Shown here piece by piece: positions 1 to 45,405 of a DNA stretch of 45,405 nt. Within the stretch, counting starts at the first letter, position 1. Every line of letters starts with the position of its first letter. The DNA lies in the NCBI GenBank assembly GCA_049687655.1, contig JBAVJG010000018.1, positions 1 to 45,405 on the forward strand. Reading direction: 5' to 3'. A program made the position numbers and the translations under genes. The notes beneath the pieces were generated by a model. The model did not search any database. It was given only the letters and a program-made list of their open reading frames with translations, and was not told the DNA's origin. The stretch is from Anaerolineales bacterium (GTDB taxonomy: Bacteria > Chloroflexota > Anaerolineae > Anaerolineales > Villigracilaceae).

Positions 1-99
1 CTTACGAAGTTCGCCAAAGGTTACCGAAAATAAGGGGGCGTGAGTTGCACACCCCCCCTTATTTTCGGGCTTCCTCCGTATTTTTGCGTAAGTCTTGAA
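1..99 (+). repeat. Structured intergenic repeat, long copy (may be cut by the window edge)
   Basis: The 47-nt core at 53..99 matches 34268..34314 at 44 of 47 positions in the same orientation. It contains a perfect 15-bp hairpin (24..38 with 54..68) and outer arms cttacg 1..6 and cgtaag 87..92. Confidence 0.75.
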
Positions 100-164
100 G
101 TAGTTTTTTGTCGGCTGCGTTTGCATATCATTTATATGAAATTTGTATGACATAAATATAAAAA

Positions 165-209
165 ACTTGACATTCCCTCTAAAGTTCACTATGCTTGATA
201 TAGTCAAGT
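165..209 (+). promoter_or_regulatory. Candidate sodN promoter with flanking 7-bp inverted repeat
   Basis: TTGACA at 167..172, a 17-nt spacer, then TATGCT at 190..195. An alternative extended -10 is TGATATAGT at 196..204. The inverted repeat ACTTGAC 165..171 / GTCAAGT 203..209 brackets the promoter. The AGGAGG RBS is at 226..231. Confidence 0.45.
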
Positions 210-237
210 AGAAACCAAACAAATCCAGGAGGATCAA

Positions 238-729
238 ATGATTTATCAATTTCTAAGCAAGCTGGACAATAGATTCCACTTCGAACAGGCACAGGCGCAT
301 TGCGATATTCCCTGCGGCATCTACGACCCCATCTCCGCCCAAATCGATGCGCTGACCGTGGTCCGTATGATGGATCTGATGTCCGAACTGGCCAGCGGCG
401 AAGATAAAGATAACGTCGCCTTCCACAATAGCATGGAACGCTACATCTCCGTCAAGGAAGAACATGCCGAAAAAGCCAAGAATGAAATCCGCGTCATCTG
501 GGGCGATTACTTCAAAAAAGACAAACACCCCAACGTCGATGATCTTGTTCACAGGATTATGCAATTAGGCTCCAAAGTTCGCCAGACCGCTGATCGCGAA
601 GCCGGTCTCGCCTTTGTAGACGCAATTAACGAGTTTGCTGAAACTTTCTGGCAGACCAAGGATGTGAAGACCAAGAGAGCAAAGGCGCCCTACGCCCCGG
701 CGCTCGAAATGGTCTATCCCGATCTCTAA
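238..729 (+). CDS. sodN: Nickel superoxide dismutase precursor
   Basis: A 20-aa leader is followed by HCDIPCGIYDP, the Ni-hook motif (H-C-x-x-P-C-G-x-Y) that forms the mature N-terminus of NiSOD. The length of about 160 aa is typical. A strong RBS is present. Confidence 0.9.
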   Translation: MIYQFLSKLDNRFHFEQAQAHCDIPCGIYDPISAQIDALTVVRMMDLMSELASGEDKDNVAFHNSMERYISVKEEHAEKAKNEIRVIWGDYFKKDKHPNVDDLVHRIMQLGSKVRQTADREAGLAFVDAINEFAETFWQTKDVKTKRAKAPYAPALEMVYPDL

Positions 730-742
730 ATCAACAACCAAT

Positions 743-806
743 CTTGCGAAGGCCCTGTCCTGAGGACGAATGCCCGAATGGTCTGGCCTTCGCAAGGTTT
801 GTTTTT
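743..806 (+). terminator. Intrinsic terminator or attenuator between sodN and sodX
   Basis: Perfect 12-bp stem, cttgcgaaggcc 743..754 with ggccttcgcaag 785..796, followed by the T-rich gtttgttttt. Confidence 0.6.
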
Positions 807-810
807 AGGT

Positions 811-1107
811 ATGTTCCGCATTCTCAAAGTCACCGGCGACTCCATGTCACCTGACTTTCAAGAAGGGGATTTTGTGGCCCTCGCTACAGCCCGCTTCTTT
901 TTGAATCGCCTCAAAATTGGGGACATTATCATCTTCGATCACAAATTCTATGGGACGCTGATCAAACGCATCGCTTCATTCGACCCTGAAACTGCTGAGG
1001 CCTACGTGGAAGGGACCCGCCCAGACAGCCTCGACAGCCGCCGTCTGGGCAGCATTCACCGCGACGCCATCCGGGGGAAAGTCATCGCGCATTTTTCAAA
1101 GCCATAA
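811..1107 (+). CDS. sodX: S24/S26-type signal-peptidase-like protease, NiSOD maturation protease
   Basis: Contains the KVTGDSMSP motif (catalytic Ser of the S24/S26 peptidase fold) and lies immediately downstream of sodN. I chose the ATG at 811, after the hairpin, over the ORF-track start at 778. Confidence 0.8.
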   Translation: MFRILKVTGDSMSPDFQEGDFVALATARFFLNRLKIGDIIIFDHKFYGTLIKRIASFDPETAEAYVEGTRPDSLDSRRLGSIHRDAIRGKVIAHFSKP

Positions 1108-1167
1108 CGTACAAAAGGGATAAGGGGCGAGTACAATAGGCGATATCCTCACTCCGCAGGAGTCACC

Positions 1168-2100
1168 TTGATTGAAGATCGCCCTCGAATCGCCCTGCCT
1201 TTTGCCATTCTCATTGCCATCCTGGCTGTTTCAACAGCCTCCATTTTTATCCGCTTTGCCCAACGGGAAGCGCCCTCGCTGGTCATCGCCGCTATGCGAT
1301 TGACATTCGCCAGCCTGGTGCTTGCCCCTCTGGCTATCAGCCGTCATCGTGAAGAGTTGAGAAGGCTCACGCGAGTTGATTTGCTGCTGGGACTACTCTC
1401 CGGGATTTTTCTGGCGATCCATTTTGCTACCTGGATCTCATCCCTGGAATACACCAGCGTTGCCAGTTCGGTGGTGCTGGTCAGCACTGGTCCACTGTGG
1501 GTGGCCTTGCTATCGCCAATTTTCCTGAAAGAACCGCTCACCCGACCCGTCTTGATCGGTATGCTACTGGCTTTGCTGGGCGGGACAGTCATCGGGCTAG
1601 GCGACTCCTGCCAGATCGATAACGGTCTCGTCTGCCCGTCCTTTTCGCAGTTCGTGCAGGGAAAGGCCTTTCTAGGCAACTTTCTGGCGCTGGCCGGCGC
1701 CTGGACCGTGGCCGGTTACCTGATGATTGGTCGCAGGCTGCGGGCTGGTATGTCACTTATCCCGTATATATTTGTCGTGTATGGCATCGCTGCCATCCTG
1801 CTGCTCATCATTATGTTTGCAGCCGGGCAAAGCCCAACCGGCTACTCTCCCATGTTCTACTTCTGGATACTCCTCCTGGCGCTGGTCCCGCAATTGATCG
1901 GCCACTCGACATATAACTGGGCGCTGCGCTACATGCCCGCCGCTCTGGTTTCAATTACTACCCTGGGTGAACCGATCGGTTCTGCGGTACTGGCTTATTT
2001 CATCCTGCGCGAAATACCCACGTTCCTGACTGTATCTGGGGGTGTTTTAATTTTACTGGGTATATATTTTGCTTCCAGAACGAAGAAAACGGCCCTCTAG
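1168..2100 (+). CDS. EamA/DMT-family permease
   Basis: About ten hydrophobic helices in two repeated halves, typical of the drug/metabolite transporter superfamily. TTG start with AGGAG 5 nt upstream. Confidence 0.7.
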   Translation: MIEDRPRIALPFAILIAILAVSTASIFIRFAQREAPSLVIAAMRLTFASLVLAPLAISRHREELRRLTRVDLLLGLLSGIFLAIHFATWISSLEYTSVASSVVLVSTGPLWVALLSPIFLKEPLTRPVLIGMLLALLGGTVIGLGDSCQIDNGLVCPSFSQFVQGKAFLGNFLALAGAWTVAGYLMIGRRLRAGMSLIPYIFVVYGIAAILLLIIMFAAGQSPTGYSPMFYFWILLLALVPQLIGHSTYNWALRYMPAALVSITTLGEPIGSAVLAYFILREIPTFLTVSGGVLILLGIYFASRTKKTAL

Positions 2101-2281
2101 GATTCTCTGCCGTTAGTCCCGCTGCAGTTCGGCGGGGTGAAAAAGTCCGGATTTGGGGGTGCGAGCGTGGGAACGGCGGAAATTCTCAAAGAACCCTTTT
2201 TCGATACACCTGTAATCAACTCGCCTCTCCGTAAAAATCGCCTATAATTATTGAAACATTACAACTTGAGGGAGGGGTAAG

Positions 2282-3876
2282 ATGCCAACGGATGAAAAAT
2301 CCATTCTAGCAATCGACCTGGGGACTTCGGGACCGAAGGTAGCACTGGTTTCAACACGAGGGGAATTGATCGGCAGCGAGTTCGAAGAGACAAAACTCAT
2401 ACTCCTGTCTAACGGCGGAGCTGAGCAATCGACAACAGATTGGTGGGAGGCGATCACCAAAGCGGTCAAACGTCTGTTGGGAAGAAAGTTGATTTCAAAC
2501 GACGACATTGTCGCTATCGCCATCACCGGTCAATGGTCCGGCACCGTACCGGTGGATCAGGATGGCAACGCACTTTCAAATGCCATCATCTGGATGGATG
2601 CGCGCGGCGCGCCATTTATCAAGCAAATTTCTAAAGGGGCGCTAAATGTCGAAGGATATGCTCCCGGCAAACTGTACAAATGGCTGCATCTGACCGGCGG
2701 CGTCCCGGGGCTGGCGGGGAAAGACTCAATTGCACATATCCTGTATCTGAAACACGCACACCCGGATATCTATCAGCGCACGTACAAATTCCTGGAGCCG
2801 GTCGATTACATCGGCCTCCGGCTGACCGGACAAATGGCCGGGTCCTACAATTCGATCATCCTGTACTGGCTGACCGACAACCGGAACATCAACGGGATTA
2901 CCTACAACGATTCCCTCATCAAAATCTCCACAGTCGAGCCTGCGAAACTCCCCGCCCTGCAGCCTGCTAACTCGATCCTTGGGCAGTTACAGCCTGACAT
3001 CGCCCGGGAGTGGGGCTTGCGGGAAGATGTCCGGGTGTTGATGGGCTCTCCGGATATCCACTCCGCAGCTGTCGGGTCCGGCGCGGTGCGGGATTACGAA
3101 CCACATCTGTACATCGGAACATCCTCCTGGTTAACCTGTCACGTTCCGTTTAAAAAGACCGATTTGTTCCATAACCTGGCTGCCCTGCCCTCGGCCATCC
3201 CAGGCCGCTACCTGCTGACCGATGAACAGGAGACCGCCGGCGCTTGTCTGCAATTCCTGCGAGATAACCTGATCTTTCATCAAGATGAGTTATCGAACGG
3301 CAAAAAACCCGAGAACGCATACGAGCTATTCGACCAGATCGCCGAACGCACACCGGCAGGCAGTGAAGGTCTGATCTTCACACCCTGGCTGTACGGTGAG
3401 CGGACGCCTGTGGACGACCATCTCGTACGCGGCGGATTCTTTAACCAGTCGCTTAATACAAACCGTGAACATATGATACGGGCCGTGTTCGAGGGGGTAG
3501 CCTACAACTCGCGTTGGCTGCTCAAATATGTAGAGATCTTTATCAAGCGGCCAGTGCAGGCAATCAACTTTGTTGGCGGCGGTGCAAAGTCAGACATCTG
3601 GTGCCAGATCCATGCCGATATTCTGAACCGGCCAATCCAGCAGATGAAAGACCCGATTGAAGTCAATGTGCGCGGGGCGGCTCTGCTGGCATCCGCTGCG
3701 CTCGGATACATAAGCTATGAAGATATCGCAAGCCAAGTGGAGGTTGCAAATACTTATCAACCAAATCCCGATCACCGCAAGCTGTACGATGATATGTTTG
3801 AGGAGTTTATTGCCATTTACAAGAACAATAAGAAAACCTATTCGCGCCTGAATCGCGCCCGCAATGGAGAACCTGC

Positions 3877-3880
<4 letters not shown>
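2282..3880 (+). CDS. FGGY-family carbohydrate kinase
   Basis: N-terminal [10 protein letters not shown] phosphate-1 motif, 532 aa, and a C-terminal GGGAKS motif typical of xylulokinase or glycerol-kinase-like FGGY kinases. Confidence 0.8.
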
Positions 3881-5379
<1,499 letters not shown>

Positions 5380-5401
5380 AAGATTGACAAAGATTACATG
5401 A

Positions 5402-5427
5402 AGCCGCCCGGGCGGGCGGCTCTTTTT
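5402..5427 (+). terminator. Rho-independent terminator
   Basis: 8-bp GC-rich stem, agccgccc 5402..5409 with gggcggct 5414..5421, followed by cttttta. It lies between convergent genes. Confidence 0.8.
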
Positions 5428-5460
5428 ATTTGCTCTGATCTTGTGATCTTCGCTAAAGCT

Positions 5461-6636
5461 TCATGTTGTTTCAACTGGCAACGAGACAATTCCAATCAAC
5501 CCGAAGAGAGAAAGTATGGCACTCCACAAAAAAGCAGCGCGCAAACCAAATGCGTCTCCTGCCACTCCTACTAAAAGCATTGCCAGTGAACGTAACAGGA
5601 AGTTCATTGAAATATAAAGTCCATTACTAACCGCGCGGTTCTCAGGAAAATGGTCTTGGATTAAAGCCAGGAAAACCGGGCCAGGTGAGATGCTCACAAA
5701 TCCATACAGCAACAGCACCGGCACCAACAGCCAGCCGGAAACGTTCAGGAAGGCGATCATCAGCAGAGGAGCCAGTACCGTAACAACCAATAAAACGGAC
5801 TTGCGTCCCAACCTGTCACTGATCGTGCCGCCCGACAAAGCCCCGATCACGCCGGCAAACTCCAGAATTGAGAGGGAAGCCCCAGCCAAGAACAAGGTAG
5901 AGCCGTTCATCTTCATAAAAGTCGGCAGATAGGTGGTCATGCATACCACCATAAACATGCGAAAAAATGAGACAACCAACAGTGGCAGGAACAATGTGCG
6001 CAACTTTGGCAGGATGCTCTGCAGGCTACCCTGCTTCCGCGCGCTGACCGGAATATCTCGTAAGCGCCAGAAAAGGACTGCAGACATCCCCCAACCGATC
6101 ACCACAACACGGAACATACCTTCCAGAGCCCAGGTAGAGGCAGCCCAAACTGCAATAAGCGGTCCAATTGTGCGAGCAAGCTCGCCGCCGGCCATGAACC
6201 AGCTCATGCCCTTTCCCACGCGAGGACCGGATATCTGGCCGACCATGGCCGGGGCGGGCGCATGGAAGAATGCCACACTGATCCCGGCTATCGTCAGGAT
6301 CAAAGCCAAAACCCAAAATCCGGGTGCCACACCCATGATACTCATCATTGTGGCCGTCAATGCGGGAGCAATAATGACCAGATAACGCAGGTTATATTTA
6401 TCGGCAAAATGACCGATAATGGGTGTCAGAATGGCCGGGAACTGCAAAAAGGCGGTCAACGAGCCAGCCAGCGTTAAGCTCAGGGACATTTTTTCGATCA
6501 ATAAGGGCAGCAAAGGTGCCAGGAAGGCCGAGTATACATCATGCACAAAATGCCCGCCGGCGATGGTTAATACTTGCTCGGTTTGAAATTCATCTTTTTC
6601 GATTGTGTTTTCAAGGGGTAAATTTTGAACTGTCAT
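5461..6636 (-). CDS. MFS transporter
   Basis: 391 aa with about 12 predicted helices and a DRLGRK loop motif typical of the major facilitator superfamily. Confidence 0.75.
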   Translation of the reverse strand: MTVQNLPLENTIEKDEFQTEQVLTIAGGHFVHDVYSAFLAPLLPLLIEKMSLSLTLAGSLTAFLQFPAILTPIIGHFADKYNLRYLVIIAPALTATMMSIMGVAPGFWVLALILTIAGISVAFFHAPAPAMVGQISGPRVGKGMSWFMAGGELARTIGPLIAVWAASTWALEGMFRVVVIGWGMSAVLFWRLRDIPVSARKQGSLQSILPKLRTLFLPLLVVSFFRMFMVVCMTTYLPTFMKMNGSTLFLAGASLSILEFAGVIGALSGGTISDRLGRKSVLLVVTVLAPLLMIAFLNVSGWLLVPVLLLYGFVSISPGPVFLALIQDHFPENRAVSNGLYISMNFLLRSLAMLLVGVAGDAFGLRAAFLWSAILSLFGLIGIVSLPVETT

Positions 6637-6721
6637 GATAGCCCTTTGACTTCAATATATTTTGGTTCTCCACCCTCAAATCCGGGTATCTACCAAGGAA
6701 ATTCCCGATGAGCCTATATTT

Positions 6722-8227
6722 TTATCTCCGATAGAGATAGTTCAATTCACGCAATCTGTCCTGCAATTCCTGATTCAACTCGTCCTCGGACAAACGCCAG
6801 CTCCAATTACCGCCCAGCTTGCTGGGAAAGTTCATACGCGCTTCGGTACCCAGACCAAGCAGGTCTTGCATGGGCGCGATGGCATAGACAGCTACCGAAG
6901 CCCACCCGGCGCGCATCAACTCCCAGGCAAATCCTCTACCATCCGTATCCAGATAACGGCGGGCGTAATCGCGCTCGTACTCAGGCGCCGATTCGTACCA
7001 GCCGCGGGCTGTGTCGTTGTCGTGCGTGCCAGTGTAGGTCACACAATGATCAGGATAGTTGTGAGGCAAAAATTCGTTGTCCGGACCGGAAAATGCGAAT
7101 TGCAATATTTTCATCCCGGGCAGGTTGAATTGGTCGCGTAATTCGATTACATCCGGTGTGATCTCGCCCAGGTCTTCTGCGATGATAGGCAGGTCTGCGC
7201 CAACTGCCGTTGAATCATCGCCCAGGGCAGATTTGACCGTTAAGAGAAATTCCTCTCCAGGGCCGGGAACCCAGCGTCCGGATTCAGCTGTTTTGCTACC
7301 CGCCGGAATCTCCCAGTAGCCAGCAAAGCCTCGGAAGTGATCCAGGCGGATGGTGTCTACCTGTGCAAGAATGGCGCGGAACCGCGCGATCCACCAGTCA
7401 TACTCTCTGCCCTTGAGCACGTTCCAACGGTACAGTGGATTCCCCCATAACTGACCGGTTTCGGAAAAGTAATCTGGCGGGACACCGGCCACCACACTCG
7501 GCTGACCGGCTTCGTCCAGATAAAATAACTCGGGATTAGCCCACACATCCGCGCTATCGTAAGCGACAAAGATGGGAATGTCCCCGATGATTTGCATGCC
7601 GCGCTGATGGGCATGTTCGCGTACAGCTGACCACTGACGGAAGAACACGAACTGGTAGAACGTGAAACGTTCAACCGCATCAGCAAGACGTTTGCCTGCT
7701 TCGGTCAAAGCGTCCGAATCGCGTTTCCGCAGCGGTTCCGGCCATTCACCCCAGGCGCCACCCCCGTTGGCTTCTTTGAGAGCCATGAACAGGGCATAGT
7801 CCGGGAGCCAGGAGACGTTTTCAGCACAGAACCGGTCATATTCCTGGCGAACAGGTTTGGGAGCGGATTTGAAGCGGATAAAAGCCCGTTCGAGCAGATT
7901 CAACTTCCAGGGGATGATCCGCCCATAATCCACTGAGTCATCCGAAAAGTCCGGCACTTCGATCAAATCATCCGGATGTAGAAAATCGTCGCGCAAGAGA
8001 TAGTCGGGGCTGATCAGGTAGGGATTGCCTGCAAAAGCGGAGAAACACTGGTAAGGCGAATCGCCATAACCGGTTGGGCCGAGAGGCAATATCTGCCAGA
8101 GTTTGCAACCCGAATCCGCAAGCCAATCGATGAAACGAAAGGCAGACGGGCCAAGATCGCCTATGCCGTAAGGGCCAGGCAGGCTGGTGGGGTGCAGAAG
8201 CACCCCAGATGCACGTTCAAATTTCAT
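6722..8227 (-). CDS. malQ: 4-alpha-glucanotransferase (amylomaltase)
   Basis: GVLLHPTSLPGPYGIGDLG at the N-terminus, plus GDIPIFV and TGTHDNDT motifs of GH77. The start is moved to the ATG at 8227 (MKFERASG), because the longer ORF-track start lies inside glgC. Confidence 0.9.
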   Translation of the reverse strand: MKFERASGVLLHPTSLPGPYGIGDLGPSAFRFIDWLADSGCKLWQILPLGPTGYGDSPYQCFSAFAGNPYLISPDYLLRDDFLHPDDLIEVPDFSDDSVDYGRIIPWKLNLLERAFIRFKSAPKPVRQEYDRFCAENVSWLPDYALFMALKEANGGGAWGEWPEPLRKRDSDALTEAGKRLADAVERFTFYQFVFFRQWSAVREHAHQRGMQIIGDIPIFVAYDSADVWANPELFYLDEAGQPSVVAGVPPDYFSETGQLWGNPLYRWNVLKGREYDWWIARFRAILAQVDTIRLDHFRGFAGYWEIPAGSKTAESGRWVPGPGEEFLLTVKSALGDDSTAVGADLPIIAEDLGEITPDVIELRDQFNLPGMKILQFAFSGPDNEFLPHNYPDHCVTYTGTHDNDTARGWYESAPEYERDYARRYLDTDGRGFAWELMRAGWASVAVYAIAPMQDLLGLGTEARMNFPSKLGGNWSWRLSEDELNQELQDRLRELNYLYRR

Positions 8228-9479
8228 AGGGCTGACGTTTGGTTTGTATGAATTGGTCTGGCTTGATATGCAGGTTCTCAAAATCTTCGGGGACAACATC
8301 AGGGCCAATCTCAGCACCGGGCTCTACTACAAGTCCATTTGGCAGAGTCGCGTTTTTGCCCACCAGCGCGAGTTTTATATCAGGTTGGTGTACTCCACCC
8401 CCAATGTGCACATTATGTCCGACATGCACGCGCTTATCAAGAATGGTGCGTTCGACTACAGATCCATTCTCTACAATGCAATCTGTTAATAAGATAGACT
8501 CGCGAACAATCGCCCCCGGTCGAACGATGACACCCGGTGAAAGCACACTGCTCTCCACGCGGGCACCAGATTCGATAAAACAACCGTCTGTGATCATGCT
8601 GGCAAACACGCTGCTTTCGTCCGGGAATCTGACAGGAGGTCTTTCTTCCGTACGGGTATGGATCACCCAGCGGCGGTCATACAGCTTGAGTGGCGGGTTA
8701 GGAGAAAGTAAGTCCAGGTGCGCTTGCCAGTAGGAACTGATCGTCCCGACGTCCATCCAATAACCGGTATACGGGAAGGCAAAAACGCGTGCTTTCGATT
8801 TAATCAAACGAGGCAAGATATCCTTACCAAAATCATGCGAAGACCCTTCGCGTCGATGGTCTTCCAATAACATTCGATCTAGCAATTCGCGGTTGAAGAG
8901 GTAGACACCCATATTCGCCAAAGTAGCCGGTGGTTTGGCGGGCTTTTCGACATAGGAAGTGATCCGGTATGAATTGTCTGTAGCCAGAATCCCAAAACGG
9001 GAGGCCTCTTCCAATGGGACCGTAATCGTGGCAACGGTCAGATCAGCCTGATGGTCCCGGTGGAAAGCAATTAAGGCATCATAATCCATCGTGTAAATAT
9101 GATCACCAGATAAAATTAATATCAGATCAGGGGAGCCTTGTTTAATAAACGAAAAATTTTGTTGAACCGCATCAGCCGTGCCAAGATACCAGTCCGAATT
9201 TCTGCGCGCCTTGTAAGGCGTTAGAATCTTGATACCTCCGGTAAAGTCACGGTTTAAATCCCAGGGCGCACCAGATCCAATGTGTTCAATCAAAGATTGC
9301 GGGCGATATTGTGCCAGTACCACAATATCAAAAAGCCCTGAGTTTACACAGTTTGACAGAGCAAAATCAATGATACGATATTTGCCAGCAAATGGAACGG
9401 CGGGTTTGGTTCGCTTGGCAGTTAGGGACCTCAAACGAGATCCTTCTCCCCCGGCGAGAATGACAGCGCGTGTTTTCAT
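8217..9479 (-). CDS. glgC: Glucose-1-phosphate adenylyltransferase
   Basis: AVILAGGEGSRLRSLTAKRTKPAVPFAGKYRIIDFALSNCVNSG is the canonical ADP-glucose pyrophosphorylase N-terminus. A left-handed beta-helix C-terminal region follows. Confidence 0.92.
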   Translation of the reverse strand: MKTRAVILAGGEGSRLRSLTAKRTKPAVPFAGKYRIIDFALSNCVNSGLFDIVVLAQYRPQSLIEHIGSGAPWDLNRDFTGGIKILTPYKARRNSDWYLGTADAVQQNFSFIKQGSPDLILILSGDHIYTMDYDALIAFHRDHQADLTVATITVPLEEASRFGILATDNSYRITSYVEKPAKPPATLANMGVYLFNRELLDRMLLEDHRREGSSHDFGKDILPRLIKSKARVFAFPYTGYWMDVGTISSYWQAHLDLLSPNPPLKLYDRRWVIHTRTEERPPVRFPDESSVFASMITDGCFIESGARVESSVLSPGVIVRPGAIVRESILLTDCIVENGSVVERTILDKRVHVGHNVHIGGGVHQPDIKLALVGKNATLPNGLVVEPGAEIGPDVVPEDFENLHIKPDQFIQTKRQPYEI

Positions 9480-9491
9480 AGAAAAACCCCT

Positions 9492-10949
9492 TTAGGTACG
9501 GGTAGTAACTCGAGTAGTGATCAGGCGTCGGTAAAGTTCAAAATATTTCAGAGCAGACTTTGTCCAGGAAAAATCCTGGCTCATGCCATTTTGCTGTAAT
9601 GTTATCCAGTCTTCTTTGCTCTTGTACGATTTCAATGCACGTTTGACAGCGGCAACAAAATCCTTCACTGTAGGTTTGATAAAGACAAAACCGGTCTCGC
9701 CGTCTGTGACAGTATCATGCAGACCGCCAACAGCACGTACTACTGGTACGCAGCCATAACGCATGGCGATCATCTGCGAGAGCCCGCAGGGTTCGTATCT
9801 GGAGGGCATCAGGAATATATCCGAACCGGCGTAAATCATCCGGGCCAGTTTGGCATCGTATTTGGCCTCGATGCGCACTCGCTCTGGAAAATCCTCGGCC
9901 AGCTTGCGCGCCGACTCTTCCAGTTTGGGATCACCGGTTCCGAGAATGATTGCCTGCCAGGGAATATTAACCAATTTGCGCAGCCCGTCAATCACCAGGT
10001 CGATGCCCTTTTGTGGTTCCAAACGCGAGACGACGCCCAATAAGGGCACCGACAGATCGGGCGTGAGACCAAGCTGCGTGACAAGAGCAGTCTTGTTGGC
10101 ATCCCGTGCATCCAGGGATTCAGGCGTAAATTGCGCGGCAATGTCTTCATCCGTCGCCGGATTGAAACTGGTCACATCCAGACCATTCAAAATCCCAGAC
10201 AGATTCTCTCGGCGCGTTTTGAGGAATTCTTCCAGGCCGGCGCCATAATCAGGCGAAAGCATCTCATCCGCATAAGTTGGCGAGACGGCTACTATCGCAT
10301 CTGCTGCCCATAAACCCAAGGGCATGGGCTTGAGACGCGCCCAATTGGGCAAGTCGGTCTGTGCCAGTGGAATGTCATAGCTCTCTAGAACCTCGTGAAC
10401 ATCAGGCCCCAAGAAAGGAAGATTATGAACCGAGATGACGGAGGCCGGGCGCGGTTGCCCCTCCTGCCAGTGCTGCACAAGTAAACCATAGGCGGTTAAC
10501 GCCGTATGCCAGTCATTGGCATGGACTACGTCAGGATGCCAAGCTAATTGTTTGAGCAATCCCAGCGCGGCAAGGGAGAAGAATGTGTACTTTTTGCCAT
10601 CGGTTTCAGGATTGGAAGAATAGACAGAACTGCTGGAATCAATCGGTCCACCACCGATAAAGTAGACTGGCAGGCCATCGCTCGTCATTTCATAAGCTTC
10701 GACAATGACCTCTTCCCCATCGCGTTTCATAGTGAATGGTGCAATAGGACGCAGGGAAACAGCTTTTGAGCGCAAAACCGGATGGAATGGCATTACCAAG
10801 CGGACGTCTACATCGATATCACCCGTCAGCTCGGGTGAAAGGGCTCTCAGAGCGCGCGGCAATGATCCGGCGACATCCCCCAGACCACCAATCTTGACAA
10901 ATGGATCGGCTTCCGCAGCAAGGAAAAGAACTTTTATTCGTTCCGACAT
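9492..10949 (-). CDS. glgA: Glycogen synthase (ADP-glucose type, GT5)
   Basis: KVLFLAAEADPFVKIGGLGDV is the K-x-G-G-L motif. The length is about 485 aa. I preferred the ATG at 10949 over the GTG at 10955. Confidence 0.9.
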   Translation of the reverse strand: MSERIKVLFLAAEADPFVKIGGLGDVAGSLPRALRALSPELTGDIDVDVRLVMPFHPVLRSKAVSLRPIAPFTMKRDGEEVIVEAYEMTSDGLPVYFIGGGPIDSSSSVYSSNPETDGKKYTFFSLAALGLLKQLAWHPDVVHANDWHTALTAYGLLVQHWQEGQPRPASVISVHNLPFLGPDVHEVLESYDIPLAQTDLPNWARLKPMPLGLWAADAIVAVSPTYADEMLSPDYGAGLEEFLKTRRENLSGILNGLDVTSFNPATDEDIAAQFTPESLDARDANKTALVTQLGLTPDLSVPLLGVVSRLEPQKGIDLVIDGLRKLVNIPWQAIILGTGDPKLEESARKLAEDFPERVRIEAKYDAKLARMIYAGSDIFLMPSRYEPCGLSQMIAMRYGCVPVVRAVGGLHDTVTDGETGFVFIKPTVKDFVAAVKRALKSYKSKEDWITLQQNGMSQDFSWTKSALKYFELYRRLITTRVTTRT

Positions 10950-10985
10950 GTGCACCTATTGTACTTCAAATCAAAGCGATGCTGC

Positions 10986-12050
10986 TCAAGGGTAAAAATC
11001 GAACGTTTGAACATCTGAGTCAATTGTCAATTTTCCTGCATTAATATTCCTTAACGCGAGTTCACTGTTTTCAAGTGTGAGATAGGTTTCTGTATCTATC
11101 CAGCGAACCTCCGAAGAGGAGTCAACTGGAATTTCTTCCGGCGGGCCTCCAATATTTCCCAGATATATAATTTGTGAGTTTTCCGCACCAAAGGCAAATT
11201 GTTTCGAATCAGGCAGCCATCCATGGGCCCGGATATTCTCCCCTGGCGCGCCATAAGGCCTGGTTGCCCCACTGCTGTCCATCAAATAGAGAGACTCTTT
11301 ATCTCCATCCAATTTAGCGACATAGATAATGTAGCCGCCATCCGGTGAGATGTACGGCAAGCTTTCGGTAACCGGCAGCATAGTAAATTTGGCCAGACTT
11401 GCAACAGTGCCGTCTGTGAAGACGAATATTAATTCCGCCTGATCCGTTTCGGTTTGTGGCGGGATGACCGTTTTGAACCCCAACCCATCTGGTGACCAGA
11501 CAACTTCGGGATAATAGCCATCCGGGAGGGTGGGATAAGTTACTACAGTGGTTGAATTTGCATTGTTCAGATCGATTACATCAATGTGGTCTTTCATGGA
11601 AATGGCCAGCAATGATCCATCCGGAGCAAACCAGAGCGCGCTACCTTCCTTATCCAGTCTGCTCAGAAAGCGCGCATCCGTGCCATCCATACGTACCGTC
11701 CAGACTTCGAGTCCGCGCACGAATGCCAACAATTGACCGTCATCAGAGAGGCGTACGGAGGACATATCACCCGTCTCTGTCAGTTGCACACTGCCGCCTG
11801 CCTCCGTCCAGGACCAGAGATTCCCGTCCCGAATATAAACCACCCGCAAGCCTGAAGGGACGGAGATAGTTTGCGCCGGTGTAGACTCTAGTTGAACAAC
11901 CGGGCTTGACTGTGGCGCAGAAGCCGATTCGGGTGTTGATGATGATCCAGCAACAGGAGCAGGCTCAGGCGTAGATCGAGGCGCTGTAGTCCCGCAGGAC
12001 AAAAGTCCGATGAGTAATGTCAAGAAGAATATCGAGAAAGATTTTTTCAT
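10986..12050 (-). CDS. Lipoprotein with PD40/TolB-like beta-propeller repeats
   Basis: The signal peptide ends in the lipobox LLSCG. A Ser/Pro-rich linker follows, then repeated SPDG/DDG blades (LSDDGQLLAFV, FAPDGSLLAIS, WSPDG, ISPDGGYIIYV). Confidence 0.6.
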   Translation of the reverse strand: MKKSFSIFFLTLLIGLLSCGTTAPRSTPEPAPVAGSSSTPESASAPQSSPVVQLESTPAQTISVPSGLRVVYIRDGNLWSWTEAGGSVQLTETGDMSSVRLSDDGQLLAFVRGLEVWTVRMDGTDARFLSRLDKEGSALWFAPDGSLLAISMKDHIDVIDLNNANSTTVVTYPTLPDGYYPEVVWSPDGLGFKTVIPPQTETDQAELIFVFTDGTVASLAKFTMLPVTESLPYISPDGGYIIYVAKLDGDKESLYLMDSSGATRPYGAPGENIRAHGWLPDSKQFAFGAENSQIIYLGNIGGPPEEIPVDSSSEVRWIDTETYLTLENSELALRNINAGKLTIDSDVQTFDFYP

Positions 12051-12179
12051 TTGTCCTTCTTATGATCTGCAATGCATTGTGTTCTGGGGTTGATTCTACC
12101 GTAATCATCCCTGATCTAGAGTATGGTAAACTCATTTGGGGGCTGGAGAAAGCTCCCTAATTCTATAGCGAGGAGATCA

Positions 12180-13352
12180 ATGGCACAAACAATTACGATT
12201 GGATTAGCACGAATGCATGTTGAATTTGGCGAACGCCGCGATTTCTTGCCTACACTGGTTGCTGATTTGGAAAAACGCGGTGCGCAGGTTTTCCTGGAAC
12301 ATGGATATGGCTCCGCTATGGGGTTTACGGAAGGGAATTATCAAAAGGTTGCGCCCAATACCCAGTTTGTCTCACATGAAGAAGTTTACCAAAAACAAAT
12401 TGTGCTGGTGCTCCGCTGCCCATCCAATGACGACTTGAAATTAATGCAGCCTGGCGCTTGCCTGATCTCCATGCTGCATTACCCCACACGCCCTCAGCGA
12501 GTGGCCTTTCTAAAATCACTGGGAATCGAAGCCGTGTCACTCGACTCATTAAAAGATGAGACTGGTCGCCGCCTGCTCGAAAACTTGCGTTCCGTGGCCT
12601 GGAATGGGCTGGAGGTCGGCTTCCAGATATTGCATCGCACCTACCCAACGCCTGGGCTGGAGAGCAAGGAACGTGGTCCCATACAAGCTACGATTCTAGG
12701 GGTTGGTGCTGTTGGGATGCACGCTGTCCAGGCAGCCAGTCGCTATGGCGACCCGAAATTCTGGCAGACATTGGCAGAGAGAGGAGTGCCGGGAGTCAAA
12801 GTTACGGCAGTAGATTACGATCTGACCGACCGCGAAGAGATTATGAAAGAAATCCTGGCCCGTACCGACATTCTGGTGGATGCCACTCAACGTCCGGATT
12901 CGAGCAAGATCGTCATCTCGAACGAATGGATTGGTTTAATGCCGGAGCATGCTGTGCTGGTCGATTTGTCCGTAGACCCGTACAATTGTCTGGTCGATCC
13001 ACCCGAAGTCAAGGGTATTGAGGGTATGCCGCAGGGCAATCTTGACCAGTATGTCTTCATACCTGACGACTCGGTGTATGATCGCATTCCTGATTGCGTT
13101 TCAACACAGCATCGAAGACATGCCGTTTCCTGTTATTCCTGGCCGGGTATCCATCCCAAACAGTGTATGTCGCTGTATGGAGAACAACTCCGCCCGATCA
13201 TGCGCACCATTATTGACCATGGTGGGGTGCAAGATGTCAATTCGCATGGCCGCTATTTTGAACGCACCATTGGAAGAGCAATGCTATCGAACTGGGAATC
13301 CCCGCAATCAACTTCATCGACAACAAATCCTGAAAGAGAGGATAAGGGATGA
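12180..13352 (+). CDS. AlaDH/PNT-family NAD(P)-dependent dehydrogenase (saccharopine dehydrogenase or carboxyethyl-ornithine-synthase-like), paralog 1
   Basis: ILGVGAVGMHA Rossmann motif, with domain order as in alanine dehydrogenase or LYS1-type enzymes. The ATG at 12180 follows GAGGAG. The specific substrate is unknown. Confidence 0.5.
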   Translation: MAQTITIGLARMHVEFGERRDFLPTLVADLEKRGAQVFLEHGYGSAMGFTEGNYQKVAPNTQFVSHEEVYQKQIVLVLRCPSNDDLKLMQPGACLISMLHYPTRPQRVAFLKSLGIEAVSLDSLKDETGRRLLENLRSVAWNGLEVGFQILHRTYPTPGLESKERGPIQATILGVGAVGMHAVQAASRYGDPKFWQTLAERGVPGVKVTAVDYDLTDREEIMKEILARTDILVDATQRPDSSKIVISNEWIGLMPEHAVLVDLSVDPYNCLVDPPEVKGIEGMPQGNLDQYVFIPDDSVYDRIPDCVSTQHRRHAVSCYSWPGIHPKQCMSLYGEQLRPIMRTIIDHGGVQDVNSHGRYFERTIGRAMLSNWESPQSTSSTTNPEREDKG

Positions 13353-14506
13353 GTATCCCCAGATCCATTGGTTTTCCCCGCATGCAGCATGAAGCCGGAG
13401 AGAAACGCGTCTTCCTGCCAGAGTTCATCCAGCATCTGGCGGGCCTTGGCGTGCAGGTTTGTATCGAGGATGGTTATGGCGCACGCTCAGGTTTTATGTA
13501 TGAAGATTACAAACAAGCCAACCCTGAAATCCACATCTGCAGCCGTGAAGAAGTCTTTCAGCAAGATGTAGTCTTGACCTTGCGGTCTCCCAGGCCGGAA
13601 GAATTTCACCTGGTCAAAAGCGGCGCCACGCTCATCGCCATGCTGCACTTTTCCACCCGGCCCATCCGCGTTGCGCGACTCGAAAAATTGGGCATCAAGG
13701 CCATCTCGCTAGACAGCATCGTTAACGACGATAACATCCGTCTGGTGGAAAACATGAAGGCAGTCGCCTGGAACGGCTTGGAAGCAGCATTCGATTGGCT
13801 GGAGAAGTCCTGGCCCGGTCTGGTCCGGCCTGACAATAAACCCATACAGGTACTCATCATCGGGACCGGAATGGTCGGGAAGCATGCTGTGGACGCAGCT
13901 ACAAAATTGGGTAATGTCGAACGCAACAACGATCACATCGCAGCCAACGGACCGGGGGCTGCTGCCGTTTCGATCGGCCGTAACATCTCCTCGAACGCAG
14001 CCACAATGGAGACGCTATTTGGCCAGACTGACATTCTGGTCGATGCCACCCAACGTCGCAACCCAAGCAAACCGGTCGTCCCGAACGAATGGATCGCCTG
14101 GCTGCCTGAACATGCCGTTCTGGTCGATCTGTCTGTCGACCCGTACACGCTGAATGCTGACCCTCCCATTGTGCGCGGTATCGAGGGTATTCCACAGGGG
14201 AACCTGGATCAGTACGTTTTCCCCGCTTACTATCCAAGATGGGATGAACTTGTCCCGGAATCGATCCCTTCCAGGCACCGTCGCACCGCGGTGACATGCT
14301 ACTCATGGCCAGGTGTACATCCCGAAGCCTGTATGCGGCACTACGCCAGGCAGTTGCAATCCCTGATGTATCACCTGTTCAAAAAAGGCTATGACGGCAT
14401 TTCCATCTACGGCGACTATTTCGAACGCGCTTTGTATCGCGGCACGCTAAAAGCCTTCCTACAAGGTGAAGTTGATTCTACCCTTACGCGAGTAGGCTCA
14501 GAATAA
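13349..14506 (+). CDS. AlaDH/PNT-family NAD(P)-dependent dehydrogenase, paralog 2
   Basis: Collinear with paralog 1. Shared blocks include AVAWNGLE, DILVDATQR, PEHAVLVDLSVDPY, GNLDQYVF and CYSWPG. IIGTGMVGKHA Rossmann motif. ATGA start/stop overlap with paralog 1. Confidence 0.5.
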   Translation: MSIPRSIGFPRMQHEAGEKRVFLPEFIQHLAGLGVQVCIEDGYGARSGFMYEDYKQANPEIHICSREEVFQQDVVLTLRSPRPEEFHLVKSGATLIAMLHFSTRPIRVARLEKLGIKAISLDSIVNDDNIRLVENMKAVAWNGLEAAFDWLEKSWPGLVRPDNKPIQVLIIGTGMVGKHAVDAATKLGNVERNNDHIAANGPGAAAVSIGRNISSNAATMETLFGQTDILVDATQRRNPSKPVVPNEWIAWLPEHAVLVDLSVDPYTLNADPPIVRGIEGIPQGNLDQYVFPAYYPRWDELVPESIPSRHRRTAVTCYSWPGVHPEACMRHYARQLQSLMYHLFKKGYDGISIYGDYFERALYRGTLKAFLQGEVDSTLTRVGSE

Positions 14507-14756
14507 TAACGAGCGGGAAGCAACCGCTCTTTATAAAACAGTTCGTGTTGTTCAGCATCGGGGTCACCGTGAATGCCATCCCTGTTAATTCTGTGCTCCC
14601 CGCTAACGAGAATGTTGTAACCAAACTCCATCCACTCTGCGATGAGAGCGGCGCACCAGCATCCCGGCAGCAACGAATAGTTCCAGGTCAGGGTATAGAA
14701 ACGCCGAAGTTGGAGGAGAACTGACTGAACGCTGTGGCTATTCGGTTCAAACTATG

Positions 14757-15818
14757 TCAGTGGTTCAAGACAAGCACCGCTTCACGAGAACAGGTAATCT
14801 GGACCTTATCACCGATCTTGGGTAGCTCAAGGAATGGATTGTTGAATGTATCCATGTAGAAATTACCATCGCCTACAGCAATCTGAATACGAACAATTGA
14901 ACCAAGGAAGGTGATGTTCTCAATTACAGCATCTAGAACATTGGCTTTCTTTTGATCGGAAGCAAAGCTAAAGCGTTCAGGGCGAATAGCGATCATAACT
15001 TTTTTCCCGATTTGCTCATTTTCAAGACCCTTCGCAGCCTGGAGTTGTAGCCCGTCAATCCGGATAGTGTTAGCCTTAGGGTCAATCACTTCCGCTTCAA
15101 CCGCGTTCAATGTCCCTACAAAGCTGGCGACAAATTCGGTCGTTGGAAAGTTGTAAATCTCAAAGGGGGTGCCCACCTGTTCCATTTGGCCTTTGTACAT
15201 GACAACCACACGATCTGAAATGGACAACGCCTCTTCCTGGTCGTGAGTAACATAAATAGCGGTGATGCCCAGTTTTTGCTGAATAGAGCGAATCTCAGAG
15301 CGCAACGAGACGCGGATCTTTGCATCCAGCGCAGAGAGCGGTTCGTCTAGCAAAAGCACTTCAGGGCGCAAAGCCAGCGCGCGGGCCAATGCAACACGCT
15401 GCTGCTGACCACCCGAGAGTTGAGCTGGATAACGGTTGCCATACTCCGGCATGTTGATCAATTCCAACATCTCTTTCACACGGTTTTTGATCTCTTCGGA
15501 CGATTTTTTAGCTACCTTGAGACCAAAACCGATATTACTTGAAACGGTCATGTTGGGGAAAAGAGCGTAAGATTGAAATACCATGCCGACATCGCGCTCG
15601 TTGGGAGGGGTATTTGTGATATCTTCGTTGTTAATGACGATACTTCCCCCCGTTGGCACCTCGAACCCGGCCACCATACGCAGGGTAGTTGTTTTTCCAC
15701 ACCCGCTTGGCCCCAAGAAGGATACCAACTCGCCTTTTTCGACGGTAAGGTTAAAATCTTTTACGGCCACTGTAGTGCCAAAAGCTTTGCTTACATTATT
15801 GATTTGTAAAAATGTCAT
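14757..15818 (-). CDS. ABC transporter ATP-binding protein (PotA/FbpC-like)
   Basis: Walker A GPSGCGKTT, signature LSGGQQQRVALARAL, Walker B LLLDEPLSALD, and a C-terminal TOBE-like domain. The ATG at 15818 (MTFLQINN) is preceded by GGTGAGGA. Confidence 0.9.
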   Translation of the reverse strand: MTFLQINNVSKAFGTTVAVKDFNLTVEKGELVSFLGPSGCGKTTTLRMVAGFEVPTGGSIVINNEDITNTPPNERDVGMVFQSYALFPNMTVSSNIGFGLKVAKKSSEEIKNRVKEMLELINMPEYGNRYPAQLSGGQQQRVALARALALRPEVLLLDEPLSALDAKIRVSLRSEIRSIQQKLGITAIYVTHDQEEALSISDRVVVMYKGQMEQVGTPFEIYNFPTTEFVASFVGTLNAVEAEVIDPKANTIRIDGLQLQAAKGLENEQIGKKVMIAIRPERFSFASDQKKANVLDAVIENITFLGSIVRIQIAVGDGNFYMDTFNNPFLELPKIGDKVQITCSREAVLVLNH

Positions 15819-15834
15819 GATGTCCTCACCAAAT

Positions 15835-16635
15835 TTAGTGCGCACCGGCAAGCTGCTCTTGCGCGGCACCCCGCCCGACCCATTGCATCAGTCCGATGGA
15901 AGCCCAGGTCAATAGGAAACTGACCACTGCCAGAGCCTGAGGTGTGTAGGCGCGCATGGCACCAATCTCTTCCATGTACGGACCAAACGCCGGCCAGTAT
16001 AACAGTGATGCGAAAGTAAATTCCCCCATTACAATGGCAAAGGTCAAAAACACGCCACTGAGAATGGCTGTCCGAAGATTGGGAAAAATAATCTGTAAAA
16101 GAATGACACGCCAACCTGCACCCAAGCTTAGAGCGGCTTCAGTCAAGGTACGCACATCAATGGCGCGCAATCCAGTATCAACAGCCCGGTACATGTAAGG
16201 TAAGGACAGGATAATATAGCCTGCCACCAACGGGATCGGTGTACTGGTAAGAACCAAGATTGGTACCCCAAACAATTTCAATCCCCCACCGTAAAGACTG
16301 CTCATACCAAAGACGAGCACAACGGCCGGCACAACAAAGGGCATCAATGTAACAAACTCTACCCAGGGACGCGCCTTGTGTGTACGCCAATGCACCCAAT
16401 AGGCGGTGGGCACCACCAGGAGCAGGCTGAACAAAATGGTCAGAAGTGCCCATAAGAAGGAAGATCCAAAACTCTGGTAGAACTGCGCGTCGGTAAAAGC
16501 CACACGATAGGCCTCAAAGGTGTAGCGGTCTTTAATCATCTTAAGACTGAAATTAAAGGTAGCCAAGAGCGGCAGGAAGAAATACACAAGGCCGATAAGC
16601 AAAATGAGCCAGGACCAGATGTTTTTAGTTTTCAT
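15835..16635 (-). CDS. ABC transporter permease
   Basis: Six helices, and an EAA-like loop (LTEAALSLGAGWRV). ATGA overlap with the upstream permease stop. Confidence 0.85.
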   Translation of the reverse strand: MKTKNIWSWLILLIGLVYFFLPLLATFNFSLKMIKDRYTFEAYRVAFTDAQFYQSFGSSFLWALLTILFSLLLVVPTAYWVHWRTHKARPWVEFVTLMPFVVPAVVLVFGMSSLYGGGLKLFGVPILVLTSTPIPLVAGYIILSLPYMYRAVDTGLRAIDVRTLTEAALSLGAGWRVILLQIIFPNLRTAILSGVFLTFAIVMGEFTFASLLYWPAFGPYMEEIGAMRAYTPQALAVVSFLLTWASIGLMQWVGRGAAQEQLAGAH

Positions 16636-17501
16636 TGCAACCACCTCGCAGCTCTTCTCTGCAGGGATATATAGCCAACCATACTGATGCTCATAATGAA
16701 AACCATCCCCAAAGCCAGGGCATTGCCCAGGCCGGGGTTAAAGAGCACATCACCCTGCATCTGGGCACCAATCAGGATGGGCACCAAGTTAATGAAACTG
16801 CCTGAAAAGGCATATGCAGTGGCGTAAGCGCCAAAAGCGTTACCAAACAACAGGATCGTCGTACCCAGTAGGGAAGGAATCAAGATTGGAAAAGCAACAT
16901 AGCGCCAGTAATGCCAGCTCGTGCCGCCCAGGTTGGCACACGCCTCGCTCCATTCCCGCCGTAAGCCATCCAAGGCGGGCGCCATAATCAGCACCATGAG
17001 CGGGAACTGAAAATACATGTAAACGATGCTCAACCCGGTGATACTGTAGATGGTAAAGCCTCCCGCGTGAATATCAAATCCAAAAGCACTTTCAAGCCAG
17101 CGCGTGACCAGCCCGTTATTGCCCATTGTGGCAATGAAGGCAAAGGCCAGTGGAACACCGGCAAAGTTAGAAGCCACACCGGAAAACGTCGTCATAAAGG
17201 TGCGCACACCCTTGGGTAATCCACCCAGGACAACTGCATAAGCGAGCAAAAACCCAAACACCGCCCCGCCCAAAGCGGTAATCGCACTAATGGTTAAACT
17301 GGTTTTGTAGGCGTTGATAAAATCCCTCACTGTAAAGAGGGCAATAATATTATCAAACGTAAAGCCGCCATCAACATCTTCGAAACTACCAATGAAGATG
17401 GAAATGGACGGCAGGAAAAGGAACATGGTAGCGAACAGAAAAAAAGGCGCAAGGGGCAGCCAGTTGATAATGGATGTCCTCTTAGAGGAGGGACGCGCCA
17501 T
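16632..17501 (-). CDS. ABC transporter permease
   Basis: Six helices, and an EAA-like loop (EACANLGGTSWHYWRYV). I chose the ATG at 17501, preceded by AAGGGGA, over the upstream GTG. Confidence 0.8.
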   Translation of the reverse strand: MARPSSKRTSIINWLPLAPFFLFATMFLFLPSISIFIGSFEDVDGGFTFDNIIALFTVRDFINAYKTSLTISAITALGGAVFGFLLAYAVVLGGLPKGVRTFMTTFSGVASNFAGVPLAFAFIATMGNNGLVTRWLESAFGFDIHAGGFTIYSITGLSIVYMYFQFPLMVLIMAPALDGLRREWSEACANLGGTSWHYWRYVAFPILIPSLLGTTILLFGNAFGAYATAYAFSGSFINLVPILIGAQMQGDVLFNPGLGNALALGMVFIMSISMVGYISLQRRAARWLQ

Positions 17502-17564
17502 AGGCGCGTCCCCTTTTGATTGGGCTGTCAGTTTTTCGTTGTTTATACCCACTGCATCGTACTC

Positions 17565-18725
17565 CTATTCACCAAAGACGACACTGCGCCAATTCTCTGT
17601 GATGTAAGCGGTGGCAGCCTGGAGTTCCTCGACTGTCAGGAAGACTGCATTTGCATAAGCTTCAGCAGGCGGCAGCTTGGCAGCCAACTCTTCAGGAACA
17701 ACGCCACGCTTAGCCATATCATTGAAACGAATGGGGTGAGCATAGCCTTTGAGGTAAATATTCTGGCCTTCATCAGACATGATGAATTCCCACCACAGGC
17801 GAGCCGCATAAGGATGCGGCGCATAAGCGCTGATGGCACCAGCATACGGACCGGCGATTACGCCTGTTTTTGGAACGATGATCTCGGTTTCCGGGTTGCC
17901 AGCCAGCGAATCGCGGTTTGCCAGCGCTAGATAGTCCCACTCCATGACGATGGGTGTTTCACCCTGAGCAATCGTACCCTGGTCAGCGATAACCGGGATA
18001 AAGTTACCAGCATCGTTCACCTCTTTCCAGAATTGCAGACCCATCTCAGCAGCTTTGGCCTTATCGCCGCCAGCACGGGAGAGGCCAGCAGCATAAACGG
18101 TCATGACCGACTGGTTGGATTTGAGCACATCGCCAGCCATGGCAACCTTGCCCTTGTATTCCGGCTTGAGCAAATCTTCCCAGTCCTGAGGGGAATTCTC
18201 GATCGCTGGTTTGGAAACTTCAAAGGCCAGAGCACCATAGTATTCCGCCCACCAGTAGCCATCGGGATCTTTCATTTCGATGCTGTCCCAGGTAGAAACC
18301 TTATATTTTGCAAACAGACCCTTGTCCATGGCATTAGCGGTGTGGCCCACACCAACGTCTACTGTATCCGGGGCCTGTGGACCTTTGCTGTCTTTGTTGG
18401 CTTCAATAGCAGCCAGCTCATCAGCAGAACCAGCGTTGGGATCAAGTTCATTGATCTTAATGCCATACTTGGCCTTGAAGGTTTCAATCATTTCCCCGTA
18501 GTTGGCCCAGTCATGCGGTAGAGCAATGGTGGTCAACTCGCCTTCAGTCTTGGCAGCAGCGATCAACTCATCCAATGGAATTGAGTTCCCACTGGTCAAA
18601 TCTGGCAACGAAGCAGCGGCGGGTTCTGCAGCTTGCGGTCCACATGCTGCCAGATATGCAGACGCACCGGTTACAGCAGCGCCTAGCTTGAGGAAATCAC
18701 GACGACTAACCTTATTTGATGACAT
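17565..18725 (-). CDS. ABC transporter substrate-binding lipoprotein (family 1; iron(III)- or polyamine-type)
   Basis: Twin-arginine-like leader SRRDFLKLGAAVTGASAYLAACG with a lipobox. About 385 aa. It is the first gene of the ABC operon. The substrate was not determined. Confidence 0.75.
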   Translation of the reverse strand: MSSNKVSRRDFLKLGAAVTGASAYLAACGPQAAEPAAASLPDLTSGNSIPLDELIAAAKTEGELTTIALPHDWANYGEMIETFKAKYGIKINELDPNAGSADELAAIEANKDSKGPQAPDTVDVGVGHTANAMDKGLFAKYKVSTWDSIEMKDPDGYWWAEYYGALAFEVSKPAIENSPQDWEDLLKPEYKGKVAMAGDVLKSNQSVMTVYAAGLSRAGGDKAKAAEMGLQFWKEVNDAGNFIPVIADQGTIAQGETPIVMEWDYLALANRDSLAGNPETEIIVPKTGVIAGPYAGAISAYAPHPYAARLWWEFIMSDEGQNIYLKGYAHPIRFNDMAKRGVVPEELAAKLPPAEAYANAVFLTVEELQAATAYITENWRSVVFGE

Positions 18726-18993
18726 CTTTCTCTCCTTTGTAATTTGCGCAATATAGAAATATTAAAAAGTTTGGTTCCATCCATCCAGGAGTATCTTACT
18801 TATTCCACCTCCAATCATGTGGGCTTGAGACCTCATTTATATCCCCCACTTGAAGCATTTATGATAACGAACCCTATCACAAGAACGCAATGGCCATTTG
18901 CATGCATAATCAATTTTAGCATTGAAAAACTACAAAGTCAATTAATTTCCATCAGAATCTTTCAGGTATTCTCAAAGTTGTGCTTGAATTATG

Positions 18994-20574
18994 GTATCCG
19001 TTCAGTTGGAACAATACCTGATTTGGCAAGTTACAAAGATGCTGAAAAAAGGCGATGCTTGGCAGTAGAGGAACTAGAATTTCTGGCGTAGACTATCATT
19101 ATGGAATTGCCTGTTGACTTTCCAGTAAATCGAGAAGAATGGAAAAAAACGCCAGGATCTGTTCAAGTGTTCATGGTAGCGCTTTGGCGGGAGAATCAGC
19201 TACTGAGACAGCAGGTAGCTGACATACAAGTCGAAATGGGGAAAATGGCAGAACGGGTCAACAAGAACTCGCAAAATTCATCCAAGCCACCTTCTTCAGA
19301 TACATTTTCAAAAAGCAAGTATCCTAAAAAGGAAGCCAGCGGGCAAAAGAAAGGCGGGCAACCTGGGCATAAAGGGAAAGGGCGGAAGTTGAAGCCACTG
19401 GATCAGGTAAACAAAGTAGTCGTGCTCAAACCCACGGCATGCACAGAATGCGGGTCGTTGTTGCTGGGAGAAGATGCCCATCCACAGCGGCATCAAGTGA
19501 GCGAACTGCCGCGCATCGTACCGGAGATCGTGGAATACCAAAGGCACAGGGTGGCTTGTCTGGTATGCGGAACCGAAAATCAGGCTGAATGGCCGGTCGA
19601 TATGCCGCGTGGCAGTTTTGGAGAACGGGTACAGGCGATGAGCGGGTATCTGGGTGGGCGTTTCGGGATCAGTCAGCGGGACATGGTCGAGATGTTTGAA
19701 ACGGTTTTCCATCTTGAAATCGGTCTGGGGAGCATTCCGGCCCAAGAAGAACGCGTCAGCCAGGCGTTGAAGCAACCGGTGGATAGCGCGCTTGAATATG
19801 CTCAACAACAAACCGCAAAAAACATGGATGAAACCAGTTGGCACGAATTGACGAAACTGTGCTGGCTGTGGGTCTGCGTTACGCCCGGGGTGAGCGTCTT
19901 CCGGATCTTCCAAACCCGAGCTGCCAGCGGGGCGCGGGAGTTGCTGGGAGAAAACCTGGTTGGGATCTTGGGATCAGACCGCTACAGCGCTTATAACTGG
20001 ATCGATCCTGAAAAGCGGCAAGCCTGTTGGGCGCACCTCAAACGCGACTTTCAGGCTTGGGTAGAACGCGGCGGAGAATCCAAAACGGTTGGGCGTCTGC
20101 TCCTGGAGCAGGTCAAGTTATTCTTTGGCCTTTGGCATCGCGTCAGAGACGGAACGCTCTCCCGCATTGATTTCCAATGCGCCATGCAACCCATCCGCCG
20201 CGAAGTCAAAAGCTTGCTGTGTATTGGCACATTCGTAAATCAGCCCCAAACCCGAAAAACTTGCCAGAACATTCTCCAACTGGAGCAGGCACTTTGGACG
20301 TTTGTCGACCACGAGGGGATTGAACCCACCAACAACGCTGCTGAACGTGCTTTACGACGTGCTGTGATTTGGCGTAAACGCAGCTTTGGAACTCAAAGTG
20401 AAAAAGGCAGCCAGTTTGTCGAGCGCATTATGACAACAGTTACCACTTTGCGCCAACAAAATCGGGATGTGCTGGATTACTTGGCTACAGCCTGTCACGC
20501 CAATCTACTGGGTGTAACCGCGCCTTCTTTGCTGCCTGCTGTTTAGGTTGACGTTATACCAACTGAACGGACAC
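18994..20574 (+). mobile_element. IS66-family insertion sequence (single-ORF type)
   Basis: Terminal inverted repeats GTATCCGTTCAGTTGG at 18994..19009 and the reverse complement of 20559..20574 (GTGTCCGTTCAGTTGG), matching at 15 of 16 positions. They enclose one IS66-type transposase gene. No flanking direct repeat was found. Confidence 0.85.
19101..20546 (+). CDS. IS66-family transposase
   Basis: An N-terminal leucine-zipper-like helix is followed by NSSKPPSSD. Also present are a zinc-finger region (CTECG ... CLVCG) and a DDE core with the CWAHLKRDF block characteristic of IS66 TnpC. Confidence 0.9.
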   Translation: MELPVDFPVNREEWKKTPGSVQVFMVALWRENQLLRQQVADIQVEMGKMAERVNKNSQNSSKPPSSDTFSKSKYPKKEASGQKKGGQPGHKGKGRKLKPLDQVNKVVVLKPTACTECGSLLLGEDAHPQRHQVSELPRIVPEIVEYQRHRVACLVCGTENQAEWPVDMPRGSFGERVQAMSGYLGGRFGISQRDMVEMFETVFHLEIGLGSIPAQEERVSQALKQPVDSALEYAQQQTAKNMDETSWHELTKLCWLWVCVTPGVSVFRIFQTRAASGARELLGENLVGILGSDRYSAYNWIDPEKRQACWAHLKRDFQAWVERGGESKTVGRLLLEQVKLFFGLWHRVRDGTLSRIDFQCAMQPIRREVKSLLCIGTFVNQPQTRKTCQNILQLEQALWTFVDHEGIEPTNNAAERALRRAVIWRKRSFGTQSEKGSQFVERIMTTVTTLRQQNRDVLDYLATACHANLLGVTAPSLLPAV

Positions 20575-20576
20575 AT

Positions 20577-20607
20577 CAAAAGACCCAGAATATTTGATTC
20601 CGGGTCT
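20577..20607 (-). terminator. Rho-independent terminator after tRNA-His
   Basis: Minus-strand RNA is AGACCCGGAA-UCAAAUA-UUCUGGGUCU followed by UUUG. The 10-bp stem has one G-U pair. Confidence 0.75.
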
Positions 20608-20614
20608 TTCTAGG

Positions 20615-20687
20615 GGTGGGCGAAGGGGCTCGAACCCTCAACATCTTGCTCCACAGGCAAGCGCTCTGCCATTGAGCTACGCCCACC
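20615..20687 (-). tRNA. tRNA-His (anticodon GTG)
   Basis: A manual cloverleaf works. G-1 plus acceptor GTGGGCG/CGCCCAC, D arm GCTC-AATGGCA-GAGC, anticodon arm CTTGC-CTGTGGA-GCAAG, T arm GAGGG-TTCGAGC-CCCTT, and discriminator C pairing with G-1. CCA is not encoded. Confidence 0.9.
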
Positions 20688-20695
20688 ACGACTTA

Positions 20696-20740
20696 CCTCA
20701 ACATCCACAGTGTGCCCTCTGCCATTGAGCTACAGGCACC
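20696..20740 (-). pseudogene. Truncated tRNA-His-like fragment (5-prime half)
   Basis: The minus-strand sequence GGTGCCTGTAGCTCAATGGCAGAGGGCACACTGTGGATGTTGAGG aligns with the intact tRNA-His. The D arm and the anticodon loop CTGTGGA are identical. The 3-prime anticodon stem, T arm and acceptor 3-prime strand are missing. Confidence 0.7.
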
Positions 20741-20764
20741 ATATTGAGCGGGCGGATTATACCA

Positions 20765-22051
20765 TCAGGGCGAATCCCCCGCAAGGATACCACGGATGAC
20801 CTCTACAACCGCATCTTGCGCGACTGTAACCTGCTCGCCATTAGCCAAATTTTTGACCGCAACCTGACCTTTCTCCGCTTCGTCAGGTCCCAGTACGAGC
20901 GTGACTCTGGCTCCGATGCGATCTGCATATTTGAATTGCTTGCCCAGCTTGGTTGTTTCAGGATAAACCACAACCTTCAAACCCGCCACACGCAATTTTG
21001 TCGCCAGGTTCAACGAAGCTAACTGATGTTCATCATCAAAAACGGTCACAAGTACAGGTGCGGGGTTTACGTCCAAGTCCGCAGGTAGCAAACCATATTT
21101 CTCGAGCAGCAGCGTGACAACCACATCTCCCATCGCAAACCCAACAGCCGGAAGCGAATCGCCCCCTACATCTGACAACAGGTTATCGTAACGCCCGCCA
21201 CCCAGGATGGAACGCCGAATCTCGCCGCCCACCTCCCAGGCCTCAAAAACCGTACCCGTATAGTACAGCAAGCCGCGCATGATCGAAGGATCGAATTGCA
21301 CAAAATGACTCAATTCCAGGGCTTCGATCGCTTTGTAAAAGCGCACTTGCTCTGGCGATTGCTTCCAAAGTTCCTTGTCATCCAACATGGCCTTCATATT
21401 TTCAAATTGAGCGTCAGACAGGCCGATTTCTTTTCCATATGCCTCCCATTCATCAGGCGACAGCTTCTCGCGTCGGTCAATCCAGGAGGAGACCGCCGGA
21501 CGAATTTCCGTCCTGATATCGAACTTGTCGAATTGGGCATCGATCAGACGGCGGTCATTGACCAGTATCATGACCTCGTTCGGAGTCAACCCTACGCGCT
21601 GGAAGAATGTCGCCAACACGGCAACGTTCTCCGCATCCGCTTCGGGGGTGTTGGGGCCGAGCATATCCACATTCCACTGGAAAAATTCTCTTGTGCGTCC
21701 CTTCTGCGGACTTTCATAACGCCAGAAAGGCCCGAACGACCACCAGCGCAGCGGGAAGACCAACTGTTGCTGTTTCTGGGCGATCAGGCGCGCCAGGGAT
21801 GGGGTCAACTCAGGGCGCAGTGTGATCTCGTTCCCACCGCGGTCCGTGAAAACATAGGACTGCTCTTTGACCAATTCTTCGCCTGATTTAGCGGCGTACA
21901 GGTCGAGGGTCTCGAGAAGAGGCGCTTCCCATTCCTGGTATCCAAATGATTCGGCCACATCCCTGGCTGTCTGGTATAACCAGGAACGGACGGCCATCTG
22001 TTCCGGGTAAAAATCGCGTGTGCCTTTAACGGGTGGAATGACGTTTTTCAT
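20765..22051 (-). CDS. hisS: Histidine--tRNA ligase
   Basis: Contains KGTRDFYPEQ and class II motif 2 (YVFTDRGGNEITLRPELT). Further class II elements are WYESPQKGRTREFFQWNVD, the C-terminal GGGRYD, and the anticodon-binding domain. The start could be at 22051 or 22060. Confidence 0.92.
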   Translation of the reverse strand: MKNVIPPVKGTRDFYPEQMAVRSWLYQTARDVAESFGYQEWEAPLLETLDLYAAKSGEELVKEQSYVFTDRGGNEITLRPELTPSLARLIAQKQQQLVFPLRWWSFGPFWRYESPQKGRTREFFQWNVDMLGPNTPEADAENVAVLATFFQRVGLTPNEVMILVNDRRLIDAQFDKFDIRTEIRPAVSSWIDRREKLSPDEWEAYGKEIGLSDAQFENMKAMLDDKELWKQSPEQVRFYKAIEALELSHFVQFDPSIMRGLLYYTGTVFEAWEVGGEIRRSILGGGRYDNLLSDVGGDSLPAVGFAMGDVVVTLLLEKYGLLPADLDVNPAPVLVTVFDDEHQLASLNLATKLRVAGLKVVVYPETTKLGKQFKYADRIGARVTLVLGPDEAEKGQVAVKNLANGEQVTVAQDAVVEVIRGILAGDSP

Positions 22052-22187
22052 GAGCGTCATTTTAGCACAAGAAACCAGATATAGAGTGACATTCATGTCG
22101 CATTACATTAGCCCAGTCCCAAAATTCAGCCCTTGAATTATGTGATTCAAAGGGCTATAATCCTCGCATTCCTTTAAGGAGTATTTC

Positions 22188-22988
22188 ATGGAAATCAATT
22201 ATCAGGAAACCAGTAAAGACCTATTGGTGCGTATCGACATCCACGCCAAATATGGCGCGGCGAACATCGACCAATGGACGGTAGACTTGCTTAAGCCCCA
22301 ACCAGGCTTCAAGATTTTAGATGTGGGCTGCGGTTCTGGGAAGCAGTGCTTCCTCTATAACGATTATGTCACGGGACAGGCCGAGATTATCGGCGGTGAT
22401 TTCTCGGAAGAGCTACTCGACAAAGCCCGCGCCAAAAACGAAAAGCGTGGCACGGACATAGATTTCATGTTCCTGGACTTCAACAAACGCTTCCCCTTCG
22501 AAGACGATCAGTTCGACCTGCTCTCCTCAGCCTTCGCTATCTATTACGCCTCAGACCTGGACTTTACGTTTGGGGAGGCGCACCGCGTGCTAAAACCCGG
22601 CGGAAGGCTGTTCGTAACCGGTCCACTGCCGGAGAACAAGCAGATGTTCTACGACATTATAAAAGAGGCCACTAACAAGCCTATCCCGCCCATGCCTGGC
22701 TCCAGCCGGTTCAAGGGTAATATTTACGGAACCATCGAGAAAATCTTTGCCAAGACCGAACTACACGTATTCGAAAACCCGCTGACCTTCCCAGAAGTCC
22801 AGCCATTCATGGATTACGTGCGCGCCTCCCTCTCGGAGGACCGCAAGTTGTGGACCAGCATGTTCAATAATAAGGACGAGTACGAGGGGCTGATCCAAAG
22901 TATCGAAACGGTGGCAACCCGCAGGTTCGAAAGAGACGGGAATCTTGTGATGACCAAAGTCGTTGGCGGCATTATGGCAACCAAATAA
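22188..22988 (+). CDS. Class I SAM-dependent methyltransferase
   Basis: Motif I ILDVGCGSGKQ, a post-I acidic residue, and LKPGGRLFV. Confidence 0.75.
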   Translation: MEINYQETSKDLLVRIDIHAKYGAANIDQWTVDLLKPQPGFKILDVGCGSGKQCFLYNDYVTGQAEIIGGDFSEELLDKARAKNEKRGTDIDFMFLDFNKRFPFEDDQFDLLSSAFAIYYASDLDFTFGEAHRVLKPGGRLFVTGPLPENKQMFYDIIKEATNKPIPPMPGSSRFKGNIYGTIEKIFAKTELHVFENPLTFPEVQPFMDYVRASLSEDRKLWTSMFNNKDEYEGLIQSIETVATRRFERDGNLVMTKVVGGIMATK

Positions 22989-23063
22989 AGTTATTTCCTC
23001 GGAGACACGGAGTCTCAGAGTTATAATCCATTCTCCGTGACTCTGTGATTCTGTGATGATAAT

Positions 23064-23699
23064 ATGATCTTTTATGGCAAACGAGTCCTCTTCCTTGGCG
23101 CCCATCCTGATGATATCGAGTTGGGTGCAGGCGCGCTAATCCACAATATCCGTGGACAGAGCGAGATTCTGTGCGCAACCCTGTCCGACAACCAGAAGAA
23201 CCCCATGCTGAAAAATGTGGTTGAAGAGCACCGCGCCAGCATGGCCGTATTAGGCGTAGCGGAAGAGTGTGACCTGATCGAAACCTTTGAGACACGCAAG
23301 TTCCCGGAACTGCGGCAAGAGGTTCTGGAGTATCTGCTTAAACTTCGGCGAGAATTCAAACCGCAAATCGTCTTCTGCCACAGCCAAAATGACATTCACC
23401 AGGATCACAACGTGGTGACCCAGGAGGCCTTACGCGCCTATCGCGGCCTGACTGTTCTAGGCTTCGACGTGGTACGTTCCAGCTATAACTTCTTCCCGCA
23501 CTTTCTGGTCGAAGTGAACGAAGTAGATGTGGATAAAAAGATCGAGGCCCTCTCTCAATATAAGACCTACCACGGCAAATACTATTTCGATCCAACCCTG
23601 CTGCGCGCCACCATGATCCGGCACGGCACGCTGGCCGAGTGTGATTTCGCCGAAGGATTCGATATATTGAGGATTGTAGGTAAATTTGAGACTTGTTAG
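23064..23699 (+). CDS. PIG-L/LmbE-family deacetylase
   Basis: Contains GAHPDDIELGAG and HQDH, the zinc-binding motifs of the PIG-L family. Confidence 0.8.
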   Translation: MIFYGKRVLFLGAHPDDIELGAGALIHNIRGQSEILCATLSDNQKNPMLKNVVEEHRASMAVLGVAEECDLIETFETRKFPELRQEVLEYLLKLRREFKPQIVFCHSQNDIHQDHNVVTQEALRAYRGLTVLGFDVVRSSYNFFPHFLVEVNEVDVDKKIEALSQYKTYHGKYYFDPTLLRATMIRHGTLAECDFAEGFDILRIVGKFETC

Positions 23700-23711
23700 C
23701 AAGGAGGTACG

Positions 23712-24248
23712 ATGCGCACTCGTAGCACCCTGATTATGTCCGGCATTTTACTGACCATCCTTTTGAGCGCCTGCAACCTGCCCGGCGACAATGAGGAAGC
23801 GCAGGATGAGGTTTCCACCTGGGTCGCTACAACTCTGACCGCACAGGCAGCTTTAGCCCCCATTCCAACATCAACGCTAATTCCCGAAGTCGATGTCACA
23901 ATGGCGCCCAGCCCAATTGCTACCGAGATCTTACTCACTTCCACGCCCCAGAACCCGCTTGTGTTGGAAACAACCTTGTGTTGGAAGGGCCCCGGCGTGC
24001 AATATGAAGTAGTCAGCGCGTTGAAAAAGGATGAGCGTGTTGAGTTGATCGGCCAGGGTAGTATCTCTGGCTGGTGGATCGTGGATAATCCGATCTACCA
24101 CGACCCGTGTTGGGCACAGGCCAAAGATCTGCTCATCGAGCCAGGCTACAATATCGTCACATTGCCAATCTATACACCTCCACCCACTCCCACGTCCACG
24201 CCCACGAACACACCCACAGCTACACCGACGGCCACGAACACACCATAA
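23712..24248 (+). CDS. Lipoprotein with SH3b-like domain and Thr/Pro-rich tail
   Basis: Leader with lipobox LLSACN. The central block CWKGPGVQYEVVSALKKDERVELIGQGSISGWWIV resembles bacterial SH3. The C-terminus is TPPPTPTSTPTNTPTATPTATNTP. Confidence 0.55.
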   Translation: MRTRSTLIMSGILLTILLSACNLPGDNEEAQDEVSTWVATTLTAQAALAPIPTSTLIPEVDVTMAPSPIATEILLTSTPQNPLVLETTLCWKGPGVQYEVVSALKKDERVELIGQGSISGWWIVDNPIYHDPCWAQAKDLLIEPGYNIVTLPIYTPPPTPTSTPTNTPTATPTATNTP

Positions 24249-24478
24249 AATTGGATGCGGTATATATCCGCCTTCAACTCAAAATCATTAAGACAGACAA
24301 GCCTTGCAAGGGATTACCTGGATAATCTGCGCAAGGCTTGAGCTTCAATTGGGAGAATAGTACACCTTACAAAACTGGTAACGCAAAATTTGTCAATTCG
24401 AATATAAATAAAGCGAGGCGGCAGGACAAACTCTCTCTAGGGTCTGCGCGCTACACAACAAAACATTGAGGACATCGC

Positions 24479-27400
24479 ATGGAACTTTTGCAAAACACAC
24501 CAGCCTCCAAAGTAGCGCCAATCTCCTACGATTTTTTCTTCAACAATCTTGAATACTACTTGAGCAAAGGCAGGGGCGTCTCTCTTTTTGAGGCAGATGA
24601 GATCGCTATCACAAGCTTTGCGGATCAATGCGTGCGATATGGCTGCTCACCGATTACGCTCAGACTCTCATCCCTGGGGGATTCCATACCGGAACTTACC
24701 GGATCGAATGGTTTCGTTGTCATTATACAAGACCTGCCTTTTGAGAATTTTCTGCAGCAGGCCGCAGTCATCGCTGACAAGCTCATATTCCCGTTCTGGT
24801 TTAATCAAATATCAATGTGCTTTTTCTCCATCCCCAGGCGCAGCGCTTACAACGACCTGCCTTTAAGCGGGGATGAACTGCATAAAAATTATGGAACGGT
24901 GATCAATTCCCTTCTGTGCGAGCAGATTTTCGTCTTGCTTGAGCGAGTCAACATCCAATTTTCCAACTCTGACTTTATCCACCTGTCCGCACATAAAATC
25001 TTCTACACTCCTATCGAAGAAAAGCTGCTGCACGCGCTGAATATGCACAAAATGCCCTGTCAGCCCCAAGTACGGATCGGCCGCTATACGGTCGATTTCC
25101 TGGTAACTCTCGACGACGGGAACAGGAAAGTCATTGTCGAGTGCGACGGCAAAGCCTACCATGTCCCAGCCAAAGACCTAGAACGCGATAAAGTGTTTGC
25201 ATCCGAGGGCTATCCGATTTGTCACCTCTCCGGGGCAGAGATACTTGCCGATGTTGAAACTTGTATTGAGGTTATACAGAAAACGTCAAAGCATAGCCAG
25301 GCCTCTCCATATCCGTTGGATGTTGACCTGGACCCCAGCCAGATGTCGGCAGTAGGCAGCGTCACAGGGCCGATCAGGGTGTTGGCTCCGGCAGGCTCTG
25401 GAAAGACAAAAACTCTGATCAACCGTATCCTCAACCTGCTCAATCAGGGTATCCCATCCGAAAAGATCCTGGCGTTGGCGTTCAATAAAAAAGCCCGTGA
25501 TGAGATGCAGGAACGCCTGGAGCGAAAAGGTATCCACGCTATCCAAGTGCGCACCTTTCACTCCCTGGGATATGAAATCGTACGTGAAAGTCTGGGCTGG
25601 ACCTTTTCCGGGTCAGCGCATAAGAATCTCTCTCGCGATCTAATGCGGAACGCCATCCGCCAGCACACTGAGTTGCCATCCCTGCGAAATAAGGATCCCC
25701 TGGATGCGTTTCTGGATGGTTTGCGCAAGGCCAAAATGGACCTGCCTCCCCTGACCACGCTGACAGTTGAATATGGCGAGCGTATTTACCCATTTGAGCC
25801 GATATTCTATAGTTACCTGAAGGCCCAGTTGGACAGGAATTACCTGGACTTCGACGACATGATTTACCTGGCGCTGCGCGTCTTGCTGGACGATTGTTCA
25901 CTGCGTCGCGCCTACCAGTCTCACTTTGAGTTTGTCCTGGTGGATGAATTCCAGGATTTGAACCAGGCCCAATTGCTGCTGCTGCAAGTTCTGTCCCTGC
26001 CAGAAAACAACGTGTTTGCCGTCGGTGATGATGACCAGATGATTTATGGCTTTCGCGGAGCAGAGGTGCGTCATATCATCGAATTCGATAAACGCTTTCC
26101 GATTTCATCCAGCCATGTTCTGAACACGAATTACAGGTCCAGCCGCATGATCGTACGCCACACCGGCTGGCTGATCGACAAAAATAGCGACAGGGTTAGC
26201 AAAAATATTCAACCACGCCCGGGTGCGCAGGAAGGCAGTTTCGAAATATCAGGCAACACGTCAGTCCTCGAGCAAGCTGAGTATGCAGTTCATTGGCTGA
26301 TGGAACACAAAACCAGAAACAATCTTCGCTGGAGCGATTATGCTTTCCTTTATCGCTACAACGCCTATCAATTCCCGGTGGCCATCGTCCTAGATACTTT
26401 GAACATACCCCATACACCCTTGTCCGGTCAGAACCTCCTTCAAACCCGAGTAGGGAAGGATGTTTATTCATACTTGCAGGTCATCCTGTCTCCCCTCGAG
26501 GCAACTCCCAAAGACTTCGAGTGTGTGCTCAAACGCCCCAATAAATATTTCACCAACCAATTGATCGCACGTGTGCGGGACTGGAAATCTTTTCAGCATT
26601 TGCCACAGGTTCCAAACCTGAGGGACTGGGAACGGGAAAAGTTGATCGATTTCATCAGTCGAATTGAGACCTTATCCAGAAAGGCGCGGGATCAGAGCAT
26701 CTCAACGATTGATTTTCTACACACCTTAAAAATAGACCTCGGCCTGACAGATTTCTACCGAGACCAATCGCGCATATCCGAGGATCTCGACCAGGCCAGC
26801 GACGTAGATTTATTGGAAGTAATCATTGCCCTGTCCGGAAATTTCAAAACAGTGAAAGATTTTTACGAATTTGTGTGCAATTCCATCGACGACAGTGAAA
26901 CAGATTCAACGAACACCGATATAGCCAGGGATGAGGTATATCTGGGTACTATCCACCGGGCTAAAGGCAAAGAGTTCCAAAATGTCGTTTACTTTAACTT
27001 GAGCAAGAACGGTACATTTTCCGAGAAAATAAGGGAGGAAGAAGAAAGACGCGTGGCTTACGTTGGAGCAACACGTCCTAAAGATAGTTTATTGATCACT
27101 TTCCCATCCGCGAAGCCCTCGATTTTTCTCTCGGAAATATGCCTAAATCCAAAACTCAAAGGCATTACAGACGAATATCTTGAACGCTGGTCTGCTTCGA
27201 CGAAGATGCGTCTGAAGAAAGAGAGAATGAAACAAGGGCAGCTCGAACTATACAGAGAAAAACAGGTCGCCCGGTTCGAGAAATTAACAGAAGGTCATAC
27301 ATCTGATAAGGCGGCACTCTTGCTGCGATTGACATGGTTGATTGCAAATTGGCGCATCCGGATAGCACAGGAAAAGATCGAAAGCCTGAATAAACGGATC

Positions 27401-27520
27401 AGAACCCACACGGAAAAAGTCGTTGAGCCCTTGCTGGTTGAGTTGAACGATTTGGATGAGGAAATAAAGCTCAGGAAGGCGATCAAACCAGCCCCAAAAT
27501 CTGGAGATTTTGGACAATAA
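24479..27520 (+). CDS. UvrD/PcrA-type SF1 helicase with embedded DUF559 (Vsr-like) endonuclease domain and uncharacterised N-terminal domain
   Basis: Helicase motifs: APAGSGKTKT (I), VDEFQDLNQAQ (II), VGDDDQMIYGFRGA (III), NYRSS (IV), TIHRAKGKEF and YVGATRPKD (V/VI). Upstream, at about 25073..25250, is RIGRYTVDFLV...VIVECDGKAYH...ERDKVFASEGYPICHL, typical of DUF559. The first 190 aa or so have no motif I recognise. The C-terminal 100 aa or so look like charged coiled coil. Confidence 0.8.
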   Translation: MELLQNTPASKVAPISYDFFFNNLEYYLSKGRGVSLFEADEIAITSFADQCVRYGCSPITLRLSSLGDSIPELTGSNGFVVIIQDLPFENFLQQAAVIADKLIFPFWFNQISMCFFSIPRRSAYNDLPLSGDELHKNYGTVINSLLCEQIFVLLERVNIQFSNSDFIHLSAHKIFYTPIEEKLLHALNMHKMPCQPQVRIGRYTVDFLVTLDDGNRKVIVECDGKAYHVPAKDLERDKVFASEGYPICHLSGAEILADVETCIEVIQKTSKHSQASPYPLDVDLDPSQMSAVGSVTGPIRVLAPAGSGKTKTLINRILNLLNQGIPSEKILALAFNKKARDEMQERLERKGIHAIQVRTFHSLGYEIVRESLGWTFSGSAHKNLSRDLMRNAIRQHTELPSLRNKDPLDAFLDGLRKAKMDLPPLTTLTVEYGERIYPFEPIFYSYLKAQLDRNYLDFDDMIYLALRVLLDDCSLRRAYQSHFEFVLVDEFQDLNQAQLLLLQVLSLPENNVFAVGDDDQMIYGFRGAEVRHIIEFDKRFPISSSHVLNTNYRSSRMIVRHTGWLIDKNSDRVSKNIQPRPGAQEGSFEISGNTSVLEQAEYAVHWLMEHKTRNNLRWSDYAFLYRYNAYQFPVAIVLDTLNIPHTPLSGQNLLQTRVGKDVYSYLQVILSPLEATPKDFECVLKRPNKYFTNQLIARVRDWKSFQHLPQVPNLRDWEREKLIDFISRIETLSRKARDQSISTIDFLHTLKIDLGLTDFYRDQSRISEDLDQASDVDLLEVIIALSGNFKTVKDFYEFVCNSIDDSETDSTNTDIARDEVYLGTIHRAKGKEFQNVVYFNLSKNGTFSEKIREEEERRVAYVGATRPKDSLLITFPSAKPSIFLSEICLNPKLKGITDEYLERWSASTKMRLKKERMKQGQLELYREKQVARFEKLTEGHTSDKAALLLRLTWLIANWRIRIAQEKIESLNKRIRTHTEKVVEPLLVELNDLDEEIKLRKAIKPAPKSGDFGQ

Positions 27521-27575
27521 AAAATACTGAAATCCAATTGACCTCCAGTATCAACATTTTTTAGATCGAGATTTA

Positions 27576-27923
27576 TTATGCCTTAGGCACTCCTAGAAAA
27601 ATCACCCCATCCCGTACCTGAACAGGGTAAGCCGGGATGTCCACAACTGCCGGCATAGACATCACCTTGCCAGTGCGAACATCGAACTCTGCTCCGTGAC
27701 GGGGGCAAACGACGTTGAAACCTTCGATGTCACCATCACCAAGCGGGCCATCGTCATGGGTACAGACGTCACCTATCGCAAATAATCCCCCGGCAATGTT
27801 AAAGATCACGATGGGTGTATCACCGATATCAACGAACATTCGCTCGCCGTTCGGTAATTCGCTGATCGGGGCGATTTCCAAAAAGTCTACTTTTTCTTCT
27901 TCAAGTTGAGTGTAGTTGAACAT
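27576..27923 (-). CDS. Rieske [2Fe-2S] domain ferredoxin
   Basis: CTHDDGPL ... CPRHGAEF (C-x-H ... C-x-x-H). 115 aa. It is the last gene of the suf operon. Confidence 0.85.
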   Translation of the reverse strand: MFNYTQLEEEKVDFLEIAPISELPNGERMFVDIGDTPIVIFNIAGGLFAIGDVCTHDDGPLGDGDIEGFNVVCPRHGAEFDVRTGKVMSMPAVVDIPAYPVQVRDGVIFLGVPKA

Positions 27924-28013
27924 GAATATCCCTCAGCAATTAGCGTTCAGCTATAAGCTCTAAACTGTAAGAGGCCAGCATTTCAAGAGAAAGCTAAACG
28001 CTTACAGCTTTTA

Positions 28014-28409
28014 CTATTCCACCAAATCATCACTGGCTTCCCCTAAACCGTATACACCAGCCTTGAGCACCTTGAGAGAAAGCAAGGCACACTTCAAACG
28101 TACAGGTCCCAGGTCGATGCCCAGTAAATCCAGCACATCTTCTTTGTTTAGCTTTTTAACTTCGTCCAAAGATTTCCCATGGATGGATTCAACCAAGAGG
28201 TCTGCAGAGGCCTGAGAGATGGCGCAGCCTTTGCCCTCAAAAGCTGCTTCGGTTACTTTGTCTTGGCCGTTAACCCGAATGGTGATTTCGATGTGATCGC
28301 CGCATAACGGATTGTCATCCTCGAACTGGATGTCGTGCGGGTCAAGATATCCGCGGAATTGCGGGCTTTTGTAGCGTTCAATGATCTGTTCGCGGTAGAG
28401 GTCGTCCAT
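28014..28409 (-). CDS. sufU: SufU (NifU-N-like) sulfur acceptor or scaffold
   Basis: Three conserved Cys in the contexts NPLCGD, GKGCAIS and RLKCALL. Confidence 0.88.
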   Translation of the reverse strand: MDDLYREQIIERYKSPQFRGYLDPHDIQFEDDNPLCGDHIEITIRVNGQDKVTEAAFEGKGCAISQASADLLVESIHGKSLDEVKKLNKEDVLDLLGIDLGPVRLKCALLSLKVLKAGVYGLGEASDDLVE

Positions 28410-28498
28410 AATCAGTCTTATAAGTCGAACAAGTCTGAGCAGTCTAACATGTCAATACCTAACCGGTTGACTTGTAAGACCATTAGACTTGCCAGACT

Positions 28499-29725
28499 TT
28501 ATCCAAAAATCTCCTTGACTTTGTATATTCCCTCGATCAGCTTGTCCACTTCTTCTTCCGTATTATAAAGATAAAAACTGGCACGTGACGTTGCGGTGAT
28601 GCCATATTTTTCATGCAATGGTTGAGCGCAATGATGACCGGCACGGACGGCGATACCATCTCGGTCAAGGATCTGCGCTACATCATGCGGATGCACACCA
28701 TCGAAGGTGAACGCAGCCACCCCGCCTTTATCCTGTGCGCTGGGGCCAAACAACTTCACCCCCGGGACTTCTTCCAATCGCTCGAGGGCATACTCCGTTA
28801 TCTCGTGTTCATGCGCGGCGATAGCCTCCATCCCGACCGAATTCAGGTAATCTACCGCCGCCCCGAAACCGACTGCCTCAGCGATGGCCGGGGTTCCAGC
28901 TTCGAACTTATGCGGAACCGAATTGGGGACGAAACCATCCAGGTGGACGGTCTTGATCATATCGCCGCCACCCAGGAACGGAGGCATTTCCTGAAGCAAA
29001 TCCATCTTGCCATACAGGGCGCCGATACCTGTTGGTCCACACATCTTATGTGCCGAGAAGGCCAGGAAATCCGCATCCAGCGCCTGGACGTCGACGGGAA
29101 AATGTGGCACGGATTGGGCTCCATCTACAAGTGTGATTGCCCCAACCTCATGCGCCAGACGGATGATCTCAGCCGCAGGGTTGATCGTACCGAGGACGTT
29201 GGACATGTGCGTAAACGAGACCAGTTTTGGGTCCTGTTTCAGAAGCGCGCGATAGGCGTCCAGGTCAAGCAGGCCATCGTCTGCCACAGGGATGAATTCG
29301 AGGCGTACCCCACGTTCCGCTTTCAGCATATGCCATGGAACAAGATTGGAGTGATGCTCCATCTCGGTCAGGATGACCAGGTCACCTGACCTAAGATTGG
29401 CGCGCGCCCAGGTGTACGCTACCAGGTTGATTGATTCGGTAGTGTTGCGGGTATAGATGACTTGTCTGGGAGAAGGCGCATTGATAAAACCGGCGATTTT
29501 TTCGCGCGCAGCCTCATACATCGCGGTCGCTTCTTCGGCCAGGGTGTGAATACCGCGATTAATGTTGGCATTTGTATGACGATAGAACGCATCCATAGCC
29601 GCGATAACGGAGGCAGGCTTTTGAGAGGTAGCGGTCGAATCGAGATAGACCACCTGAACCCCCGGCCTTGTCTCTCTGTTCAGGATGGGAAAATCAGCAC
29701 GAATGCGAGTAACGTCGAAGCTCAT
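28499..29725 (-). CDS. sufS: Cysteine desulfurase SufS (group II)
   Basis: PLP lysine in SAHKMCGPTG, and the catalytic loop RAGHHCAQP. Confidence 0.92.
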   Translation of the reverse strand: MSFDVTRIRADFPILNRETRPGVQVVYLDSTATSQKPASVIAAMDAFYRHTNANINRGIHTLAEEATAMYEAAREKIAGFINAPSPRQVIYTRNTTESINLVAYTWARANLRSGDLVILTEMEHHSNLVPWHMLKAERGVRLEFIPVADDGLLDLDAYRALLKQDPKLVSFTHMSNVLGTINPAAEIIRLAHEVGAITLVDGAQSVPHFPVDVQALDADFLAFSAHKMCGPTGIGALYGKMDLLQEMPPFLGGGDMIKTVHLDGFVPNSVPHKFEAGTPAIAEAVGFGAAVDYLNSVGMEAIAAHEHEITEYALERLEEVPGVKLFGPSAQDKGGVAAFTFDGVHPHDVAQILDRDGIAVRAGHHCAQPLHEKYGITATSRASFYLYNTEEEVDKLIEGIYKVKEIFG

Positions 29726-29845
29726 TGCAACGATTTTTTCTGATCTAGTACCCGGATCATAAGCTTATGATTGATAAACAGGAGTTACGCAGTCCTAATA
29801 AAGTGACTGTATTTGTTCATCAATCAAAAATACCTTTATCAGGCA

Positions 29846-30214
29846 CTAATAATCAGGAATCTCTTTCTCTTTTTTCTTGGGTTTCTTGCCTGGCAACGCA
29901 CGGATATGCTCAGAATTGACCGGATACCAAAGGATGCGATCCGGTACCATCCAGCCATCGGTCAGGTAAACATCACTACGGAACTGAACCGCAATCATTT
30001 TGTTGTCTATCTGGACAATGATGCCCTTCAGCCAGCCGCGTATGCGATCCTTATCTTTTTCATGATCGCAGTACACTTCGACGGTGTCTCCTACCTCGAA
30101 GGAATGCTCTATATCCGGATCACGCATATAAGAAATTTGTCCCATTCGACCTCCCCGCGTTGAGCGCCGCTTCCTGGAGCCCCGCGAATTCTGATTTGAA
30201 TGTATTGTCGCCAT
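29846..30214 (-). CDS. Hypothetical small basic protein inside the suf operon
   Basis: 122-aa ORF, or 99 aa from the ATG at 30145, which is preceded by GGGGAGG. The central block GDTVEVYCDHEKDKDRIRGWLKGIIVQIDNKMIAVQF looks like a small beta-barrel (Tudor/SH3-like). The tail is Lys-rich. I recognise no family. Confidence 0.45.
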   Translation of the reverse strand: MATIHSNQNSRGSRKRRSTRGGRMGQISYMRDPDIEHSFEVGDTVEVYCDHEKDKDRIRGWLKGIIVQIDNKMIAVQFRSDVYLTDGWMVPDRILWYPVNSEHIRALPGKKPKKKEKEIPDY

Positions 30215-30300
30215 TCTCTGCCTTATTCATTATAGATTATTTCTTGCATTGTGCACAAACATGCACAAAATGGGGTTTTGGTTTTTAGACCGGCAACTCT

Positions 30301-31647
30301 TTATTGAGCCGTCATTTTCTGGAGAATTGCAGTCTGGAACCGTTCCCTTACGCCCTCAAAAGGTATACGCTGCATGATCGGGTCGAAGAAACCTTCCACG
30401 ACCAATCGTTCAGCTTCTTTTTGCGGAATGCCGCGTGATTTCAAATAAAATAGCGGCTCTTCTTCCAGTTTTCCAATGGTCGCGCCATGCGTGCAGCGTA
30501 CATCATCGGCCAGGATCTCCAAACCAGGGATTGAGTCAGCGCGGGCTTGATCACTCAAGACTAGGTTGCGGTTAGCCTGGTAACCGTCCGTTTTTTGCGC
30601 GCCGGGCGCAACGTAAATCATACCCTGCCAGACCGAACGACTCTTGCCCTTGAGCGCGCCTTTGAACAGCAAGTCGCTAGTCGTGTCCGGGGCAAAATGG
30701 TTCTGCTGGGTATCGTGATCGAGGTGCTGTTTGCCATCCGTGAAATAGAATCCGGACATGCGGCCGTTCGATCCCCGACCGGCCAGATCCAATTCTGTAA
30801 AGTTCTTGGTCAGCCGAGAGCCGATAGCGCCGAAGATCCAATCCAGATTGGCATCGCGTTCAACGCGCGCGCGCTCGTGACTGAAATTCCAGACGTGCTT
30901 GCCCCAGGATTGCAACTCAACGAATTTCAAGTTGGCTGCCTGCTCGACTTTGATTTCAACCAAGCCTGCGTGCATTGTGTCGATACCGTCTTCTGTCGGT
31001 GAAGCAGACTCGTGAACATAGGTCACAGAAGCGCCTTCATCCACAAGCACCAGCATATGCGAAACATGAGCAAATGCGCCCGGTCCCCAATAAACGCTAT
31101 GCAGAGGTTGTTCCACCTGCACATTCCGGGGAACGTAGAGCACGACTCCATTCTGAGACAATGCACCTGCCAGAGCAGCGAATTTGCCTTCTTCCGGCTT
31201 GACGACATCTCCGAGAATACGCGCCACCAGTTCCGGGTGTTTTTCCTGTGCAGTTTTCAAGTCGGTGAATATGACGCCTTGTTTGGCAATGGATTCATCC
31301 AAATCAACCTCAACACCGCCAGGCTTTAGCACAATCTGCCCGCCGTGCTGGTCAGCGATCAGGGGTTTGAGCAAGTCATCAGGGACGGATGGCAGGTCTT
31401 TGTATGCGCCCTCCTGTGGCAACACAAATGAGTCGACCGGCAGATTGCGCAGGTCAGTTCGCCGCCAGGGTTCCTCGGTCGTCTTCGGCAAGGATAGGCG
31501 TTTAAACGCGTCCCAGGCCTGGGCCCGGTACGAAGCGAGTGAGTCGTCCTTTAATTCGGGTACATCCGCCTTTGTGAAGGTGAATTCACGTGTGGCTGAA
31601 TCCGTTCGTCTTCTTCTTGATACTACTACTTTAGGTTTGTCTGTCAT
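30301..31647 (-). CDS. sufD: Fe-S cluster assembly protein SufD
   Basis: SufB/SufD beta-helix family. C-terminal block GATIGKLEEEPLFYLKSRGIPQKEAERLVVEGF. Positioned after sufB. Confidence 0.88.
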   Translation of the reverse strand: MTDKPKVVVSRRRRTDSATREFTFTKADVPELKDDSLASYRAQAWDAFKRLSLPKTTEEPWRRTDLRNLPVDSFVLPQEGAYKDLPSVPDDLLKPLIADQHGGQIVLKPGGVEVDLDESIAKQGVIFTDLKTAQEKHPELVARILGDVVKPEEGKFAALAGALSQNGVVLYVPRNVQVEQPLHSVYWGPGAFAHVSHMLVLVDEGASVTYVHESASPTEDGIDTMHAGLVEIKVEQAANLKFVELQSWGKHVWNFSHERARVERDANLDWIFGAIGSRLTKNFTELDLAGRGSNGRMSGFYFTDGKQHLDHDTQQNHFAPDTTSDLLFKGALKGKSRSVWQGMIYVAPGAQKTDGYQANRNLVLSDQARADSIPGLEILADDVRCTHGATIGKLEEEPLFYLKSRGIPQKEAERLVVEGFFDPIMQRIPFEGVRERFQTAILQKMTAQ

Positions 31648-31668
31648 GTATATCTCTTATTACAAAGT

Positions 31669-31755
31669 GTCATTGCGAGGAGCGAAGCGACGCAGCAATC
31701 CCAGAGATACAAGTTACTTGAGATTTCCACGACCCCTTCGGGGTCTCGCAATGAG
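31669..31755. repeat. REP/MITE-like nested palindromic element in the sufB-sufD spacer
   Basis: Outer 10-bp arms tcattgcgag 31670..31679 and ctcgcaatga 31745..31754. The inner hairpin gaccccttcggggtc at 31731..31745 has a TTCG loop. The left arm continues as gagcgaagcgacgcagcaatcc. Confidence 0.6.
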
Positions 31756-31854
31756 AACATACTAGTACCGCAACCATATTAAATTGTAGGGTTAGAATTG
31801 ATTTTGTTCTTCAAAAATCAGCAGAATACTCTACAGCTTAAGGTTGTTGCGGCA

Positions 31855-33261
31855 CTAGCCTATACTACCTTCCATCTGCAACTGGATCAGGCGGTTCATT
31901 TCTACGGCGTATTCCATCGGCAGTTCTTTGACCAATGGCTCGATGAAGCCGGAAACAATCATTGTGGTGGCTTCCTCCTCACTCAGGCCGCGGGACATGA
32001 GATAGAAAAGCTGCTCATCCCCTACCTTGGAAACTGAAGCCTCGTGGCCGATGGTGACATCATCTTCGTCAATTTCGATGTAGGGATAGGTATCTGACTG
32101 TGATTGTGGATCGAGCAGCAACGCATCGCAAACCACGTTGGATTTGACGCCCTTAGCGCCTTTGTAGACCTTGAGCAGACCACGATAGGAGGCACGCCCG
32201 CCAGCCTTGCTGATGGACTTGGAAGTAATCTTGCTGGTGGTGTTGGGTGCAAAGTGATACATCTTGCTACCGGCGTCCTGAGTCTGGCCAGCGCCTGCAA
32301 ACGCCATCGAGAGCATCTCGCCACGCGCACCGGGCTCCATCAAATAGCAGGATGGGTATTTCATGGTTACTTTAGAACCCAGGTTGGCGTCCACCCATTC
32401 GTGCGTACCATTCTCGAATACTTTGGCTCGCTGAGTAACCAGGTTGTAAACGTTGGTAGACCAGTTCTGGATGGTAGTATAACGCGACCGCGCACCTTTC
32501 TTGACTACTATCTCGATCACACCGGAGTGGAACGAGTCGGTGGTATATTGCGGAGCAGTACAGCCTTCTACATAGTGTACCTGCGCGCCTTCGTCAACAA
32601 TGATGAGCGAGCGCTCGAACTGACCGACGTTGGCTATATTCAGGCGGAAGTAAGCCTGCAGGGGCAGGTCTACTTTGACACCTTTGGGCACATACACAAA
32701 GGATCCACCCGACCAGACAGCGCTGTTAAGCGCCGCCAGAGTGTTATCTTCAATCGGGATAACGGTGCCAAAATATTCACGGAACAAATCGGGGTGTTCA
32801 TGCAGGCCGTCTTCAATCGAAAGGAAGATCACACCCTGCTTTTCGAGATGCTCCTGAATGGAGTGATAAACCATTTCCGATTCATACTGCGCTCCCACAC
32901 CCGCCAAAAACTTTTGTTCAGCTTCGGGGATGCCCAGCTTGTTGAAAGTGTTCTTGATGTCATCGGGAACATTGTCCCAGGATTTTTCACTGCCTTGAGT
33001 CGGCTTGACATAGTAAAAAATGTTTTCCAGATCTAGGCCGGAAAGATCCGGTCCCCAGGTGGGCATAGGACGGCTCCGAAAATGCTCATATGCCTTCAGG
33101 CGGAAGTCGAGCATCCAACCCGGCTCGTTCTTCATCTTTGAAATTTGTTCTACAACCTCACGGCTCAAGCCTCTTTCGGCCTTGAAAAAGTAATTTTCTT
33201 CAGAGTCGTGAAAACCGTATTTATATTGTCCAATATCTTCGAGGAGCTTTTCGTCACTCAT
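31855..33261 (-). CDS. sufB: Fe-S cluster assembly scaffold SufB
   Basis: 468 aa. Blocks [27 protein letters not shown] and [20 protein letters not shown] are typical of SufB. Confidence 0.93.
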
Positions 33262-33344
33262 TTTTACCTCTCAAGTTCTGACCGCAAAGTAAGCAGAGTT
33301 ATTTCTCAATAAATCTCTGTGAGCTTTGTGGTCGCTATTGTTAA

Positions 33345-34118
33345 TTACGCTGCTACGTCCTCATACTTTTCGCGCACCCAATCATATCCCTGATCTTCCA
33401 GGTGCAAAGCCAGGTCAGGGCCGCCGGATTCAACAATTTTTCCGTCCAGCATGATGTGGACGAAATTCGGTTTGATGTAATTCAACAGGCGCTGGTAATG
33501 TGTGATGATCAGCACGCCCATGTCCGAACCCATCAAGGCGTTGACGCCATCCGCGACAATGCGTAACGCATCAATATCCAGGCCCGAATCTGTCTCATCC
33601 AATATAGCGATCTCCGGTCTGAGAGCCGCCATCTGCAAAATCTCAGCCCGCTTCTTTTCTCCGCCTGAAAAGCCATCATTTAGATAGCGTCCGGCAACAT
33701 TGTGATCCATTTTGAGCAAAGACATCTGCTCTTTGAGCATCTTACGAAACTCGGGAATCGGCATACCTTTATCTTCCGGGTTTCCAGCCTTACGTCGCGC
33801 ATTGAGCGCGGTACGCAGGAAGTTAGCTACGGTCACACCAGGGATGGCAACCGGATACTGGAACGCCAGGAACAGACCCATACGTGAACGTTCGTCCGGC
33901 GCGAGTTCGAGAATGTTCTCACCTTTGAACCAGGCCTCTCCATCGGTTACTTCGTAGCTGGGGTGTCCCATCAACGTGTAAGCCAGCGTCGACTTGCCCG
34001 TGCCATTGGGACCCATAATGGCATGGATCTCGCCTTGTTTAACTTTTAGGTCAACGCCTTTCAAGATTTCTTTGTTTTCGATATTGACGTGCAGGTTCTT
34101 GATAACCAGCTCAGACAT
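33345..34118 (-). CDS. sufC: Fe-S cluster assembly ATPase SufC
   Basis: Walker A GPNGTGKST, signature FSGGEKKR, Walker B AILDETDSGLD. The ATG at 34118 (MSELVIKNL) is preceded by AAGGAG. Confidence 0.93.
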   Translation of the reverse strand: MSELVIKNLHVNIENKEILKGVDLKVKQGEIHAIMGPNGTGKSTLAYTLMGHPSYEVTDGEAWFKGENILELAPDERSRMGLFLAFQYPVAIPGVTVANFLRTALNARRKAGNPEDKGMPIPEFRKMLKEQMSLLKMDHNVAGRYLNDGFSGGEKKRAEILQMAALRPEIAILDETDSGLDIDALRIVADGVNALMGSDMGVLIITHYQRLLNYIKPNFVHIMLDGKIVESGGPDLALHLEDQGYDWVREKYEDVAA

Positions 34119-34257
34119 GCATACTCCTTGCAAAAAAATCGCCGCCAGGGGGCGGGTGTTGTCACATTATGAATTATAGCAAAGTAGGGGGAATATGTCA
34201 ATATTTATGATATTTTTCTAGTAAATTAATTCTTCAAGATATTCGCATTTCAATGAT

Positions 34258-34314
34258 AGGACTTACGCCCCCCTTATTTTCGGTCTTCCTCCGTATTTTT
34301 GTGTAAGTCCTGAA
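34258..34314 (+). repeat. Structured intergenic repeat, short copy
   Basis: The core at 34268..34314 matches 53..99 at 44 of 47 positions. Outer 9-bp stem aggacttac 34258..34266 with gtaagtcct 34303..34311. Confidence 0.75.
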
Positions 34315-34358
34315 TGAGTTATTGTATACTCAACTTAAATTTGCGTTGGAGGGACTGC

Positions 34359-35267
34359 ATGAATAAAACTTTGAGACGGGTTGGGATCCTGTTTAGTGTT
34401 CTGATCGGGGTGGTCTTTCTCACCAATTTAGGGTTGTATTTTCTAGGGGAATCACGTTTGAAACGTGTATACATCATCCCAAAAGAGTCTGTTTTCGTTC
34501 CTAGCGACGATGAATCTATTACAGAAGGAAAACGCATTTTCCAATATCGCGGTTGCGAAGCCTGTCACGGCGAGCAAGTGGAGGGACTGGTCTATCTTGA
34601 TAATCCTGCTATCGGACAGGTCATCACGCCCAATCTGACTACCGGTATGGGCGGCATCAGTGCGCAGCACACAGACATGGATCTGCTCCGGTCCATCAGG
34701 CATGGCCTCCGCCCCGACGGGACTCCGTTGCTCTTCATGCCCTCGACAGAATTCTATTTCTTGAGCGATATAGATTTAGGCAGGGTGATCGCTTACATCC
34801 GCAGCGTACCGGCGGTGAACAACGAAATGCCGGTCAGCAGGCTTTCGGCCACAGGACGAATCGTGATGAACATCACCGAAGAGATCACTTTCCTGCCAGC
34901 CGAATTGATCCCGCATGATTCGCCACGTCCGGTTTCACCAGAACCCGGCATTACACCCGAGTACGGGGAATATCTGTCCTATTCCTGTAAAGTCTGTCAT
35001 GGGTTGACATTATCAGGTGGGGAGATTCCCGGCTTTCCACCCGAATGGCCTTCGGCTCCAAATTTGACCTCCGGGAGGGGCAGCCGTCTGCCTACCTGGG
35101 GTGAGGAGGGTTTCATTGAGATTATCCGCACCGGGCGAAAACACGGCCGCAGCATCAACCCTGAATACATGCCCTGGGAGTCCTACCGCCATATGACCGA
35201 TGATGAACTGCGTGCAGTATTCCTGTACCTTCAATCGCAACCGCCAAAGGAATTTGGCAATCGCTAA
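34359..35267 (+). CDS. Membrane-anchored dihaem cytochrome c
   Basis: N-terminal hydrophobic anchor and two CXXCH motifs (CEACH, CKVCH). The C-terminal block MPWESYRHMTDDELRAVFLYLQS is typical of class I cytochrome c domains. The ATG at 34359 follows GGAGGG. Confidence 0.8.
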   Translation: MNKTLRRVGILFSVLIGVVFLTNLGLYFLGESRLKRVYIIPKESVFVPSDDESITEGKRIFQYRGCEACHGEQVEGLVYLDNPAIGQVITPNLTTGMGGISAQHTDMDLLRSIRHGLRPDGTPLLFMPSTEFYFLSDIDLGRVIAYIRSVPAVNNEMPVSRLSATGRIVMNITEEITFLPAELIPHDSPRPVSPEPGITPEYGEYLSYSCKVCHGLTLSGGEIPGFPPEWPSAPNLTSGRGSRLPTWGEEGFIEIIRTGRKHGRSINPEYMPWESYRHMTDDELRAVFLYLQSQPPKEFGNR

Positions 35268-35330
35268 TTTTTTCAGACGTCGCCCGTTTATCTGTACAGT
35301 TCCTGATTTTTATGATATTTATCTATAATA

Positions 35331-35359
35331 TTGACAGAGCAAAAAGGGACTGATATACT
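35331..35359 (+). promoter_or_regulatory. Sigma-70-type promoter upstream of the sufR-like gene
   Basis: TTGACA at 35331..35336, a 17-nt spacer, then TATACT at 35354..35359. Confidence 0.55.
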
Positions 35360-35417
35360 CGTATTTAGAAATTGGCAATCATCTTTCCAAATTTGGGAAG
35401 AGGAAAACTGTGAAACT

Positions 35418-36044
35418 ATGAAAAGCACGAGAGATCGCATTCTGCAAACTTTGCTTAAAAAACCTGGGGCGACCATCATTGACCTGGCCGAAGCGGTTGG
35501 GATCAATCCCATTTCCGTACGGCATCACCTCACCAATCTGCAGGTCGAGGGAATGGTCAGCGCGGAAGAGGAACGCCATGGTGTGGGACGTCCGCGCCTG
35601 ATCTACTCTCTTACCGAGCATGGGATGGAGCAATTCCCCACACGCTATCTGCGACTGACCTCGCGCCTGCTGGACCAGTTGAAATCATCCCTGCCGCAAC
35701 CAATGGTTAGCAAGCTGTTTGCCGAAATGGCGACCAGCCTGGCTGATGATTACGCCGATCAGATGCAGGGTCTGAGCATGGAAGAACGTTTGGATTTGAT
35801 CAGCGATCTGCTTGCCGAAGAGGGCTTCACAGTTGAGTGGGAAAAAACGGAAGATCAATATCGAATTCACGAGATCACCTGTCCATACTTGCAAATCGGA
35901 CAGAGTCACCCTGAAGTCTGTACTGTAGACCAGACACTCATCTCGAAGATGTTGGCTGTCCCCGCTGAAAAGGTACAATGCATTCTGGATGGCAGCTCCC
36001 ATTGCACATATGTGGTACAGCCCGCTGCCATGGTTAAAAGTTAA
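35418..36044 (+). CDS. sufR: SufR-like winged-helix regulator with C-terminal Cys cluster
   Basis: N-terminal HTH RDRILQTLLKKPGATIIDLAEAVGINPISVRHHLTNLQVEGMV. Four C-terminal Cys, including a C-x12-C pair. Adjacent and divergent to the suf operon. Confidence 0.65.
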   Translation: MKSTRDRILQTLLKKPGATIIDLAEAVGINPISVRHHLTNLQVEGMVSAEEERHGVGRPRLIYSLTEHGMEQFPTRYLRLTSRLLDQLKSSLPQPMVSKLFAEMATSLADDYADQMQGLSMEERLDLISDLLAEEGFTVEWEKTEDQYRIHEITCPYLQIGQSHPEVCTVDQTLISKMLAVPAEKVQCILDGSSHCTYVVQPAAMVKS

Positions 36045-36055
36045 TAGAGGTAATA

Positions 36056-36412
36056 ATGAGCGAAAACGAAACCAACGAAACTAACGTAATCACATGGTCG
36101 ATTCACGAAACGCATCCGGAACTGGTAGAAACCGTCCGGGAAAAACTGTCAGAAGTGATAGACCCTGAAATTGGAATGAGCATCATCCAGCTTGGTCTGG
36201 TGCGGGAAGTCGAGCTTGAAGATGAGGTCGCGCGGATGAAGATGATCCTGACGACTCCTTTTTGTCCGTATGGCCCGGCAATGATCGATATGACTCGTGA
36301 GAAAGCTGTCGAGGCGTTGAACAGGCCCGTCACCATTGAAATGGGTATGGACCAATGGGATTTTTCGATGATGGAAGACCCCTCTGCACTCGATTGGGGT
36401 ATGTACGCCTGA
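36056..36412 (+). CDS. sufT: SufT / DUF59 (MIP18-family) Fe-S assembly protein
   Basis: Contains VIDPEIGMSIIQLGLV and LTTPFCPYGP, the conserved DUF59 blocks. Confidence 0.8.
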   Translation: MSENETNETNVITWSIHETHPELVETVREKLSEVIDPEIGMSIIQLGLVREVELEDEVARMKMILTTPFCPYGPAMIDMTREKAVEALNRPVTIEMGMDQWDFSMMEDPSALDWGMYA

Positions 36413-36441
36413 TAAAGTAAAAAAAATTCCCTCTTGATAAA

Positions 36442-36472
36442 AAAAGATGCCGCTTTCGAAGCGGCATCTTTT
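36442..36472. terminator. Bidirectional Rho-independent terminator
   Basis: aaaagatgccgc-ttcgaa-gcggcatctttt has an A-run on one side and a T-run on the other. It lies between convergent genes. Confidence 0.85.
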
Positions 36473-36476
36473 GTAT

Positions 36477-37088
36477 TTATTTGTTCTTCTTCCAGTGCAT
36501 CACATGCGGTTTTTCATCTTCGGAAAATCCGGAGAGCACGATGAGCGCGTTGGTCACTGTTCCGCCCGGGTTGCGCCAGCGATGGTTCAGTCGCGCGGCA
36601 AACAATAAACTGTCTCCCGATCCAAGTGTGAAAATCTGCTTTTCTACGTGATACTCTAATTGACCGCGCATACAGAAGACGAACTCGTGCCCGCTGTGGA
36701 TCATGGTATGTGGACCACTATTGGCCCCGTTTTCCAACGTCAGCATAAACGGCTCAACCCGACCAGAAAACTGCTCGCCGCCAAGCCCTTCCCATACCCC
36801 TCTTGAAAAGGGCACCCGGGGCCGTTCCTGAGACGGGATAAAAATAACCTGCTGTTTTGTGGTTTGCTCCCCAAAAAAGGTGGTGATCGGAACGCCCATC
36901 GCATCTGCCAGTTTGTACAACGTACTGACCGAAGGTGAAGTTTTACCGCGTTCAATCATGCTCAAAGCGTTGGCAGATAATCCACTGGCAGTTGCTAACG
37001 CACGCATGGACATATTTCGCTCCTCACGTAATTGTCGTAAGCGCGTTCCAACATCTACCGAGTAAGCTTCTTTGTCGTATATATCCAT
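36477..37088 (-). CDS. XRE-family HTH regulator with C-terminal cupin domain
   Basis: HTH LRQLREERNMSMRALATASGLSANALSMIERGKTSPSVSTLYKLA, and a cupin block HSGHEFVFCMRGQLEY ... GDSLLF. The ATG at 37088 is preceded by AGAGGTGA. Confidence 0.8.
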   Translation of the reverse strand: MDIYDKEAYSVDVGTRLRQLREERNMSMRALATASGLSANALSMIERGKTSPSVSTLYKLADAMGVPITTFFGEQTTKQQVIFIPSQERPRVPFSRGVWEGLGGEQFSGRVEPFMLTLENGANSGPHTMIHSGHEFVFCMRGQLEYHVEKQIFTLGSGDSLLFAARLNHRWRNPGGTVTNALIVLSGFSEDEKPHVMHWKKNK

Positions 37089-37293
37089 AATCACCTCTTT
37101 TTAGTCCAAAATATTATACCGCACAAGAGAAATGCCTTGTTGGGCTATATCACCCATCCTTAGCACATACTTTTTGGAGGATTGATGTAATTTTAATGTG
37201 ACATATATGTGACATTCTTCACTATTGGAACGTTCAACGAAGTAGTATTCTTACAAAAGAATTCTTATATGTGAGTATGCGAATATATACAAT

Positions 37294-37629
37294 ATGGTAT
37301 CACAAACTCTTGCCCAGGAAGTTTCCCAACTTGAAGCGGATCTTTGTTTTGCACTTGCTGATCCAACCCGCATCCTGATTTTGTATGCGCTTGATGAGCA
37401 ATCACTTAATGTAACAGAGATCACCATCGCCTTGGACCTTACCCAACCCACTACCTCGCGTCACTTAAAGATTTTACGAGAGCGTGGTTTGGTTCATACG
37501 GAACGTCAGGGTACAACCATAACGTATCACCTGACAGACAAGCGCTTGATCGAGGCCCTGGATTTGTTAAGAAGTGTCTTGCGCGACAGACTGGCCCACC
37601 GCGCAAGCTTGATTGAAGAAATAGAATAA
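37294..37629 (+). CDS. ArsR/SmtB-family transcriptional regulator
   Basis: LADPTRILILYAL ... NVTEITIALDLTQPTTSRHLKILRERGLV. There is a single Cys (DLCFALAD). No SD is seen, and an A/T-rich -10-like sequence lies directly upstream of the ATG. Confidence 0.85.
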   Translation: MVSQTLAQEVSQLEADLCFALADPTRILILYALDEQSLNVTEITIALDLTQPTTSRHLKILRERGLVHTERQGTTITYHLTDKRLIEALDLLRSVLRDRLAHRASLIEEIE

Positions 37630-37654
37630 ACCGAACAAGGAGAACTGCCACGTA

Positions 37655-39106
37655 ATGAAGAAACGAAAGCCCTTTTGGCTTCTTGGCCTGGTTGGCATCG
37701 TGATTGTCATCACTGTACCGGTTGCGTATTTTTGGCCGAGAAACACTAAACCCGTGGATGATCCATGGAACAACGTGCCAACTCAAACGGTACATGTAGA
37801 CCACACAAATATCATCAATGGGCCATTTGAAAGTGGGCAGGAAGTTACCCATGCATGTCTGGAATGTCATGAAGAGGCAGCTGCGCAAGTGATAATGACC
37901 TCCCATTTCACCTGGGAAAGCGCGCCTGTCAACGTACCCTGGCGAGACGAAACGGTCACCATTGGTAAAAAGAACCAGATCAACAACTTCTGTATCGGTA
38001 CTCAGGGCAATCAGAAAAAGTGCATGACCTGTCATGTTGGCTACGGCTGGAGTGACAGCACTTTCGATTTTAACAACCCTGAGAACATAGACTGCCTGGC
38101 CTGCCATGCAGATACGGCTTCTTACGCTAAGGGCGAATACGGTTTACCGGCTGATGGCATTGACCTGGAAGCCGCTGCCCGGAGCGTGCGCGAGCCCACC
38201 CGTGACAACTGCGGCAAATGCCACTTCGATGGTGGCGGTGGTAATGGTGTAAAACACGGTGACCTCGACGAAAGCCTGTACTTCCCCACCGAAAACCTGG
38301 ACGTGCACATGGGGCGCCTCGACTTTCAGTGCACGGATTGCCATCAAACCACAGACCACCAGATTAAAGGTCGCATGGTTGCCGATAATTACACCATTAA
38401 CTCAGAAGACCAGGTGGCATGCACTGACTGTCACGATGCCGTCCAACATCAGGATGAACGCATTAATACGCATGTTGAATCCGTTGCCTGCCAAACCTGT
38501 CATATTCCCGCTATCGCGCTGGAAGATCCCACCAAAGTGACCTGGGACTGGTCCACTGCCGGTCAGGACCTGCCAGAAGACCACTTCACCTACTTGAAAA
38601 TCAAAGGCAACTTTACGTACGAAAAGGACTATCAACCAACCTACGTGTGGTTCAACGGGAATTTATCCTACCGCTACCTGCTGGGCGACAAGCTGGATCC
38701 GTCCAAGCCCACCATGATTGACCTGCCCGCAGGCGATATTAAAGACACCGCGGCCAAAATATTCCCATTCAAGATCCACGTCGCAAAGCAACCCTATGAC
38801 ACCGTCAATAACATCTTGCTCCAGCCTCGCACAGGTGGCAACGCAGTGGCTGGCGGTGGTTTCTGGGAAACTTTTGACTGGCCCTCCGCACTCGAATTGG
38901 GTGCACAGGATGCCGGCCTGGAATATAGCGGTCAATACGGTTTCATAGAAACCTGGATGTACTGGCCTACCACCCACATGGTCCAGCCGAAAGAGAATGC
39001 CCTGGGCTGCGACGATTGCCACGGCGAAGATGGCCGCATGGATTGGGAAGCCCTGGGTTATCCCGGCGACCCAATCGAATGGGGCGGCCGTTTTGACAAG
39101 CAATAA
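37655..39106 (+). CDS. Membrane-anchored octahaem c-type cytochrome, resembling the tetrathionate-reductase (Otr) family
   Basis: N-terminal hydrophobic anchor and eight CXXCH motifs (CLECH, CMTCH, CLACH, CGKCH, CTDCH, CTDCH, CQTCH, CDDCH) in 483 aa. Size, haem count and the CGKCHFDGGGGNGVKHGD block fit my recollection of the Otr-type octahaem family. This was not verified by search. Confidence 0.7.
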   Translation: MKKRKPFWLLGLVGIVIVITVPVAYFWPRNTKPVDDPWNNVPTQTVHVDHTNIINGPFESGQEVTHACLECHEEAAAQVIMTSHFTWESAPVNVPWRDETVTIGKKNQINNFCIGTQGNQKKCMTCHVGYGWSDSTFDFNNPENIDCLACHADTASYAKGEYGLPADGIDLEAAARSVREPTRDNCGKCHFDGGGGNGVKHGDLDESLYFPTENLDVHMGRLDFQCTDCHQTTDHQIKGRMVADNYTINSEDQVACTDCHDAVQHQDERINTHVESVACQTCHIPAIALEDPTKVTWDWSTAGQDLPEDHFTYLKIKGNFTYEKDYQPTYVWFNGNLSYRYLLGDKLDPSKPTMIDLPAGDIKDTAAKIFPFKIHVAKQPYDTVNNILLQPRTGGNAVAGGGFWETFDWPSALELGAQDAGLEYSGQYGFIETWMYWPTTHMVQPKENALGCDDCHGEDGRMDWEALGYPGDPIEWGGRFDKQ

Positions 39107-39130
39107 ACACATGCGAACAAGGAATACATC

Positions 39131-41923
39131 ATGATTATACGCATGATAAAGAATTCGAATTTCTTCAAATTTATTCTGGCAGGCCTTCTGATCGGTCTGA
39201 TCGCCCTGGGACTTGCCATCGTTATCCAGACCGCATCCGCGCGAGGAGCAGAAGCGCCCTCCCCGGCCGCTTCACCGTTGCATCCCGATTTTGCTCTGCT
39301 TGACGCAGATGGAGTCAATGTACTCGAAAGCGGCGCGCCCGTCTCCACCATGCAGACCTGCGGGCAGTGCCACGACACGGAATACATCGTCTCGCACTCC
39401 TTCCATGCTGATCTGGGGTTGTCTGATTATTTTACAACCAGCGAGATAGACGCCAGCAACGGCACATTTGGACGCTGGAATCCACTCACATACCGCTATC
39501 TGTCGCAATCTGGCGATAGCCTGCTCGATATGAGCACTCCTGAGTGGTTGATGCGCTACGGCGATCAGATTCCCGGGGGCGGGCCAGCTACGACCAGTCG
39601 CGAGGGCAGGCCGCTCGTGAGTCTGAGTCCGGATGCGAACAACCCGGAAACTAGTTTTCTTGATCCCCAAACGGGACAACCTCAGAGCTGGGATTGGTCC
39701 CAATCCGGCGTTATCGAAAACAACTGCTTCCTGTGCCATCTCGAATACCCGAACAACATAGCCCGTACATCCGCTATACGCGAAGGCGCGTTCGGCTGGG
39801 CCAACACCGCCACCCTGGCTGGAACTGGCATCGTTCTTGATGCCGGTGGCGGAAGCTACACCTTCACAACAGAAGCTTTCAATAAAAACGGCGAAGTAAA
39901 AGCCGCTGTGATCGCCCTGCAAGATCCGACAAATGAAAACTGCGCTCAGTGTCACGGACCAGTACATACCGATAGTGAACCATTCGTCTTCCAGACCACA
40001 ACACCTGAAAACGACACCACTGGTCAGATCATTTCAGGGCAGAGAATTTCCGAATCGGGCATGAATATCAGCAATAAAGATGAGCTGGCTCGTTCCTGGG
40101 ACATCCATGCAGAGCGCCAATTGCAGTGCGTGGATTGCCACTTTTCACTCAACAATCCGGTACACGAACAGGACGTCAGAGGCGCGGCCCCCGACCACCT
40201 GCTCTACGATCCGCGCCGTCTCGACATTGGCGAGTATCTTGAAAAGCCCAATCACAACTTTGCCCGCGGTCAAAGCGCCCAATTCACCGTAGCCCCGGAA
40301 CTCAAAGGCAGCATGCGTCGCTGTGAATCCTGTCACGATAGCGATAAGGGTCACGCCGACTGGCTGCCTTACATCGATCGTCACATGGAAGTGGTGGCTT
40401 GCGAAACCTGCCACATCCCACAGCTATATGCACCCGCGATCCAGGATTACGACTGGACAGGGGTCACTACGGACGGCCAGGCACAGATCGTCTATCGAGG
40501 CATCGAAGCCGGAAGCGTCGAAACAGCCAGCCTGGTCGACATGCCGATCACGGTCACCAATCTGGTAACCGGCTACGAACCCATCCTGCTTAAACGCACC
40601 AATGTGGATGGGGACACGCTGCTGGCTCCGTACAACCTGGTGACGACCTGGTACTGGGTGTATGACGATGCGAACGGCAACACCCGTCCGATTCGTCTCC
40701 TGGACCTGGAAACTGCGTGGCTCGAAAATGGTACGTACGCGACTGAAATTATTTCCGTATTCGATGCCAACAATGATGGCGAGCTTTCCAAAGCAGAGTT
40801 GCGCATCGACTCATCTGAAAAAGAATCCCTGATTACCGGAAGGCTGTCAGCATTGGGATTGAGTAATCCGCGCATCGAAGGCCAGATACAACCATACTCT
40901 ATCAACCACAACGTCGCGCGCAGCGAATGGGCTGTAAATGACTGTCAGTCCTGTCACAGCAACGAATCGCGCATAACGCAACCCATCAAACTGGCGGATT
41001 ATGTTCCCGCTAACGTGACACCTGAATTCGTTACCGACAGCAATGTTCCACAAACCGGTGAAATGTATACGGACGCTTCCGGTGCATTGTATTATCGGCC
41101 TGTACCAACAAATGAAAATATGTATATCTTCGGCAACAGCCGTATAGGCTGGGTGGACTGGTTTGGAGGATTATTCTTCCTGGCCGTCGTCTTGGGGATC
41201 AGTGGTCACGGAACATTGCGCTACGTTTCATCATTACGCAAGCCAAAACATGATGTAGAAACTGAAAAAGTTTACATGTACCATAAGTACGAGCGTTTCT
41301 GGCACTGGCTACAAACTGTGCTGATCGTGCTGCTCTTACTCACTGGCCTGGTCATCCACCGGCCGGATATGTTCGGTGCATTATCTTTCCGCGGAATGGT
41401 CACCATGCATAACGTCATGGCTGGTATCCTGGCGCTCAATGCTGCCCTGGCCCTGTTCTATCATGTGACGACCGGCGAAGTGAAACAATATATCCCGCGT
41501 CCGTACGGCTTCTTCAACGACGCCATCTTGCAGACCAAGTTCTACCTGAATGGCATCTTCAAGGGTGCAGAACATCCCTTCGAGAAGACAGAGCGCAAAA
41601 AGCTAAATCCGCTTCAGCAAGTGACCTACTTTGGAATCCTGAACGTGCTGCTTCCGCTGCAAGGCCTGACCGGCATCCTGATGTGGGGTGTCCAACGTTG
41701 GCCTGGGGCTACAAACATGCTCGGCGGTCTGCCTTTCCTGGCACCCTTCCACACGCTGTTGGCCTGGACGTTTGCGGCCTTCATTATCGGTCACGTCTAT
41801 CTGACGACTACCGGGCGCGAACCGCTGGAAGGCGTCAAAAGCATGGTCACCGGCTGGGAAGATGTCGAAGTGCATGCACCTGAACTAGCACCTATTGAAT
41901 CTGAAGAGAAACCGGCTAAATAA
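39131..41923 (+). CDS. Heptahaem cytochrome c fused to a C-terminal dihaem cytochrome b (Ni/Fe-hydrogenase/FdnI-type) membrane domain
   Basis: Signal peptide ending ASARG. Seven CXXCH motifs (CGQCH, CFLCH, CAQCH, CVDCH, CESCH, CETCH, CQSCH). About five helices follow, with conserved His (ERFWHW, MHNV, PFHTLL, IGHVYLT), typical of the b-type cytochrome family. Confidence 0.8.
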   Translation: MIIRMIKNSNFFKFILAGLLIGLIALGLAIVIQTASARGAEAPSPAASPLHPDFALLDADGVNVLESGAPVSTMQTCGQCHDTEYIVSHSFHADLGLSDYFTTSEIDASNGTFGRWNPLTYRYLSQSGDSLLDMSTPEWLMRYGDQIPGGGPATTSREGRPLVSLSPDANNPETSFLDPQTGQPQSWDWSQSGVIENNCFLCHLEYPNNIARTSAIREGAFGWANTATLAGTGIVLDAGGGSYTFTTEAFNKNGEVKAAVIALQDPTNENCAQCHGPVHTDSEPFVFQTTTPENDTTGQIISGQRISESGMNISNKDELARSWDIHAERQLQCVDCHFSLNNPVHEQDVRGAAPDHLLYDPRRLDIGEYLEKPNHNFARGQSAQFTVAPELKGSMRRCESCHDSDKGHADWLPYIDRHMEVVACETCHIPQLYAPAIQDYDWTGVTTDGQAQIVYRGIEAGSVETASLVDMPITVTNLVTGYEPILLKRTNVDGDTLLAPYNLVTTWYWVYDDANGNTRPIRLLDLETAWLENGTYATEIISVFDANNDGELSKAELRIDSSEKESLITGRLSALGLSNPRIEGQIQPYSINHNVARSEWAVNDCQSCHSNESRITQPIKLADYVPANVTPEFVTDSNVPQTGEMYTDASGALYYRPVPTNENMYIFGNSRIGWVDWFGGLFFLAVVLGISGHGTLRYVSSLRKPKHDVETEKVYMYHKYERFWHWLQTVLIVLLLLTGLVIHRPDMFGALSFRGMVTMHNVMAGILALNAALALFYHVTTGEVKQYIPRPYGFFNDAILQTKFYLNGIFKGAEHPFEKTERKKLNPLQQVTYFGILNVLLPLQGLTGILMWGVQRWPGATNMLGGLPFLAPFHTLLAWTFAAFIIGHVYLTTTGREPLEGVKSMVTGWEDVEVHAPELAPIESEEKPAK

Positions 41924-41970
41924 AGTAAAGAGACTGAAACATAAAGGATCACTTTAATTCAGGAGTAAAA

Positions 41971-42543
41971 ATGGCAACACATTCACCTGTAAAACAAAAG
42001 AAAGGCATCAGCCTGAGAGCCTTATTCAACCGGCCAGAAAAACCGTACTGGCATCCATACTTTGGCGGGTTGGTACTGGGCATTGTCCTGTTCATGGCCT
42101 TCTTCCTGACTGGAAACGGCCTGGGCGCTTCGGGCGCTATCAGCCGCTTTGGTGTGCTTGTCGAGGATGCTATCGCCCCCCAGCATGTAGACACCACACC
42201 TTACCTGCTCAAGATGGCTGGCGGCGAAAAGAACCCCTTGGATGATTGGATCGTACCGGTCTTCCTGGGCATGCTTGTCGGGGCCTTTGTCTCCGGTTTG
42301 CTACGCGGACGCCTCAAATTCAAGACCAATAAAGGTCCCAACATTTCGGTGCGTACCCGCTGGATGACAGCATTTATCGGTGGCACAATTTTCCTATATG
42401 GCGCGCGCCTGGCACGCGGATGTACTTCAGGTCAGGCCCTCTCCGGTGGCGCGACCCTGGCTGCCGGATCGTGGTTGGTAATGTTCGCCATCTTTGGCGG
42501 CGCTTACGGCCTGGCCTACTTTGTACGCAAACTGTGGCTATAA
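41971..42543 (+). CDS. YeeE/YedE-family sulfur-transport protein (half-size subunit A)
   Basis: Polytopic membrane protein with GLGASGA and ARGCTSGQALSGG motifs, characteristic of the Sulf_transp family. Confidence 0.8.
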   Translation: MATHSPVKQKKGISLRALFNRPEKPYWHPYFGGLVLGIVLFMAFFLTGNGLGASGAISRFGVLVEDAIAPQHVDTTPYLLKMAGGEKNPLDDWIVPVFLGMLVGAFVSGLLRGRLKFKTNKGPNISVRTRWMTAFIGGTIFLYGARLARGCTSGQALSGGATLAAGSWLVMFAIFGGAYGLAYFVRKLWL

Positions 42544-42553
42544 GGAGAATGTC

Positions 42554-43879
42554 ATGAATTTTCCTCTAGAAGCTTTTCAAACTGTTAGCGCCAGCAATCT
42601 GTGGACTTATATTATCTTCGGATTGATCGGTGTTGCCTTCGGGTTTGTGCTCGAAAGCAGCGGTTTTGGCAACTCCAAGATACTGGCAGCCCAGTTCTAT
42701 TTCAAGAATCTGACCGTCCTTAAAGTGATGTTCACTGCCATAGTTGTTGCGATGGTTTTACTCTTCGCAATGATTGGTCTCGGCCTGTTGGATTACAACG
42801 CGATCTGGGTCAACCCTACCTACCTGGCATCCGGTGTGATTGGCGGTCTGGTAATGGGCGTGGGCTTCATCATAGGCGGGTTCTGACCGGGCACTTCTGT
42901 GGCTAGTTCAGCCACTGGCAAAATTGATGGTATGTTTTTCCTGCTCGGCGGTTTCTTTGGCGCATTCCTGTTTGGTGAGACCGAAAAATATTTCGATACC
43001 TGGTATAACTACGCCGGATATTACGGCCGTGTGACCCTGGATCAGGTTTTCAATCTCCCGCTTGGTGTAGTAGTCTTGTTGGTCGTGCTGATGGCGTTGT
43101 TTATGTTCTGGGGTGGAGAACAACTGGAACGCATCTTCGGCGGTCGTGACCTGAGCAAGGAACCCAAACTGCGTATCGTAGGCGCAGGTGCTTTGTTTGT
43201 ATTGGCCGTGGGCGTCATCCTGATCGGCTCCCCCAGCCTGGATGAAAAATACACCCGAGCCTCGATCACACGTACATATGTCCAGGAAGCCCCGGAAGGC
43301 ACGACAGAGGAAGAATTACAGGCGCTGGAGCCCCTCCAGGTGAAATTAAGTCCCGACGAGGCGCTGGCAAGGCGTGAAATGCAAATCTCGCCCGCTGAAT
43401 TGTTCACCACGCTGCACGACCAGAAGCTAAAACCTGTCATGTTGGACGTCCGTCCGGAAGCGCAATACAACCTCTTCCACATTCGAGGCGCACAAAATAT
43501 CCAGGTAAGTGAACTGCCCACTTACGCGAAAGAGCTGATCGCGGAGTACGCGCCTAATCGTGTCATCGTTGTGATGAGTAATGACGAGACAAACGCCACC
43601 CAGGCTTGGAAAGTATTGGTCGCTGAAAGGGTTTCAAACGTGTATATCCTGGAAGGCGGACTGAACAACTGGATCGCATTCTTCGGCGCGGAGGATCGCA
43701 ACATCGAGGGCAAAGTGGCCAGCCCGGCAAACGATCAATTGGAATATATCTTCCCGGCTGCATTGGGCGACCGTTATGAGTGTTCAGATCCGAGCCCCAT
43801 CAAATTCGAAGAGTTGGAATTTGAACCCAAGATTCAACTGCAACTCAAACGAGACAAGAGTGGCGGTGGCTGCGGGTAA
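42554..43879 (+). CDS. YeeE/YedE-family subunit B fused to a rhodanese-like domain, with an in-frame TGA at 42884..42886 (candidate selenocysteine, or else a nonsense mutation)
   Basis: ORF-track entries 42494..42886 and 42899..43879 are in the same frame and separated only by this TGA. The read-through product reads GVIGGLVMGVGFIIGGF-U-PGTSVASSATG. The U aligns with the Cys of FIGGTIFLYGARLARG-C-TSGQ in subunit A, with the same 12-residue spacing after the IGG motif. The ATG at 42554 follows AAGGAG. Confidence 0.6.
42899..42915 (+). promoter_or_regulatory. SECIS-like hairpin downstream of the in-frame TGA
   Basis: GUGGCU-AGUUC-AGCCAC is a 17-nt stem-loop with a perfect 6-bp stem. It starts 12 nt after the UGA, and GU in the apical loop falls at positions 23-24 counted from the U of UGA. 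Confidence 0.5.
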
Positions 43880-43905
43880 GCGAGCGATATCCCTTTAAAC
43901 CATCG

Positions 43906-43935
43906 AACCCTGAAGGATGTACATCCTTCAGGGTT
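43906..43935. terminator. Terminator hairpin between convergent genes
   Basis: Perfect 30-nt palindrome aaccctgaaggatgt/acatccttcagggtt, followed by ttctcattt on the plus strand. Confidence 0.8.
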
Positions 43936-43964
43936 TTCTCATTTGCACATAATTTTCAAAGGCA

Positions 43965-44738
43965 CTATTTGTCGTACTCACTAAAGACAGATACCAAGGC
44001 AAAATATTCTTTTTCTGAAAAACCCAAACCACGCCGGAACCATTCATCGATCGTACCAAACTCCTCTTTGACCTGCGTGAGAGCAGCGTTCAGATATTCG
44101 GTGCGCGCATCCAAGAGAGGTGCATACATCTTCCAGGGAACGCCAAAATACGACAACTTGCTCAGCCGCCGGAATATTTCTTCTGTATAGGCATCCAGAC
44201 GCTCATTTGTCTTGAGATAATCTTCCATTACAGATTCAGCCGAAACGCCCAGCACAAGTTGGAGCAGGCTTGAAACAACACCTGTGCGGTCTTTGCCTGC
44301 TGAGCAGTGGATCAGCACGGGCAGGTTCTCAGGGTTTGAGATGCGCTGGAACAGGGCTTTCAACTGGGGTAAATAGCGGGTAGCATACTCACGATAGGCC
44401 TGATAAGACTCAGCCACATAATCCACCCTGCGCTCGCTGCCGAACATCAGGGAAAACAGCCGGTGCAGCGAACGTCCGTGATAGTCAATGATCGGGCGCA
44501 TGGGGATGTTGAAAAACGTAAAAGGCTTGGCAGTTGGGACTCGATCTGGCTCTTTCCTACGTTCGAGTTCTGAACGTAAATCGCAAACGGTTTTAATCCC
44601 TAAAGAAGCGATACGCTCGAGATCGGCATCTGTGGCCTTTGAAAGATCGCCGCTGCGATAGAGCAATCCTTCTTTTAGGCGTGTCCCGTTTTGTGTCCTG
44701 TAACCGCCAAAGTCACGAAAATTGTTAATAGATTGCAT
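43965..44738 (-). CDS. Protein-tyrosine phosphatase-family protein
   Basis: C-x5-R active-site loop HCSAGKDRTG. The ATG at 44738 (MQSINNFRDFGGY) is typical of this family's N-terminus. Confidence 0.8.
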   Translation of the reverse strand: MQSINNFRDFGGYRTQNGTRLKEGLLYRSGDLSKATDADLERIASLGIKTVCDLRSELERRKEPDRVPTAKPFTFFNIPMRPIIDYHGRSLHRLFSLMFGSERRVDYVAESYQAYREYATRYLPQLKALFQRISNPENLPVLIHCSAGKDRTGVVSSLLQLVLGVSAESVMEDYLKTNERLDAYTEEIFRRLSKLSYFGVPWKMYAPLLDARTEYLNAALTQVKEEFGTIDEWFRRGLGFSEKEYFALVSVFSEYDK

Positions 44739-44898
44739 GTGGTTTGTTAGCTGCCTTTTCCCTAAAATTCCAAGTACAATGCCTGCGTTGGGTCCCAACA
44801 ATATCAAACAGTGATAATGTTGTCAATTTATTCAAGTGCAACCCTTCAAGATTGTCAGTGCAGTGCCTATACAGTTCCAAAACAGGAGATCATCCCGA

Positions 44899-45405
44899 AT
44901 GTCCATCCCCGATTACATACCTACATTCAGCCTTGAAGATGCTATCCAAATCGCACAAAAACTTTACAATTTATCAACTACAGCAAAACTCTTGCCGAGT
45001 TACCAGGATCAGAACTTTATGCTGAACACTGAAAATGGGGAGCGCTATGTGCTCAAAATTGCCAATGGGGCGGAAATATGCGCCCACCTGGAAGCCCAGA
45101 ATCAAGTCATGGGACACCTGGCACAGAGAGTCGCTTTTTGCCCACAAGTGGTATCTGCGCAAAACGGAGAAGAGATCCTTGTTGTGGAATCGGCCAGCGA
45201 GGTGAAACATTTTGTACGATTGGTAACCTACTTGCCCGGCAAGCCAATGGGCTTTATCAAACGACATTCCCCGGAACTACTGGATGACATTGGCTTCAAG
45301 CTTGGGCAGCTAACATCGGCCTTGCAAGGACTCGACTATAGCGGTTTGCAACAAGATCTTCAATGGGATTTTGCCAACGGGCTTGAAATTGTAATAAACT
45401 ATGCG
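44899..45405 (+). CDS. Aminoglycoside-phosphotransferase/homoserine-kinase-II-family kinase (5-prime partial; runs off the window)
   Basis: Not in the ORF track because no stop is reached. The ATG at 44899 follows AGGAG, and the frame is open to 45405. LPSYQDQNFMLNTENGERYVLKIAN matches the N-lobe of APH-fold kinases. Confidence 0.65.
   Translation, partial: MSIPDYIPTFSLEDAIQIAQKLYNLSTTAKLLPSYQDQNFMLNTENGERYVLKIANGAEICAHLEAQNQVMGHLAQRVAFCPQVVSAQNGEEILVVESASEVKHFVRLVTYLPGKPMGFIKRHSPELLDDIGFKLGQLTSALQGLDYSGLQQDLQWDFANGLEIVINYA

Follow-up and report, generated by a model that had tools for sequence, protein, structure and literature searches.

The operon described here spans positions 37294 to 43879 of the window, the whole stretch of 45,405 nucleotides that was analysed, and comprises five ORFs at 37294-37629, 37655-39106, 39131-41923, 41971-42543 and 42554-43879. 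All features lie on the + strand unless otherwise indicated. The genes are separated by gaps of 25, 24, 47 and 10 nt, and an intrinsic-terminator-like hairpin with a 14-bp stem, including six G-C pairs, and a T-rich tail (43905-43936) closes the operon. An initial annotation had described this order and strand, gaps of 10 to 47 nt, the terminator and a total of 15 c-type haems. ORF calling and the count of CXXCH motifs (8 + 7) agree with it. Profile searches also confirmed its gene identities, namely an ArsR regulator (NF033788, 84 bits against a cut-off of 55), an octahaem cytochrome (TIGR04315, 566 against 375), a cytochrome b domain (Ni_hydr_CYTB, 78 against 30), Sulf_transp in both halves of a YeeE-type channel, and Rhodanese (54 against 22). 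The fifth gene is indeed a YeeE half joined to a rhodanese-like domain, but its single frame of 441 codons exists only if an in-frame TGA, which had gone unmentioned, is read through. Standard ORF calling instead yields 42494-42886 and 42899-43879. The five genes form a real and broadly conserved operon without prior characterisation, and a literature search found no description of a system of this kind.

The first gene (37294-37629) encodes an ArsR/SmtB-family regulator of 111 residues that scores below the cut-offs for BigR (50 against 155 bits) and TsoR (61 against 115 bits). Its only cysteine, Cys18 (37345-37347), is found in 47/47 orthologues, none of which has a second one. A two-cysteine switch of the BigR/SqrR kind is ruled out, since the protein has a single Cys. 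A divergent gene on the - strand (36477-37094) encodes an XRE-HTH and cupin regulator (Pfam HTH_3 and Cupin_2), and 39 related loci have an orthologue in the corresponding divergent place. Between the two genes lie two tandem, operator-like 9-bp palindromes, ATGTGACAT (37196-37215, no strand; 37196-37204 and 37207-37215). Of the 46 orthologous loci, 33 have the motif AT(G/A)TGACAT, with at most one mismatch, ahead of arsR (expectation, 0.03 per 300 bp), and 30 have a second conserved box, CACTATTG (37220-37227). The ArsR-family repressor and the XRE-cupin regulator thus flank a conserved putative operator region.

We surveyed 80 species-representative genome loci, using the fifth gene as anchor. 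Wherever a contig extends far enough upstream, the same genes are found in the same order, with L004 as the sole exception; the gene arrangement is thus far beyond chance. Genomes of about 60 Anaerolineales species have the intact cluster. Three Betaproteobacteria (a Gallionellaceae member, Thiobacillus and another betaproteobacterium) have a cassette of four genes, lacking ArsR, with unrelated flanks. The functional linkage between cytochromes and YeeE genes proposed in the initial annotation is borne out by this conserved neighbourhood and by the movement of the genes as a cassette. Beyond the operon, the conserved neighbours are regulators only.

The second gene (37655-39106) encodes a cytochrome c of 483 residues with eight CXXCH motifs and an N-terminal hydrophobic anchor (residues 4-29). 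Its assignment to the Otr type, also proposed at the outset, is corroborated by the TIGR04315 score and by a match of 466 bits to the Otr structure 1SP3. Through the motif GK..QINNFC, which fits K56 and C64 of 1SP3, Lys105 (37967-37969) corresponds to the haem-ligand Lys56 and Cys113 (37991-37993) to the active-site Cys64. Both residues are invariant in 55/55 orthologues. By this alignment the protein retains the Lys-ligated catalytic haem and the neighbouring cysteine. Shewanella Otr is reported to reduce nitrite and hydroxylamine as well in vitro, and its physiological substrate is unsettled. These activities would suit an enzyme that detoxifies nitrogen oxides by reducing nitrite or hydroxylamine, with the YeeE genes merely adjacent. 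This explanation is very improbable, given the order kept with the YeeE pair in about 60 species, the joint transfer of the genes, the short gaps and the single terminator, and no nitrogen-cycle genes are conserved near the operon in related loci.

The third gene encodes a fusion of 930 residues. Its N-terminal anchor and heptahaem c domain (39131-41110) contain seven CXXCH motifs, all conserved, and eight conserved or nearly conserved histidines outside them. HHalign aligned residues 196-443 with Otr 144-300 (97.4% probability), and haems 2-6 with Otr haems 3-7. The domain appears to be an Otr paralogue without the catalytic haem and is thus probably a seven-haem wire. A linker TM helix and a dihaem cytochrome b domain of the FdnI/PhsC type follow (41111-41923; Ni_hydr_CYTB at residues 717-908), with invariant histidines at 725, 743, 760, 778, 874 and 888. 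The domain scores 154 bits with the PhsC model, under the cut-off of 204. The AF2 model of this part resembles FdnI (1KQF_C, TM 0.68); that of the haem domain is poor. The fusion of a quinol/quinone-interacting cytochrome b to a haem wire, as first annotated, therefore stands.

The fourth gene (41971-42543) encodes YeeE half A, a protein of 190 residues of the C-terminal-half type (PmpA/YedE1-like), which covers Sulf_transp profile positions 162-309. Alignment to residues 237-325 of 6LEO places its Cys151 (42421-42423), found in 62/62 orthologues, on StYeeE C293. The fifth gene (42554-43879) encodes half B, of the N-terminal-half type (PmpB/YedE2-like), in which residue 111 is followed by two extra TM helices, a rhodanese-like domain devoid of cysteine and a GGCG tail. 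Full-length Cys-containing homologues of half B are 440-441 residues long, with up to 81% identity, and C111 and C440 are the only invariant cysteines. As judged from these alignments, the split channel is of the YedE1E2/PmpAB type and keeps just the two central residues that are essential, with Cys151 of half A as the C293 equivalent on the outer side and residue 111 of half B as the C91 equivalent on the inner side. YedE1E2 imports zero-valent sulfur, needs both cysteines and adjoins an ArsR gene, and the fused YedE3, the thiosulfate-transporter form, did not substitute for it in a zero-valent-sulfur assay (PMC10812762).

Codon 111 of half B is the in-frame TGA (42884-42886), which falls on StYeeE C91 in the 6LEO alignment. 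The position is TGC or TGT in 82 homologous loci, and Cys in 82/84 close relatives. TGA recurs in loci L001 and L002 and in three further lineages, that is, in four lineages in all. Between the window and L001, dS is about 1.3, dN/dS is 0.02-0.06 on both sides of the TGA (0.055 downstream), and the gene lengths differ by one codon. A SECIS-like hairpin, GUGGCU-AGUUC-AGCCAC (42899-42915), begins 12 nt after the UGA. Every TGA lineage has such a hairpin at the same distance, with a GUU-containing loop and a different stem sequence; under a strict criterion it is found in 6/11 Sec forms and 0/80 Cys forms. The UGA at residue 111 most likely encodes selenocysteine, because it lies at the essential channel cysteine and because TGA appears here in four lineages that all have a SECIS-like hairpin. 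The YeeE/YedE family already has catalogued selenoproteins (PF04143, motif GUxSG, WP_012471001.1; PMC13188914). That the TGA is a genuine stop, leaving a pseudogene or two polypeptides and a broken module here, seems extremely improbable. The split produced by standard ORF calling would agree with a stop, as would the ordinary folding energy of the 62-nt region (z-score 0.97) and the lack of Sec machinery or of any other selenoprotein gene within the 45-kb window. A stop is at odds with the constraint on both sides, the position of the TGA exactly on the essential Cys codon, the equidistant hairpins, the catalogued selenoproteins, and the lack of a ribosome-binding site or ATG after the TGA.

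The probable presence of Sec also bears on the possibility that the Otr-type enzyme reduces selenite, tellurite or a selenosulfur compound and that the YedE-like pair imports selenium. YedE family members are tied to selenium metabolism (NF033796 and TIGR04112 matches), the channel residue is Sec in four lineages, and a TerB-domain gene lies downstream of the operon in L018. We consider this quite improbable. The matches to the YedE selenium models fall far short, with 44 bits for a cut-off of 350 and 19 for one of 200; neither the window nor the conserved neighbours contain selD, yedF or any Sec-machinery gene; and selenium is not required, since 82/84 close relatives have Cys at the site. 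Moreover, Sec in a protein is no sign of a selenium substrate.

The rhodanese-like domain of half B (43400-43678; PF00581 at residues 283-375) has the loop VVMSNDE and no catalytic cysteine: the catalytic Cys of 6MXV aligns to its Met341. It is modelled as a generic rhodanese fold with pLDDT 80-90, and a Foldseek search gave Sud at rank 46, not singled out. The SNDE loop is conserved across family representatives; it is acidic, unlike a persulfide-stabilising cradle. The protein ends in a basic, flexible arm, KRDKSGGGCG (43847-43876), with the invariant Cys440 (43871-43873). The ending is DKSGGGCG in 65/67 orthologues and DKSSGGCG in the other two. Among 150 family representatives at 50% identity, 111 end in GGCG, GGGCG or GGCGG, and 11 exactly in GGCGG. 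The arm is disordered in the AF2 model, and the models are poor for the membrane part and give no geometry for contact between arm and active site. StYeeE is N-out, with a topology that is reversed by its helix H7 (PMC7449682). Half B corresponds to the N half of StYeeE plus H7, followed by one more TM helix. In an unfused version found in FCB bacteria, YeeE-B stops after the H7 equivalent and the rhodanese protein begins with a basic N-terminus and one TM helix. Because the homology to StYeeE and the split FCB version agree, the rhodanese-like domain is predicted to lie on the outer face. Charge counts (3.8 K+R for the loop, 3.3 for the part after TM6) give weak positive-inside support. The initial annotation had cast the domain as the handler of the imported product; lacking the catalytic cysteine and placed outside, it would not be a cytoplasmic product handler.

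In the FCB version, which is independently associated with a reductase-type enzyme, a TAT-exported PhsA/PsrA-like molybdoenzyme with FeS and NrfD subunits precedes YeeE-A, YeeE-B and an anchored rhodanese that lacks Cys and has a GGC tail. The hosts are Marinimicrobia, Lentisphaeria, a Chlorobi-annotated MAG and a fourth, large genome, and the association was seen in 4/4 sampled contexts and in L088 to L092. Wolinella Sud is a polysulfide-sulfur transferase, and rhodanese-like proteins of Aquifex reportedly provide sulfur-reducing enzymes with sulfur. These cases, the zero-valent sulfur imported by YedE1E2 and an otr gene beside soxY/soxZ in lucinid symbionts speak for a sulfane-sulfur substrate.

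A quinol-fed 15-haem chain ending in an Otr-type enzyme, a two-part sulfur channel with probable Sec and a sulfur-carrier domain predicted on the outer face share this operon. Our main reading, to which we give a probability of about 0.4, is that the five genes encode a machine for quinone-linked sulfur redox and sulfur relay, located at the outer face of the membrane. From the sequences, the likeliest function would be quinol-linked redox of an outer-face sulfane-sulfur compound, with hand-off by the carrier arm and inward relay. Menaquinol would be oxidised at the b haems, and electrons would pass through the seven c haems to the eight Otr haems. The Otr-type enzyme might reduce an S-S bonded sulfane-sulfur substrate, which could be unbound or carried on Cys440 of the swinging arm; a polysulfide or persulfide would be a candidate, and possibly tetrathionate. 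Tethered at the channel mouth, the arm and the rhodanese-like domain would carry sulfane sulfur between the active site of the Otr-type enzyme and Cys151. Sulfur might then pass from Cys151 to Sec111 and into the cytoplasm, where it would be assimilated or would relieve ArsR repression. The chain might also run in reverse. The cassette is also present in sulfur- and iron-oxidising Betaproteobacteria, which suits an oxidative direction no less well. Through their link to the channel and the carrier, the poorly understood Otr enzymes gain a testable role in sulfur metabolism.

The initial annotation had proposed that the outer-face Otr reduces tetrathionate or a related oxyanion, that the YeeE pair imports thiosulfate and that the rhodanese-like domain, which would then be cytoplasmic, processes it. 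The intact Otr active site, the conserved operon and the best score of the cytochrome b domain, obtained with the PhsC model, are compatible with this proposal, as is thiosulfate uptake by the structurally characterised StYeeE (TsuA) (PMC7449682). We nevertheless regard it as rather unlikely: split YedE1E2 pairs imported zero-valent sulfur and the fused thiosulfate-type form did not replace them, the rhodanese-like domain has no catalytic Cys and is predicted to lie outside, the same accessory module accompanies Psr/Phs-like enzymes, and the operon has no gene for TsuB/YeeD or TusA as a cytoplasmic partner.

A second alternative is oxidative. The Otr-type enzyme would couple sulfide, polysulfide or thiosulfate onto the arm cysteine in a manner similar to SoxXA/SoxY or TsdA, electrons would reach the quinone pool by way of the 15 c haems and the b haems, and the bound sulfane sulfur would be taken into the cytoplasm, to be oxidised or assimilated there. 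Quinone reduction is the normal role of FdnI-type cytochromes b, in the orientation known from Fdh-N, and the fold is matched here. To our knowledge, however, all reported Otr activities are reductive. The betaproteobacterial hosts, with an FccB-like gene immediately downstream of the cassette in L035, the SoxY-like arm and the otr gene adjoining soxY/soxZ in the sulfur-oxidising lucinid symbionts favour this direction, and SoxT-type YeeE proteins import sulfur for oxidation (PMC11582611). Against it, genes for sulfur oxidation in the cytoplasm (sHdr, rDsr, PDO) are not conserved beside the operon in related loci, and the FCB module sits with Psr/Phs-like enzymes, usually read as reductases. 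We find the oxidative alternative doubtful, if worth serious consideration.

Several known systems resemble parts of the operon. One is the YedE1E2/PmpAB importer of zero-valent sulfur, which has an adjacent ArsR-family regulator of the PigS/BigR type: both have two adjacent half-size Sulf_transp genes, one essential cysteine per half aligning to StYeeE C293 or C91, and an ArsR-family gene in the same locus. Here, half B has probable Sec for Cys, two extra TM helices and a predicted extracytoplasmic domain, half A has 190 residues rather than about 130-140, and the pair lies in a cytochrome operon instead of a persulfide-dioxygenase (PDO/blh) detoxification operon. The catalogued selenoprotein is likewise a Sulf_transp protein with Sec for a conserved loop cysteine (PMC13188914). 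Its motif is GUxSG, whereas the motif here, GGFUPGT, belongs to the C91-type loop in the N-half of a subunit that is split and fused to a rhodanese domain. SoxT1B/SoxR and SoxT1A of Hyphomicrobium denitrificans import sulfur through YeeE-like proteins for signalling and oxidation; as here, a YeeE-family channel is encoded with an ArsR-type repressor, and the imported sulfur is the proposed signal (PMC11582611). The SoxT proteins are full-length, with nine TM helices and three cysteines, in contrast to the split pair, and the regulator here differs from SoxR in having one cysteine.

Shewanella oneidensis Otr (1SP3; TIGR04315) shares with the octahaem protein the eight CXXCH motifs, the whole-fold match and the Lys56/Cys64 equivalents. 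It is a soluble periplasmic protein, whereas the enzyme here is membrane-anchored and co-encoded with a quinol-linked wire (the Otr paralogue-cytochrome b fusion), a sulfur channel and a carrier; we know of no dedicated partners of this kind for Shewanella Otr. The arm is reminiscent of SoxYZ, whose GGCGG swinging arm is loaded by SoxXA and binds sulfur substrates through its cysteine (PMC6067878). In both cases the protein is extracytoplasmic (by prediction here), is encoded beside c-type cytochromes and has a Gly-flanked Cys at its very C-terminal end, but the resemblance concerns the arm only: it is borne on a rhodanese fold, not a SoxY fold, and SoxZ, SoxB and SoxXA are lacking. Finally, Wolinella succinogenes PsrABC with the periplasmic Sud, and the Aquifex rhodaneses, also pair an outer-face, quinol-linked sulfur reductase with a rhodanese-fold sulfur presenter. 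The FCB cluster of Psr-like enzyme, YeeE pair and rhodanese-tail protein is a direct analogue. In the present operon the catalytic unit is a multihaem cytochrome instead of a molybdoenzyme, and the rhodanese domain, which lacks the active-site Cys required in Sud, has a C-terminal GGCG arm instead and is tethered to a YeeE half.

The operon comprises five genes on the + strand, which encode an ArsR/SmtB regulator (37294-37629), an Otr-family octahaem cytochrome (37655-39106), a 930-aa fusion of a heptahaem domain with seven CXXCH motifs to a Ni_hydr_CYTB domain (39131-41923), half A of a YeeE-type transporter (41971-42543), and half B of the same transporter fused to a rhodanese-like domain (42554-43879). 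The intergenic gaps in the ORF listing are 25, 24, 47 and 10 nt, and a T-tailed, terminator-like hairpin with a 14-bp stem (43905-43936) lies at the 3' end. Profile searches upheld the families proposed in the initial annotation, with scores of 84 bits against a cut-off of 55 for the regulator (NF033788) and 566 bits against 375 for the octahaem protein (TIGR04315), while the seven-CXXCH/Ni_hydr_CYTB fusion, the two Sulf_transp halves and the rhodanese domain were likewise recovered. The CXXCH motifs of the two cytochromes number 8 + 7.

Using the fifth protein as anchor, we sampled 80 species-representative genome loci, nearly all from MAGs of Anaerolineales or other Chloroflexota. Tblastn searches with the window proteins recovered the gene set, with its order unchanged, from every locus with enough upstream contig, except L004. 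The initial annotation had made its model contingent on the neighbourhood being conserved; conservation is clearly present in the loci that reach far enough upstream, with this single exception, and the objection that it might be lacking can be set aside. L004 (8397-11302, Anaerolineales GCA_041301925.1) holds a reduced version, in which a 309-aa cytochrome b that retains just the final ~100 residues of the haem domain lies beside the YeeE pair and the Otr gene is absent nearby. The four structural genes also occur, without the ArsR gene, in three betaproteobacterial MAGs (Gallionellaceae, Thiobacillus and one unclassified; 53-73% identity), where the flanks of the three cassettes bear no relation to one another. 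This ArsR-less gene set with its unrelated flanks indicates that the four-gene cassette has spread by horizontal transfer. In the Thiobacillus MAG (L035), a gene for an FccB-like flavocytochrome c sulfide dehydrogenase flavoprotein (11485-12786) lies directly 3' of the cassette, and in the Gallionellaceae MAG (L018) a TerB-DnaJ protein gene lies downstream of it. In the closest complete-genome relative (L003/L005, 5161-9432; MFD05684.bin.1.47, contig_34207), both cytochrome genes are split by frameshifts, which are probably long-read assembly errors rather than signs of pseudogenes; their translation contains no in-frame TGA, and Sec sites were ruled out.

When all flanking ORFs were clustered, conservation outside the five genes was confined to regulators, namely a divergent XRE-cupin gene (39 loci) and an HTH/SufT-like pair (16-24 loci), the latter being represented upstream of the operon in the window by an HTH regulator and a SufT-like FeS_assembly_P protein (35331-36412, +). 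No other functional neighbour was conserved in these flanks: genes for a cyclophilin, YwiC, an acyl-CoA dehydrogenase and a DsrE-like protein were found in just 8-19 loci and at variable distance. Two tandem ATGTGACAT palindromes lie upstream of arsR; among 46 orthologous arsR upstream regions, 33 contain the motif, against 0.03 expected. The sole cysteine of the ArsR protein, Cys18, is conserved; the BigR/SqrR-type cysteine pair of helices α2 and α5 is missing, and the BigR score is 50 bits against a cut-off of 155. The best specific regulator match was TsoR, yet below its cut-off, and the Tso system, an unrelated three-selenoprotein operon, was rejected as a counterpart.

Upstream of the operon, the window holds a complete Suf Fe-S assembly cluster (27576-34133, − strand) that encodes SufC, SufB, SufD, SufS, a NifU/SufU-like protein and a Rieske protein. 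Between this cluster and the regulators lies a gene for a membrane-anchored dihaem class-I cytochrome c with two Cytochrom_C domains (34314-35267, +), in place of which L003 has a UbiA-family gene. Right after the terminator, a convergent gene of the Y_phosphatase3 tyrosine-phosphatase family (43965-44807, − strand) is also found in L001, a relative with the Sec form of half B, and is missing from most other loci. Further features of the window are a gene pair (238-1107, +) for a nickel superoxide dismutase and, after it, a small S26-type peptidase that is probably the maturation protease of the dismutase; an IS66-family transposase gene (19101-20546, +) adjoining a tRNA-His (20613-20686, − strand) and a histidyl-tRNA synthetase gene; an unusual GC skew of +0.18 at 19-20 kb; and a gene for a 1013-aa UvrD-like helicase with an N-terminal DUF559/MTES_1575 endonuclease-like domain (24479-27520, +).

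The octahaem protein aligns with Shewanella Otr (PDB 1SP3) over the whole fold (466 bits, residues 50-475), and its eight CXXCH motifs are invariant in 55 orthologues. Its GKKNQINNFC segment falls on GKKNSINNFC of 1SP3, which contains K56 and C64, and the equivalents of these two residues, Lys105 and Cys113, are present in 55/55 orthologues. From the 2004 structure paper, we take K56 to be the lysine ligand of catalytic haem 2 and C64 to be the adjacent active-site cysteine. We assign the protein to the Otr family, as a predicted enzyme whose active site, judged by these residues, is intact. A structure and in vitro activities of Otr-family octahaem cytochromes have reportedly been on record since 2004; to our knowledge, their physiological role has never been settled. 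In the conserved operon, an Otr protein is coupled with a quinol wire of its own, with a sulfur channel and with a carrier arm, which names partners to test. These partners point to sulfur chemistry for Otr.

HHalign comparison of two orthologue alignments related the heptahaem domain of the third protein to the octahaem protein with 97.4% probability, which identifies the domain, at the level of sequence, as a diverged Otr paralogue. Haems 2-6 of the heptahaem domain fall on Otr haems 3-7, with its first and last haems outside the match; phmmer gave only a non-significant local alignment between the region of the last haem and that of Otr haem 8. Should the correspondence extend to the first and last haems as well, the domain would lack the counterpart of the catalytic haem 2 of Otr. 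Eight histidines that do not belong to the haem motifs are fully or almost fully conserved, which would suffice for bis-His ligation of all seven haems, and the domain is therefore read as a putative electron wire. The C-terminal Ni_hydr_CYTB domain scores 78 bits against a gathering score of 30.1 and carries six invariant histidines in its transmembrane helices. The AF2 model of the 930-aa protein is reliable for this cytochrome b part only, which matches FdnI (1KQF_C, TM 0.68) and also 6G94, with a four-helix dihaem fold. We class the domain as a dihaem cytochrome b of FdnI/HyaC/PhsC kind. It scores 154 bits with the PhsC equivalog NF011582, below the cut-off of 204, and the ORF listing contains no PhsA or PhsB gene in the operon; the public name 'thiosulfate reductase cytochrome b subunit' is thus a domain-level name and not a function. 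Public annotation at the operon is faulty or empty, with this name on gene 3 and gene 5 cut at a UGA. The FdnI-type cytochrome b, together with the betaproteobacterial hosts of the cassette, makes it a serious alternative that the same machine is run in the oxidative direction, rather than from quinol towards Otr as we favour.

In the transporter, the Sulf_transp profile (PF04143) is matched at 162-309, its C-terminal half, by half A, and at 2-156, its N-terminal half, by half B. Direct alignment to StYeeE (PDB 6LEO) places half A on residues 237-325, where its Cys151 coincides with C293, and half B on residues 3-136, where its codon 111 coincides with C91; both positions are invariant in orthologues. 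C293 and C91 are the two irreplaceable residues of StYeeE (PMC7449682), and their equivalents are the cysteines retained in split PmpAB proteins (PMC11582611). With adjacent half-size genes and one essential-cysteine equivalent per half, the pair is assigned from its sequence to the split YedE1E2/PmpAB type. Known split YeeE subunits have four transmembrane helices in about 130-150 aa and no added domains, whereas half B has 441 aa, with six transmembrane helices and a soluble domain, and half A has 190 aa. Split YedE1E2 pairs import zero-valent sulfur, require both cysteines and have an adjoining ArsR-family gene; a fused thiosulfate transporter could not replace YedE1E2 in the zero-valent sulfur assay (PMC10812762). 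The initial annotation had proposed that Otr reduces tetrathionate and that the YeeE pair imports thiosulfate, a model that we keep as an alternative in weakened form.

The fifth gene contains an in-frame TGA at 42884-42886, where a mechanical ORF caller breaks it; the initial annotation had its coordinates and domains right and left the TGA unreported. Codon 111 is TGC or TGT in 82 related loci, and TGA in the window and in two JGI contigs (L001 and L002) that share 87% protein identity with the window downstream of the TGA. The window and L001 have diverged to a dS of about 1.3, with dN/dS at 0.02 before and 0.055 after the TGA, and their gene lengths differ by one codon. The low dN/dS on both sides and the near-equal length argue that one reading frame is still translated through both. 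A degenerate-pattern scan found eight further metagenome contigs with TGA at codon 111, belonging to three further lineages, two of which (L085/L087 and L089) again have it within the cytochrome operon. Each of the four TGA lineages has a hairpin 12-15 nt after the UGA, with an (A)GUU(C) apical loop and a stem that differs in sequence, and the position of these SECIS-like hairpins shifts by 0-2 nt from lineage to lineage. Under a strict definition, the hairpin was found in 6/11 Sec forms, the other five being one mismatch short, and in 0/80 Cys forms; the fold of the 42884-42945 RNA was not significant (z = 0.97). Neither selA, selB, selC, selD or other Sec machinery nor a second selenoprotein gene was found within the 45-kb window. 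Residue 111 of half B is very likely a selenocysteine. YeeE/YedE selenoproteins have already been catalogued in reviews (PMC13188914). A well-supported candidate Sec in a membrane channel, at a residue essential in StYeeE, offers a natural experiment on selenium versus sulfur in a sulfur relay.

The soluble domain of half B scores 54 bits against 22 for Rhodanese (PF00581) and superposes on single-domain rhodaneses with Foldseek TM values of 0.6-0.8. Alignment to 6MXV places Met341, in the loop MSNDET, at the position of the catalytic cysteine that starts the CX5R-type loop. Aligned family representatives have V, M, I, L or A there (top residues, 96 sequences), and the acidic SNDE loop is kept across the family. 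The domain thus has a rhodanese fold and lacks the catalytic sulfurtransferase cysteine. Foldseek returned generic rhodaneses and did not favour Sud. Half B has just two invariant cysteine positions, one in the channel and the other, Cys440, in the C-terminal KRDKSGGGCG. A search of 1.84 billion representative proteins returned 910 related clusters; among the best 150 of these 910 (P0361-P0510, 50% identity clusters), 111 representatives (100 in one tally) end in GGCG, GGGCG or GGCGG, roughly half of them fused to YeeE (about 400-440 aa) and half stand-alone (about 205-215 aa). SoxY bears sulfur substrates on a C-terminal GGCGG motif (PMC6067878). A Gly-flanked C-terminal cysteine is common to SoxY and half B (GGGCG in the latter), whereas half B has a rhodanese-like fold instead of the SoxY fold and no SoxZ partner; none of the five operon proteins matched a SoxY or SoxZ family in the profile searches.

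The AF2 model of the fifth protein (orthologue P0001) is confident for the rhodanese domain, disordered for the arm and poor for the membrane part. StYeeE is N-out and its helix H7 flips orientation (PMC7449682). Half B consists of the N half, the H7 equivalent and one added transmembrane helix, which, given the N-out start and the reversal at H7, would place the soluble domain outside. The unfused version from FCB bacteria agrees with this placement: its YeeE-B stops just past the H7 equivalent, and the separate rhodanese protein starts with a basic N-terminus and one hydrophobic helix. Charge counts alone support the outer-face topology weakly. Overall, we consider it likely that the rhodanese-like domain lies on the outer face.

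We compared the contexts of the Sec-form contigs L088 and L090-L092 with four sampled via stand-alone rhodanese homologues, from Marinimicrobia, Lentisphaeria, a Chlorobi-annotated MAG and one further large genome. All have one layout, which runs from a regulator through a TAT-dependent PhsA/PsrA-like molybdoenzyme, an FeS protein, NrfD, YeeE-A and YeeE-B to an anchored Cys-less rhodanese with a GGC tail. This Psr-like cluster of six to seven genes (L088, L090-L096; for example L090:9201-14359 and L093:2569-8621) has a MerR-like or Crp-like regulator. Its YeeE-B carries Sec in some Marinimicrobia-like contigs, and its rhodanese has a Lys-rich tail ending in QGGC. The MerR/HspR-like regulator (L090: 9201-9653; also in L088, L092, L093 and L095) has a Cys-rich C-terminal extension, with seven cysteines in about 60 residues, which suggests a metal-cluster or thiol-based sensor. 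The attachment of the same module to two unrelated, quinol-linked, outward-facing oxidoreductases is the strongest comparative evidence that it serves sulfur redox chemistry at the outer face, and by analogy suggests that Otr and the haem wire fill the place of PsrABC. Marinimicrobia have been implicated in the sulfur cycle of oxygen-minimum zones, and knowing what the module does would help to explain how abundant uncultured groups handle polysulfide or sulfane sulfur at their surface.

We tentatively propose, with a probability of about 0.3, that the Cys-less SNDE rhodanese with a GGCG(G) arm represents a hitherto unrecognised extracytoplasmic sulfur-carrier family that, when tethered to the Cys/Sec relay channel or encoded next to it, would form a portable module for the capture, presentation and import of sulfur, used by unrelated, quinol-linked periplasmic reductases. 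In Marinimicrobia and other FCB bacteria the module would serve Psr-type molybdoenzymes, and in Anaerolineales it would serve Otr with its Otr-derived wire. If so, the physiological substrate of Otr enzymes would be protein-bound or arm-delivered sulfane sulfur, rather than free tetrathionate or nitrite. Of the following scheme, the component parts and their linkage are established, as are their conservation and the matching of residues; its topology, its direction, the class of substrate, the function of the arm and signalling through ArsR are inferred. Quinol would give electrons to the b haems of the fusion protein, from which they would pass via the seven c haems to Otr. Otr would then reduce a sulfane-sulfur substrate bound to, or brought by, the Cys440 arm, and sulfane sulfur would be relayed inward by Cys151 and then Sec111, for assimilation or sensing. 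Rhodanese-like proteins of Aquifex have been reported as sulfur suppliers to sulfur-reducing enzymes, Sud of Wolinella is a polysulfide-sulfur transferase, and in lucinid symbionts an otr gene adjoins soxY/soxZ genes; taken together with sulfur import by YedE1E2, these precedents lead us to favour this reductive chain.

No description of the five-gene cluster or of the Psr-linked analogue was found in the searched literature. The combination, and the fusion of an Otr-derived wire to cytochrome b, appear to be undescribed in that literature, as do the Cys-less GGCG-arm rhodanese as a family and its pairing with both Psr-type and Otr-type enzymes. Every domain in the operon is from a known family, and there are known examples of rhodanese-aided sulfur reductases, of ArsR-regulated split YeeE pairs and of YeeE selenoproteins.

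Follow-up and report, generated by a model that had tools for sequence, protein, structure and literature searches.

A UGA codon at the pore cysteine position of a YeeE/YedE-family gene from an Anaerolineales bacterium is very probably decoded as selenocysteine

The analysed stretch of DNA, a contig of 45,405 nucleotides from an Anaerolineales bacterium (referred to as the window), contains a membrane protein gene of the YeeE/YedE family in which codon 111, a UGA located at 42884..42886, is very probably decoded as selenocysteine (Sec). Judged from comparative sequence data, the locus is almost certainly a real but mis-annotated selenoprotein gene. All features given below lie on the forward strand of the window.

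The complete read-through gene (42554..43879) comprises 441 codons followed by a TAA (43877-43879), and the TGA is the sole stop within this frame. An earlier note on this DNA had described a lone TGA dividing an otherwise continuous frame and had placed it within a pore motif; both points could be confirmed. The local sequence is IIGGF-TGA-PGTS, and codon 111 is equivalent to Cys91 of the YeeE protein of S. thermophila. A Shine-Dalgarno sequence AAGGAG (42542..42547) could be read from the sequence 6 nt upstream of the ATG at 42554. Downstream of the full-length stop there is a strong terminator-like hairpin with a T-run (43905..43936), which indicates that the operon ends there; no terminator-like site was found at the internal TGA. 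TGA serves as stop codon for 10 of the 38 genes of the window, so that the genetic code is the standard one. The search for further selenoprotein genes in the window, using in-frame TGA codons with long flanking frames and TGA codons followed by a hairpin, revealed none besides this gene.

In the public assemblies, the gene callers split 42554..43879 into products of 110 aa and 315 or 325 aa, and all public gene calls found for this locus and for its TGA-containing relatives consist of two fragments each. Due to this splitting, a selenoprotein family of Chloroflexota and other sediment bacteria would be hidden from the protein databases. Homologues with 65-81% identity are undivided proteins of 440 aa.

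The alternation of Cys and TGA among orthologs, on which the earlier note had made its proposal depend, could be found at column 111. Here, TGC or TGT is found in all 79 genomic homologues, and TGA is present in 16 contigs from three clades, namely the window, three near-identical assemblies, an ortholog represented by two contigs (L001/L002) and ten more metagenome contigs. The three near-identical sequences come from Logan assemblies that are independent of each other (99.1-99.8% identity to the window) and L001/L002 are JGI contigs with about 81% nucleotide identity to it, so that the sequencing error considered in the earlier note is excluded. The TGA clade of the window is nested among Cys forms, and the best match among the GTDB representatives searched is a Cys form as well (78% identity).

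The frame downstream of the TGA is open in every TGA contig. Between the window and L001, synonymous changes amount to a fraction of 0.28-0.50 over codons 12-87 after the site and non-synonymous changes to 0-0.06, which shows that the downstream frame is under purifying selection. The UGA is separated from the hairpin described below by four codons (Pro-Gly-Thr-Ser, 42887..42898) that would not be translated after termination at the UGA. Across the TGA lineages, these codons show only synonymous differences (CCG/CCA, GGC/GGT, ACT/ACA and TCT/TCA/TCG/AGT for Ser). This pattern demonstrates selection at the protein level directly after the TGA.

The UGA is followed, after a spacer of 12 nt (CCGGGCACTTCT), by a hairpin resembling a selenocysteine insertion sequence (SECIS). 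This element (42899..42915, GUGGCU-AGUUC-AGCCAC) has a length of 17 nt and consists of a 6-bp stem and an apical loop AGUUC of 5 nt (42905..42909), in which G (42906) and U (42907) occupy positions 23 and 24 counted from the U of the UGA, exactly as proposed beforehand. The published bacterial SECIS (bSECIS) consensus describes a loop of 3-9 nt, a stem of 4-16 bp, a G among the first two loop positions, a spacing of 16-37 nt and an energy of at most -7.5 kcal/mol. The hairpin agrees with this consensus throughout (loop AGUUC, 6 bp, 18 nt spacing, -7.7 kcal/mol for the 17-mer and -9.0 kcal/mol in a 30-nt context), although the isolated 17-mer lies only narrowly under the energy threshold. The element is thus in line with all four published features of the bacterial SECIS consensus. 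Since the 62 nt downstream of the UGA fold no better than shuffled sequences (z = +0.97), stability was dropped as an argument and comparative evidence was used instead; the evidential weight of the hairpin lies in its position, loop sequence and conservation and not in stability alone. When both strands of the window are considered, hairpins of the same type follow 9 of 1629 TGA triplets, and only the one at 42884 is located within a long open frame (134 codons upstream, 330 codons downstream). A scan of 42700-43100 against Rfam gave no family match.

Across the lineages, a hairpin with a (N)G[G/U] loop located 19-26 nt from the U of the UGA was detected in six of seven distinct TGA forms vs. 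one of 78 distinct Cys forms (Fisher p = 1e-7, calculated from sequences that are not phylogenetically independent). The hairpin of the ortholog L001/L002 is identical to that of the window despite 81% nucleotide identity. Relative to lineage A, the hairpins of lineages B and C are shifted by 2 nt in register, and the two groups were therefore not pooled for the covariation analysis. For the seven stem pairs of lineages B and C, 90.5% of the cells are paired, compared with 17-52% after sliding of the 3′ partner, and compensatory two-sided changes are present in two of the seven pairs (UA/GC and CG/AU/GC). The hairpins of lineage C fail the strict criteria due to a G.A mismatch. Furthermore, synonymous change over codons 0-11 is reduced to 0.08 in TGA lineage A (flanks 0.28-0.50) and to 0.13 in TGA lineage C (flanks 0.27-0.43), whereas it is unsuppressed in the Cys forms (0.39-0.52). 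In these alignments, the synonymous suppression over the hairpin is limited to the TGA forms.

In the predicted read-through protein, residues ~17-225 form a PmpB-like N-half YeeE/YedE membrane domain and residues 283-375 (nt 43400-43678) a rhodanese-like domain (Pfam Rhodanese, 54 bits), and the C-terminus carries a GGGCG tail. The tail contains Cys440 (43871..43873), which is invariant in 45 homologues, is retained by TGA lineages B and B2 and may possibly serve as a partner thiol. Ser342, which is nearly invariant across the family, occupies the position of the CX5R active-site Cys of the rhodanese-like domain (MSNDE vs. yCGSGFRS of 6MXV), and an assignment as catalytically active rhodanese sulfurtransferase was rejected on this ground.

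Directly upstream, 41971..42543 encodes a paralog of 190 aa, which is a PmpA-like C-half of the YeeE/YedE family. The Pfam family Sulf_transp (PF04143) is matched by the read-through protein with 58.2 bits (gathering threshold 27) at profile positions 2-156 and by the paralog with 85.3 bits at positions 162-309. In the alignments with StYeeE (6LEO), residue 111 corresponds to C91 and Cys151 of the paralog (TGT, 42421-42423, motif RGCTSG) to C293; the PDB alignments are weak (E-values 0.02 and 0.002) and the motif alignment is unambiguous. Both cysteines are essential in StYeeE (PMC7449682), and exactly these two equivalents are carried by the PmpB and PmpA halves (PMC11582611). The earlier reading of the central YeeE cysteine as the functional core agrees with the alignment of residue 111 with the essential pore Cys91, and the paralog indeed has a TGT Cys at the same spacing, with 12 residues from the IGG motif to the Cys or Sec in both genes. 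On the basis of the sequence, the paralog is proposed to be the heterodimer partner that contributes the Cys293 equivalent. For P0001, the Cys homologue closest to the window protein, an AlphaFold2 model from 45 sequences reached pLDDT values below 50 for most of residues 1-160 and of 50-66 over residues 161-230, with the rhodanese part alone being confident, and the model was therefore set aside. In a profile search against the PDB with A1, matches to the rhodanese domain prevailed, and the alignment with YeeE became no better.

The neighbors of the read-through gene comprise cytochromes, the paralog and a tyrosine phosphatase. The cluster is headed by a regulator gene of the ArsR/SmtB family (37294..37629; Pfam HTH_5, NCBIfam HTH_metalloreg 84 bits), followed by a gene for a cytochrome of the octahaem tetrathionate reductase (OTR) family (37655..39106; TIGR04315, 566 bits vs. 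a cut-off of 375). The gene located directly upstream of the paralog (39131..41923) encodes a multihaem cytochrome c of 930 aa fused to a PhsC-like cytochrome b, with matches to Pfam Ni_hydr_CYTB and Cytochrome_C7 and to the NCBIfam thiosulfate reductase cytochrome b subunit (4e-45). Among the neighbors in the window, no TusA/SirA-like domain, as in the partner YeeD/TsuB, was detected with Pfam. In another TGA clade, the gene is located within a PhsABC-like cluster.

With respect to the Sec machinery, Pfam annotation of the 38 genes of the 45-kb window revealed no selA, selB or selD, and no tRNA-Sec was detected by ARAGORN in the window or in 60 fetched related loci. Two motif searches, a crude method, gave nothing credible for SelA or SelD in 1.4 Mb of fetched related loci. 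These negative results apply to the window and the fetched loci and carry no information on the rest of the genome. For Anaerolinea thermophila UNI-1, a relative from the same class, SelD, SelA, SelB and four selenoproteins have been described (PMC5029168, Tables S1 and S2).

Apart from Sec insertion, the UGA could be a true stop of a split gene, with an N-terminal fragment of 110 aa and a C-terminal protein restarted at the GTG at 42899 or the ATG at 42929, both assembling non-covalently. This is how the automatic callers annotate the locus (110 aa plus 315 or 325 aa); start codons are indeed present shortly after the TGA, and a separately translated C-terminal protein would likewise conserve the downstream frame. 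However, the break would lie inside the invariant GGF-C-PxTS, one residue ahead of a short pore helix, and the equivalent of the essential Cys91 would be wholly lost. The four codons ahead of the first start keep their amino acids via synonymous changes, including the exchange of TCN and AGT serine codons, and the candidate internal start is not constant between the lineages. By inspection of the sequence, no Shine-Dalgarno-like motif is located upstream of either internal start, in contrast to the AAGGAG in front of the ATG at 42554. As the conserved hairpin with its G/U loop and the synonymous suppression seen only in TGA forms would be left unexplained too, a split gene is considered very unlikely. 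Highly improbable is also a Sec-independent read-through, in which a near-cognate tRNA (Trp/Cys) or stimulation by the hairpin would place an ordinary residue at position 111. The leakiest stop context in E. coli is UGA followed by C, and C is the next nucleotide in every TGA form; moreover, support for the Sec machinery is available at the class level only. Nevertheless, a UGA that aligns with an invariant, essential Cys is the usual mark of Sec and not of a leaky stop, the hairpin fits the SelB-type consensus in its G/U loop and its distance, relatives from the class possess the Sec machinery, and a low-level leak would be a poor route to a structural membrane protein.

A pseudogene carrying a nonsense mutation at the Cys codon would need a single nucleotide change only (TGT or TGC to TGA, a transition or a transversion), and L078, the Cys form nearest to the window, shares 83-85% identity with it over the 183 codons compared around the site. 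But the TGA is retained in an ortholog with 19% nucleotide divergence and in two other clades, not one extra stop or frameshift is found, downstream non-synonymous change is very low and the operon terminator is placed after the full-length stop. By these comparative data the pseudogene reading, to which hardly any probability is assigned, is effectively refuted. An error in sequencing or assembly, or a recoded genetic code with TGA as sense codon, would be a bare possibility only for a single read of a metagenome-derived contig. Both were rejected with a probability close to nil, as the TGA is carried by six independent assemblies, which represent two species-level variants, and by ten more contigs, and terminates the 10 window genes mentioned above.

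For the preferred reading of codon 111 as Sec, we infer the following course of Sec insertion, heterodimer formation, substrate transport and selenol chemistry. When the ribosome meets the UGA, SelB with Sec-tRNASec would bind the hairpin at 42899-42915 via G23 and U24 of the loop, Sec would be inserted at codon 111 and translation would run for 330 further codons. The product would be a half-size PmpB-like YeeE/YedE membrane protein with a cytoplasmic rhodanese-like domain and the GGGCG tail, which would pair with the PmpA-like protein encoded at 41971-42543 into an hourglass channel of the YeeE type. In this channel, Sec111 would substitute for the central Cys91 and Cys151 of the partner for Cys293. 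The channel may transport thiosulfate or sulfane sulfur across the membrane and cooperate with the octahaem tetrathionate reductase and the multihaem/cytochrome b module, which would be encoded on the same transcript. Under selenium scarcity, termination at the UGA would lead to a fragment of 110 residues. The location in respiratory clusters for the reduction of sulfur compounds would tie selenium availability to the metabolism of tetrathionate, thiosulfate or polysulfide in anaerobic Chloroflexota.

The Sec side chain is mostly deprotonated at physiological pH and would therefore be unable to donate the S-H...S hydrogen bond proposed for Cys91 of YeeE. For the pore cysteines of YeeE, TsuA and SoxT, a hydrogen-bond relay and a covalent passing of sulfur are debated (PMC7449682; PMC11582611), and a natural Sec at the Cys91 position in several clades would offer a natural variant for testing both models. 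It is conceivable, but rather doubtful, that the pore selenol acts as a catalytic nucleophile instead of a passive hydrogen-bond partner; its selection at this position in three clades would then imply that YeeE-type channels pass sulfur by a covalent Se-S/S-S relay. If so, sulfane sulfur from thiosulfate, tetrathionate or polysulfide would be moved by group translocation through a channel coupled to the neighboring OTR or Phs/Psr-type reductases, the fused forms would pass the sulfur to the C-terminal GGGCG cysteine, and the channel would amount to a selenoenzyme embedded in the membrane.

Compared with the SECIS of the E. coli fdhF type and the bSECIS model of Zhang and Gladyshev, the hairpin is likewise located in the coding sequence right 3′ of the UGA, with a stem of 6-7 bp and a loop G followed by U about 20 nt past the UGA (G23/U24). 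In contrast to the fdhF-type element, the stem lacks the bulged U and is shorter and weaker, the register shifts by 2 nt between the clades, and the binding of SelB is predicted.

The protein shares the fold family with TsuA/YeeE (S. thermophila, 6LEO and 8J4C; E. coli YeeE), with C91 and C293 corresponding to Sec111 and Cys151. However, it is not one chain of 9 helices, Gly occupies the position of C22, and an adjacent YeeD/TsuB (TusA-like) gene is missing. Membership in the TsuA/YeeE equivalogs was rejected with 15.5 bits for NF041049 (cut-off 645) and 17.7 bits for NF052577 (cut-off 400). The link to selenium metabolism via YedE drawn in the earlier note did not hold with respect to subfamily membership, as the protein falls far below the NCBIfam cut-offs for YedE/FdhT (NF033796, 20.2 bits vs. 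350; TIGR04112, 18.9 bits vs. 200).

In Serratia, PmpA and PmpB form a half-size YeeE pair for which a heterodimeric channel was proposed (Li, Dahl et al., 2024; PMC11582611). Here, too, two half-size genes lie next to each other, and the equivalents of Cys91 and Cys293 are found in the N-half and the C-half, respectively. It differs from PmpA/PmpB in the UGA at the Cys91 equivalent, in the extra helices, the rhodanese-like domain and the GGGCG tail of the N-half (441 vs. ~130 aa) and in the respiratory cytochrome context.

A selenoprotein family of YeeE/YedE thiosulfate transporters (PF04143, GUxSG, e.g., WP_012471001.1) is already catalogued (PMC9312934; PMC13188914), with five organisms in Table S3 of Peng et al. 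(2016), and the present gene is thus less novel than the earlier note had implied. Neither the GOS 2008 nor the ISME J 2016 study describes the YeeE selenoprotein in its main text, and it is found solely in Supplementary Table S3 of the latter. The catalogued and the present protein belong to the same Pfam family and have one Sec in place of a conserved Cys of a pore motif; both were predicted by computation alone, in a family without a functional study. In contrast to the GUxSG motif, the present site reads GGF-U-PGTS, a comparison made by motif description only, and the protein is a half-size PmpB-like unit with a rhodanese-like domain from Chloroflexota of the Anaerolineales type. The GGF-U-PGTS protein is a variant of the catalogued selenoprotein family and not a new kind.

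The read-through frame extends on the forward strand from the ATG at 42554, preceded by a Shine-Dalgarno-type AAGGAG (42542-47), to the TAA at 43877-79, and its sole interruption is the TGA at 42884-86, codon 111, within IIGGF-TGA-PGTS. The paralog directly upstream (41971-42543, +) carries Cys151 (TGT) in the motif RGCTSG, as read from the sequence, and in both genes the spacing from IGG to Cys or Sec is 12 residues. The frame, the TGA, the hairpin with G and U at positions 23-24 and the spacing of the paralog Cys, all described in an earlier note, were confirmed on re-reading of the sequence. A strong terminator-like hairpin is located 3′ of the full-length stop (43905-36, +) and none was found at the internal TGA. 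The UGA at codon 111 is predicted with high confidence to encode selenocysteine, and this interpretation, first put forward in the earlier note, is well supported by the comparative evidence.

With codon 111 set to Cys, the 441-residue product matched positions 2-156 of the Pfam profile Sulf_transp (YeeE/YedE) and contained a rhodanese domain (residues 283-375); the 190-residue paralog covers the opposite half of the profile (positions 162-309). More than 5000 homologues are present in the databases, the top ones (65-81% identical) being single proteins of ~440 residues from MAGs of Anaerolineales and other Chloroflexota. In each of the 79 homologues retrieved from genomes, the codon aligned with codon 111 is TGC or TGT. 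TGA forms could be found because the public gene callers cut the locus into two products, of 110 aa and 315/325 aa. The TGA is present in three Logan assemblies from separate sequencing runs (99.1-99.8% identical to the window) and, together with the identical hairpin, in two JGI metagenome contigs (L001, L002) of just 81-82% nucleotide identity. Ten further TGA contigs were detected by a metagenome pattern scan for GVGFIxGGF-TGA-P. In a neighbour-joining tree, the 16 TGA contigs fall into three clades. The alternation of Cys and TGA, proposed as a check in the earlier note, is indeed found at this column. Clade A, that of the window, is nested among Cys forms, the closest of which is 83-85% identical over the compared region. 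Clade B consists of four contigs (L006, L008, L013, L011), likewise with the rhodanese fusion, and clade C of six short proteins (~200 aa) without rhodanese.

A split gene, a pseudogene, read-through without Sec, and an error or recoding were weighed as other explanations, each of which was unlikely or refuted. A split gene, as in the public gene calls, implies a stop at the TGA and a later restart, but no Shine-Dalgarno motif was found before the internal candidate starts. Furthermore, the four codons that follow the TGA and precede any potential internal start (Pro-Gly-Thr-Ser) differ between clades by synonymous changes only, including Ser TCN to AGT, which would not be expected under such a restart. 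The frame 3′ of the TGA is open in 16 of 16 TGA contigs, and a comparison of the window with L001 gives 28-50% synonymous and 0-6% non-synonymous differences over codons 12-87 after the TGA, a pattern that argues against a decaying gene. A recoded TGA is at odds with the standard genetic code of the window, where TGA terminates 10 of 38 genes; a sequencing error is refuted by the recurrence of the TGA in separate runs.

The 17-nt hairpin downstream, GUGGCU-AGUUC-AGCCAC (42899-42915, +), starts 12 nt after the TGA, its loop G and U being nt 23 and 24 from the U of UGA. Its free energy is unremarkable compared with shuffled sequence (z = +0.97), and hairpin stability by itself proves nothing. 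A comparable hairpin follows nine of the 1629 TGA triplets on both strands of the window; only the TGA at 42884-86 is flanked by a long stretch of open frame, 134 codons before it and 330 after it, and the other sites include terminator-like hairpins behind ordinary stops. In the published bacterial SECIS consensus, the apical loop measures 3-9 nt and has G at one of its first two nucleotides, usually with G or U next; the upper stem is 4-16 bp long, UGA and loop are 16-37 nt apart and the energy is ≤ -7.5 kcal/mol (PMC13188914). A SelB structure paper gives a similar picture, with 6-8 bp in the stem and a conserved G in the loop ~20 nt past the UGA (PMC4605307). The window hairpin agrees with both descriptions throughout (loop AGUUC, stem 6 bp, spacing 18 nt, -7.7 to -9.0 kcal/mol).

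The corresponding hairpins are GGUGGC-AGUU-GCCACC in L006 and L008, GGUAGC-AGUU-GCUACC in L013, UCGUCG-GUU-CGGCGA in L011 and CGUGCGC-AGUU-GCGAACG, with one G.A mismatch, in clade C; the stems thus differ between clades and the loop type stays alike. For clades B and C aligned together, 90.5% of cells are paired; sliding the 3′ partner lowers this to 17-52%. Changes on both sides are seen in two of the seven pairs, but with only some three independent versions of the stem this covariation test has little power. Of the 7 distinct TGA sequences, 6 have as their minimum-energy fold a hairpin whose (N)G[G/U] loop begins 19-26 nt from the U of UGA; of the 78 distinct Cys sequences, 1 does (Fisher p = 1e-7, the sequences not being independent). 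Over the 12 hairpin codons, synonymous change falls to 0.08 (clade A) and 0.13 (clade C), with 0.27-0.50 in their flanks; the same codons in Cys forms show 0.39-0.52. In TGA forms, the amino acids at the hairpin codons are altered (Ser-Ser, Ala-Val or Gly-Ser), creating the GUU loop. Since the loop register (start at nt 22 from the UGA in clade A, 2 nt further at nt 24 in clades B and C) and the loop-forming codon pairs (AGU-UCA, GCA-GUU, GGU-UCG) differ, the sequences suggest a repeated origin of the element or its remodelling.

Using HMMER, residue 111 was aligned to Cys91 of S. thermophila YeeE (6LEO; GGF-C-PGT vs. AGG-C-ASG) and paralog Cys151 to Cys293, with weak E-values and a clear motif alignment in both cases. 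Where the YeeE pore is narrowest, its cysteines stand in line with ~7 angstroms between them, and C91 and C293 are essential (PMC7449682). The half-size proteins PmpB and PmpA represent the N- and C-halves, carry exactly the C91 and C293 equivalents and were proposed to form a heterodimer (Li, Dahl and co-workers, PMC11582611), a scheme that the window gene pair fits. The PmpB-like unit additionally carries extra helices, a rhodanese-like domain (43400-43678) with Ser342 in place of the catalytic Cys and a MSNDE motif nearly invariant across the family, and an invariant C-terminal GGGCG (43862-43876, Cys440), which is retained in TGA clades B and B2 and missing from the short clade C proteins. 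An AlphaFold2 prediction for the closest Cys form is unreliable over most of the membrane domain, including around residue 111.

Upstream on the same strand are an ArsR-family regulator, an octahaem tetrathionate reductase family cytochrome (37655-39106; TIGR04315, 566 bits) and an unusual 930-residue protein (39131-41923) that joins a multihaem cytochrome c region to a PhsC-like (thiosulfate reductase) cytochrome b domain and shows a weak EF-hand-like match at residues 539-558. A 2026 review mentions a GenBank-annotated Sec variant of the octahaem family (WP_331457571.1); the gene at 37655-39106 has no in-frame TGA. In clade C (contigs L009, 1908-7254, and L012, 9201-14359), genes for a MerR regulator, a PhsA-like molybdoenzyme (molybdopterin oxidoreductase, E = 2e-144, under the equivalog cut-off), a 4Fe-4S subunit, an NrfD subunit and a PmpA-like protein precede the PmpB-like Sec gene; the operon is of the Phs/Psr reductase type and not of the cytochrome type. 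In L011, cytochrome b and a PmpA-like gene lie upstream and a TauE gene nearby. What recurs beside these genes is thus a membrane-bound reductase, of a thiosulfate, polysulfide or tetrathionate type.

Elsewhere, the window contains a nickel superoxide dismutase gene and, after it, a short S26-type peptidase that presumably serves in maturation of the dismutase (238-1107), a 1013-residue UvrD-type helicase with an N-terminal DUF559/restriction-endonuclease-like domain (24479-27520), and a complete suf iron-sulfur assembly cluster (27576-34133, -) with SufC, SufB, SufD, SufS, a NifU-like gene and a Rieske protein, where two overlapping ORFs without Pfam match lie between sufS and sufD (29813-30214). 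An IS66-family transposase (19101-20686 region) adjoins tRNA-His (20613-20686) and hisS (20765-22096).

No sel genes are present in the 45-kb window, and tRNA-His is its sole tRNA. Indirect support for a Sec system in this organism may be drawn from Anaerolinea thermophila UNI-1 (four selenoproteins) and Caldilinea aerophila (three), both listed with SelD, SelA and SelB (PMC5029168, Tables S1, S2). Two reviews list a 'YeeE/YedE family' selenoprotein with the motif GUxSG (example WP_012471001.1), also recorded for five organisms by Peng et al. (2016, Table S3); full-text literature searches found no further analysis of it. Sec in a YeeE-type channel is therefore not a new principle. The finding exposes a selenoprotein group under systematic mis-annotation, and it provides a natural test case for the action of the essential pore cysteines in YeeE-type sulfur channels. 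The link of YedE to selenium metabolism raised in the earlier note does not extend to this gene, which stays under the cut-offs for TsuA and for the selenium-linked YedE/FdhT subfamily. With the catalogued selenoprotein it shares the family and the replacement of a pore-motif Cys by Sec, but it differs in its motif (GF-U-PGTS), in taxon and in being a half-size unit with a rhodanese-like domain and a GGGCG tail.
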